A DNA stretch of 64,000 bases from Haliotis rubra (lineage: Eukaryota), in NCBI RefSeq assembly GCF_003918875.1, contig NW_025767157.1, positions 1,178,001 through 1,242,000 of the forward strand, in the 5' to 3' direction. The notes below the pieces were generated by a model. It did no database searches, was not told the origin of the DNA, and saw only the letters and a program-made list of their open reading frames with translations. A program made the position numbers and the translations under genes. Numbering within the stretch: position 1 is the first letter of the stretch; each line of letters opens with the position of its first letter. Positions 1 to 64,000 of the stretch are shown in pieces.

Positions 1-274
1 ATCTTCCATCTCGCAATGTTAAGCCTGAAAGTTAACAATGATGGTCAGTCATAATGTGTCACATAATTTGCAAATTGCTATCGGAAGTATGAGACATACG
101 TTAAAGTGGTGTGTTGTATTTACAACAATAAAATACACCGACTGATAGCATGGTCGGACCTTTATGAGAGACACGTGTTATTTTTCGGTAACATGAGTTA
201 TGGTAATGTATTTACTGAAGCAGGCAGTAAAAAGAAAATCGTGTGAACTGTATATGAAATTAAAATGCACGCAC

Positions 275-521
275 CTGCCAGGAGGGTCACCTTTGTGGTC
301 AAAGGAGAAGGTTTCATTGCTGTACGTGGTGAAGGTGACGTTGAGGATGTGTTGGAGGAGGACTGTGCCGTTGATGGGTTTCATCTGGGAACACAGTCCC
401 CGGGTCTCTCTACCACACAGAGCAGTCTGCATCCGGTCCAGTGCGAGGGCCAAAGTATAAACCGCCGTCACAACGAACCCAAGCTTGGAGTCCTGAGTCG
501 AACCCTCTAGTGTCTCGCTTC
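275..521 (-). CDS. GRM1/5-like: mGluR coding exon 4 (gene continues beyond the left edge of the window)
   Basis: Encodes QDSKLGFVVTAVYTLALALDRMQTALC...GLCSQMKPINGT...FDHKGDPPG(R). Acceptor TACTTTCAG, donor GTGCGT. Separated from exon 3 by a 12.9-kb intron. Confidence 0.93.
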
Positions 522-564
522 CTGAAAGTACATCACGAAAACAGGTAACACTGAAAGCTACTCT

Positions 565-735
565 TAGCAATAATCCAGCTACATGACGGCAGTGTGTTAA
601 TATTCGAGTCTGGACCAGACAATCCAGATGAATGACATCATGACCATCGATCTATATGCAAGTAGGACACGATTACATGCATCGGCGAACCTTCAATCCT
701 GACCGCACGCTATCGTCCGCTGCTTCTTGCAACGT
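565..735 (-). mobile_element. Degenerate SINE-like family B copy
   Basis: Contains gagtctggaccagacaatccag, the reverse complement of the family B body. Confidence 0.65.
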
Positions 736-754
736 TTTGTCTTGACTCCCAACA

Positions 755-896
755 GGTAAAGTCTTCGATCGTCACGCCGAAGACCCGGGTTCGATTCCCC
801 ACATGGGTACAATGTATGAAGCCTATTTCTGGTGTACCCCGGTGTGATATTCTTGGAATATTGTTAAAAGCGGCGTAAAACCCAACTCACTCACTC
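755..896 (+). mobile_element. tRNA-derived SINE family A, 5'-truncated
   Basis: B-box GGTTCGATTCC, body tgaagcc..tttctggtgt, tail gcggcgtaaaac..(CACT)n. Confidence 0.85.
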
Positions 897-1709
897 TTCA
901 GCACGGGTATGACATTTCAAGGCTTTGATTCAATGCATGACAATAGGCCACTTTAAACAACATTCCAGCTATATGAATAGTCTTCCCACATCCCACCCAT
1001 GGGCAACCCAGTCATACAGGGCAGCCAATGAGTTACCGCTTTTATCCGTTCATCAAGGCTATGTAGGACCTTACGTTATATCCTAAAATGTACACTAAGA
1101 AACCCTCGGCCGGATACGTGCAAATGGAGGACAATGTGACGATCCTTGTATAGATACATATATTCCCCGTTAATGAGCATGACTGAAACCGAAGAATCAA
1201 GTTAATACCGAAAAGAAACAATAGGACAAAGAATATGATAGTTATTTTTATCATAATTTGAAATATGTTCTTACATGATATATAATGTTGCCATGGAAAC
1301 GGTCAGATTGATGAGCATCGCAGAATAATGCTACAAAATTGTCTTCGGTCAAGTGTGATTATGAACATAACTGAAAAAGGGAAGAAATCTTGTGACAGTT
1401 ATACCACCTGGAGAGGATGTACACAATGCGTGTCGAAATGATTTAAACAAGTTAAAAAGGTGTTTGGGTAGCAGCAGCCATTACATGTTGTTTTAAGACC
1501 TGAAGTGTCCGTGATTGCTTCTAAGTACGCCGAGGTACAATCAAGCCAATCTCTACCAAACTAAATTTGATTGATCTCATCAAACTGTTTCGCGTGGGCT
1601 TTCCGCAGAAATCGACTTCTAGTTTAGTTATAGTGTTCCAATTACCCAAGCGCTAAGAGTGACAGTCCACTAAGCACATTTACGGCCTTTAATGGTCGGT
1701 CGCTTCAAG

Positions 1710-2852
1710 CCAGGGGCTGCGATACTGGGGTCAGGTTCGGGGTTTGCGATACTGGGGTCAGGTCCGGGAACTGCGATACTGGGGTCAAGTCCGGGGTCTG
1801 CGATAGTGAGGTCAGGTCCGGGGGCTGCGATACTGGGGTTAGGTTCGGGGGCTGCGATACTGGGGTCAGGTCCGGGGCCTGCGATACTGGGGTCAGGTCC
1901 GGGGGCTGCAATACTGAGGTCAGGTCCGGGAACTGCGATACTGCGGTTAGGTCCGGGGCGTGCGAAACTGGGGTCAGGTCCGGGGGCTGCGATACTGGGG
2001 TCAGGTCCGGGGGCTGCGATACTGAGGTCAGGTCCGGGAACTGCGATACTGGGGTCAGGTCCGGGGTTGCGATACTTGGGTCAGGTCCGGGGGCTGCGAT
2101 ACTGAGGTCAGGTCCGGGAACTGCGATACTGGGGTCAGGTCCGGGGCCTGTGATACTGGGGTCAGGTCCGGGGCCTGCGATACTGGGGTCAAGTCCGGGG
2201 TCTGCGATAGTGAGGTCAGGTCCGGGGGCTGCGATACTGGGGTTAGGTTCGGGGGCTGCGATACTGGGGTCAGGTCCGGGGCCTGCGATACTGGGGTCAG
2301 GTCCGGGGCTGCGATACTGAGGTCAGGTCCGGGAACTGCGATACTGGGGTCAGGTCCGGGGTTGCGATACTTGGGTCAGGTCCGGGGGCTGCGATACTGA
2401 GGTCAGGTCCGGGAACTGCGATACTGGGGTCAGGTCCGGGGCCTGTGATACTGGGGTCAGGTCCGGGGCCTGTCGATACTGGGGTCAGGTCCGGGGCCTG
2501 CGATACTGGGGTCAGGTCCGGGAACTGCGATACTGGGGTCAGGTCTGGGGCCTGCGATACTGGGGTCAGGTCCAGGGGCTGCGATACTGGGGTCAGGTCC
2601 GGGGGCTGCGATACTGAGGTCAGGTCCGGGAACTGCGTTACTGGGGTCAGGTCCGGGGCCTGTGATACTGGGGTCAGGTCCGGGAACTGCGATACTGGGG
2701 TCAGGTCCGGGGCCTGCAATACTGAGGTCAGGTCAGGGGTTTGCGATACTGGGGTGTGGTCCAGGGTTTGCGATACTGAGGTCAGGTCCGGGAACTGCGA
2801 TACTGAGGTCAGGTCCGGGGGCTGCGATACTGGGGTTAGGTCCGGGGGCTGC
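1710..2852. repeat. 27-bp G-rich minisatellite (~42 units)
   Basis: Unit ctgcgatactggggtcaggtccgggg(g/aa); the shadow ORFs show 9-aa periodicity. Confidence 0.95.
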
Positions 2853-3046
2853 ATTCGTTGAGTTAGGAAAAAGCCTGTCGAAGCATCTGCTGTACACAAG
2901 ACAATAAAAACCTGTAGTGTGACCAGCTAAACATCTGGGGCATGTTGGTAACAAGCTATATATACACTGCAGCAGAACTCGCGCAAGGCAGCTGTGATAC
3001 AAATGTGAAGGAACCCCTGTGTTCACTGGGCCCGCTTCGTCTGTAG

Positions 3047-5665
3047 ATGAACTCCAGCAAGACAACCAGCCTACTTCTGTAGCTAAACTCCAGCAAGACA
3101 ACCAACCTACTTCTGTAGCTGAACTCCAGCAAGACAACCAACCTACTTCTGTAGCTGAACTTCAGCAAGACAACCAACCTACTTCTGGAGCTGAACTTCA
3201 GCAAAATAACCAACCTACTTCTGGAGCTGAACTCCAGCAAGACAACCAACCTACTTCTGGGGCTGAACTCCAGCAAGACAACCAACCTCATTCTGTAGCT
3301 GGACTCCAGCAAGACAACCAACCTACTTCTGTAGCTGAACTCCAGCAAGCCAACCAGCCTACCAACCTACTTCTGTAGCTGAATTCCAGCAAGCCAACCA
3401 GCCTACCAACCTACTTCTGGAGCTGAACTCCAGCAAGACAACCAACCTACTTCTGGAGCTGAACTCCAGCAAGACAACCAACCTACTTCTGGGGCTGAAC
3501 TCCAGCAAGACAACCAGCCTACTTCTGGGGCTGAACTCCAGCAAGACAACCAACCTACTTCACGAGCTGAACTCAAGCAAGACAACCAACCTACTTCTGG
3601 AGCTGAACTCCAGCAAGACAACCAACCTACTTCTGTAGCTGAACTCCAGCAAGACAACCAACCTACTTCTGTAGCTGAACTCCAGCAAGACAACCAACCT
3701 ACTTCTGTAGCTGAACTCCAGCACCTACTTCTGTAGCTGAACCAACCTACTAACCTACTTCTGTAGCTGAACTCCAGCAGCAAGACAACCAACCAACCTA
3801 CTTCTGGAGCTGAACTCCAGCAAGACAAGCCCTTCTGGGGCTGAACCTACTTCTGTAGCTGAACTCCAGCAAGACAACCAACCTACTTCTGGGGCTGAAC
3901 TCCAGCAAGACAACCAACCTACTTCTGTAGCTGAACTCCAGCAAGACAACCAACCTACTTCTGTAGCTGAACTCCAGCAAAGCCAACCAGAGCTACTCCA
4001 GCCTACTTCTGTGTAGCTGAATTCCAGCAAGCCAACCAGCCAGGGCTCACTGGTAGCAACTCCAGCAAGACAACCAACCTACTTCTGGAGCTGAACTCCA
4101 GCAAGACAACCAACCTACTTCTGGAGCTGAACTCCAGCAAGACAACCAACCTACTTCTGTAGCTGAACTCCAGCAAGACAACCAACCTACTTCTGTAGCT
4201 GAACTCCAGCAAGACAACCAGCAAGACAACCAGAACTTCAGCAACTCCAACCAACCTACTTGTAGCTGAACTCCTGCAAATTCCAGTAGCTGAACTCCAG
4301 CCAGCCTACCAACCTACTTCTGGAGCTGAACTCCAGCAAGACAACCAACCTACTTCTGGGCTGAACTCCAGCAAGACAACCAACCTACTTCTGGGCTGAA
4401 CTCCAGCAAGACAACCAACCTACTTCTGTAGCTGAACTCCAGCAAGACAACCAACCTACTTCTGAGCTGAACTCCAGCAAGACAACCAACCTACTTCTGG
4501 GGCTGAACTCCAGCAAGACAACCAACCTACTTCTGTAGCTGAACTCCAGCAAGACAACCAACCAACCAACCTACTTCTGTAGCTGAACTCCAGCAAGACA
4601 ACCAACCTACTTCTGTGGCTGAACTCCAGCAAGACAACCAGCCCTACTTCTGGGGCTGAACTCCAGCAAGACAACCAGCCTACTTCTGGGCTGAACTCCA
4701 GCAAACCAACCAACCTACCTTCTTCTGTAGCTGAACTCCAGCAAGCCAGCCAGCCAACCAGCCTACCAACCTACTTCTGTAGCTGAACTCCAGCAAGCCA
4801 ACCAGCCTACCAACCTACTTCTGAGCTGAACTCCAGCAAGACAACTAACCTACTTCTGAGCTGAACTCCAGCAAGCCCAACCTACTTCTGTAGCTGAACT
4901 CCAGCAAGACAACCAACCTACTTCTGTAGCTGAACTCCAGCAAGACAACCAACCTACTTCTGTAGCTGAACTCCAGCAAGACAACCAACCTACTTCTGTA
5001 GCTGAACTCCAGCAAGACAACCAACCTACTTCTGTACTTCTGGGCTGAACTCCTTCTGTAGCTGAACTCCAGCAAGACAACCAACCTACTTCTGTAGCTG
5101 AACTCCAGCAAGACAACCAACCTACTTCTGGGGCTGAACTCCAGCAAGCCAACCAACCTACTTCTGTAGCTGAACTCCAGCAAAACAACCAACCTACTTC
5201 TGGAGCTGAACTCCAGCAAGACAACCAACCTACTTCTGGGGCTGAACTCCAGCAAGACAACCAGCCTACTTCTGTAGCTGAACTCCAGCAAGCCAACCAA
5301 CCTACTTCTGGGGCTGAACTCCAGCAAGACAACCAGCCTACTTCTTGGGCTGAACTCCAGCAAGACAACCAACCTACTTCTGTAGCTATACTCCAGCAAG
5401 ACAACCAGCCTACCAACCTGCACTTGCAGTCCTACAGGGGAACTACTCTACTTCCGCACATGCAGTCTCATAGGGCAACCATTCAACGTCTGTACATGCA
5501 GTCCTACAGGGCAACCAATCTACTTCTATTCTTGAAGTCCTACAGGGCAACCAACCTACGTCTAAACTTGTAGTCCTAAAGGCCAACCAACCTACTTCTG
5601 CCCTTGCCGTCCTACAGGGCAACCAACCAATGTCTTTGTTTGAAGTCCTACAGGGCAACCAACCC
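3047..5665. repeat. 36-bp minisatellite (~65 units) with a diverged right end
   Basis: Unit gaactccagcaagacaaccaacctacttctgtagct. 5420-5665 is a diverged variant (gtcctacagggcaaccaacctac). Confidence 0.95.
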
Positions 5666-8065
5666 ACTTGATAAAGGCGGCGTCAAACCCAGCAAACTCA
5701 CTCACTCACTCTCTAAATGCCAAACAACAGAATTGATATGCCTGAGAACGGAATATGTTATGATGATGAATGTGAACACAAGCCGGTTGGATTGAACAGC
5801 AATGTCAGCGATGTCATTGCATTGAAGGCAGTGAATCACAAAATATCATATTCCTGCGGTACATCAAGGGGAAGAGCGAGAGATCCGGTAGATATTTATA
5901 CAAGCCGTTTGCCAGAACTGTGTCCCTTCACTCTTTAAATTCGTGACGAATGTTTCCCGTTGTCTATTGGGTCGAACTTTCGTGTTGCAAGTTCCGTCTA
6001 CTTGCATCAACTCATCAAAATTCATATATTTCAATCGAACATCCAAGCCGTAGTGAAAACATTATTAGTTTTTACATCGAAATGTAATTTCGAAGGATTT
6101 GCTTTCAGAGTGTATGGTGGGAGAATGCTAATGATTTCCTAGAGTCAAGTTGTATTATACGACGAATCGCTGTAATACAACCCTCCCGAGCAGATCCATG
6201 TTTCATGTCCGATTTCCTGGCTACTCAACGCCCTAGAAATACATTATAATCATCACCCAAAATGTTGTTATTCGGCATAACACAGAGTCGGCAATACGTG
6301 GCAACATGTTAACACGAGATTCCAGACGATGATACGCGCTATGGTCCCATAACGTTGAAAGATAATGAGGAACGTGAAATCACGTCTCTCAAGATGGTAT
6401 GTTCTGAAATATAAAGGCCTGTCTGTGATGAACAGGCTCCACCACAGACATACGGGGACCGTAGATCGTCGCTTGTGGTCCTCTCCAGGGATCTCTTGCA
6501 TCATCATCCCCGTCCTCATCCCTCGTGGTTCATCTTGGTGCGCTGATAGTATAGAGAGCTTTCTAATTAACTGTGATACCTAAAATCTTCTTTATATGAC
6601 GCAGTAGGGATTACGATATGGATTTTTGGGCTTTATCTCTCGACAATACGCCTTCGTTTCCACCATACGAGTAGGTCACAATTTCACTCCACCTATGTGA
6701 ACTGTTTGAAGCTGTATACTGTCGGACAGGGCAGGGAAAGTATGACACTGATATACAAACAGAAATTTGCATTTAGGCAGTTTATGATATGATATAAATA
6801 GCTGTGTTTCCAATCTTTTCCGTAGTGTTTACAGATGCTAATCCGCCAGTGTCCGTCCCCGTGAGATCGCTCCTCGTTCTGCCTTCTCTCATTGAATTAC
6901 GCTATGACCCGTCATCGATTAGTTTAGTATTTACATAAACAAATTACTGTTAATATGTCGGAGGCTTCTTTACGGCGTAGCCTCACTAGCCACTGTGTGG
7001 CGACATACACTAAAGTTTAATTGGGTTTGGCGGCGATTGCCGAGATATTTGCCGTCGTGCATTGATCTCCACTCACTATATGATATTAGTGGACAACCGC
7101 TCACGTGCGGGCCTGTATTCGTGGAGTGATTACTGGAAGCTCTTCACACCACGTGTGATAAGCGAAACCTACTTAACGGGTAATGGGTGGAAAGAGCCGC
7201 CCTTTCAAATAAGTGTTTTTATCTTCAATTCAGTCGCGTGTGATTGCGTTTTGATCGCGTTGATAAGTCTTATACAGATGCAAGTCTATGATATGGCACT
7301 GATACGCATCTGTCAGGGAGATGGTCAGATGGCCGTCATGACGTGACATTGGGGACGTATCGGTATGATCTCTGATAACATGGAACACAGTGAATGAATC
7401 AACGTATGTCACCACTGTTGATGGCTGGTTTACACAGACAATACATCTCATCAATAATAAAGTGTGATCAGGCATACATAATGTAAACAAGAGTGGTGAT
7501 GATTGTGTTGGGGGTCACTGATCCGTTCACAGAGGAAGCGTCCGCTAATGTAGGTTCAAATAGCATGAAACCTAATCCTGACTGTCGTCATGTCTGACTC
7601 AGGGACATCTCCATGAGGCTGATGAAAGAGTTATATACCTGTATATGCTATATACCCCCTCGTGTGACAAACTATGTCACAGTATACATAGTTTATGACG
7701 AACACCATTATATCGAATTGACGGATAAATCGAACTACTCGGGTCCCGGACACTGGCTGTATATGTCATATCTACAATGCCATTCCCCATTCGCGAGGAA
7801 TTTTCTTTTTATCAGTATCCTCTGTAAAATGGTTTAGCTCGATATGTGATGAATCGTGTTATATCTAAGTCTGATATACTTTATCATATCTATATATTTG
7901 ATGTATCATGATGTTATATAATTTATTTATCTGATATACCATATTATACCTCATTCGTGATGAATAATGTTATATATGTGTTTGATATACACGTTTATAC
8001 CTCGTGGTGAGTCATGCTATACCTGTCTGGCACACAACGTCATGCATTGTTATGCCCTGTTAGTG

Positions 8066-8125
8066 ACAGACCGCCGCCATATAGCTGGAATATTGCTGAG
8101 TGCGGCGTAAAACTAAACTCACTCA
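8066..8125 (+). mobile_element. Family B 3' fragment
   Basis: acagaccgccgccatatagctggaatattgctgagtgcggcgtaaaactaaactcactca. Confidence 0.8.
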
Positions 8126-8997
8126 TTGACTCATTACTCAAGCTGTAACATCTGCATCATCCTGTACAATGTTATATCTACACTTGTTTCCAGTAGACTC
8201 TTTTAGGAAACACCCGGTGTCAGTAACTGACTTTCAGTGACCCGTTCACTTTCTTTTCACTTCTTAACAAGAGAGCTAAAAGCACTTTACCATAACTTTG
8301 AGTCAGGTTGTTAGACAAATAATACACAAACGATGGATACATGTAATGCTGAGCTGTCAAATTCCTTTATAACGATGACCAGTGGCATTGTCTCCTGCCC
8401 ACAAATTCTTCCCTACAAAACCTCCACCAGCCTCCTAAACGCAACATACCGCCGTAAGAAGATCGTTCGTAATCCCCTTCGGGGGTAAATACGCTGTCTT
8501 CCATCAACAGAGAGAACATGGCCTTCTGACAGTCGCGTCGCTGCCAATGATGTACAGTCCGGGCAATATCTGCGTACAATGTCAGAAACTGTCATCTGTA
8601 AGGCCTTTAAGTCCTAACTCCTTGAGCCCTGAGTCTCCTAGCCACTGTCTGTCGACTAATTATATGCCTCAAGACATTCGTTACTGATTACGCCATTATC
8701 AGGAATCAATTACTGAGATGATAGTACGCAAGTATTGGTCTTCGTTGGACGAAGTTACCCTGGATCTGCCTGTATGATGTCTGTCCGGTCTGTCTGAAAC
8801 GTTGCATCGGGTTAGCCACCCGTTAGTTGGGCAAAACCAAAAGTTCCATCAATGAGGGCATGGATGACTCCCATCTGTATCATACCCAGAGCCTGCTTGC
8901 ATTGTTCGGGTGCAAGCCGTGGTACTTGTGGGGTTTTGTTTTAGCGTGAGTGTCTCCCACGTGTCATTATCGTGTCCGTATCATTTATATACCATGA

Positions 8998-9295
8998 ACC
9001 CATGAAGATCCGGGTTAGAATTGACCTTCAGTAATCCATGCTTGTCGTATACCCGTGAAGGTCCGGGTTAGAATATTGATCTTCAGTAACCCATGCTTGT
9101 TGTAAGAGACGACTAACGGGATGGGGTGGTCAGGCTCGCTGACTTAATTGACACGTGTCATCGGTTCCCAATTGCGCAGATCGATGCTCATACTGTTGAT
9201 CACTGGATTCTCTAGGTCAGACTCGATTATTTACAGACCGCCGCCATATAGCTGGAATATTGCTGAGTGCGGCGTAAAACTCAACTCACGCACAC
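8998..9295 (+). mobile_element. SINE-like family B element, full length, with duplicated 5' head
   Basis: 12-bp TSD tatataccatga at 8986-8997 and 9296-9307; head repeated at 8998 and 9051. Confidence 0.9.
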
Positions 9296-9559
9296 TATAT
9301 ACCATGATTTCACGTGTTACTGCCCAAGCGACACGTGCTTTTTCACCTTTCTTTGCATTTCCTACGAAAAACGCACCTTTTAAGCGAAACGGAATTCGTG
9401 TGATCAGATACCTGAGACCTGATTATGCTCTAAACATTCCGGACAAATGATGGTGACAAAGCCACCAAAACAGGGTTTCATGCATGGCCTTTATAAGGAG
9501 ACTCGAACGCTATTAACCAACGGTAAACCCACTCGGCTACCCAATCGCCACCGTTCATA

Positions 9560-10832
9560 TACTAAGCAGCAAAAGAAACGTCAGTTTGGAATTTTCCTTC
9601 GCAGAAACGGATAACTGTAAACTCACTAATGCTTTGATTGTATATTTTTTGACATCATCTCCAACTTAACCTGAGCAAAGACATTCCTTTCCAACCTCAG
9701 AATTGAACCCAGGAAATGGCCTCAAAAACGCAACCTGATCTCGGAGATGGTACGGTGTTCTCCATGTTTTTCATGCAACTCATGCTGCACGTGCTGTTCA
9801 CAAGCAGCAGCCCTATAAAATGCGCCCCCAAACCTGGTTGAAACATTCACATTACAACGTCAGCAGGATGCTGCGACTCACGACAGCTCAGAGGAACCAG
9901 GTGCTAGGAAGACTTGAAGCTGGCCACACTGCACAAGCTGTTGCCAATCACTTCCAACCATCTACAGGCTGCAGCAACGTTTCCGGGCCACCAACACCAC
10001 AAATGATCGCCCCCGTACTGGCAGACCAAGGGTGACCACAAGACGACAAGACCGCCATGTTGTGCGACAGTATGTACAGGATCCCTTCATGCAGGCATCC
10101 GAAACAGCACGCCACACAGTGGGAACACACGGAAGACCAATCAGTACTGATACAGTAGGCCGACGTCATCGGCGTGAAAGTCTACAGTTTGCCCTACAAA
10201 ACCAAAACTGGCGATACAGGCAATGGAGAACTGTTTTGTTCACAGGTGAGAGTCGGTACTGCGTATCAACTGCAGATAGTAGAACAAGAACATGGCGACG
10301 ACGTGACCAGCGTTACTCAGGCCAATGTGTTATGGAAAGAGACTCATGGGGAGGTGCAAGCATCATGGTATGGGGTGGAATAGGCCTGAACCAGAGAGTG
10401 GGTCCTGTGGTGTTCCAGAACCTTGGTCCAGGGAGAGGAGGCGGCATCACAGCGGTGCGCTACATCGACCAAACTCTCAGACTCCACGTCATACCACATT
10501 TCGCACGTCACCGGAACAACATTTTCCAGCATGATAACGCCTGGGCCCATACTGCCAGAGCTACACGGGACTTCCTACAGCAGAACGGTGTCAACATTAT
10601 GCAGTGGCCAGCCCTTAGTCCTGATTTAAACCCAATTGAACATCTTTGGGATGAAATTCAGAGGAGACTGAATAATGTCATACCAAGGCCGAACACAGCC
10701 GATTTATTGCGCCAGGCCTTTCTCAGAGTGTGGTTCCAGGTGCTAATGGCCTTCATCAATCGATTGTTGCACTCCATGCACAGAAGCTGTGCTGCAGTTA
10801 TTGCCGCTCGTGGTGGTCACACTAGATACTGA
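9560..10832 (+). mobile_element. Tc1-like (DD34E) DNA transposon, defective
   Basis: Left end TA|tactaagcagcaaaagaaacg. The transposase has the RPRTGRPR AT-hook, QHDNA, and WPALSPDLNPIEHLW with 34 residues between D and E. No right TIR found. Confidence 0.88.
9868..10832 (+). pseudogene. Tc1 transposase pseudogene
   Basis: ATG at 9868; frameshift/deletion near 9955; probable in-frame deletion near 10165; first catalytic Asp changed (VLFTGESRY versus the usual F[ST]DESRF). Confidence 0.88.
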
Positions 10833-10986
10833 AGTGGTTTAGCCTGATGGTTAAAGCGTCCGCTCGTGACGCCGAAGACCCGGGTTCGATTCCCCATATG
10901 GGCAAAAGTGTAAAGCCAATTTCTGGTGTACCCCGCCGTGATATTGCTGGAATATTGCTGCATACAATCATACTCACTCACTCACT
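10833..10986 (+). mobile_element. SINE family A immediately after the transposase stop codon
   Basis: A-box tagcctgatgg, B-box ggttcgattcc, (CACT)n tail. Confidence 0.85.
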
Positions 10987-11111
10987 ACTTGTTATCGCCA
11001 ACATTATGCAGTGAAACCACAAACAAATCAGTCAGTTTTCCTGCTCTGAAATTTAAGATATTGTCAAATTTCAATGGTTTTCCTTAGTCTGTCTCAAGGA
11101 TACCCTCGTGT

Positions 11112-11353
11112 GTTTGTTTGTTTGCTTGCTTAACGCCGTAATCAGATATGATAAAGCTATGTTACGGTGGTCTGTAAACAATAATCTACGCCAGATACTC
11201 CAGTGATTGACACTATGGACGCCAGATAATGCAATAGGGATACGATGGCAGGCATCAGCTAAGTCAGCGAGCCTGGCCACCCGATCCCGTCACTGGCCTT
11301 TCACGACAAGCATGTGTTGCCAGAGACCAATTATAACCCGGATCTTCAAGGGC
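11112..11353 (-). mobile_element. Diverged family B copy with (AAAC)n tail
   Basis: Reverse complement matches the family B head (cacgacaagcatg...aacccggatcttc) and body. Confidence 0.75.
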
Positions 11354-12178
11354 AGGTGTAACTTGATATTTGATAATATTAACCTACGGCCTCCTCAGTG
11401 CTATCAATGAATATTGATTGATTGACAGAGTAACTTGGTTTTTAATTTTGACCTTGTCGTCACATGATTTTCACCGTTAAGTAACACGCATTCAGTTTCC
11501 ATCCAACATGCATGTAGTTTTCAAGTGTGTTAGCCTATTCTTTCCTAAACTGATCTCAACCATGACTCCAGGGATCAAATGGCAGCATTAATGACTTGTA
11601 CATCATTCATGAGTTTTACAAGGCATTGCAACACAAAAGAAGCCTGTATTCTGCCGATCCTGCATATGTGTGCGATGAACCGTTTGCTTATGAAAGACTG
11701 TGGTGACATCTTTCATGTAGCGGTCATGTCAGCGCTTTCACAAACCAGTTTTTGTTTCGGAATCCAACTGCGCCTACAAGGCATATGCTTCTGTCTTAGT
11801 CTCGATCCACGTCATTTTATAGGCATGCTCTTCACGGTATGTATATTGACGTGTCGTCAACATGGAGGCGGATGTTTATGTTCAGTCCCACAACATTTAG
11901 AGATAAAAGAAACCGTGACGATCCTAAAATTGATCTGTGTGGTTTACCTGCTTGAAACTTGAATTACAACTATCGATATCTTCTGGTCATGCGTTAACAT
12001 GGTGGCTAGGATACTACATGCTTCAAACGTACCCATGTGAACGAATACGTGAGTTGGGCTTAAAAGGCGTCGTTTAAACAAATGGTGTGGTTGTTTTATG
12101 AGGCGTCAGTTTATGTAGGAGAGACCGAAGCGAGTCTCGTCTTTGGTGAAATACGATCAGGATAACTCAAAGAATATA

Positions 12179-12600
12179 AGTGAGTGAGTGAGTTTAGTTT
12201 TACGCCGCACTCAGCAATATTCCAGCGATATGGCGGCGGTCTGTAAATAATCGAATCTGGACCAGACAATCCAGTGATCAACAGCATGAACATCGATCAG
12301 CGCAATTTGGAACCGATGACATGTGCCAACCAAGTCAGCGAGCCTGACCACCCGATCCCGTGGGTTACTGAAGCATGGGTTACTAAAGAGCATTATTTTA
12401 ACCCGGACCTTCAGGGCTGTAAAATGGATTTGTTATAAGCCTCTTACGACAAGCATGGGTTACTGAAGATCAATTCTAACCCGGGTCTTAACGGGTGTGT
12501 AGTTCAGAAAGGGCTGTAAAATGCATTTGTTATAGTCCACAGCCTCTTACGACAAGCATGGGTTACTGAAGATCAATTTTAACCCGGACCTTAACGGGTC
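12179..12600 (-). mobile_element. Family B element with three tandem 5' heads
   Basis: Body at 12179-12416 plus extra heads at 12438-12496 and 12543-12600. Imperfect TSD caaagaatat/caaggaatat at 12168-12177 and 12602-12611. Confidence 0.85.
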
Positions 12601-13439
12601 CCAAGGAATATTATCGGATTTTGGATTCTACAACACGAGCATAGGATCCGAGTGAAGATTGTGAAAAGCCGTTAGTCGGGGACCCGTTATATACTGCTGG
12701 TAATGTTTCTGTTGTGAATATTGATATGCATTTATGATACCGGGACTTTGCTACCCACGCTATTGTATACAGTTGACTTGACAGTATGCTTGGTGTATAT
12801 GCGCATACAACTGCATAGGAACTCAACAGAGTGTTGGAAATGTATCGGTCACCCGATTGAATATTATTTCGATTTACTTAACATACTCCACAAACGTTTC
12901 ATAATACAAAGTCCGAAATGTTATCTGGCCCCATGTCGATGTTGTCCTGAACACTGATTGTGACATGTGACATATGTTTTTAAGCATCAGTCCCATCAAA
13001 TGTTCTAAATCTCCCAGAGTCAATAATTAAATATGAATCTAATGTAAGTAACGAACGATTTGGCAAATCCAGATTACCTCAGTTCCAGACATGAAGCATT
13101 GTCCTGTGTTCCATTAAGATATTCCTTTATATTTTGTTGCTATGTATCTTTAAGTCTAGGATACTTCGCTGGTGTCAACTGTATTTATGAGTAACGTCAT
13201 AATGGAATGACGCGTCATGACGCTGTTTAAATTACCTCCCCGTTAATCTAAAGTATTCTTGGTAACATCATTCTTTCACGTCCGTTAAGCACGATGGTCA
13301 ATCCACATCACTTCTCCCGTGGAATTGCCTCTTTAAATTTGTAGAAAATTTAATGTTATTACCTTGGAAGGAATGATGTAAGGTTATGTCCAAAATAACT
13401 CTAAATAAGATATCTGAATGAGACTAAATGTGAGCCTAC

Positions 13440-13672
13440 CTGTGCAGGGAGTGCTTTTCCGGGGGACACTGTCGTCGCCAGGGAGGTAACAGTTGAACCG
13501 CTCCTGCCAGAATTCCTGGAACCACGGGTTACGGGTGTTGTTGTCGTGTCTCAGTTTACCGTAGTGGTCGTCAAAGCGAGGGATAGGAGGCGAGTACAGC
13601 CTGACGGAAATCCCTCCCGCCGCCAGTTTCTCGACACCCTCCACGACATCACCACGACTACCCCAACCATCA
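13440..13672 (-). CDS. GRM1/5-like: mGluR coding exon 3
   Basis: Encodes SDGWGSR...NNTRNPWFQEFWQERFNC...CT(G), with canonical AG/GT boundaries and consistent phase. Confidence 0.95.
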
Positions 13673-13809
13673 CTACCAAACACAGAGAAGGGACGTATTA
13701 TTTGTAGCTATCGGCTCCTTGCAACAGAAGAATCCTTTCTTATATTTCATATTCAGTATATCATATTCTATCCAAACCTATCCCATACCTACTTCATCCA
13801 ACACAATAC

Positions 13810-15075
13810 TAGCCCATCACCAACTTCATCGAACCCCATCATAGCCATCACCAACTTCATCGAACCCCATCATAGCCCATCACCTAATTTCATCTAACCC
13901 CATCATAGCCCATCACCAACTTCATCTAACCCCATCATAGCCCATCACCAACTTCATCTAACCCCATCCATAGCCATCATAGCCCATCACCAACTTCATC
14001 ATCTAACCCCATCATAGCCCATCACCAACTTCATCTAACCCCCATCACCAACTTCATCTAACCCCATCTAATAGCCCATCACCAACTTCATCTAACCCCA
14101 TCATAGCCCATCACCAACTTTCATCTAACCCCATCATAGCCCATCACCAACTTCATCAACCCCATCAAGCCCATCATTTCTAACCCCATCCCATCATAGC
14201 CCATCACCAACTTCATCATAGCCCATCCCTAATTTCATCTAACCCCATCATAGCCCATCACCAACTTCATCTAACCCCATCCCATAGCACCATCACCAAC
14301 TCAGCCCATCCCTAATTTCATCTAACCCCATCATAGCCCATCACCAACTCAACTTCATCTAATCCCCCATCCCATAGCCCATCACCACTTCATCTTCATC
14401 GAACTAACCCATCATAGCTTCCATCACCAACTTCATCTAACCCCATCATGGCCCATCACCACAGCTTCATCTAAACCCCATCATAGCCCATCCCTCCAAA
14501 TTTCTATCTAACCCCATCATGGCCATCATCAGCTTCATCTAACCCCATCATGGCCATCACCAACTTCTATCCATGGCCATCACCAACTTCATCAACTTCA
14601 TCTAACCATCATATCTAACCCCATCATAGCCATCACCAACTTCATCTAACCCCATCATAGCCCATCACCAACTTCATCTAACCCCATCATAGCCCATCCC
14701 AATTTCATCTAACCCCATCCTAGCCCATCCCTAATTTCATCTAACCCCATCATAGCCCATCACCAACTTCATCTAACTCCATCATAGCCCATCACCAACT
14801 TCATCTAACCCCATCATAGCCCATCACCAACTTCATCGAACCCCATCATAGCCCATCCCTAATTTCATCTAACCCCATCATAGCCCATCACCAACTTCAT
14901 CTAACCCCATCATAGCCCATCCCTAATGTCATCTAATCCCATCATAGCCCATCACCAACTTCATCTAACCCCATCATAGCCCATCACCAACTTCATCTAA
15001 CCTCATCATAGCCCATCACCAACTTCATCTGACCCCATCATAGCCCATCACCAATTTCATCTAACCCCATCATAC
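13810..15075. repeat. 32-bp minisatellite in an mGluR intron
   Basis: Unit catcatagcccatcaccaacttcatctaaccc. Confidence 0.95.
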
Positions 15076-15479
15076 CTCATTTCAACCCCGTCCTTGCCCC
15101 TTTTATTCCGTTTTCCACACTCTCACCCACATGCCCACTAACGCATGTGAAAATCAAATAACCTAATACCCCCTCCCCTGGTTCAGTCCTGTTTACAACC
15201 AGTACCTGACACGGTCCATTAGACAACTAGCCAACTGTGACCGGAACGTAGGTTTTCAAAGGAATCCAATATGTTTGCAGCGCAAATCTAGTTTCTGTTT
15301 TACTAACAAGACCCCTGACTATTCTGTATATAGTTAAGTGACACTGACTGGCAATGGATGATAAACTTTATATGGTCTGCTGGCCGCTCGTTACGGATCT
15401 ACTGACGGTTGTATTACAGGATCCTAGATAGGGAGTTTTACTGGGAGTTTCACTGGAATGATTTCAGAAGGCGACCAAC

Positions 15480-15726
15480 CTGCCTATGAAGAGGAACTTC
15501 CCTTCCACATCATTCCTCTCCATCGCCTTGAGCAGCGCCTTGATCGTCAACCCCTCACAAAAGCAGACCACTACAGAAGCGTTGGGTCTGCTCTTCAGGT
15601 TTTGAATAACCTTGTCGAACTCTTCGTCTGTTCCAGAGCTGGACACACTGTTGGTTGTGGCGATACAGATACCCCTCTCTTCCGCCTTAGCCTTGAATGC
15701 CTGCATGCCCCGCACTCCGTAGTTCC
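15480..15726 (-). CDS. GRM1/5-like: mGluR coding exon 2
   Basis: Encodes (G)NYGVRGMQAFK...VVVCFCEGLTIKALL...FLFIG(S). Acceptor TTTTAG and donor GTTGGT; phases 1/2 join in frame with the neighbouring exons. Confidence 0.95.
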
Positions 15727-15807
15727 CTAAAACAGGAAGATAAATCTAACGTCACCCATCTTGATTTGACACTACGATGATTCTCTCAGTGATATTCTTC
15801 AGTTTTA

Positions 15808-15926
15808 GGGGGAGATGGGGTAGCCTAGCCCACATGAGTGCAATGTGTGAAGCTCATTTCCGGTGTCCCCAGACGTGATATTGCTGGAATATTACTAAAT
15901 GCAACGTAAATCTAAACTCACTCACT
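15808..15926 (+). mobile_element. SINE family A with an internal deletion removing the B-box
   Basis: ggggtagcctag is joined directly to cccacatgagtgcaatgtgtgaagc; the tail is intact. Confidence 0.8.
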
Positions 15927-16036
15927 AAAACTCACTTTCATTAATGCCTCAAGCAGTGGCAATTCCAGAAGAACATATCGTATTACCATTATACAACTAT
16001 CTAATTTATAAGACGCATGACATAGAGTTAACTCAC

Positions 16037-16754
16037 CATCTGAATTTATAGTTGAGATATAAGTCCAGTTAAAGTGAAGTACAATATCCACCAGTGCCTG
16101 AGCCTGGTAGTTGTCAGGAGGGACAACTCGGAGAAAATACTTATGCAGCTTGTTGCTCAGGTCCATACTTGTAGCGGAGTAGCCTATCTGGGGAATGTTG
16201 AAAATTTGAAGCAGATTCTGAACTTGTATACTCGCTTCACTTGACCCAGGCCCTATGAGGCCGGCAATAGGTTGCAGGTTTCCATCTTTACACTCACTGG
16301 ACTGGTTGCCACCGTTTGACGTCCCATTCGGCTCTGTCTTGCTGGCAATGGCGTCCTTGATGAAGTCGATGCTCTGTTCCAGAGCAATGGCGGAATACCA
16401 ACAGGAGTCCCGGATGTCACAGCCCAGAATGACGCCCGGAAGTATGTTGTCATTGTCGTTGATCTCATCCAGTGTCATGAGGACGGTCTCAACCCTCTGG
16501 ATGCCATAGTGTTCACGTATCTTCCCACAGGTACGAGAGTAGGCCGTAGCGGATGGAGGTTTGTGGTGGATGGAGAACAACGCACCGAGGATGACGTCGC
16601 CCTCGATGCGTGCGCTGAATTGTGGCGTTACGCACGTCACCGTATCAAAACAGAGATAGGTCAGGATGACGTACACTCCCAAACCTACCCAAGTGTTGGT
16701 GTGTCCATCTATCATCATCCGCCGGTCTTCGTGGTCAGGGGAGCAACTATTCAT
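16037..16754 (-). CDS. GRM1/5-like: Group I metabotropic glutamate receptor, first coding exon (signal peptide + start of Venus flytrap domain)
   Basis: Translation contains GDVILGALFSIH, YGIQRVE, GCDIRDSCWYSAIALEQSIDFI and IGPGSSEASIQVQNLLQIFNIPQIGYSATSMDLS, typical of mGluR1/5. Donor G|GTGAG after 16037; acceptor TTTTCTTTTCAG before 16849 (5'UTR part 16755-16849). Confidence 0.95.
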
Positions 16755-17059
16755 AGGATCACCATGTTATATAACTGACTTCCACACTCATCATGATCCT
16801 AATGTATTTTACTCTTTCCGTGTCCGTAATCATCAGATCGTGACGGGCCCTGAAAAGAAAATCAATGAAATATAATTACACGGCAATCACGTAACCAAAA
16901 GGGATAATTTTCTGAAGACGTGATGGACTCTTCTTCCTTGGGTATTGACTGGAAATGTCGATATAATAAATTCAGGGGGATTCTCCAGGAATTGTGTGCA
17001 GGGTGACACTCATATTGCCTTGACGTGAATAATGCAGGCGGTCGTGGCAAGTAACTGAC

Positions 17060-17920
17060 CCAAGGGTTAAAACAACGGAACAAAACAAAACGACAGCTAA
17101 AACAATAGTAGAATACAACACGGTGATTAAGGCAATGGGACAGTACAACACGACAGTTAAAACCATGGAACAGTACAACACCAGCGTTATGACAATGTGA
17201 CAATACAGATGGCCAGTTAAAACCTTGGGGCAATCCAATACGGTAGTTTAGTACCATGCGACAATGGGCAGTCCAATACCGTTGGACAGTTGGACAGTGC
17301 AACACGACAGTTAAAACCATGGGGAAACAAAACACTAGTTATAAGACAATGGGGCAGTACAATGCGAGTTATGACAATGGGTAGTCCAATACCGTTGGAC
17401 AGTGGGACAATGCAACACGACAGTTAAAACCATGGGCAAACAAAACACTAGTTATAAGACAATGGGGCAGTACAGTGCGAGTTATGACAATGGGCAGTCC
17501 AATACAGTTAAGACAATTGGACCATACAACACGACAGTTAAAACTATGGTGAAATACAACACGGTTATGACAATGGGCAGTTTAAGTCCGGCAGTTTATT
17601 CAGACAACCCGATCTCCCAACGTCGAGACGATTGTACATTACAAGAGGGTCCTCAAGACTCAATGACAATACAACCCCAATGTTCAGACAAAGGAACGAT
17701 ACAGCATTTTTAAATTAGACAGTGGGACAATACAACATTTTGAAAGTGAGACAATGGGACAATACACCTTTTGAAGTTAGACAATGGGACAATACAACAT
17801 TTTGAAAGCGAGGCAATGTGACAATACAACACCTTTGAAGTGAAGCAAGGGACAATACAACATTCAGAAATGACACAGTGGGACAATACAACGTTTTGAA
17901 AGTGAGACAATGGCATCATA
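17060..17920. repeat. Degenerate ~30-32-bp tandem repeats (GACAATGGG-containing)
   Basis: Recurrent aaccatgggacagtacaacacgacagttaa and gacaatgggacaatacaacattttgaa units. Confidence 0.8.
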
Positions 17921-18806
17921 CACATTTCCATATATGGTGGTCGTGGTACTCACAGGAAGCAAAGAACCAACCGTTCAATATTGGGGTGGGAGGTGGGTGG
18001 GGGTATTTCTTTTCAAATATATCAACACAGGAACAATAACACGAGGCGAGTGTTTAATGTTCGTTCGTCTTTTAGCATCAACCTCTGCACTTTAATTTTT
18101 TCAAAGGCTTGAGACAGGGAAGAAACATATGTTGAAAATGGTGTCAGTTACCTTTAATTACCGGCGCACAAAAACATCAATATGGTAATTACATGTATTC
18201 CCATCGTTTAATGAGGTTTATTTCGGTCCTTCAAAATGGTGTAACAACATATCAATACATTACCGATCGTGAATACATTCTCATCAGACAATCGGATTGC
18301 AGGTATCCAGCGAGGCACCAACCCGCCTGGAGTTGATGTTCTCTTTCCAACTAAACACTGTGTATTCTGACATTCGGAGGGCTAATACGATAGCTGGTTC
18401 CACCGAGGAACACGGGACATCTAGCATATCGTCATTCGGCGTTTATTGGCAGCAGTGCCCGACAGAACACTTGGCAGTGTGTGTACATGATTTTAAAGGT
18501 TGACTTTGCCAAAAGGCAATTCAAGCAATTGCAAATCCCACGCTGACATCTGCTAACTCTAATCTAACGGCTAATGATGGCACAAAAACAATGCCTCACA
18601 GATGGCACCCTTCTACAGTGTCTGGATTCTCGACCGGAGGGTTAAAACTTCAGTACACAAAGGCCGGGTACACTTGTACTGACAAGCATAGACGTATATA
18701 AGTGTACAAGTACGAGAATAACAAATTGCGGACTCGTACAAGCAATAATGAAACTGGAGGGCAGAAACTAGAGGGACGCAGACAATGCTGATACACAGCA
18801 TCAGGC

Positions 18807-19330
18807 ACAGTGAAGACAATGGTAATACATGACAAGACAACAGTGAAGACAATGATAATACATGACAAGACAACAGTGAAGACAATGGTAATACATGACA
18901 AGACAACAGTGAAGACAATGGTAATACATGACAAGACAACAGTGAAGACAATGATAATACATGACAAGACAACAGTGAAGACAATGGTAATACATGACAA
19001 GACAACAGTGAAGACAATGGTAATACATGACAAGACAACAGTGAAGACAATGGTAATACATGACAAGACAACAGTGAAGACAATGGTAATACATGACAAG
19101 ACAACAGTGAAGACAATGGTAATACATGACAAGACAACAGTGAAGACAATGATAATACATGACAAGACAACAGTGAAGACAATGGTAATACATGACAAGA
19201 CAACAGTGAAGACAATGATAATACATGACAAGACAACAGTGAAGACAATGATAATACATGACAAGACAACAGTGAAGACAATGGTAATACATGACAAGAC
19301 AACAGTGAAGACAACAGTGAAGACAATGGT
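18807..19330. repeat. 33-bp minisatellite (~16 units)
   Basis: Unit gtgaagacaatg(g/a)taatacatgacaagacaaca. Confidence 0.95.
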
Positions 19331-19392
19331 AAAAATCGGCCTTAAGGACAATGAAGAAATTGGTAATACACGGCAGTGATGAAAGAAAGAAA

Positions 19393-21164
19393 CAGTGATG
19401 ACAATGTAGTCAATAGCAACGCTGTCAGTGGTGACAATGTAGTCAATAGCAACGCTGTCAGTGATGACAATGTAGTCAATAGCAATGGGTCAGTGATGAC
19501 AATGTAGTCAATAGCAACGCTGTCAGTGATGACAATGTAGTCAATAGAAATGGGTCAGTGATGACAATGTAGTCAATAGCAACGCTGTCAGTGATGACAA
19601 TGTAGTCAATAGCAATGGGTCAGTGGTGACAGTGTAGACAATAGCAATGGGTCAGTGATGACAGTGCAGTCAATAGCAACGCTGTCAGTGGTGACAGTGT
19701 AGTAAATAGCAACGCTGTCAGTGATGACAGTGTAGTCAATAGCAATGGGTCAGTGGTGACAATGTAGTCAGTAGCAATGGGTCAGTGGTGACAATGTAGT
19801 CAATACCAACGGTGTCAGTGATGACAATGTAGTCAATAGCAATGGGTCAGTGATGACAATGTAGTCAATAGCAACGCTGTCAGTGGTGACAGTGTAGTCA
19901 ATAGCAACGCTGTCAGTGATGACAGTGTAGTCAACAGCAATGGGTCAGTGATGACAATGTAGTCAATAGCAATGGGTCAGTGGTGACAGTGTAGTCAATA
20001 GCAATGGGTCAGTGATGACAATGTAGTCAACAGCAATGGGTCAGTGATGACAATGTAGTCAATAGCAATGGGTCAGTGATGACAATGTAGTCAACAGCAA
20101 TGGGTCAGTGATGACAATGTAGTCAATAGCAATGGGTCAGTGATGACAATGTAGTCAATAGCAACGCTGTCAGTGGTGACAGTGTAGTCAATAGCAACGC
20201 TGTCAGTGATGACAATGTAGTCAATAGCAATGGGTCAGTGATGACAATGTAGTCAATAGCAACGCTGTCAGTGGTGACAGTGTAGTCAATAGCAACGCTG
20301 TCAGTGATGACAGTGTAGTCAACAGCAATGGGTCAGTGATGACAATGTAGTCAATAGCAATGGGTCAGTGGTGACAGTGTAGTCAATAGCAATGGGTCAG
20401 TGATGACAGTGTAGTCAACAGCAATGGGTCAGTGATGACAGTGTAGTCAATAGCAATGGGTCAGTGATGACAATGTAGTCAACAGCAATGGGTCAGTGAT
20501 GACAATGTAGTCAATAGCAATGGGTCAGTGATGACAATGTAGTCAACAGCAATGGGTCAGTGATGACAATGTAGTCAATAGCAATGGGTCAGTGATGACA
20601 ATGTAGTCAATAGCAACGCTGTCAGTGATGACAATGTAGTCAATAGCAATGGGTCAGTGGTGACAGTGTAGTCAATAGCAACGCTGTCAGTGATGACAAT
20701 GTAGTCAATAGCAATGGGTCAGTGATGACAGTGTAGTCAACATCAATGGGTCAGTGATGACAATGTAGTCAATAGCAATGGGTCAGTGGTGACAGTGTAG
20801 TCAATAGCAATGGGTCAGTGATGACAATGTAGTCAATAGCAACGCTGTCAGTGATGACAATGTAGTCAATAGCAATGGGTCAGTGATGACAATGTAGTCA
20901 ATAGCAACGCTGTCAGTGGTGACAGTGTAGTTAATAGCAATTGGTCAGTGATGACAATGTAGTCAATAGCAACGCTGTCAGTGATGACAATGTAGTCAAT
21001 AGCAATGGGTCAGTGGTGACAGTGTAGTCAACAGCAATGGGTCAGTGGTGACAGTGTAGTCAATAGCAATGGGTCAGTGATGACAGTGTAGTCAACAGCA
21101 ATGGGTCAGTGATGACAATGTAGTCAATAGCAATGGGTCAGTGATGACAATGTAGTCAATAGCA
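19393..21164. repeat. 32/33-bp minisatellite (~55 units), resuming in degenerate form at 21579-21820
   Basis: Units cagtgatgacaatgtagtcaatagcaatgggt and ...caacgctgt. Confidence 0.95.
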
Positions 21165-21401
21165 GACCAGTGAAGATCCGGGTTAGAATTGATCTTCAAC
21201 AACCCACGCTTGTCGTAAGAGGCGACTAAAGGGATCGAGTGGTCAGGCTCGCTGACTGGGTTGACACATATCATCGCATCCCAATTGCGTAAATCGATGC
21301 TCATGCTGTTGGTCCCTGGATTGTCTGGTCCAGATCCGATTATTTACAGACATATAGTTGGACTATTGCTGAGTGCGGCGTAAAACTAAACTCACTCACT
21401 A
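21165..21401 (+). mobile_element. Family B element inserted into the minisatellite
   Basis: Full head, body and tail; tagtcaatagca flanks both sides of the nested pair. Confidence 0.9.
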
Positions 21402-21408
21402 ACTAGTC

Positions 21409-21576
21409 GGGGCGGTGGGGTAGCCTAGTGGTTAAGGCGTTCGCTGGTGACGCCGAAGACCCGGGTTTGATTCCCCACATGGGTACAATGTGTTGAGCCC
21501 ATTTCTGGTGTCCCCCGCTGTGATATTGCTGGAATATTGCTAAAAGCGGCGTAAAACCAAACTCACTCACTCACTC
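21409..21576 (+). mobile_element. Full-length tRNA-derived SINE family A nested at the tail of family B
   Basis: A and B boxes; TSD actagtc at 21402-21408 and 21577-21583. Confidence 0.92.
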
Positions 21577-22704
21577 ACTAGTCAATAGCAATGGGTCAGT
21601 GATGGCAATGTCGTCAGTAGCAATTTGGTCAGTGATTACAGTGTTAACATAAGCAAAGGGGTCAGTGATGACGATGTCGTCAATAGCAGCGTGATAGGTG
21701 ATGATAGTGTGACCAACAACAAGGGATTCCCTGATGATACTGTTTAAACCAAATAATCCACGACAACATGGTCAGTGACGACAATATAAACATTGGCACC
21801 GGCGTAGTTGATGACAATGTCAAATCCCAGAAACATATTCAGGCGAACTGGGATTCGAACCGCAATCAAAGGTATCCGGTGCATCCAAGGGCATAACTCT
21901 GAACTGCCTCAGGCTTCATTAGTAGGTTGTACGAGGAAGTTAAGTGATACATTTGGTAACGCCACGACTAATCGAGCTCTACTCTGAACCCAGATGGGCT
22001 GCGAACACAACAGTGCACTTACCATCCTCAATAACGAAATGCTAGCGGGTCGTAGTCGACATAAGACGGAAATGTAGTTAAGATAAGATGACGTTAAAAG
22101 GCATAGTATCTTCAAAATAAATAATTCGACAAACGATTTCCTTCGCATGATGGAATCTTCTTTCATCCGAGTAACAGAAGCCATGTCGTGACTGTCGATA
22201 ACAAACAGGAATCTCACCTGGTTTATTACAGTTTTATAGTCCCGGATTTACATCCGCTGAACATCCAGAGCTCTACTCATGGTAATGGCGATTAGCGTTT
22301 TATGTTTTAGGGTATGAGCACACGGATCCTTGGAGAGAACGCTTCAGATTTGCCTTTTGGTGTAAGTATTGAAAACTGTTGAGTTTGTCCAGAAAAGTGG
22401 ATTATTTAGGTTACTGAGATACGTTAGCGCATGCTCGGAGGGATCTGTTCGTCTTGTGTGAGACGTCACTTGTGCGATACCCAGGGGATGGTTGTGTCTT
22501 AACCAGAGCCACAAATAACTCATACGTCAAGCTCCGTACTTCATTTGTGTCCAATTTCAGACAACAATGGGCAATAATGTCCTGCTAGCTTTCCTCGCAC
22601 AGAAAAATCTCCGGTCAATAGTGGGATTTGAACTCAGGATTGAATTACATGTAACATTATTTGGTGGTTATTTTCCCATGCGCCCGTGAAACCTTTCCGG
22701 TAGC

Positions 22705-23566
22705 GAATGAGTGAGCTTGAGGGTGTGTCTGTGAGTGTTGTTTTTTCCTTTAGGGAATTGGTTGAGTGGTTGAGTGAGTGGTGAGTTGGTAAATGAGTCA
22801 GTCAGTCAGTCAGTCAGCAGATGAGTGAGTGAGTGGGTACGTGAGTCGGTCAGTCGGCACATGGGTGAGTGGGTAAGTGTGTGAGTGAGTGAGTCAGTCA
22901 GTCAGTAAGCGGATGAGTCAGTCAGCAGATGACTGAGTGAGTGGGTGAGTCAGTCAGTCGCTGCTGAGTGAGTGGGTGAGTCAGTCAGTCAGCAGATGAG
23001 TGAGTCAGTCAGTCTGTCAGTCAGCAAATGAGTGAGTGAGTGGGTAAGTGAGTCAGTCTGTCAGCGGATGAGTGAGTGAGTGGGTAAGGGAGTCAGTCAG
23101 TCACCAGATTGGTGAGTGAGTGGGTAGTGAGGAGTGGAGTCAGTCAGTCAGCGGATGAGTGGTGAGTGAGTGAGGGGTAAGGGAGTCAGTCAGTCACCAG
23201 ATTGGTGAGTGAGTCAGCGGATGAGTGAGTGAGTGGGTAAGGGAGTCAGTCAGTCACCAGATTGGTGAGTGAGTGGGTAAGTGAGTCAGTCAGTCAGCGG
23301 ATGAGTGAGTGAGTGGGTAAGGGAGTCAGTCAGTCACCAGATGGGTGAGTGAGTGAGTGGGTAAGTGAGTCAGTCAGTCAACGGTATGGTCACTGGGTAA
23401 GTGAGTCAGTCAGGCAGTCTGAGAGTCTGTGAGCGGATGAGTGAGTGAGTGGGTAAGTGAGTCCGTCATTCAGTCAGTCAGTCACCGGATGAGTGAGTGA
23501 ATGGGTAAGTGAGTCAGTCTGAGAGTCTGTGAGCGGATGGGTGGCTGAGTGGGTAAGTGAGTCCGT

Positions 23567-23597
<31 letters not shown>

Positions 23598-23790
23598 CAG
23601 ATGAGTGATTGAGTGAGTCATCGAGTGAGTGAGTGAGTGTGTAATTCCGTGAGTCAGTCAGTCAGCAAGTGAGTGGGTGCGTGAGTGAAAGGGTAAGAAA
23701 GTCAGTCAGTCAGTCAGTCAGCGGATGAGTGAGTAAGTGAGCGAGTGAGTGAGTGAATGGAATGGCGGTTGAGGCAGGCAGTCAGTCAAT
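22705..23790. repeat. Compound (GAGT)n/(CAGT)n tetranucleotide microsatellite with higher-order units
   Basis: Directly visible gagtgagt/cagtcagt runs. Confidence 0.93.
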
Positions 23791-26529
23791 CACAAGAACA
23801 TTAGTACACAGAACCTGGACAGACACACGTATAAATGTGACACCTTCTCAGATCATACTTTACGTAGATTACTCGGGTTCACGTTTCCAAAAGTGTTACA
23901 AAATATATGTAGGTATATGACAAGCAAGAACATAGAGGATATACAGGCCTACACAGTCTACCCATGTAGGAAACCAAACCAAAATCTTCGACGTAACAAG
24001 CACACGTTGCACTAACAACTCAACAGGGTACACAAGTCCTATAGGAAATATAATGTTAAAATCATTTCGTACATGGTTATCAATCTAAAAACGCACCATT
24101 ACTCCCGTGTCGATTTACAAAGCTGTGTCAAATTACAGCGAACAGGTTTCTCTAAGATCTTTCATCGAGAGACCACACCAGAAGATGTTGCTGCCAAACG
24201 TTCCGCAGGCCATGCAGCTATTTCATCTTTTACCCATACGTATGTTCAAGGGGCTGGATTACCCAATTACCTAGCGCCTGATAACAATAATCAAAGGGTG
24301 TGTAAGGTAGAAAGGGGCCCGTCTGGGTAGGTCAGGGCATTGTCCCACACATACCTCTTACCCGGTTTCCGGGTCAACGTGGGCGTCCTCGGGGGCTTAT
24401 TTGAGACGCCATATTGCCGGGGGTGCATCGGGTATAAGAGGACATGTGTACCCACAGTCGTCAAAAGTCATGCATGATCTGACATATATGGTGGAACGTT
24501 TGCCAAGTTTACTTACCAATCATAACAAACATTTCTGAAAAATACGTTTTCTTTCATAATTGTGACTCAGCTGCTCTCCTTATATAGCTGGGTTGCTATG
24601 TAATCATTTCTTGTACAGTTGTGTAAATATACGGGTGCATATCATACCGGTAGCAAGGTCACATAACGTCTTATCACATGGTCGCGTCCTAATGTCAGTA
24701 GACAGTTGACTTCACGAAAACAGTATTTCTGCACAGTTTTTTAAGCAAAAGCTTCAGTAAAAAGGATATGCAATAATAAAAGATATACTAGTGAATCATA
24801 AATGTTTTAAAACCTTATTCGACCAGGTACTTTGTGGCTGCGAATGCTGTGTTTTGGAAAAGCTGACAGTATAAATATTTCACATGCAATATGGCCTCAT
24901 CTTAGGCTTTGTAATTCCAAGCGAGATACATCAGGGGAAAAGTTGTGATCTTGCTGTACTATATATGATGCTTGGTGTAAATAATTAATTACTGTAAGTG
25001 ACGCAACCGTCAGCAGCTTCCGTGACGTCGAAAACCATATACAGCAGTAGATCTGCTAGCCCTGCAACATCATCGTGCACGACAAAATCTGCGGGAGGCG
25101 ACAGTAGACGATTTGTATATACGACACGCTGACCGCTATATCATTGAAACATCACAACACTGACACAGACAATTGACTCGATTAAACATTCATCAATATA
25201 GCAGGGCTTTAGACAAACCATTGTTATAGATATGTTTATAAATACATACTGGTCCTAAAAATATCCGAGCGACAGTTCTGGTAAAAGTGTGATCCACAGT
25301 CTGATTGTGCTTGTATTAGTCGATGACAATCTGCCATTTTCCATACGTCTTTAACACTACACAAAATCCAGTATGGCTCTACACCAATACCTGAAAGGGG
25401 TGTCTAAAAAAACACCTCGAAAGAATGACAACGTCCGTGTTTTTACCACATATAAGATCCATGAATCGAACACCTGAACGCGCACGACCATTTTGTGTAC
25501 TGGTATGTACAACACACACACACACATACTTACCAAATACGGATAAATGTCACCATAGGCGAACTTTCCAGTATATTGAATTTTCCACAAATCCAGATCA
25601 ATAATACTTCAACGTCAGTGCTGTTAAACTGACGGTAAAGAGTTTTCTCGGGTAGGAGCTTTAATCTGACTATCAACCCATCCTTGATTGTATCCCAGTG
25701 GGGCTGCTGTCATCAACCCGTGTCACCTGCGTCCTAAAGCTTGGAGGCCACAAGTGTCAAACCCAGCATTGTGTCGTCTGCGTTGAATGTCGTCTGCTTC
25801 TACCTGAGCCAGGTGGGCGCCGGCGTTTGGCGAGCGGTTCCGATGCTCACCTACCAGCTAGATAGAACGCTGATCAAATATGTATGGGGCTTCACGTAAC
25901 AGCGAGGCAGAGGCTCTGTTTTAAAACGATATGTTTTCGTCACTGAACAAACAGGCTTCCGAGAACAGAGGATTCGAACACAGACACACAATCTCTATCA
26001 AATGAAACACTGCCGTATACAATCTCTCTTGACGAGAGTCACTAGTTAACCAAACTCCACATGAGACCCGAATACAAGCAACTCCGGGTAGATGTCGGGT
26101 GAGAGGTGAAGACAGTCAGTGGAAGACGAGGAGTGAAGCCGACGTTTTGTACAGTTGTGTACAGGAGACCCCAGGGACGAGCGGTCACTGTGAGATGATT
26201 GTCTGCCTACTGCAATCAGCTGCGCCGATCTAGCAGAGGGGGGAACACATAACAGCCCCGCGTGTGTGAGGAAACTAAGTAAAGTGACAGGGATGTCATA
26301 AATTATGAAGCGAACCTCCTATCAATGGCTAATAATATGACTTCGTCTTCATTGTGATGCGGAGAACGACTCTCAAGCAATCCCTAATCATTAGTGCTCA
26401 GGCAAGGATTACCGAAAGCTGGTCAAACTCCGTACAACTGACCCACTGTTTGCTGTAGTCTGCACTGCGTGGTGAGGGAGTATAGTGGCACTGTCAGGCA
26501 AATACACTTTATAACGGTAAATATAGCCT

Positions 26530-27360
26530 ATAGTACTGGTACTGTAGGGAAAGTACAGTATTGAACGGTAGATAAAGTGTATAATTACTGGTCAGTCGCG
26601 TAACAGTACTACTTGTAGTATTTTTACGGCACTTCAATGTGAATACAGTTTAAGACAACAAACATTGTCTTCAGTACTGGTACTGTCGGGTAAATACAGG
26701 TTTAAACGGTGGATAAAGCGTATAATTACTGGTCAGTCGCGTAACAGTGGTACTTGTAGTATTTTTACGGCACTTCAATGTGAATACAGTTTAAGACAAC
26801 AAACATTGTCTTCAGTACTGGTACTGTCGGGTAAATACAGGTTTAAACGGTGGATAAAGCGTATAATTACTGGTCAGTCGCGTAACAGTGGTACTTGTAG
26901 TATTTTTACGGCACTTCAATGTGAATACTGTTTAAGACAACAAACATTGTCTTCAGTACTGGTACTGTCGGGTAAATACAGGTTTAAACGGTGGATTAAG
27001 TCTATAATTACTGATCAGTCAGGTGAATACAGCTAACAGTGGTACTTGTAGTATTTTTACGGCACTTCAATGTGAATACAGTTTAAGACGCCAAATATAG
27101 TGTATAGTACTGATACTGTCGGATTTAACCTGTTTAAAGCGGTACAAGTATTCTACAGTACTGGTACTGTCGGGTAACTACAGTTTCAAACGGTGGATAT
27201 AGTCTTCAATTACTGGTCGGCCAGCCAAATACAACTAACAGTGGTAACGGTAGTCTGTATAGCACCAGCACTGTCTGGTAAATAAACGGTAAATATTGTC
27301 AAAAGTGGTGAAAATTGTTTAAAAGGGTAAATATTGCCTATAGTAATGTTACTGTCCGGT
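26530..27360. repeat. 141-bp tandem repeat (~3 near-perfect units plus degenerate flanks)
   Basis: 47-aa periodicity in the shadow ORF 26665-27036; recurrent agtactggtactgtc sub-motif. Confidence 0.9.
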
Positions 27361-28492
27361 ATATACAGAATACTTCTTTGAGTGGCATTTTAGAAGCTGG
27401 GAAGTACAAAATTGACACACTTTATGGGTAACAACCTCTTTATTACGAGAGTGCGACGTTTCGAGACAGATTCTTGTAGCGTTGTCAAGCAGGAATTCGT
27501 AATAAAGAAGTTGTTATCCATAAAGTTTGTCAATTTTTTCATATACAGATTAGTGCGGTAAATATATTCCATAAAAGTGTACTGTCGACTAACTACATTA
27601 TAAAGGGGTAGATATGATTTGTAGTACTGGTACCTTATAACCGTACATGCGTCAATGGGTCATTCACATCACCTCGACACAGGGGGACGCTCCCACCTTA
27701 CATGTGAACTCGCCTGTCACTTTGGGGTTAAGTGTACCCCCTGGGTGAACCCTTTGTCTGCACCACAGCGGAAACCCAGAATAGTGGGTCTCTGAATATA
27801 TATCATTTTATAGTGGCAATTAAACCCATTTAAACAGAAAAGGAGCCCCGGTGAGATGGGAAATTCTGAACCTGAGGAAATCTAGACTTGCTTCATTTAG
27901 AGCTTTAGCTTTGTGGGGAGGGCTAGACAGTAGGGAACATAATGTGGTTCAGGGACTGTGCGACAGACTAAGTGACCATTCTGCAGAGTCGTTACAGCCT
28001 GACAGTCAGTCCCGCTATGTCCAGCATATGCAGTCACGGGGACTGAGTTGTGCTCGGGGTAGTGAGTGAACAGGATCGGCAATCTTCGCCACTACTCTCG
28101 TACACGCCCGAAGTTAATCCCACAGATGTACAACTCTGCCGCTACACACTGAGAGCGCCTCTGGGTCAGAGGGTGAATAAATGTTTGATTATATGTTTTA
28201 GAATCATACAGCCTCGATGATGTTGAGGGCACGGGTTATTCATTCGTCTAAGGCGCCGCAAGTGATGTGCAGAGTTGCGTCCCTTGAGCTCGCAAGAGAA
28301 TTATGATCGAAGATAAGAATCCCGTTTCGCCCCTGTTATGTTTCTGGGTTTTGAAGCACTACTCTAGGTTTTACACGTATACTATCCACATCAACCCCAC
28401 ACTCGTGTTATCCCCGGATTACTGTTTAAAAAGGCTTTAAACCCACCCCACTCACTCACTCACTCACTCACTCATTCATTCATTCACTCATA

Positions 28493-28722
28493 GGTGCGGT
28501 GGGGTAGCCTAATGGTTAAAGTACGTCCGTTCGTCACGCTGAAGATTTGGGTTCTATTCCCCACGTGGGTACAATGTGTGAAGCCCATGTCAGGTGTCCC
28601 CCGCCGTGATATTGCTGGAATATGGCTAAAAGCGGCGTAAAACCATATTCACTCACTCACTCGGACTAGTCGTGATATTGCTGGAATATTGCTACAAGAG
28701 ACGTAAAACCCAACTCACTCAC
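28493..28722 (+). mobile_element. SINE family A with a duplicated 3' tail, inserted next to an older (CACT)n tail
   Basis: Head ggtgcggtggggtagcc; tail ends at 28662; second tail at 28670-28722. Confidence 0.85.
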
Positions 28723-29911
28723 TCGGAAAGGTTAACACGGGGCATTCCGAACAACACTTTGTTTGTGATACTGAAAGCAGGACATGGGCATGACATATTT
28801 GACATATGACACGGAACCGACTTCCTACAGCCCGTGGGAAGTATAGCTACACAATCTCAAACATATATATTAGACGTTCCCTTTCTTATATTCAGTTATA
28901 AGGTCGTTGGATAATAATAATATAATATAAGTATAATATTGAATTATTTCATGATACTTTGGGTTTTTACAAAACCAAAATATCAGCTATATGCAAATCG
29001 CTTAAAATGAGACGTAATATATTACACTTAACAGTGCTATGTTATATATAGTAATTATATCATACCGGAGGCTGATAATAACAGTATGCCTAGTTACTAC
29101 GATAGAAACAACATCTTTAAACGTGTCAAAACGTGACAAGGAGCTTGCAAAGGTGTGTGTTAAGGATCTAAACACATTTTCAAATCCACGTTTAAACAAC
29201 CTCGACTGTGATCAATAGATCGGAGAGTACTGTACGTATAATGTAGCTATATCTTACCTTAAGTGAAGGCTGCTGACTAGGGAAAGAGAAGCACGGCAAT
29301 GGACACGTGCATTAGATGATGCACATCAATACCATCTATATAGAGCCTAAAGTGGGCCTACGTGTCCTTAAATTCATGAGTAGGCGGAGCTCGTGTGACC
29401 ATGCATGCAACACACGGACATAGTGATTTCCGAGATATGCCGACTGTCTAACAACTATGAATACCACTGTGTTTGATATTTGCATCCGCGTCTGAATATC
29501 AACCGTTTTGAAGGAGAGTCTACTTGTGGTAATAAGTTCACCTCATACCGTTAAGTTAATCATACCGTTCAAGCATTTACAACAGGATGTCCCCCGGTCC
29601 AATCCTGAAACAAATGCAAAACGGAAACCCGAGAATGTACATAGGACGTATTGGGCATGTTCCCATTTCGCCTACAGTCTTAAAACAACAATTCATGGTC
29701 TGGTGACTGTTATTTATGCACGCGTAATAAGTTTACCCCCTTCAGATATAAATGGAATCTCCCCTAGTTTTCCTTTAATTTGATTAATAGCACATGTAGA
29801 CAACATGGCTTTTTGCATTAAAATAAACAAATTGTTCTTCTTTCATGTTTTTTATTCACAGCAAATCATAGTACAATATAATACAATAATCAAAATAACA
29901 CTGGCTGTTAA

Positions 29912-31964
29912 AGGGGAAGTGTACACGAATAAATCACATTTATTCTTATGTGAATCAAAGTGAACTGTTTTAATTAGTTAATACCAATGTTTGAAAATAT
30001 ACACTCATTTTTCTTACAATGTAAGTATAACCCTCAAAATAAGTGCTGAAATGTTATGCCAATATGAGGTATTTGTTTGCCGAGCTAAACAGGCCAGAGT
30101 TACCGCCCTTTGATTATGCCGTAATTGGTGCCACCTGATTTTAAACTGGTCTCCTGTCTAGTCCCAAATCAAAAGATAACAATACTGATATTAATCACGT
30201 AAAAAAAAGTTTGTGAAAATACGAAGAAGCATAAGAACAGAAAATGTAAGCAGCAGGACGGATTGATCGTGTGTATTTTCATTCATAAACTCGCCTCAAT
30301 GAAAATACCAAATATGTATAACAATGTTGACGTCCGTATGACATCACTATCGGGAAGCGACTTTTTCAAAATGGCGTGTTCACTGACATGAGTACGCCGG
30401 AGTTTTCGAAGGAAATTTTCGTTGTTTCAAGCAATTGTGACATGTAAGTAGTCCGAAAATTCTGTCAGTCTGCTGTTTGTTATTTTCTTTTTGTTTTATT
30501 GTGACCAAGGGAAACAGTCATAAATTAAGAGAAGTACCGTCATCGTTGTGCGTGAGTTTGCGTCAGTTATGGCGTCATGCTTTCAAAAACTATACATGTA
30601 TGTTGTGACGAATCTAGGAAATCATTGGAATACGCCTATTTTATTTAACTATCGCTTGCTACGATACCTTTCCCACGCATGTTCTAAAACTAATGAGCAA
30701 TTGTATGCAACAAGTAGGCGAACGGATACACAGTGTAAAATCTGAGACTGGCTTTGTATACATTTCAAACAAGTATTCTTTCACAGCGCGGCATCTTATA
30801 TCCTTGATATATTTCGTTAGATTTCACTGGAACACTTCGTCTTTGTATTGGTGAGAGAGTCCATTTGTCAGTTTATTTTGAACTGTATGAGGAATTCAGG
30901 GATTCATGTAAGGAAGATGGTGTTGAATTATACAATTGATTTTATGGACGAAACATAACCGACATAGACATGTGACGTGATTTTATAAACACTATGTAAT
31001 AAAGGTGAAAATTCACTTTGACGTTTGCGTATTTTCCAAAACATTCTCAGCGATTCTCGGTTCATCGATAATGTTTCAGAACGAGCATTGGTGATTCGAT
31101 CATACAACAACAAAACTATCGCTGATCACAATGATCACGTCTTTCTCCCAGTAAAATTTGACATTTGAATTAAGACATACCATAAATTACGCAAAACGCA
31201 GTGAATGGTGATTTAGTAATGTGTCAAAACTGGCGAGATTTACGATGCATGTAATTTTCAGTAAATTTTATCTACAATGAGCGGATGATATTATAGAAAA
31301 ACGAATTTCAAACAGTGTTCAAAACTGCAAATTGCATTTATCTGCGTGATGTATTTGGATATGTACTGTCGATATCAAAAGGAAGGTACGATGAATCGTA
31401 CGATTTATGTAAGAACTTTAGTAACAAACGTAGAATGCCGGCACATTCACCGATGGCAAGCAAGATGTAGTGCATAAACGTTTTAGGTTTCATGAAAAAA
31501 GATACTGTTGGAAAGGCGACCGACTCAGGTTGAATATGTTATACAATTTGGTTACGTGGTAACACTTTTAGTACAATGTACACTGCAACGTCATTACAGT
31601 GTAGAACGGACCACATAGCCAGCTGACGGCCAAGCAACAGGTGGATTAAAACAGTAGCCTGCGCATCGAGACACAAGAACCACACCTATACCTGCACCAC
31701 GTGAAATGGGTCTAATTAGGTCTGACGACGTCATTCGTTTATCGTTTGGGCACCAATGACGTCATTTCCAAGGGACATAAGCCATGGTGTGTTTATTGTG
31801 GATATAGAACTCTTGGTAAAAGTTGAAAATATGTGATATAACACAAATAATAAATTAGTTACTTCTGATATATGTACGGGTTTGGATATAAAACTACTTG
31901 ATAAATACTTTTTATGAAGAAAAAGTGCAAGACAAAAAGTTTAATTTTCGTGTACACTTGCCCT
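29912..31964. mobile_element. Non-autonomous Kolobok-type DNA transposon (2053 bp)
   Basis: TTAA TSDs at 29908-29911 and 31965-31968. 18-bp TIR aggggaagtgtacacgaa / ttcgtgtacacttgccct (17/18 match) with RR termini. No transposase ORF. Confidence 0.85.
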
Positions 31965-33087
31965 TTAACTAGTACACTGTACTTGAGTTCATGGATGTCT
32001 GAGTTTATTGAAGCTTCAATAAGTGACCTGCTGCGTCTCAGTCGGTTGAGACACTGGTCAAGATCTCTGTATGCTCGTGAGCGTAGTCAAGTTGTTGCAC
32101 CATGGTCAATCTGAAGGGATTAAGGGGTGTCCTCCCATTACGCAGACAGCCAGTTCGCAGACACCTTAAAACAACAACATTTACGGTTCAGTGAACAGAT
32201 TATCTACTACCTGTTACCTACACATTATAATAGAATAGTCCAAATAAAAACACAGGAACAAACTGAAGCTACATTATTTATTTTGAAAGATGGACGAAAA
32301 GACAGTAATTTGAATTTTTATTGCGGCAATATAAAAACAGTTTATTTTCATAAACATTTCGGTTAACCTTCTAGTCTAACGGGAGTCGGCATCATCATAT
32401 TGAAAACATTAGCTTAGCTATTAGAAATTGCGACACTGTTGTATCATATAAATCAAATAAAGACAAATGTGAACCTAAATATTATTCATATGGAATATAG
32501 CAGTTATATGTTTTGCACACAATATTAAGATATATGACGAGTGCAATTAATTACGATTTATTTAGAATAATTATTTAAAATATGACGCATCATGTCATGG
32601 GTGTGAGAATGTTTTTCATTACTTCCTTGAGTGTCCGTTGTATACTGCTCAAAGACATAAACTGTTACAATCTTTAGAAAGGATTGTTGAAATTAGAACA
32701 CTGATTGGTATTAATCGTATCTTACATGGCAATGCAGGTGTCTCATTTACTGCAAATCAGAATGTTTTCAAATATGTACATATCTATATCTCTCCAACAA
32801 AACGTTTTCTCAGTTAGCGTCTGTTGTACATATGCTATTATTGGGATCGGTCCTTTCTATCAATAAACACAATCAAACCTCTCAGTGACAAACCTGTTTT
32901 TACATTCGATAGTAATTGATAGTAAAATCAATTTTGAGAAGAGAAATCATTTATCATTTAATCACAACAAAGTTCTATTTACCTACAATCAAACGAACCT
33001 GTTTCATGCTCACCCTGCTCTACTCACTAGACAGTGGACTGTTCCATTATACCCGTAGGTGTTACCCTAATTAACCTTCTAGTTCAG

Positions 33088-33133
33088 TGTCTGTCAATTG
33101 GGTGTCTGTCAAATGGGTGTCTGTCAAATGGGA
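33088..33133. repeat. 15-bp tandem repeat x3
   Basis: tgtctgtcaa(t/a)tggg repeated three times. Confidence 0.8.
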
Positions 33134-34076
33134 GATAACCTTTAAAGACAATGATATACTTATCTTTTTACTCATACATTGTGAAACTGACCTTCCTTAA
33201 TTCCACTAAGTCAAGTCCATTCTCTCAATAGGGGTGCATTTTCTATTCCCTATTCGCCTACATGTTTACTGTAGGAGAAATGGGATGTATGGTCTTTTTG
33301 TGAGATGCAGGTGCATATTATTAAGTCAACAAAGTTCCTAATAGCTCAACCATAACAACCATGACAATAACACCAGAACTGGTTCAGTTTTAAATACCAA
33401 TACACATTTGTAAACATCTTTGTAATCTGTTTAACGTGACACTGTGGTATAATTGTAGTGAAATTAAGCAATAAGCTGAACGGAGACATTGCCGGTTTTC
33501 CAGTTACACCACGAAACGCAGGATGCCGAAAAATATGAAACCTATCGGTGTGGACCAGGATTCGAACCCACGATCATTTGTATCTGGTGTGCCCAAGGGA
33601 GACAACTCTACGCAACAATTTTAAGTGTCTATTAGACGACTGAGACATGTCGTGTCTCCACTTTGTTTTAGTGTGTAATGTGTGCAATCATTAACTGTGG
33701 TATGTACATCGTGAAACTATAGTCGCCAGACAAAGAGATGTTCTAAACACATGCGCTGTATATAATGTGTTTAGATCCAAAACACAAACCTATAAGCACG
33801 TCTCCTGTCCCTCGTGTTTAAGACAATTGGAGGCCTTAACGTGTTTAAATCGTAAACATGTTAAGCATTGTCTTTGAACACCGAACATGTTTGGATTAGT
33901 GAGAGTCAGTTTTAATAGGGTGATACAAGCCCGTTTCGACGTTTCACTTCTAAGCACGTAAATTTTGGTCATTTATATACTTCGTTATATAAAGAAATTA
34001 CGTTTTCGAGTAATCATGTCTTGCATATGCTTAATACCTAAACACATTATGTTGTACTGTGTGTCTTTAAAGCTCT

Positions 34077-34322
34077 GACCCGTGAAGGTCCGGGTTAGAA
34101 TATTGGCCTTTAGTAACCCATGCTTGTAAGAGGCGACTAACGGGATCGGGTGATCAGGCTCGCTGACTTGGTTGACACATGTCATCGGTTCCCAACTGCG
34201 CAGATAGATGCTCATGCTGTTGATCACTGGATTGTCTGGCCCAGACTGGATTACTTACAGACCGCCGCCATATAGCTGGAATATTGCTTAGTGCGGCGTA
34301 AAACTTAACTCACTCACTCACT
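34077..34322 (+). mobile_element. Family B element, full length
   Basis: gacccgtgaaggtccgggttag...gcggcgtaaaacttaactcactcact. Confidence 0.9.
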
Positions 34323-34341
34323 ATTACCCAGCTCTGTTTCT

Positions 34342-34560
34342 ATGCCAATCCTGCGATTCAGATCTTGTAAACACAATCTACCTGTTGAAACTGAAAGGTG
34401 GACTACTACACCAAGAGAACTCCGAACTTGCCAACTTTGTAAAAGCCCAGCGATTGCTGACGAATTTCACTATATATGTAGATGAAAGGCATTTGCTGTC
34501 GAACGAGACTTTTATGTTTCCCATAAATTCAATACGTTTCCAAATTTGCATACTTTTCAA
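34342..34560 (+). pseudogene. Remnant of a non-LTR retrotransposon ORF2 C-terminus (CCHC zinc knuckle)
   Basis: Manual translation gives PILRFRSCKHNLPVETERWTTTPRELRTCQLCKSPAIADEFHYICR*KAF, with a stop where the last Cys is expected. Not in the ORF track. Confidence 0.8.
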
Positions 34561-35474
34561 TTGTTATTTACATCTAAAAATTGTCAATCTTGAAAAGTCT
34601 TTACAGATTTCTATCCATCATCAACTCAACACTCAAGAAACTTAATCGAATATGACCCCATAAATTGTATGTATTGTCTTCTCTTGTACCACCGATGGTG
34701 GTTGAATGAGAATATAGGAATTGGAAATTGTTACTTCTGTTTGCATACACACATGTGTTTGGTATGTTAAACAAACATGTGAGGACTTCTGTTTGGTCCA
34801 AATTAATCCTATGAGAATGTGAGAAGCCATGTTATAAGTAAAGAAAGGTTTTAAAAACAAATAGTTTGATAAAACAATAGATCAGATAGTTTGATACAAC
34901 AATAGATCTACTGCACTTACAGTGACAATGAACATGATTTGTCATATATCAAATATATCAGTTCAAATATATTAATTTATTTATATTAACTACGGTACGG
35001 TTCAATAAAACTCTAAATCATTCACATTCTTCTCTGATGTTCTCACGCAGTGCCGGGAAAGCCCCAATTACAAATCACTGAACCAAAACCATGGCCGGTA
35101 AAGCCCCACTGCATTCTACCTATATGATTTGAAATGTCTATAACCAGCCAGAAAGCTGTGAAATCCGATAAATCCACACATCATCGGGATAACTATAGAA
35201 GGGCTCTATACCATGTACCATCACAATACGAGCTTACGTGTAAATCTGAAACATATCACTGAAGTTTGACCAGATTTCGACTCTCTTTCAAGTTTTGCTA
35301 AAATATATTCAACTTGTCAAGTGAAATGTGGTTAAAAGTTGGGTTATAGCGTTATTTCAACTTAAATTGCGACGTGCAGGCACTTATATGAGTGTCTGGT
35401 TGCTTTACTCGTCCGTAATGATGCTTTCAAGGCTCTAGTCATACCACGACGCATTTGATTCTCCATTTAGACAC

Positions 35475-35510
35475 GGGGCGGTGGGGTAGCCTAGTGGTTA
35501 AAGTGTTCGA
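35475..35510 (+). mobile_element. SINE family A 5' head fragment
   Basis: ggggcggtggggtagcctagtggttaaagtgttcg. Confidence 0.7.
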
Positions 35511-36269
35511 CACACACCCCATTTTTGAAAATAGCTTAAAACCACATTGAAGTTAATGTTTTGCATTGGTGGAGCCGAGGAGGGTTTCAGTGGGTACGAA
35601 ACACACACACACACACACCCTCCCCCCTTTAAAATTCCTGGATCCGCCTCTGAAGTAAATGCATATCATCACAGAATCTTAACTACAATAAACTGGTCTC
35701 CGTAACTACTCTGAAAAGGATCAGCATTCAAATCACCACCAGAATGGTTCCGTTAAGCGTTTTACAAATACACATATTTGTTTGTAGATTGGTTGGTTGG
35801 ATGGTTGGCTGGCTGGTTGGTTAACGCCGCACTTAGACAATGACGTGATAGACATCCTGATCATGGATCTACACAAATGGTCATCAACCAATCAAGTTAC
35901 CGAATCAGCCCACTCTCCCCACCCGAAACAGATTTAAACCTTTCTTCGTCAGCAAAAAAGAAGCACCTCGGTATGATTTGTATAATTTCCAAGAAGGCAT
36001 TCAAATCCAGCAACCATACCGGATCCCTCACTCTCGGGCCCCTATCAAACAACTTATTTCATATTCATACCTAGTTTTCGGAGTCTCAAGGCAGTATTTT
36101 GCAATACAAATGCTTCATAACTGCTACAAAAAGGGCGAATTTTCAACTAGGTCTAACTACCGAGCTTAAGAAACGTCACACTAGTAAACACTTCAGTTTG
36201 TATTGAGATCCGAATGTTTGAACACGCGTTTATGGTTATACGGACAAAGACCTTTTGGAATGCATACGA

Positions 36270-36510
36270 CTGTGCGCGTTCTTATTAGCGCAAGCGCCCC
36301 AGACGTGCAAAACTAGTTGAAGTATAATATCGCGGAAGATTTTTTATCCGTAAGTATTATTTGAGGAACACATTCGTATTGAAAGAATCAGAATCGAAAG
36401 AATCGAGGTAATTTTGATCGTTGTGTTTACTTGTTTTGTTTTATGAACAAATTAGACCAATGACATGCAGCGAACGTATTTGCTGCAGAGCAGACTTAAT
36501 GGCGGCATCC
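36270..36510 (+). promoter_or_regulatory. Probable promoter and non-coding first exon of the EEP gene
   Basis: CpG-richer segment; candidate donors CC|GTAAGT (~36349) and GAG|GTAATT (36407); YY1-like AATGGCGGC near 36498. Exon 2 has an acceptor upstream of its ATG, so a 5' exon is required. Confidence 0.5.
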
Positions 36511-37944
36511 TTGTTGCAAAGTTTGCATACGACACTGTTATTTAAGTAAAATAAACAAGCTTAAAACGTGTTACTTGCAGGTAATGTAACCAAAATTGCT
36601 TTTCGTTTTATATGTTAGTCAATGCATGTAATGTTTATTTAGGTTTAAGGATCAGCAATTAGCTATTTAGTCAAATAGGATGTCCATATGACTGGAGATT
36701 TAAACCGCGAAAACTGATAACAGTGACCGAATGAATGATGGAATCACTGGTTCCTCATTTGTGCAACAGTATTCTAGATTTCACAGCTTTTCATTTAGTC
36801 CAATATGCTATTTTCAAGTAAGGTAATGTCCCTAAGATAACGTAAACTATCGTTTGTGCACTAGCAAATCTGTTTTCGCGACAAAAGAAGGCTAGGGGTG
36901 TTATGGCTTCCTCAGCCGTGATTTAAGCAATACCTGGAGCCGAGGGGATAAAAGACTACATTAAAATAACATTTGGACCCAGATGCATATCCAGACATTA
37001 TTCGGGATTTAAGCTTGAAGATTTGTAGCGCAATTCTTAAAATATGAATAGCACACACTTTTCAATCGGAGTTGTTAACCTCTGGCTAACAACTCCATTT
37101 TAATCTCAGCCTACTTTGGATATATCCACCCCAAAGTTCAGTGCATTCAAGTTTCTGAATGATTTTAAATCTTAAGTAATAATTTTATATAGTGATATCA
37201 CATATAAAATTAATGCACGATGCATTGTATTTTCTAACCAAAACATTAGTGTTCCACGCTGAACCTTGCCTAAGTAAGTCAAAATGAAGAGAAAACTTGT
37301 GTTTGTGTAACAGATGGGTTATATACTAAAAATAATAATTTAGCCTGATTTGGTTAGAAGCAAGTATTAATGAAAGCATAGATAGCAATAAAATTCTTTA
37401 GTTGTATGGAGCCATGACCAACCTAGTACTGCTGGCAGTCATATCTAACATTGTCTACACATGTTTATAGACATGATATACAATTGAATCAAGTTATTTA
37501 TCTCAAAACACTGAAACCTATTTGTTTTTCCATATTTATCGTTCACTTGCTGTCATTGAAGCCCAGCTGAGAGCTTACCATACAGTCACATGGATGCGTA
37601 ATGCTGTCCCTCCATGTAGCAGCATATCTATATAACTTTACAAGACACTGTATAAAGCATGCCGAAAGAATTGCATCTGAATGTTTGTTATCAAAACAAA
37701 AGTCCATTTAGCTCCTAAATCCCCTTCCTCCTCCAAAGTGCACCCATCAAAGTGCAATTCCTCCCTTAATTGTTCAAGGCGTCTGTGTACATGAAAGAAT
37801 GTAACATACATAGCAGTGTTCATCAAATAAAGCAGGTGAATTTGTCCCTCCTTGTTCATGTACAATTTCTTTCACTTTTCTGCTAGAGTGTTTTGTTTTA
37901 CATCCCAAATTGAAATTGTCATTCATGTATTTGCAGGCTTCACA

Positions 37945-38096
37945 ATGCCAAGGGTGACACGGAAAACACTGACTGATAGTCCAACCCCATCTCGGATGAG
38001 TCCACGGGCTACCACTAAGGCATCTACTACAAGTTCTCGAGCTCCACGATCCACTGCAGAGTCCCCAGCTCCTTCACCAAGCACATCAGGTTCTAG
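37945..38096 (+). CDS. CCR4/nocturnin/angel/PDE12-family EEP protein, coding exon 1
   Basis: Acceptor TTTGCAG|37937; MPRVTRKTLTDSPTPSR...; donor AG|GTGGGT (phase 2). Confidence 0.8.
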
Positions 38097-38131
38097 GTGG
38101 GTTGCACTATATAACCACTGTTCTAACTTGG

Positions 38132-38374
38132 GACTAGAAATCAACATGCTTAAAAATATTGCAATTACATTTTCAGACTAAGGGACATAATTTGAGGAGT
38201 TTCTGTCAGATATTTTGTATGTTTATCAGGGTTATGGTGTGTATTACATGACTGAGACTAGAAATCAACATACTTAAAAATATTGCAATTCCATTTTCAG
38301 ACTTAGGGACATAACTTGAGGAGTTTTTCTCCGATATTTTTTATGGTTATCAGGGTTATCATGTGTATTGCATG
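38132..38374. repeat. 124-bp intronic tandem duplication
   Basis: gactagaaatcaaca...gtattacatg occurs at 38132 and 38256. Confidence 0.85.
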
Positions 38375-38589
38375 TCCTACACATGTTCATATAAAAAATT
38401 GTTATTGAAGGTACCGTGTACATATAAGATACATCATGTGTAGATTTGCAGTTGGTGTTTGTTCATGTTTCTGGTTGAAACTTAAATCACTAACTGTCTT
38501 TTTTAATTGTTTCGGTTTACACTGTAGTGAACAATAGCATGGTGACCTGTGAATACTTGAGTCTGGGCCAGGCAAACCTGTGTTTGATA

Positions 38590-39104
38590 CAGTCTAAGTA
38601 AACTTAGGCTCAGTATTATTCGTTACACTGTTATACTGAGTCAAATTTAAGCGACCTATGACCGTCCAATCAAACACGAGACAGCTGAATGGATTTAACC
38701 AATCAGACAACAGCTACTATTTAGGGTTCGTCAGACGATGCAAGATGAAATTGACAATGCGCTCGCTTAGGGGTTTCTGATGACATAGTTACTATTGTCT
38801 TATATTCCACAAGATGACACCCTGGAATATTGACAAAAACTCTATTTTCAGCAACTGTTTACTCACTGTTGTGAATAATGGTGTCCTTCATGTATATCAC
38901 TCGGAAGCGATCGTGCGGAAAATAGCATTCTGAATCAATCGACTACAAACGTTTCAGTATGTGCGAATGTTAACTTTCGCGATTTGGTAAGCTGTGTTCT
39001 GATTGGTCAGTTCAAAAGGTTAGCTGACAACCTTCTACTAGGGTTTGTTAGACTCATTATAGCAGTGTAACGAATAAATACTGAGTCTAGGTTTACTTAG
39101 GCTG
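38590..39104. mobile_element. MITE with ~55-bp terminal inverted repeats
   Basis: Ends cagtctaagtaaacttaggctcagtattattcgttacactg... / ...cagtgtaacgaataaatactgagtctaggtttacttaggctg. Imperfect direct flanks gtgtttgata/gtgtttcatg. Confidence 0.85.
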
Positions 39105-39351
39105 GTGTTTCATGTTATGGTCAGTCTCAGAATGGATAATTCCAAACAGCCTAACTGTTGCTCATAACATCACTCACTTGTTTGTCTGATCTAGACTTGA
39201 ATATTGTCAGTCTATATTTATTGTTGGCCTGTTTGATTGTGGCATTAAACAACAAAGAAGGCAGTGAACGGTTCATTTGGAAAACAATGAAGAAGATCGT
39301 TTTAAGAACAGTGATCTGTACTTTCTTTAGAGTAATCTCCTAATATTTCAG

Positions 39352-39449
39352 GTCTCGATCAGCAAGAAGCAGAGGTGCAGAGAGTCGGTCAGAACCCGAA
39401 GTAGCTGATGTAGTGACGAAGCCAACAAGAGGACGTCAACAGAAACATG
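39352..39449 (+). CDS. EEP protein, coding exon 2
   Basis: Boundaries TTTCAG|...|GTAAG; encodes RSRSARSRGAESRSEPEVADVVTKPTRGRQQKH; phases 2/1 fit. Confidence 0.85.
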
Positions 39450-39989
39450 GTAAGAGCATGACTCACAGACACTGGCAAGTAAATAACACAAATAATACTC
39501 AAACTTAACTTGGAAAGATTTACTCAGCTGTAATTATATTCAGAAATGTTCATGGTGGTCCTGCTCTGAGGCTGCTGTACAACCCGGTATCTGCAGCAAC
39601 TGAGGGTACAAATTTGAATGAAAAATTTCAGTTCCTCAGATTGGACGAAAATTAGATACTTTGTCTGCTAACAGATGTTAGAGGCAAATCCTGGATAAAT
39701 CCCTGGTTGCTGATTAAAAGTCATACCTTACTGTCCAAGTTTGGTATCTTTACAGAGGAACTGTAAATATGTTTATCTCAATGGTTCTGTCTTCCATGAA
39801 ACTCTTAGACTGGTTCGTCTTGTGACATTTTTTGAGAACATGTTTTGATTACTGTTGTTTTTTTATGCTAAAATATGTCAGAGTTTCGTTTGATATTTCA
39901 ATGATACTGGCTCATTTGAATCTGCTGTTCAGGATTCTTAACTGGAAATTACATCAGTTGTACATCATCCTTCAATTTTTCTCATTCAG

Positions 39990-42317
39990 GTGAAGGAGAT
40001 GATAATGTCGTAGAGAAGGGTCGCAGTCGTAGCCGAGCCAAAGCTAAAGTTGAGGAAGAAACAGAAGAGGTTGCAGCTGAACCTGCACGAGCCAGTGGGC
40101 GGAGTCGAAGTCGAGGAAAACCTGTTGAACCAGAGGCTGAGACAAAAAAAGAGGCAGCTAATAATACCAGTAGTCGAAGTCGTGCTAAAGCAAAGGCAGA
40201 AGAAAGCAATAATGACAAACCTGTGGTGGAATCAGGAAGAGCTGGCAGAAGTAGAGTGAAAGCACCTGCAAAGACACCAGATGAAAAACCGGCAGAAACT
40301 GGGCGAGGCAGTAGAAGCAGGTCCAGCAATAATGAAAAGGCTGAAGAGTCTACTCCAACAAATAGTAGAAGCAGGAAAAGTGCTAAACAAGTTGACAACA
40401 CCCCTGAGGAAGTTGCAGAGACAAGCCAACCAAAGAGCAGAAGCCGAAGCAGAGGTAAAGCTGCCGAAACTAAGTCTCCAGAAGCTGAGGTTGACACAGG
40501 CAGAAGGAGCCGAAGTAGGGGCAAGCCTGTTGAGAGTCCAGTCAGTGAATCTGTCGGATCAAGTAGATCGTCCAGTAGGAGTCGAACTCCTAAGCCTGCT
40601 GCGGAAGATGTTGTTGAACCAGCAGTGGAGGAAGACAAGGGCAGGGGCAAATCTCAGGCTAATGGGAGCACCAGAGGCAGCAGCAGGAGAAGGTCTTCGG
40701 GCAAGGTTGAAGATCCAGGTCCAGCTGATGACACAGAGATGACTCCTCCAGGGAGACGCAGTGGAAGAAAGCAAGCAAAACCAGAAGCTAATCAGACTAG
40801 TCCTACAAAGAGACGACAGAGTGGGAGGAAGAGTAGCACTCCAGATAATGACAGCGAGATGCCAATGGATCAAACTGACAAACAAGCTGTGGTTCAGTTG
40901 ACAAAACTGAGAGATGAGGAAGTAGAAGCAGAAAGGAAGTCTCCTGTCAAAGCTGCTGAGGAAGAAGCCACAGATAAGGAAACTGTGGACGAGGAAGCTA
41001 GCAACGATGAAGTTGTTCAAGATGCCAAGGAAGAAACTGTAACAAAAGAAAAAGAAGAAGTCAAAACTGTCGCAGAGGAAATTAAGTCTACAGAGGATAA
41101 AGTACCAGATGAGCCAATGGAAGAGGAGACAGTTAAGCCAGAAGCAAAGGATGAAACAGAAATAACTAAACCTGAAGAAAATGAGGAAAAACCTGTTGAA
41201 TCAGAAGAAAAAGTAACAGCTGTCATTAAGGAGGCTGAAGCTACTGAAGAGACGCTCCCCATCGCTGAGGACAAGGAGTCTGATAAAGTAGATGGTGCTT
41301 CAGCAGCAGCTGAACTTACCAGCCAGAAGACAACACTTCAAGACACTGAACCAGAACCAGCAGAGACTGACAAGTCTCAAATATCTGAGGATATCGTTGA
41401 AGGAAAGGATGAGAGGGAAGTTGAAAGCATTGTTGAGAAAATGGAAACAGATGAAGTGGAAGAAACTCCAGCAAAGAAAGAGTCAGCACCGTGCAATGGC
41501 ACTTTGTCAATCCCAGAAGTCCCAGCAGACCCCGAACAAAGTCAGGAAAAACAAAACATTACAGTTTCTCATGGTCAGAAAAGAAAGTTAGAGCATGATG
41601 AATCCTTTGAAGAAAACGAGAGCAAACGTGTGTGTGTAGAGAGCCCAGTTACACAAGATACTGAAGCTGGTGACATGGAGGTCTCGCAACCTGATGATGA
41701 TAAAGCAAATGAGGAAATTGAGTCCCGTACATCACAGCAGCCTATCATTGAACCAATATCTGATGTGTCCAGTGCAGAAGAAGAACCAACACCTGCTCCA
41801 ATCACTTCCAGCCAAGAGCCTGTTCAAGCAGAAAAAACATACAGCCTCCTGTTGAAAAGAGCACAGAGCCACCTGCACCAGAGCGTGAAGTACCTCTGAT
41901 TGAGATAAGCAAAGAGCCGTCAGTTGAGATAAGTAAAGAGCCATCAGTTGAGATAAGCAAAGAGCCTTCAGTTGAGATAAGCAAAGAGCCTTCAGTTGAG
42001 ATAAGCAAAGAGCCATCAGTTGAGATAAGCAAAGAGCCTTCAGTTGAGATTAGCAAAGAGCCTTCAGTTGAGATGGGGGAAGTGTCTCCAGCTGAGACAG
42101 GTGAGGAACCTTCAGTTGAGATAAGCAAAGAGCCTGCTGTTGAGATAAGCAAAGAGCCCGTTTCAGAAGCATCAAATCAAGAACCTTCTCAAGGGGAGGC
42201 AAAAGAAGAGCAGGATTTGACATCTAGCTATGTTATCATCAGCATGGATGGTGTACCCCAGCTGACAGTGCACTGGTGAAGGAGGCCCTTCCTAATCACA
42301 CGAACCAAACAGAAGAA
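39990..42317 (+). CDS. EEP protein, coding exon 3 (large low-complexity RS-rich/acidic exon; two apparent 1-nt homopolymer indels)
   Basis: In frame with ORF 40223-41899. Adding one A near 41835 and one C near 42257 restores the frame through ORF 42073 to the donor GAA|GTAAGT (phase 0). Confidence 0.82.
41898..42160 (+). repeat. 24-bp coding tandem repeat (VEISKEPS)
   Basis: gttgagataagcaaagagccttca, about 9 units with one interruption. Confidence 0.9.
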
Positions 42318-43100
42318 GTAAGTAATATGACTTTTTTCTGAATTGTCGCTGATATATTAGTCTTAACATAGGATTTATACATTCGATGAAATCTGTGTAT
42401 CTTGAAAATGACATGAATGTCAGGTGAGAGAAAGTGGGGACTTATTAAGTTATCAATTAATATTTTATGGAGATCATGTCATAAGATAATGAAGAGTCAG
42501 GATAGACGGACACAATGCTTGAAGCATGGTTCTCCATTTTCTCACATCACAATAGTGTTGCTAACACTAAAGCACCAGTAAAGGCCTTCCCCTCACCAAG
42601 TGGTTCTGATGTTGAATCTACTAACTAGGAGTATAGTGGATGAGGTGGTCAAGCTCAGTGATTGCATATTATCTTACCTAGATTAAATGGATTGTTGCTC
42701 ATGACACATACCTGGTGTTTTGACTTGTGCATTTTGTGAAAAAGTGGTTTCTGCAGTCAGATTTCAAACCACCTTTGTGTTCATTGAGTTGCTTCCCTTT
42801 GGTTTGAATAGCAACAGGGGAAAAGAACCATCTTTAACATTGGTGGCATTACTTTATTGATTTCTGCCTCACTGATTAAGAATAATTATCAAACTTCAAG
42901 TTTAGAGTCAATTTGATACTATTGCTGTTCTAAGGGGCAAATCTATATCACTAAAGGTTAATTAAAGATTAATTACACTGTAATCATGAAGATGTTTAAA
43001 ATGTTGACTTGTTCTTGAAGTATGCAATGGGATAATGGTGAGCCCATTATCCAATTACATCTGATTTGCTGTTCATGACATGATTTCTTGTTTCCTGCAG

Positions 43101-43636
43101 AAAGTCCCGGAAGGTAGATCAGAAGAGAGTATGGAGGTGGATGGGGCTCCGACTGCCCCCGAACAACCAAAAGTTACTGCCCCAACAGTTCCATCAGTAA
43201 CGTCTGATATTACAAATGGCACATCTCAGAAAGATTCCCAGCCTGACTCTCATCCATCAGCAGATTCCACACCAGTCTCATCTCTGCCCATTGATAATTC
43301 TAAGGAGTTGACCAAATCAGAACCAGTTATTCCTAAGCCTGTTCGTACCTTTGATCCTAGTCCAGACATTTTCCACCGAACTTGTGTATGTAACCCAAAC
43401 ATTGACTTAAGTTCTGTGGCCAGTTCCCACAAGTTCAGTGTTGCAAGCTACAACATTCTAGCTGAGTGCCATCAGCTCAACGGCGACTACAGCTACACCG
43501 AAGACAAGTATCTTGTGCAGGAGTATCGCCATTCGCTGCTGCTGCGAGAACTAAACTTCTTGGATGCGGACATCGTGTGTTTACAGGAAGTCAATCCGCA
43601 GTACTACAACACTATTTTACTACCTGCTCTTCGTCA
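43101..43636 (+). CDS. EEP protein, coding exon 4 (start of catalytic domain)
   Basis: Motifs FSVASYNILAE and DADIVCLQEV; canonical splice sites. Confidence 0.93.
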
Positions 43637-43794
43637 GTAAGTCATGATTTTTGTTGAATTAGTAATCAGAAGTTTAACAGAAAATTGTTTGATAAACTAT
43701 TGTAAATGTTACTTGTCATAGAAAGCAGATGTTTGTCTGTTCATGTTTTCTTAAAAGCTGGTTGATGTTGTCACTTGCTTGTCATATCACAACT

Positions 43795-44285
43795 CAGAGG
43801 CCCAGATAAGCTACGTATCCGGGTATAATACTCATGTAAAATTTCCAATTACGCGTTGAAAATAATTGTTGCGTACCAATTACGCATTTAAAATGTTAGA
43901 TACGCAAAAAGTTTAAAACAAATGCGTACGGAATATATTTATAAAAATTGCTTGCGTAATGAGAAAGACATCGATTGCTATCAAGTTGTACTGTTAGTAT
44001 AGGACAAGTGTTGTACTGTCAGTATAGGATGAGTGATTTCTTATAAAATCATGTCCATTATATATAAGTTGGTTTTGATTAGGTATGACATAAGGCAGAA
44101 CATACCTGCTTAGTAAACTTACTCAATGACATAATACTTAGGTGAGTAAAATGACTGAAATACGCACATATTTGAAAGCAGTGGGTAACGGAAAATGAAA
44201 TACCCACTCAACATTCATAATACCCACTCCCAAAAAATACAGTGGGTACAGTACCCACGTGAGCTAAATCTTATCTGGAGCTCTG
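43795..44285. mobile_element. Non-autonomous DNA element (CAG..CTG termini, 6-bp TSD), copy 1
   Basis: TIR cagaggcccagataag / cttatctggagctctg; TSD acaact at 43789-43794 and 44286-44291. Confidence 0.88.
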
Positions 44286-44710
44286 ACAACTGACTGTGTG
44301 CACTTAGTTACCATGGCCTTGACTCTCATTGAAAATCATGACCACTTAGAATTATTTCCCAATCACTGGTTGCAAGAGGAGGCCAAATGTTTTGGTTGGT
44401 TTGGCTCATGCTCAGTGTGTTGGTTCATTTGATGTCATCCTTCCCTGGCAGCGTGGATAGGTGCTCGCAGTATCAATCAGTGGATTGTCTAATCCTGATT
44501 TGATCGTTTACAGGAATATTACGGAGTTCTGTTGTAACAAGAACAAACAAATCTGGTGCAAGATAGATCCCATCATGCTGAGTGTCATATCTTGATATCT
44601 ATCTAGCCTCATGAAATGGTGTATCATCTGTGTCGTGGATTATCTGTGTGTAGCACGTTCCTTTATTGTCATTGTTGTGTATGATCATCTGTGTGTGTGT
44701 GTTTTTCTAG

Positions 44711-44843
44711 GAGTGGTTATGAGGGCAGATTTATGAAGCGAACAAAGGAGTCATTTGATGAAGGGGAGGCAACTTTTGTCAAGACAAACCGCTTCAGTAT
44801 AGAGTCAAGTAAAGGAGTCTCCCTGGCAGAGCTGTCCAAAAAG
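44711..44843 (+). CDS. EEP protein, coding exon 5
   Basis: Encodes SGYEGRFMKRTKESFDEGEATFVKTNRF...; boundaries TTTTCTAG| and |GTAATA. Not in the ORF track. Confidence 0.9.
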
Positions 44844-45154
44844 GTAATAAGTCATGGTAATTAAACTCCCTCATGGGAACTGTTGGTAGAGTTGGTCCCC
44901 AGGAGCCTATGCTTGGTGCTGCCAGGTGGCATATTGGTCGGGATGGTGAATCAAGGTGACTGAATTTAATAATGCTAATACTTCTGTGATTAGCTTGAAT
45001 GGTTTAGACTCAATTATTTCCAGGCCACAGTGATACAGGTGGAATATTGCAGCAAACAAATAGAAATCAAACAAAGTGTCCATGTATAATGACTGTGAAC
45101 TGGGGACTTACATCATCATGGCATATATTTGAACAGTGATTTCTACTGCATAAA

Positions 45155-45320
45155 GGGGCGGTGGGGTAGCCTAGTGGGTAAAGCATTCGCTCGTCACGCC
45201 GAAGGCCCGGGTTCGATTCCCCACATGGGTAAAATGTGTGAAGCCCATTTCTGGTGTCCCCCGTCGTGAAATTTCTGGAATATTGCTAAAAGCAGTGTAA
45301 AATCAAACTCACTCACTCAC
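45155..45320 (+). mobile_element. Full-length, young SINE family A copy
   Basis: Perfect 13-bp TSD tctactgcataaa at 45142-45154 and 45321-45333; intact A and B boxes. Confidence 0.95.
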
Positions 45321-45435
45321 TCTACTGCATAAAATTACATTATTTGCATATCTGAGTATTTCAAGTCTTACTGGTTACTTTGATGTGTTTATGCATATTT
45401 CTTACAATGTCTGATACATCTCTTGTAACATTTTC

Positions 45436-45525
45436 TGCTTGTCGTAAGAGGCGACTAACGAGATCAGGTGGTCATATAGCTGTAATGTTGCTGAGTGTGG
45501 TGTAACACTTAACTCTATCAATCAA
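45436..45525 (+). mobile_element. Internally deleted family B copy
   Basis: gcttgtcgtaagaggcgactaacg...ggtca is joined to tatagctg...tgctgagtgtggtgtaa. Confidence 0.7.
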
Positions 45526-45554
45526 TGTAACATTTCCATGCTGTCATGTTCCAG

Positions 45555-45731
45555 AACATCAATGAGAGTCTGAACAAGGAGGTACAGCAAGCTGTGGAGG
45601 AGTATTTAGACCGAGCTGATGTTGTCCACATTAGTCGACTGCGATGTAAACAGACAAACAAAGTCGTCACTATTGGAAATATTCACGTTGTTTGGGATAA
45701 CCTTAGCAGTCCAGATGTCCAGAGTATTCAG
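45555..45731 (+). CDS. EEP protein, coding exon 6
   Basis: Encodes VTIGNIHVVWD...PDVQSIQ; phase 0/0. Confidence 0.92.
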
Positions 45732-46173
45732 GTTTGTGTTGTTTAATGATTGTTTGAATATTTGTAGTTCCATTTAGCTCAGTTTTTGTGAAGTTGAATA
45801 TAATAGATTTGCTGCAATCAGTCTGGTATACTGTACAACAAAGTTTAAAAGCAACATGTCTTTAATGGATTAGAACAATCATCTCGGGTATTGAAATTCG
45901 CTGTGCAGAGTTGTGTCCCTTGGACTTCCCATAAACCATTGTTGATGGACACACTCACTCAAATCCTGGATTATGTTGATATATGTGTTAGCACCGTAAA
46001 CATGTTTGTGGGTTTCACCAAAGTGATAAGTGTCTGAGACTATCTTGATGTCCAGCTTTCCTTTCACATTAAGTTGACTCACAATAACTGGGATAAAGCA
46101 CTGAAAACCCTTCTCATGTATGCAGTTTTTGTTCTTCACAGTGATGTTCAAGCAGGATACTATTGTGTTACAG

Positions 46174-46359
46174 ATAGCTTCAGCCGTGAAGGAGCTGGTG
46201 AGTCAGGCTGGTAGTGACAGCAGCCCCCACTTACTGTGTGGAGACTTCAACTCCCCAGCCACAAGTGTGGGCTACCAGTTGGCCCGAGACGGATATCTCT
46301 CCGACTCCAACATCGCCTCCTTACAGGCTGTAGACAACCTGAAGCTGGAAACTGGATCT
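46174..46359 (+). CDS. EEP protein, coding exon 7
   Basis: Catalytic motif PHLLCGDFNSP; boundaries TTACAG| and |GTGAGT. Confidence 0.93.
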
Positions 46360-46867
46360 GTGAGTACAAAATATCACTGGATTGTCTGGTCCAAACTGGA
46401 TTATTTACAGGCCACCTTGATGTAACTGGAGTGCTGCTGACACCCAACATTAACAGAGCCATTCCTACCAGTTAACACAAACTGTCCTTAGCATTTATAC
46501 AAAATATTACAATAACAGGGTTTTTTTGCCAGATGGATGTGTATTGTTTCTGTACTCATAGTTGATTATTGCTTACTTATTTTATTATTATACGATATTT
46601 ATATAGCGCACATATCCAGGCAACTAGTGCTTGCTGGTATTTTTTTCCTCTATCATTGGATGTCAGTCTCAACAGCACATCGTGTTATCAATCTCAACTC
46701 CCTGGGGAGTATGCGGTTTTGTCAGTGAGAGCCCATTATACCAGTTCAATTGCTTACCCAAGGGTGTTATGTTTTGTGGTGTTGTAAGAACCCCTATTTC
46801 GAAATTAAATCATGTTTACCGTGTTCGCAGAAAGATACAATGATGGTTGACTGTTTTTTGTTTTCAG

Positions 46868-46945
46868 AAAGCTTTGATCAATCACTTGTGGGGAGCCTTC
46901 CAACACACCTCCTCCAATCTGACCAGTGCATACAACACATGTCAG
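46868..46945 (+). CDS. EEP protein, coding exon 8
   Basis: Encodes KALINHLWGAFQHTSSNLTSAYNTCQ (LxSAY motif); strong acceptor. Confidence 0.9.
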
Positions 46946-47331
46946 GTACAGTACCAACATGGAAAACTTTAGCATGGACGTTGTTCAAACTTTGATGCAT
47001 ATAACTAAGGTCAGGCACATTCAGAATGAACTTTTAGGTATGTTTAGTGAAAGCTCTTTACGGAAGTGTTCTGATGTTTGTTTTGACAAAATTTCACTTA
47101 ATTGTATAACAGAAGAGAATCTTTGTGAGTGATTTTACACAGACTTTCTAGGTAGAACTATGCTTTTCAGAAGTGGTGACCAAATCACTTGTTTGGTTCA
47201 TCAAGATGCAGGTATTACATGCTTCCATCATACTTCTTGAATATTCTTGCGACATTTAACAACAAACGTTATCACTTGTATGCTCTGTGTGTCACCATGT
47301 GTGTGACTTCTGGCACAAATTTATGTGTGTC

Positions 47332-47777
47332 CAGAGGCCCAAATAAGCTGCGTATCCGGGTAAAATATGCATAGAAAATTTCCAATTACGCATTGAAAAA
47401 TAATTGTTGCATACCAATTACGCATTTAAAATGTTAGATACATAAAAAGTTTAAAATAATTGTGTACGGAATATAATGACAAAGACATTGATTGCTATCA
47501 AGTTGTACTGTTAGTATAGGATGAGTGATTTTTTATGAAATCATTTCCATTATATTTAACTTGGTTTAGATTAGGTATGACATAAGGCAGAACATACCTG
47601 CTTAGTAAACTTACTCAATGACATAATACTTAGGTGAGTAAAATGACTGAAATATGCACATATTTGAAAGCAGTGGGTAACGGAAAATGAAATACCCGTT
47701 GAACATTCATAATACTCACTCCAAACAATTACAGTGGATACAGTACCCATGTGAGCTAAATCTTATCTGGAGCTGTG
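47332..47777. mobile_element. Non-autonomous DNA element, copy 2 (same family as 43795-44285)
   Basis: Near-identical body with internal deletions; TSD tgtgtc at 47326-47331 and 47778-47783. Confidence 0.88.
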
Positions 47778-47840
47778 TGTGTCAATAGTCACAGTTCTGA
47801 TCACATGTCCATGTTTAATGCAAAGGCTGGTATGTTTCAG

Positions 47841-48041
47841 GGTGGGGAACCAGAGTTTACAACATACACAAGCAACATGCTGGAAGGAGTGGACTACATT
47901 TTCTATGGCAGCGAGGGACTGGGTGTGGCCGACATCCTCAGGGTCGTGGACAGCGAAGTTTTGGAGGAGACTGGTGGAATACCCAACAAGGACTTGCCAT
48001 CAGACCATCTCTCACTCAAGTCAACCCTCTATTTTAAATAG
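47841..48041 (+). CDS. EEP protein, last coding exon
   Basis: Encodes EPEFTTYT...VDYIFY...PSDHLSL, then stop TAG. Confidence 0.94.
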   Translation, partial: GGEPEFTTYTSNMLEGVDYIFYGSEGLGVADILRVVDSEVLEETGGIPNKDLPSDHLSLKSTLYFK

Positions 48042-49542
48042 GTAACACTACCTGTTTTGGCATTTTCTCAGACTTGTTTGTTTCATAGTAACCTTAGAAT
48101 CATCTGCCTTTTGCAGACTCCATTACCATGTGCAAATAGTCTCCATCAGCCATTCTTGAAAGAGAAATCTGGGCTTAGGCAAAATCAAAGGGCTGATACT
48201 ATCCATGCATGACTGTATAAGTGCAATAGTTATGAATGTGATGTTAATCCCACATTTGTCCTAACCATCACTGAACACTTTATCTTCATGAGTCTTCCTT
48301 CAAATTTGGAGATGGTTAACGTGACCATGACTGTTATTGAGTAGAAGGATCCTAGCCTGACAATCTTTAGCTATGAACAGATAGTAACCAGGAGTTGTTT
48401 CTGTTTCAGGTACAGGCAATACTGAGTCCACCTACATCACTGAATCAGCTACACCCTGGCTTCCTCTCAGAAAGGACTACATTGTCTATGAAGACAGGGA
48501 TCAGATTATCTATATTTTCTGGAATAATGAATTGTTTACCAATGAAATATCCAGCCCGTGGTAAAACTGTCATGTCCACTTTTATGTGTAACTATAATAC
48601 AACTGAGCTTCCCTGAACAAGCTGGATGGGTTAGTGGTGAGCTTGTGTCAAGAATTCATTATATTAGCATTCAGTATTTCCTTACCCCGGTTCGAACACG
48701 GTATCCATTAGGGCAGAACCTACCGATCTATCGAGCAGCTAGTTGAATTGGAAAATGATCTAGTCCAAAACGATGTAACAATTAAGCATGACATTAAATA
48801 TCAATGTCCTTAGTTTGGACTTGCTCTTTGTAGACAGTATACTGTTTCAAGTTTAATGTTCCCAGTTTGTCATTATTGTTAGTTGTTACATGAGCAACCT
48901 GAAAAGTAATTAGCTGTATTTCTGGACTTGTTAATTTGTTATTTTTTTTAGATTTTTTGTTGTAAGGTTACGATCAATACAATCGTGATACATCACCGTT
49001 CAGGTGTAACAACTGTAGGGGGTGTTCATGTTTGATTAATAACGCAGTGTTTTGTTAGATGTTGACATTGTGATGTGAATGTAGCCGGAATTAACGAATG
49101 GACCAAACAGCGTATCTGAAGCAGATATGACAGTATATGAAGCTGCTCTCCTGCCTGGCTGGGATGTAACAGTACGGACCTGTAATTGATGCTTAAATTA
49201 CAATATGGACGTGTTCAGCTTTGTAAATACTGCAAATTATTAGTGCTTTGCAAATGTAAGTCATGTTAATTGTGACTCCCTATTGCACTAGAGAGATACT
49301 AGGGTGTGTTAGGTTACAGAGACTATTTGAGATACTCTTGTACCAATACAATCATTGTCCTACTATTGTTGCAGTATAAACAGAACTTGGCTATTACATG
49401 TACTTTGTGTGTAGCTGTCACCCCATGGTTGGCTTATCAAGTACTGTCAGGAAATGATCGTATGACCCTGTTATGTTTAAATATGGTTTTGTATTGTATT
49501 GCACCACCCTTAAGTTGTTACACCTGTGGTTTCTGTGACAAC

Positions 49543-49930
49543 CTGTAGTCTGTATGCCAGGATGCTCTCAGTACTGACTGTAGTCTGTATGCCAGGAATG
49601 CTCTCAGTACTGACTGTAGTCTGTATGCCAGGATGCTCTCAGTACTGACTGTAGTCTGTATGCCAGGATGCTCTCAGTACTGACTGTAATTTATTTGCCC
49701 AGCAGATGATCACACTGCAAGGTATAGTCTGTACCCCCAGCAGGTGCTCCAAGTACAAACTATTAACAATTCTCAGCAGATGATCGCACTACAAACTATA
49801 TAGTCTGTATGCCAGCAGATGTTCTCAGTACAAATTATATATTGTATACCCACCACAGGTGCTGTCAGAATGAACTTTAGTCTGTACACAGAGCATGTTC
49901 TGTCAGAACAAACTATAGTCTGTACACCGG
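49543..49930. repeat. 35-bp tandem repeat (4 good units, then degenerate)
   Basis: Unit ctgtagtctgtatgccaggatgctctcagtactga. Confidence 0.85.
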
Positions 49931-52519
49931 GTAGGTCAGTCTGTGCATATTCCGACTACAGTAAACCTTATTAACAAACTTGAATGCTTGCTTACCTTCC
50001 ATGAAGCCAAACAATGACTTATATAACAACCTATTTTTGTTACCAGATAACTGTTTGTTTCATTTCTTTATTATGAAATGTAGTACTGTAAATACTAGAG
50101 AATATTGGGTTCTTCCCATTTGAAGTCACCAGGTTTCAGCGACACATCCCAAAGGACACAGAGCACTAGATGACACATTTCCCTTCCTACATTTACATGT
50201 CGATACTGGGCTGCTATAGAGGCTGTAGCCATACACCTCTTCATCATCTAGACTGCAAATAACTTCTCAAGAAACACCACTACATAATAAGGCTGGCTAC
50301 AGTAGAGATCATGGGATGTATCGGTGCAGTATTAAGGTTTCTGAATGGCAAATACATGGCTAATTTATTTTTGATGGACAAACTCGTCTCCCAATTGACA
50401 AGTCGTATATGTTGACGTTGCCATATGAACCTTAAACAGTAACATATGGGGAATTGTCTTATGATGTCATACCATGATATATTGTTGTGATCTACATTTT
50501 CCCTCATGAGATGTCTTCTTGAATTCAATCACACAGACACAATGCAAGTTTTCCCGGTAAATAGTAACATTACTGGCGTTCCTTGGTTGGAAAAGGGTTC
50601 TCTGTGTCTGCATCAGCAGCATTTGAATGAACACTCAAGCGTCCCATTTAATTCCATGGTAGTTTATTTTTGTACTAAGAATAAACCACTGAGTCCTGTT
50701 CCACAAAGCCAATGTAGCACTATGACTATCGTAGGCCAATGTTCAATCTGCAACCACTTTACCGCTTCCGCAGCTTTGTGGAATGAGTCCACTAGTGTTA
50801 ATTCCATTGTTAGAAAACCAGTAATATTGTTGTTGAGTCTTTTCACTACTGCATTGGATTTGGCAATGTATAAAGGGATTTAAGCAACTTCCACCGGATC
50901 ACCATCTGGCAGAATGTGTTTAGTCTGTGTCCACATGATTACAGTTTACACAGGAGGATGGTTTGTATCATTCATGCCAACTCTGTGTATTTGTTGAAGT
51001 TTCATCTCAATGTACAACATTATTGTTTAAGCTACACCACAACTGATTCTTAGCTTTCTGATTATTTTAAGTAGTTGAAAAGATGTTGTTAAAGGAATTA
51101 AATCTGGTTTCCATGGCACTCCTTACAAAACAGTTTGCATTGAGAAAAAGACATTGCCTGTGTTTTTAGTGCTAGAGTATGAACTTCAAATGCATTGAGA
51201 GAAGTTGTCTATATCTCATTTGTTAGGGCATAGTGAACATCCGATCTTGTTTTTGTTTTCTTGTTTTAATTTGTCAATACCTATTTGGTATGTTACAGTA
51301 TAAGGCATAAAGTGCAAACAGCTTGAACACTACATATATATATATATATATTGCCTCGTATTTTTAACTGCTTATATCAGGTACCTATTACCCATTTTGA
51401 ATTTTGAGCCCCATGCTTGCCTGAGCAGCTCAGCATCCTATTCTTTTGAAAGGTTTGAACTTGTGGTATTTGCAGAAATAGTAACTGTTTGATTGAAAAT
51501 TGAACTTTATGAATAACATGTTATATTGCATCAGTGTTCTTTCGGTGTGTAGATTCCTACAGTTTGAAAACTCTTAAAATCTACATCGAAAAACAGACAG
51601 CTGATGAGGTATACCAGATACTATTATCCATGATATTGGCCTTTTCGTTCCAAGCACAATTGTCTCACATAATTGGTAACCTAGCATAAATAGTTTCTGC
51701 TTGATCATCTGGTACTGTTAAAGGTTGGAATGGGCAGGTTATTTCCTCAAAGCACTTGTGTGCTGAAAGATCACTTTACTGTCCACAAGTTCTTCACTTT
51801 CCTTTCAATGCTTTGTGTAAATAGTTTTACCTCTTTACTGATTACTGATAAGTTTCCTATCAGATGTTTATCTGGGTATTCTTTGTGTTAAAAGGGGAAT
51901 AAAACAGGAATTTTGTGAAAACTGTTAAAACTGAAAATCTTTTCAGAAACCAAACTTAGCAGATGTGTATGTGCAAGGCATCACCAGAACACAAATTGAT
52001 GCCCACACTGTCAAACACTGGCTTCTTCAGGCCCCTTACACTTCAGTCAGTCCAATTGAGGGTGTGTATTCCCATGTCTGTACCAAAGGCAACCAGCCTC
52101 ACTCATTCACACACTTTCTCAATCTACCAGGATCACATGGACTGTAGTGCTATCCACAAGGGGACTGGATATGGCCTGAAAGTAATACAGGAGCAGAGAG
52201 TTCATCCACATATATGTCACATCGTACAATGCCATCGTAACCTGAGCAAGTTGCTGTTTGGTATTTTATGTATTGTTGTTATGGCATTTTATAGCATTTC
52301 ACAGGTTAAGATTTTTTTAAATTGTAATTTTGTGTTTTAAGGCACCATTGTTCTTTATAAATCCATGTTACGTCATTCATTACCGAACGAATATTGTAAA
52401 TAACTGATTTGTATAATTCAGGAAATGAATTCTGTATCTCATTTAATCTGAATAAAGCATTACTCTTTAGAATTGTTTCACTTTTATTGTGATTCGCCCA
52501 AGACAAGCGAGGACACGGA

Positions 52520-52650
52520 TGGCCAAGTGGTTCGATTCCCCACATGGGTATAATGTGTGAAGCCCATTTCAGGTGTCCCCCCCGCCGTGATGTTGCTGGA
52601 ATGTTGCTGAAAGCGGTGTAAAACCATAGTCACTCACTCACTACTCACTA
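52520..52650 (+). mobile_element. SINE family A, 5'-truncated
   Basis: B-box, body and (CACT)n tail. Confidence 0.85.
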
Positions 52651-53873
52651 GTGAAGCTTAGACGTTGGAATATAGCGGAAATAGTGTACACAGAGCTACA
52701 CACACACAAATACACACACACACAGACCATCCTGGTAGGGTGGCCGTTGTCAGCTGCGACTGAAGACTGGAGTGATATCAACGTTTCGAGATCTCATAGC
52801 GACACAGACCATTCTGTACTGGTTCTAGTTGAACTTTCAATTGTATAAAACAAAAACTTTCTGTCTCTACGATAAGATAATATGACAGCACGGTTGTCAT
52901 AAGTATTTGTAATCGGGAATGCAACGCTAAATCCCCTTCGAATACATGAGTATTGCATACCATTGTACTGTACATTCTACGATGTAGGCATATCCATGAA
53001 TTAATAAATGTTGAAAATAAAACATTTGAAACTCACGAAGATCTTGGGATTTGCTTGTTTTTCATGTTTGCAGAGATATTTTGCATACATTCCCGCAAGG
53101 AACAGTCTTAATTTTGTACTGAAGATATAACATTTACAACGTATAAAATTTGTCATAAATTATGGGGACGATGGAGAAAAATCGGGATAGGTGTTGGGAG
53201 ATAGATAAATTCCAATGCACATTTCCAAGAGCTTAACATATATATCAATAACACTTGAAACGTCGTATGGGTTCCAAACGGAAATCTACTGATTTACGGT
53301 CGCTAATTACGTTTTCTGCAGAGGATATTAGTTATCATGGAGTAATAAAAACTCATCTCACAGACACACAATTCATAAAGATATGAGTTACGATTACATA
53401 GTTTAAAAGATGATTCTGGACAAATCCTAGCCTACGGTAATAAGGACTCGTCTCTTTATTCTCTGCATAATACTAGATGTGCATGTGAACACACCAAGAG
53501 TGGGCTCCTGTCAGGAAAAGCCGGCTGCTAAACTCGAAAGCAGATAGTCCAGCCGTAACTTGACTGGTTCCCTGTCGTCATCCTTCGCCTTAGCTATCCT
53601 CTGTGTATCATGCGCAACACATATAACATGCAGCGAGCCGATCTAAGCCGTAACGTAAGATTTGATACAATAACGTCTCCCTAAAGAAGGTCAAGGTCAT
53701 AGAAATCTGCTCATGTGGGCATGTGTTTTGTTTGATGCACTTTACGCAAAATCTATGAAAACGGTTCTGTTTGAAAAGCTGCATATTGTGAGTACGTCCA
53801 AAGAACTAAAGAAGTAACATGAAATGGTTTGAATTTGTATGTCGGATATGAACGTGACATTACTGACAACAAA

Positions 53874-55188
53874 ATGGCGAAACAGTTGAAACCTAAGCCG
53901 CTTTCAGTTGTAACAGAATATAGTCCTGATCTCATTTTGGAAGTAGAATCTGTTACTGGAGACAGTGACAATGGAAGACATATGGACAGTATTTCCTCCG
54001 AATCAGTTACAGAGGAAGTGTATGAACCAGAAATGTATTACGATGACGCAGAAGATGGCGGAGAATCGGAATCGGATTCCGAGCCCGAACAGCACCTCGT
54101 GGACACAAGCGAATTCACAACTCCTGATCGTCCATTGAAGTTTACCGTCAGACTTCTACTTGACTGGTGTCAGAAAAACAACATTGACATAGATCTAAAA
54201 ACCATAAAACCTGCCGCTCTGGATCAAATTCTGTGTAGGTTTTACGTAGAAGTCCGGAGTAAAGCCGGACAGCGATACTCCAGAAATACCATCGTTGCAA
54301 TAAGGTACGGTCTAAATCGGTATTTCGCAAACATGGTACCGCCAAGAAAGATGGACATTATTGAAGAAAAGGCATTCAGGTATTCCAATGCGGTGTTCAA
54401 ACGTGTTGTTAAAAGTGCCGCCAGGGAAAACCCAGAACGAACAAGCCCCCGCATGACGACAGAGGATCTGAGGAAAATATACAGTAGTGATGCATTAAGC
54501 CCCAACACCCCACTCACCCTTCTACTCAAAGTGTGGTTTGAAATCAGCGTGTACTTCTCGAGGAAACGGTCAAAAGTGCAACGGGACACCAAGACGACAG
54601 ACTTCATCTTTGACGTTGACAGCGACGGACGTCGTTATGCAACCGGAGCTTTACGAGACGAGGAACGTGATAGATGTCGGATGTATGAGAAGAAAGGTGA
54701 TGAGATGTGCCCCATTTTATCCCTAGAGAAGCTGCTGATGAGAATCGACCCTAACTGCCAGTACCTATTTCAGCGTCCAAGACTCTCCATACCAGACAAA
54801 AGCAGTGCCTGGTATCACCCGGAACGGATTGGCAGAAACTTTACTTCTCAGATGATGGGAAAGATCACCAAACTAGCTGAACTTGATACAAAGTACACTA
54901 ATGTTTCAATGAAGAAACTAGCTCCCTGGTCGCTGGAGGAACTTGTTTTCCAACACAGGTATCAGGTCATGTCTGTACAAAAGAGTCAAGCACTGCTTTC
55001 ATACACTACGTCATCTACATCAGGACCTGGACTTGTTCCAGCTGATAGATCACTACTCCCAGCCACACTCCCTACCGACTCCACTAAGTCGGTGGGGTGC
55101 AACACTGAGGAGGAGAGGGGGGCATTTAGGCCATACGTCAGACGGAAATCACAGACGAAACCAGACAGGAAGGGTCAGCATATTCTGG
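53874..55188 (+). CDS. Crypton-derived (DUF3504-like, KCTD1-N-type) protein A, coding exon 1
   Basis: Motifs LDQILCRFYVEVR..G..YSRNT..AIRYGLNRYF, DII...F..SN.VFK, P..L..KVWFEI..YF, CPI.SLE, LFQRP, WY....IG.N. ATG in AAAATGGCG; donor G|GTAAAT. Confidence 0.88.
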
Positions 55189-55350
55189 GTAAATATAACT
55201 CTGTAACGGTAATGTAAGTAAAGGGCTAGGGAGGGCTAGTAAGGTTGCTATGTATTTACTGTTCATGGGTACCATCATGGTAGTGCTGTGTCAGTGTTAG
55301 AGAGCCTCCAATTGGTGTATTCACTTACTGGTACAACATCACATTTACAG

Positions 55351-55482
55351 GAGGCCCTGATCCCATAGATGTGAATACAGCGAAAGCCAAGATAAAGCGG
55401 GTATTCCAGCGCCTGGTGTACTCCGACCTAGTCACTGTTGTTGACTGGCTCAAGCGGATCGATGTTCTCAAAGACACTTCTG
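55351..55482 (+). CDS. Crypton-derived protein A, exon 2 (conserved ~45-aa module)
   Basis: Boundaries TTTACAG|...|GTAGG, phase 1/1; encodes GPDPIDVNTAKAKIKRVFQRLVYSDLVTVVDWLKRIDVLKDTS; homologous to 63760-63909. Confidence 0.85.
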
Positions 55483-55909
55483 GTAGGCCAACGTCAACCT
55501 CCCATGCACTGCTATTGTTCTTAAAATAGTTTAACAGAACTTATCCAGCTTATCTGTATTTTTCACATACCAGAGTGTGTTATGAAAAATAGTTTCCTAC
55601 TAACAGGAATTCACTTGCTACGACCCTTCAGCCTTCCGATGCAAAATTATTCCAGTTGACCAGTTACCCCCTTTGCTGCGGCTGATCATTCCCCCTTCCT
55701 CCTCGACCATACTTCGTGCATATGTTCGATTCTTAAGTTTTGAGTAGCATAAGTAAAACAAGGTTATCACATTTCTTGCAGTCGGGTTGACTCAAGTCAC
55801 TATGGATCACCCTGAGTTAGTGTAATAATACGCGAAAAGCTTGGATACAATGTAAACTGCCTATTCAGACAAGTTGAAACACAACAAATGTGTTTCTCTC
55901 CTTTCTCTC

Positions 55910-55968
55910 TCCCCTGTGATATTGCTGGAACATTGCTAAAAGCAGCATAAAACTAAACTCACTCACTC
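55910..55968 (+). mobile_element. SINE family A 3' fragment
   Basis: gtgatattgctggaacattgctaaaagc...actcactca. Confidence 0.75.
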
Positions 55969-56411
55969 ATGCCTGAAAAACGATAATAAAGAAGGAGACA
56001 TCAAGCCAATGCAAAATCATCCACTGATTGTATTTATATCATAAGTTGATTAGTAAACATGTATGTTATACCTTAATTATTTTTGAATTATTGTATTAAA
56101 TTTTTAACTTGTGCCTGACATCATTTGGAGCTGATGACCAGAGTACTGCTCCAGAGTGGTAACCTTGTTTGGGTCAATTATGGTTGTGGGAAGAATGAGG
56201 TTACCAGTCCACATGTGCTAACATTGGTCAGTCAAGGTTAATGTGGATTATACCTTAGTCAACACGATTCACATGGGTCGATGGCAACATATTACAGAAC
56301 CATGGATGAAGCGGCCATTGGTTTCTCTGGTTCTGACGTCACTGGACAGTGTCACCAATTGACTAGGGGGACTTTTACTATTCTTCAATATGATTTCTTT
56401 TCTTATTCCAG

Positions 56412-56980
56412 GGATAGTGTTTTGTCGGGAAAACTGTTATAGGATAATGGAACAGCCGCCAAGAGCCCGAAGGTTTACTCCACGACAGGTTCATCCAACA
56501 CAGCCACCCCAGTCGGCCATCCAGCCCTACATCCTACCATCTCCACTGTCACTGTCCCAGTACTACATGAACAACGCCGTCAACACTGCTGCTGCTGCTG
56601 CACCTCGTCCGGCAGCCATCTTCTTTCCCCAATTTCCTCTCACCTCTCAGAACCAGACTGCCACCAGTCTTGCATCACAGGAGTCCTCTCTGCCAAGACA
56701 TACTGCATCCTTACTAAATGCCTCTGTTACAGCCAAACCCACCAACCAGGACCATTTCAAGTACCAAACAGGATCTGGGAATGGTTTCAATAGTGCCAGG
56801 AATGGCAAGCAGCTCGCCATAGCTCCAAGGCCTGCTGTCACCGCAACAACACCAAGTCACTCCCTCGGCCACAGTACACAGCAGCAGACAGCAGACGACA
56901 GCACTCCCCCACACCATACAGTCAAGTTGCCCAAGCGGGAAACTGTGTCCAGTTTGGTGGTCAACATCAGGGCAACATAG
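56412..56980 (+). CDS. Crypton-derived protein A, exon 3 (P/Q/S/T/A-rich tail; true stop may be 57075)
   Basis: Strong acceptor TTTCTTTTCTTATTCCAG; phase 1 fits exon 2; composition is low-complexity, like a transcription-factor tail. Confidence 0.75.
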
Positions 56981-57929
56981 ATGCCAGTGACAACACCGCA
57001 TCGACAACATCACCACAAAAGAAACTTAAAATTTCTAATGTCACAGGTGAAAGTAAAGTCTGGAAGATTTTGTAGACTGTTCACCCAAGTTCAACATGAT
57101 GAACTATAGCCAGCAGAGACGACTCTCTGGACCATATGCAGACTTCATCTAGAAATCTACACCATGGCCTACGATTGGCTTATTCTTCAAACATATGCAC
57201 TGTACACTTGAGGAATGGTTGAAATTGCTTCAATATTTACCTCACTGACTGGATCCAAAAGAGATCATGTCCATTAAAAAAAAAGTCTTGAACTGAGAAT
57301 TCAAGCTTCATATGAATGGTTATCCAAATGAAAATCGTGTCTGTCTTTTGCTCCTGTATCACAAATATTTCTGCAATGTGTTTTGTAATTACAGTTTGTC
57401 CCGGAAGCAAGTTACCCATAATCTACATTCTACACCATAGATCCAATGTCTGATCAACTTATGGTATCATGACAAATGCTGTATCATTAAAGTATTCAGG
57501 TATTTAGGCTGCCAGAGCATTTCTATTTAGAAACGATTATCAGTTCATCACATTTACTGGAAAAAAACATGCAATACACTATCGAAAATGTTAAAAGTGA
57601 TTTGGAACATACAGTCCACTCGGACTATTAACCTGATATGATCACTTCTGATATGTTGTTGGTTATTAATTTTCGCCTGCGGTTATCTCCCCTTTCAGGT
57701 TTGCATGTTAGTTTATTGTGCTTTCACCTTCGCGCTTCCTTCTTGGAAGTACTGTAAAGTTGTTTTATTACATTTTGAAATAAAATCATTTTTGTATTTT
57801 AACTCCCTGTCATTAATACATATTAGAATTGTTGTTTTGAATTATCTTTTATATTTCTTCTCATCGTTAGGAAAGGAAGTATGGGGGAATAGGTGTATAC
57901 ATGGGGATTATGGGTAGGAATATTGGTTC

Positions 57930-58110
57930 TTAGCAACGTGTGCTGGTCGAAGAGGCTGCTTATGGAAGTGGATGGTAGGGCTTAGCGCTTGGATCACTGC
58001 TTGTCATCGGGTTAAATTACGTGAACCAATGCTCATGATGTCAGTCACTGGATTGTCTGATCCAGAACTGATTACTCACCGACCGCCGAACGTTACGTGT
58101 GGCGTTAGAA
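57930..58110 (+). mobile_element. Old, diverged family B copy
   Basis: tcactggattgtctgatccaga...gaccgccg. Confidence 0.6.
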
Positions 58111-58347
58111 TATACACAAAACCATCCCATTGATCGTTGGCGTAGTTTCTGATAGTGGAACGACTTCGTGTCAGCGTTAGGCATTTAAAAACACCCAGAA
58201 CACCTCAGAATTCTTGTCAGAGTCAACAAATACACAGCACCCTTGCACAGGCCGTTTTAACATCCGTTCTGTTACATAATCGCCTAAACTGAAATCCTAG
58301 GTTTCTGAGAGTTTTACCTCCCACCAGTCTACTGATAATAAGAACAG

Positions 58348-58492
58348 GGTGAGTGAGTTGGGTTTTACGCCGCTTTTAGATTATTCCAGCAATATTGGCC
58401 GGGTCACCACAAATGGGCTTCACACATTGTACCATTGTGGGAGATCGGCGTGACGACCAAACGCTTTAACCACTAGACTACACCACCGCCCC
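58348..58492 (-). mobile_element. SINE family A (minus strand)
   Basis: gagtgagttgggttttacgccgc...aaccactagactacaccaccgcccc. Confidence 0.85.
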
Positions 58493-58494
58493 GA

Positions 58495-58715
58495 TATTGG
58501 TAGAATTGGTCTTTAGCAAACCATGCTTGCCGTAACAGGCGATTAACGGGTTCGGGTGGTCAGGCTTGCTGTCTTGGTTCATCTATGTGATGATCTCCCC
58601 AATTGTGTAGATCCATGTTTATGATGCCAATCAATGGATTGTCTGGTCCAGACTCGATTATTTACAGAACGCCGTCATAAATTATAGCTAAAAGTTGATG
58701 GGTACAGCTTTAAAA
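58495..58715 (+). mobile_element. Family B copy, head-to-head with the adjacent family A copy
   Basis: ccatgcttgccgtaacaggcgattaacggg...gtctggtccagactcgattatttacag. Confidence 0.8.
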
Positions 58716-59256
58716 ACAGTTTGTTTACTATTTGAAACAATCTGATTGTGAAACTTCGGGACATTCAAATAAATGTAGACCGCGAAGAATGCATTCCCTT
58801 TGAAGCCACACCGGACCCCATTTGGTCATTCAGTCTATGTGTACTATCTTCTAATCTCCTGAGTTTGTGCACGTATCTCGTCCGTGTGACGTCGGCCCGT
58901 GCATCTCCTGCTGTTTGCGTCCTGTTTATTTTACCCAACACAATAATCACAATATGGACAATTATACATCGGCACACCTGTGATGATAGGTAGCGTTAAA
59001 ATACCTTCCCTTACCAAACCAGATGACACAATACTGTTATTACGCAATCACTATCACTCACTAAAGACGATTATTTAACACTGCTGTTATTTTGACAATA
59101 TATTTTAAAGACTGTTCGTGAAAATAACGGATATATTTATATAGTGCATGCTTGTGAACTACTGATGTTTTTATCATCAGTTTGGTGAATGTTATTTGTA
59201 CTCACTACAGTCAACAGAATCGGGAAAATATTGTGTTCAGCAGCCTGCAGCCTTGA

Positions 59257-59416
59257 CTGACTGAGTTTGGTTTTACGCTGCTTTTAGCAATATTCCAGCA
59301 ACATCACGGCGGGGGACACCAGAAATGGGCTTCACACATTGTACCCATGTGGGGATTCGAACCCGGGTCTTCGGCGTGACGAGCCAACGCTTTAACCACT
59401 AGGCTACCCCACCGCC
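59257..59416 (-). mobile_element. Full-length SINE family A (minus strand)
   Basis: TSD (gc)ctgcagccttga at 59243-59256 and 59414-59427; intact A and B boxes. Confidence 0.93.
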
Positions 59417-60901
59417 TGCAGCCTTGAACTCGGGAGGTAAAGGTAAAAGGGGATAGATCATTTGTTGTTGTTGAGGAGCAAAATCGAGAATTCTAAACCA
59501 TTACTCTGCGGTTAGACCTCGCACCTCGTGGGGTGTTTACGTTTCATACACTTTCACTTCCACTTTCTATAATTTTGATATATCTTTATCAAATTCCTAA
59601 TTTTCTTCTTCCCTCCCCTAAATTAAAATCTCATAACTTGTAATCTTGCGTTCTCATATCCTTCCAAAATAACCAGTTTCGAGAAAGAACAGCGTTTCAC
59701 CAGTGTTGGTTTGACCTGCTTCCCTTTGTTTTGGAACTAAGACTAGTAGGACTGGACTATCTCTTGTAGTGATGCAGACGTGATATAGATGGTCATTCGC
59801 TCCGCAGGTGGAGTCAAGGACGAGAACTCGACATATGTAAGTAATATTTTGAGCTGGTCAATGTCAAGAAACGAAAACAACCAAAAGCGTGTTACAGTTA
59901 GATAACATGTGCACGTAGGCAAGATATTACAGGCTAAAGGATGATCTTGCAGAAACAGTTGAACCCAAAGATACACCATTATATAACTTCATTTCAGATA
60001 TGTCCTCCTATTTAACCGTCTCTAAATTCTTTCTCCTCCATGTTATTTCAATTAAAAGTTATATAAATCCCGACGTGTTATCAGTTATTGCACTTAGTAA
60101 AACGCATAAAGGCGAAAACCGTTTCTGAATTCTTTCTTTTCAAAGTTAATTTAATTAACAGTTGCATGCATTTCTATCTTGACTTATTTTCAGTTATCAC
60201 ACAGTGAAATGGGTAAAATGTAGTCCGCTTCTAAATGAAGACAGGTTTATCAAATAATGATATTTACGTCGTGGATTTCCTTTGCATAAATGTATACGAT
60301 GTGTTATGGCTTTTATTTTCTGCACACATAAGCCTAAGATGGGCATGGATATAAACCAGCTTCATTTCAAACAATACGTGGAACTGGCGTGAGGTAACCT
60401 AGATGTGACAAGACCGGGAGCATATGGAGAGGGATATTTAACTCTCACGGCCGTTTCCAAAAATAACTGAATTCGGTAGATAACTAGTCGTATCACACTC
60501 CCGATAATTCCCTTTGCGGCTGTTGGTTAACTTTAGTAACAGGTGTATATCAAACTTCTTGTTCTCATATATCGTGGAACATTCCGATAAGGCAGTATTC
60601 GACTGATACTCTCTCTGAAGCTAGTCGACACGAGACCAGTTTATCATAGCAGGCACAGGAATATCCATCGTTCCCTCCCAGTGTATTTGATCCACGCAAC
60701 GGCGTTTGTGTTAGAACAACGCATTTTTGAACTAAAAGAAACAAAAAACATTATCGGTAAGCAAACATTTTAACTTGCAGAGTTGTCTCTCTTTCAATGT
60801 TTACCGACACTAGGTGGCTTCCGGTATCATGGCTGTCAATCATTGAATATATTGTGTTGATTATGACTTTAGTGGTGATGTTGTGTTTTCATGTTTAAGA
60901 A

Positions 60902-62303
60902 ATGGACCCAACCAGCAAGGAAAGTGAAGAATCAACTCACAATGAGAAGAAGTCAGCGGTCGCGTGTTCAGACGCGCACCATGACACAGGAGTCAGCGAA
61001 GAGAACGTGGAAGACGCTGATGTTGATAACGAAGATCGTGATGATATTTACATGGTACCCGGCTCGAGTTCGGGAAACGGTGGGTCTGATGCCATGCATT
61101 CAAGCATGTTACGCATACCAACACCTGAAGAGTCTAATTTCCTCATGGAAAATAAAAATACAAACAGGAAAACTGGTGCAGATATGAAAATCCTTGTTAG
61201 CTACTTAAAATCTTTGAATGAAAAGCGCCCACCAGAATGCATCCCACCAATAGAACTTGATAAATACCTGTCCTCCTTCTTCATGGTTGTAAGAAAGTTT
61301 GACGGAGCTGAATATGAACCTTGCAGCTTAAGGGCAATGCTGGCTAGTATTGAGAGGTACCTGAAACTAAAATGCTACCCAACATCATTGACAAGAGATA
61401 TTCACTTCGCCAAGACAAGAGCTGCCTTGAAGCTGAAGCAGCAAATGTTGAAACAAATGGGTAAAGGTGTGAAGTCACAGATATCATCAACATCACATGT
61501 CATGGAACAGAGACTGTCACAGTTATGCAAATCTCAAGAATTTGGACCTTACACTCCTGTGTCTGTGCTGTTTTCTCTGTGCTTTGTGTTTGTTGTGAAT
61601 TTGAAAATGAGAAAAGCAACAGAACACAAGAAATTGTTGTGGGGAGACATAATGTTAGGAGTAGAAGAGGACTCTGGGAGAGAATATCTTGCATTTTCCC
61701 CACAAATGCTGCACAGAACAGCAAACAGTCACTTGCGTCAATCCCGGCAGATGATATGGAGCAAGCCAGAGATACCAGAACAGGATCCCGTGGCTTTGTA
61801 CAAACTATATGCAGAAAAACGACCTATTGCTGCCAATCACAGATACTCTCCATTCTACCTTGGTGTAAACGTCAATCAACCAGCCCCTGCTCAGTCCTGG
61901 TATCGCCCTTGTGCTCTGGGTATGAACAAACTTAATGAGATGGTGAGACAGATTCGTGACCTAACAGGAATGGCTGCCCAAGTTGCCCCATTTGAAGGTA
62001 CTGCTGCTGTAACTGGTGATGGGGACTCAAACTGTGACTCAACAAATGCCTCATCAGTTGATAATGACGAGGGAGAATTGAACACAAGCCAGATTGACAG
62101 TTATGGTCGACAAGACAGTAAGGTGTCTGATGTTCTTGCGTACCATGTGATTGAGCAACCAGATTCTGAACTGGACTCCAGTGATAGCCTGTCCCATCAA
62201 TCCCTCTCATTTAATGAAGAAGTGGTGGATGATGTTGCTGACCAACCTGATAACTGCCATGGAACTGTGTCAGGCTACTCTACGGATGATAACTTTGGTA
62301 ATG
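60902..62303 (+). CDS. Crypton-derived (DUF3504-like, ZMYM/QRICH1/KIAA1958-type) protein B, coding exon 1
   Basis: Motifs NTNRKT, LDKYLSSFFMVVRK.DG.EYEP.SL..MLASIERYL, F..TR.ALK.KQ..LK..GKG, DPV.LY..Y...RP, PFYL, WY....LG.N.L. Donor G|GTAAGT. Confidence 0.9.
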
Positions 62304-62824
62304 GTAAGTATAAATTTTTCAGTTTGTTCAATCATCAATGTACATTTTGTTTAAACACTCATGTTTGTTGTTTCATTGCTGTAAATAGTATTAGGCACAA
62401 ATGCAGTGACACTAGTTAGAACTTTTAACACAAAAGCTTTGTTACTATGGTAATTAATTTAGCATACTATTGGCATGCTAACCATAGCAACCAATTCCAA
62501 GAGGTTTGGAGGTTTCCATTAAAATGTCAGAATTCGGTAAATATTGGAAACACATGATAAGAATGAGCATTAAAAAACATGTGAGTAACCTATTATGATC
62601 ATGAACAGAATTCCAACTGGTCAAGTTTACTTATTTTAAAAAGGGAACAGAAAGAAACAGTTTTATTATTGCCTCAACACCACAGTCTCCAGTTAGAATC
62701 CAGGCATAGACAACATTGGTCATGTCCAAATAGTCCTATGCTCAGTTTTGAATAGTGGTTGTGTACAGTAAACATAGTAAAATAACAAGAATATGGGACA
62801 AGACAAGTAGTACCCCTGATTTGT

Positions 62825-63071
62825 ACCCGTGAAGATCCGGCTTAGAATTGATCTTCAGTAACCAATGCTTGTCGTAAGAACCGACTAACGGGATCGGGTG
62901 GTCAGGCTCACTGACTTGGTTGACACATGTCATTGTATCCCAATTGCGGAGATCGATGCTCAAGCTGTTGATCACTGGATTGTCTGGTCCAGACTCGATT
63001 CTTTACAGACCACCACCATATAGCTGGAATATTGCTGAGTGTGGCGTAAAACTAAATTCACTCACTCACTT
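62825..63071 (+). mobile_element. Family B element, full length
   Basis: Complete head, body and tail; flanking repeat gatttgt at 62818-62824 and 63074-63080. Confidence 0.9.
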
Positions 63072-63759
63072 CAGATTTGTTCCTCACTGAATTTTCTTAA
63101 ACAAACAGGAACACAGAAACAACTAAGTATAAACCTGGTTAAACTTCATTCAAACTATAAAGAGCAGAGTGTTGCTTGGGGCCACTGTTTGTTTGTTTGT
63201 TTGTTTGTTTGTTTGAATTAAAGTAACGGAAATCAAAAAAGTTCTTTTAATCTGAACTGCTGCATTGTTTTTACCACTTCCATTGATCTGTTTCTTTTAA
63301 ATACACTGTCATAGATGCAAATGTGCTTTTAGCGATCAAATTTGATAACCATGGTAAAATAGAAAGTATACAAATTTCACAGAAATTGTTAAACCTGTAT
63401 TGCCCATGACATGGCATTAACACAGTTATGGCAAGTCTTTTTTCATTCCTTTTTGACAGACTTTATCTTTATCATACTTCTCAATACTAGTTGGCAGGTT
63501 GGAGAAAATAACAAACAAACAAAAACATAAAAGAGTTCTGTTTGTGTCGTGTGTAATGCCTTGTAGGCAGTATTGGGTCCAGCTAGTTATCTAAGCCTTT
63601 GCAGTTTAATCTGTGATATGAACAATTTCTTTGCAGTTTTTCCTCATACATTCCCATCTAAAAGTAAAGTAAATCTATGGTTTTTTCTCATTATGGTTAG
63701 CATGAGAAGGATGTGTTTACTTTTATTTCCAACACTGGATATGTTTATATTTCTTCCAG

Positions 63760-63909
63760 AACCCCACCATTCTGAGCACACAGAGTACATTGATTTAGCT
63801 ACAGCTAAACATCAGCTGTCTGGGATTTTACAAAGGATGGACATTTTGGACCTGGTAGCATTTGACCAGTGGTTAAAGAAAATGAAGATTGGTCGGGACA
63901 CTGCAACAG
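63760..63909 (+). CDS. Crypton-derived protein B, exon 2 (conserved module; gene continues past the right edge)
   Basis: Boundaries TTCTTCCAG|...G|GTACAG, phase 1/1; encodes EYIDLATAKHQLSGILQRMDILDLVAFDQWLKKMKIGRDTAT. Confidence 0.85.
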
Positions 63910-64000
63910 GTACAGTTTCATTTCATGTTGTCAGAGTGGGGTATCTTTACAGGTTACATGACTAAAGGCAAATTGGCACCTTAATGTCTTTCACAACTCT

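Follow-up and report, generated by a model that had tools for sequence, protein, structure and literature searches.

The DNA analysed here is a stretch of 64,000 nucleotides (64 kb) of Haliotis rubra contig NW_025767157.1, hereafter the window, and two Crypton-derived genes, A and B, lie on its plus strand, as do all the features described below. Gene A (53874–56980) corresponds to NCBI LOC124290567, with 100% identity to its protein P0001, and has three exons. Gene B starts at 60902 and extends past the end of the window; it is 95% identical to LOC124116631 of H. rufescens. The two first ORFs, at 53874–55188 and 60902–62303, are on the same strand and approximately 7 kb apart, as a preliminary description of this DNA had stated, and the window holds one A and one B. 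The core observation of that description, a tandem pair of domesticated Crypton genes ending in homologous exons, holds up as a whole. Its interpretation stands with regard to domestication, lineage specificity and the exon common to A and B, but not with regard to a host exon shared with other genes or to a cluster extending further.

Gene structure and splicing

Exon 1 of gene A (53874–55188) is an ORF that encodes an acidic leader, the dead Crypton domain (approximately residues 85–365) and a low-complexity linker. It ends in a phase 1 donor at 55188 (G/GTAAAT, the slash marking the exon end) and is followed by intron 1 (55189–55350; GT..AG, phase 1, a junction of P0001), by exon 2 (55351–55482; phase 1/1), which encodes the shared module, and by intron 2 (55483–56411; GT..AG, phase 1), which contains a SINE-like copy at 55911–55975. 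Exon 3 (56412–56980) opens with G-IVFCREN, completing the hairpin of the module, and continues as a Pro/Gln/Ser-rich tail up to the stop codon at 56978–56980. The A junctions are matched exactly by the annotated protein P0001, and the splicing of A rests on this NCBI model together with the conservation of the junctions.

In gene B, a 5' untranslated stretch covered by RNA-type contigs (60824–60901) precedes exon 1 (60902–62303), which encodes an acidic leader, the dead Crypton domain (approximately residues 84–356) and an acidic, disordered linker. The phase 1 donor at 62303 (G/GTAAGT) leads into intron 1 (62304–63759; GT..AG, phase 1), which carries SINE-like copies at 62843–63070 and is skipped by the spliced contigs, and exon 2 (63760–63909; phase 1/1) encodes the module. 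The RNA-type contigs join 62298 to 63759, at most 5 nt off the junction 62303/63760 that had been predicted from the letters of the DNA; such spliced contigs were present in three of the four runs, the type of which is a guessed 'RNA?', with coverage confined to the exons. Within the window these contigs stop at about 63909–63911, and they continue with 1256 nt more that are absent from it.

All of the splice sites (7/7), including those of every junction named in the preliminary description, are canonical GT-AG, and the phase 1 intron and the phase 1/1 module exon are found in both A and B. As first described, acidic leaders are also present in both genes, the Crypton-type domain is uninterrupted and the linker is of low complexity; domain and linker lie entirely inside exon 1 in each case, and the linker is predicted to be disordered. 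The three-exon plan is common to A and to the five B orthologues that were mapped (in Haliotis, two limpets and two bivalves). In L001, Patella and Lottia, too, the module exon follows the A-type gene, and for the A genes its phase is 1/1 in Haliotis, L001 and Patella. No terminal repeats had been seen, and the only repeats of the region are indeed dispersed SINE-like copies, not element termini.

The recombinase-derived domain

The assignment of both domains to the Crypton/DUF3504 type was borne out by a Pfam match in B and by homology detected with hhalign in A. Gene B matches DUF3504 (PF12012) with an E-value of 8.7e-18; for gene A the values are 0.0017 against DUF3504 and 6.5e-5 against the QRICH1 domain, both below the Pfam cut-offs. 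The Crypton homology of the A family is nevertheless secure, because hhalign aligns it with active Cryptons over 265 columns at E 3.7e-23 (probability 99.5%) and with the B family at E 3.6e-11. The B family aligns with the active Crypton profile at E 4.8e-77. By Pfam, neither gene encodes MYM fingers or a BTB domain, in agreement with the first reading, and no zinc-finger family was found when exon 1 of either gene, the A-type protein P0004 and the B orthologues P0016 and P0038 were scanned.

Alignment revealed an incomplete catalytic R-H-R-Y tetrad in both A and B. In gene A, the position of arginine I (54555–54569) reads FSRKR, aligned with FGLRG of the Cryptons (R to K), and a vestige of the H-x-x-R box (54894–54917) reads YTNVSMKK, aligned with Crypton FTNHSGRK (H to V and R to K), its spacing from the WY motif being the same as in Cryptons. 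Gene B keeps arginine I (61601–61615, LKMRK) and lacks everything after the helix ending at 61969, that is, the H-x-x-R box, the His and the Tyr. A PF00589 match and an intact tetrad, the marks of an active transposon, were found in neither gene. Both A and B keep the two-lobed, Cre-like recombinase fold. The domain of the B type is modelled by AF2 with pLDDT above 90, and the best Foldseek match of the model of the B orthologue P0005 is QRICH1 (9hjt_H, E 1.2e-10), followed by Cre (1e-4).

The shared C-terminal module

The module comprises about 45 residues, is encoded by an exon of 44–50 codons and is homologous in A and B. In six-frame translations, its profile finds the exon of B at E 1e-19 and that of A at E 5e-19, which confirms the homology of the two exons, and nothing besides them scores in the 64-kb window. 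The predicted structure is helix-helix-strand-strand, two helices followed by a beta hairpin, with pLDDT 93–97 over H13–26, H29–41, E42–46 and E53–57. B has a further conserved pair of strands downstream of the module (NITLNISLTP..PVTVTA; E96–104 and E115–123, at pLDDT 93). A one-residue deletion is common to all A-type modules, which argues against a recent exchange with B.

The exon had been called unrecognised, and no Pfam family is matched, up to E 0.1, by the C-terminal portion of P0001 or of P0005. No structural relative was found either, the Foldseek E being at best 0.9 and the VIA Z at best 3.4. Among 1.84 billion proteins, the module profile matched 20 clusters only, and no active Crypton carrying the module was matched in that search; the full-length matches are all of the B type, from octopus, bivalves and gastropods. 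Each identifiable match is molluscan, consistent with the lineage-specific family that had been proposed, and the A/B family is apparently confined to molluscs. The suggestion of a host exon shared with other genes was not upheld, as no DUF3504-free protein with the module was found among the 1.84 billion.

That the module is never seen without a Crypton-type domain would also suit its being a remnant of the C-terminus of an ancestral Crypton, in which case A and B would be collinear with the transposon ORF and the introns would have been inserted later. By eye, a conserved stretch immediately behind the catalytic tyrosine of active Cryptons (NNYS.LS..QQ..IS.ILS) resembles the start of the module, NYVSLTTAQKQ of Patella B can be set beside NYSHVTTAQQQ of P0033, and some active Cryptons end in GGNITIN, resembling NITLNISL of B. 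However, no active Crypton in a set of 171 collected proteins is matched by the module profile (best E 0.3, at a different position), aligning the module with Crypton tails by hhalign yields a probability of 2.5% (P 0.019), also at a different position, and a profile of the second motif had no matches. Moreover, A has both the recombinase tail region and the module, the latter about 70 residues downstream. Animal Cryptons are without a C-terminal domain according to Kojima and Jurka (PMC3212892), which likewise counts against a Crypton remnant, and we regard this origin of the module as quite improbable.

Conservation, origin and relatives of the pair

Gene A is 90% identical to its counterpart in H. 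asinina and 86% to that in H. rufescens, and gene B is 46–63% identical to proteins of Patella, Lottia, Saccostrea and Pinctada; among the B-type proteins are also ones named from Octopus, Lymnaea, Mytilus and Elysia. With a single copy of the B type occurring in cephalopods as well as in bivalves and gastropods, the A/B family dates back hundreds of millions of years. Both the orthologues and their order are retained: A lies beside B in tandem in the two abalones H. rubra and H. rufescens, and convergently in the limpets Patella and Lottia. In two bivalves, the gene adjoining B is ATXN7L3/Sgf11, and no A type was seen within 10 kb of B. It had been thought that the cluster might extend further, but a third module occurs neither in the window nor in the 10 kb flanking the H. 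rufescens pair on each side. The database entries for proteins of the family are all 'uncharacterized' or automatically named, and the literature searched on mollusc DUF3504 states only that several such genes occur in molluscs (PMC13465315).

Purifying selection on A and B is strong. Comparison of H. rubra with H. rufescens gave a dN/dS for A and B, respectively, of 0.058 and 0.013 for the domain and 0.031 and 0.035 for the module exon (dS 0.24–0.67), and of 0.111 and 0.085 for exon 1, that is, 0.01–0.11 across the parts of both genes and not near 1. Homology to Crypton recombinases would be shared by mere defective Crypton copies lying in tandem by chance, a reading that deserves next to no credence and is ruled out by purifying selection and by the conservation of gene order. 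Same-locus orthologues exist in three abalones and two limpets, with B reaching bivalves and octopus, the introns are conserved and B is spliced, no element termini were seen, and the clusters of A/B proteins are small (1–5 members, on a single contig), as against tens to hundreds of sequences in those of active Cryptons. The lost catalytic residues, the retained orthologues and gene order, the low dN/dS and the splicing of B agree with the original view of domesticated Crypton-derived genes.

Probably, A and B are old paralogous host genes of molluscs that stem from one ancient, duplicated Crypton-derived gene. A Crypton tyrosine-recombinase gene would have lost its catalytic chemistry but retained the Cre-like fold that clamps DNA, and the one ancestral gene would have had a nearly intact recombinase domain already joined to the module exon. 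A tandem duplication, in the common ancestor of abalones and limpets at the latest, would have been followed by different decay of the A and B copies. Since A keeps the box region missing in every B, the duplication would have to precede the split of cephalopods, bivalves and gastropods. With such an early split, the lack of an A type near B in the two bivalves counts against duplication.

The preliminary description had taken the two domains for apparently different subtypes, that of A putatively KCTD1-N-like and that of B ZMYM/KIAA1958-like. In the recombinase tree, A and B are separate, deeply split clades, and their domains have no obvious derived residues in common. In the unconstrained tree B is weakly nested (support 81) among active Cryptons, and A falls outside on a long branch, which makes its placement unreliable. 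Forcing A and B into one clade costs 3.3 log-likelihood units and is not rejected (AU p 0.0955), although this value is not comfortable for duplication. These positions in the tree would also fit independent capture, whereby the 3' half of a B-type gene was duplicated and a different Crypton then landed upstream and was spliced on, A and B thus being two separate domestications with common host-side exons. The H-x-x-R box region kept in A and missing in all B types, and the closer match of the A family to active Cryptons than to B, point in the same direction, and an intronless Crypton ORF as a single large first exon is the expected product; the shared phase is no evidence against capture, because the acceptor imposes a phase 1 donor. 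We nonetheless consider it unlikely, given that one A+B clade is not rejected and the long branch of A makes its placement unreliable, that no free-standing host gene with the module was found among the 1.84 billion proteins, that two rare events would be required at one locus, and that A and B have the same order of acidic leader, domain, disordered linker and module. Had the 3' exons of the module been used twice at the one locus, by two different Cryptons, a docking module peculiar to molluscs would have been a reusable landing platform for the domestication of transposons, and the two dead recombinases may now act as a heteromer joined through the module, which we hold to be doubtful.

For paralogues from a single duplicated gene, we infer that the products may be nuclear adaptors, in which the dead recombinase would clamp DNA itself or transcription factors bound to it, like QRICH1 in the Zincore complex, and the module would be a protein–protein docking or oligomerisation unit. 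The module may stand in for the lost C-terminal segment by which neighbouring tyrosine recombinases are held, and A may be paired with B through it. QRICH1, a vertebrate DUF3504 protein of the Zincore complex with SEPHS1 (PDB 9hjt), likewise has a dead Crypton-type fold, with PF25561 and PF12012 regions, and its likely role is that of a clamp on DNA-bound factors. It is the sole PDB sequence match for B (E 1.6e-4); gene A has no PDB sequence match at all. The domain of QRICH1 is C-terminal, behind a CARD and a Gln-rich region, whereas that of A/B lies close to the N-terminus, ahead of the linker and the new module, and Pfam scans found no CARD in A/B.

The Crypton-derived genes WOC/ZMYM2-4, KIAA1958 and the long isoform of KCTD1 (Kojima and Jurka 2011, PMC3212892) likewise owe their DUF3504 to CryptonA-like recombinases and have lost the catalytic tetrad, and they are conserved single-copy host genes, presumed to be transcription or chromatin regulators. 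WOC/ZMYM2-4 have MYM-type zinc fingers upstream of DUF3504 and the long KCTD1 isoform has a BTB/POZ domain downstream of it; A/B are without either, and their partner domain is the unnamed module found only in molluscs. In further contrast to these genes, B keeps arginine I and A the full length of the catalytic domain.

Crypton domestication is known mainly from the vertebrate or bilaterian ZMYM/WOC, QRICH1, KIAA1958 and KCTD1, to which A/B add a further family with a different architecture, defining a small, confidently folding module for which no Pfam model or structural relative was found. The two paralogues decayed in complementary ways: in A the length of the catalytic lobe was retained, in B arginine I. 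The pair is a natural experiment on which parts of a dead-recombinase fold a host needs, and a testable case of duplication versus repeated capture.

The active CryptonA recombinases (P0033, P0034; cnidarian, amphioxus and bivalve proteins), to which B is 32–35% identical by BLASTP, have the N-terminal lobe in common with A/B, as well as the catalytic lobe over its first two thirds. Unlike A/B, they occur in many copies, have no module, are unspliced to downstream exons, and keep the R, H-x-x-R, H and Y together with the PF00589 match.

Gene structure and expression of the tandem pair

Exons were searched singly, and the annotated A protein (LOC124290567, P0001, 671 aa) and the Haliotis rufescens orthologue of B (LOC124116631, P0005, 764 aa) were used in place of spliced products. 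The translation of 53874–55187 matched residues 1–438 of P0001 at 100% identity, and the junctions of this protein place the end of exon 1 of gene A at 55188, exon 2 at 55351–55482 (phase 1/1) and exon 3 at 56412–56980, with the stop codon at its end, all on the forward strand. These are exactly the junctions that the preliminary description had drawn for gene A from the sequence alone. The gene B ORF (60902–62303) showed 95% identity to P0005, which runs on past exon 1 with residues encoded by 63760–63909. All seven splice sites are GT–AG. In A and B alike, exon 1 breaks off one base into a codon, and the small exon has phase 1/1.

Four transcriptome-like runs, their type being recorded as a guess only, were aligned to 57950–63949. 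A 2888-nt contig (run X1, record 6) joined 60824–62298 directly to 63759–63911 and extended for a further 1256 nt absent from the window. A second study supplied a contig (X7, record 30) with the identical join, and one from a third (X6, record 23) spanned 63759–63906. The B junction proposed earlier, 62303/63760, was thus recovered to within 5 nt in contigs of two studies (X1 and X7). Because the X1, X7, and X6 contigs diverge from the window by about 4.7%, they come from a congener. In run X2, which has the species label of the best DNA matches, 61166–62158 was covered in three pieces with 0–6 differences. None of the contigs resembled human sequence. Depth over the intron of gene B was zero except over a dispersed repeat, and this exon-confined coverage fits an RNA origin of the runs. 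The A junctions, 55188/55351 and 55482/56412, are predicted from the NCBI model and from conservation. A word search with exon 1 of B returned no H. rubra protein, although the annotated protein of A did come up; the H. rubra annotation may lack B or model it wrongly, despite its intact ORF and its transcription.

A degenerate recombinase domain and a shared C-terminal module

The domain of B matched Pfam DUF3504 at E 8.7e-18, while that of A gave sub-threshold matches only (DUF3504, 0.0017; QRICH1 domain, 6.5e-5), and A and B share 22% identity across 252 residues (E 2e-8). In profile–profile comparisons, the A family matched the active Cryptons at E 3.7e-23 (99.5% probability, 265 columns) and the B family at E 3.6e-11, and the B family matched the active Cryptons at E 4.8e-77. 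The profile comparison settles A as Crypton-related. The AlphaFold model of P0005 had a pLDDT >90 across the domain, and its top Foldseek match was QRICH1 in the Zincore–ZFP91–DNA structure 9hjt (E 1.2e-10), followed by many Cre recombinase chains at about 1e-4.

The references for the catalytic alignment were active-looking Cryptons (P0033 and P0034), which retain R, H-x-x-R, H, and Y and match PF00589. In A, the position of arginine I is occupied by K, and YTNVSMKK lies opposite the Crypton FTNHSGRK, with identical spacing from the WY motif. In B, arginine I is retained, and beyond the helix ending at 61969 the alignment revealed nothing recognisable. Given these substitutions in A and the loss after 61969 in B, both proteins are, on this alignment, catalytically dead, by two different routes.

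That Crypton recombinases have been domesticated is already established (Kojima and Jurka 2011, PMC3212892), and several DUF3504 genes occur in molluscs (2026 paper, PMC13465315). ZMYM/WOC proteins are defined by their MYM fingers and the long isoform of KCTD1 by its BTB domain; as the preliminary description had stated, neither was found in the A/B family. Active Cryptons are defined by the catalytic tetrad, whereas the A/B family has no intact tetrad. In the literature searched, no description of the family, the module, or the A–B pair was found, and the database entries for these proteins are "uncharacterized" or carry automatic names.

The two small exons can be aligned end to end, in a match that takes in the opening residues of the following exon, and they share the pattern A-K/Q, Q-R-L/M-D, W-L-K, I..D..(T)G, ..VCRE. 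Run on the window translated in six frames, a profile of this module detected two loci only, the exons of B and A (1e-19 and 5e-19, respectively), and the full-length alignment and these scores bear out the earlier claim of a homologous C-terminal exon in both genes. The C-terminal regions of A and of the orthologue of B matched no Pfam family. Searched over 1.84 billion representative proteins, the module profile gave 20 matches at E ≤0.001, among which there was no active Crypton and no protein without a recombinase-type domain. All but one of the long matches were DUF3504 proteins, namely P0002, the orthologue of A, and proteins of the B type, in which DUF3504 is followed by the acidic linker, the module, and then a second motif, NITLNISLTP..PVTVTA. 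One match, P0042, looks like a repeat artefact, with eight weak partial stretches, and the short matches were fragments that each comprise a single exon. Named species in the matching clusters were Octopus, Lymnaea, Mytilus, and Elysia; with Patella, Lottia, Saccostrea, Pinctada, and Haliotis added, all identifiable matches are molluscan.

Folded alone, the module region was predicted to form helices at 13–26 and 29–41 and strands at 42–46 and 53–57 (pLDDT 93–97), then a disordered loop and further strands at 96–104 and 115–123 (pLDDT 93). Searches of solved structures gave no relatives (best Foldseek E 0.9; best Z in the VIA wide search 3.4); the best rows of the wide search, to small helical-hairpin dimerisation or docking domains, do not count as matches. 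A likeness to the ET domain was rejected: the Foldseek rows for Taf14 reached only E 1–4 (probability up to 0.47), and on re-scoring by VIA the top Foldseek chains, Taf14 included, all had Z <2, bar one unrelated chain (Z 2.4).

Conservation and origin of the pair

The A–B tandem pair is present in H. rufescens as in H. rubra. In Patella and Lottia, the neighbour of B is an opposite-strand gene of the A type that likewise has a module exon; the A-type pieces are 27–30% identical to A (tblastn), and the modules matched at E 2.6e-7 and 1.5e-5. Another A-type protein, P0004 (locus L001), is 40% identical to A, and its downstream module exon (E 7.6e-12) has the phases of A. In two bivalves, only B is present within 10 kb, with no A type there. 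In Saccostrea and Pinctada (L005 1–71 and L006 1–6629), B adjoins an oppositely oriented ATXN7L3/Sgf11 gene, a neighbourhood common to both bivalves and seen at none of the gastropod loci. The three-exon plan is identical in A and in every mapped B orthologue. Between H. rubra and H. rufescens (dS 0.24–0.67), dN/dS was 0.058 for the A domain, 0.013 for the B domain, and 0.031 and 0.035 for the module exons. A and B are host genes, not transposon copies.

The origin that we consider fairly probable is the duplication of one ancestral gene, its recombinase domain still nearly intact, into A and B. It is favored by the adjacency of A and B in two deep gastropod lineages, by the part order and exon plan common to both, and by the fact that no free-standing host of the module was found. 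The common phase carries no information, since only a phase-1 junction can join anything to the module exon. A deletion of one residue is common to all modules of the A type, which argues against recent exchange of modules between A and B. Independent capture, with two separate Crypton domestications behind A and B, seems rather unlikely, even though the domain tree placed B weakly nested among active Cryptons and A outside on a long branch, the region of the H-x-x-R box is kept in A and absent from every B, and no derived residues common to A and B were seen in the domain. An AU test of A plus B as one clade (p 0.0955) neither rejected nor supported the clade. A separate module tree, run to seek incongruence with the domain tree, was built from fifteen 40-residue module strings, and its 41 columns gave no resolved branching.

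That the module itself is of Crypton origin is very doubtful. By eye, it strikingly resembles the Crypton stretch after the tyrosine, as NITLNISL does the GGNITIN end of some Cryptons, but neither resemblance to Crypton tails had statistical support in any test run, and a post-tyrosine tail remnant was rejected. Kojima and Jurka reported no C-terminal domain for animal Cryptons. Several active CryptonA proteins (among P0033, P0034, P0053, and P0119–P0132) have in common two conserved segments that the Pfam recombinase models do not cover, one right after the catalytic tyrosine (NNYS.LS..QQ..IS.ILS) and the other a C-terminal G-G-x-(I/F)-(T/N)-I-(N/S)-(V/F) motif.

Proposed roles and other features of the window

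By analogy with QRICH1 and ZMYM, A and B would most likely act as nuclear clamps that hold DNA or factors bound to it. According to the title of entry 9hjt and a citation in PMC13538652, the dead recombinase domain of QRICH1 sits on a DNA-bound zinc-finger factor; the ZMYM proteins provide the second analogy for a nuclear role (PMC3212892). A flexible acidic linker separates the domain from the C-terminal module, which would most likely be a docking or oligomerisation unit. The B module may fold back onto the second strand pair. Since this module is common to A and B, the two proteins may be rivals for one partner, have a partner in common, or associate with one another.

A tRNA-like SINE (e.g., GGTTCGATTCCCCACATGGG) is present, with copies in both orientations, at 52529–52642, 55911–55975, 58012–58679, 59248–59416, and 62843–63070. 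The copies occupy intronic and spacer sequence of the two genes, and in the transcriptome-like runs their summed contig depth was very high. The inverted repeats 52529–52640 and 59254–59363, considered as element ends flanking A, are such dispersed copies. A forward-strand ORF at 10032–10829, which encodes a DDE_3 transposase domain (Pfam 8.7e-13), is probably a Tc1/mariner-type remnant. A long forward-strand ORF without a Pfam match at 40223–41896, in a stretch of strong AT skew (0.41), and two stretches of strong negative GC skew at 4001–6000 and 14001–16000 (−0.30 and −0.53, respectively), are probably simple or satellite-like sequence. On the reverse strand, an exon-sized ORF at 15921–16754 matched the ANF_receptor ligand-binding region (Pfam 2.6e-33), and so belongs to a receptor gene that lies upstream of the A–B pair.
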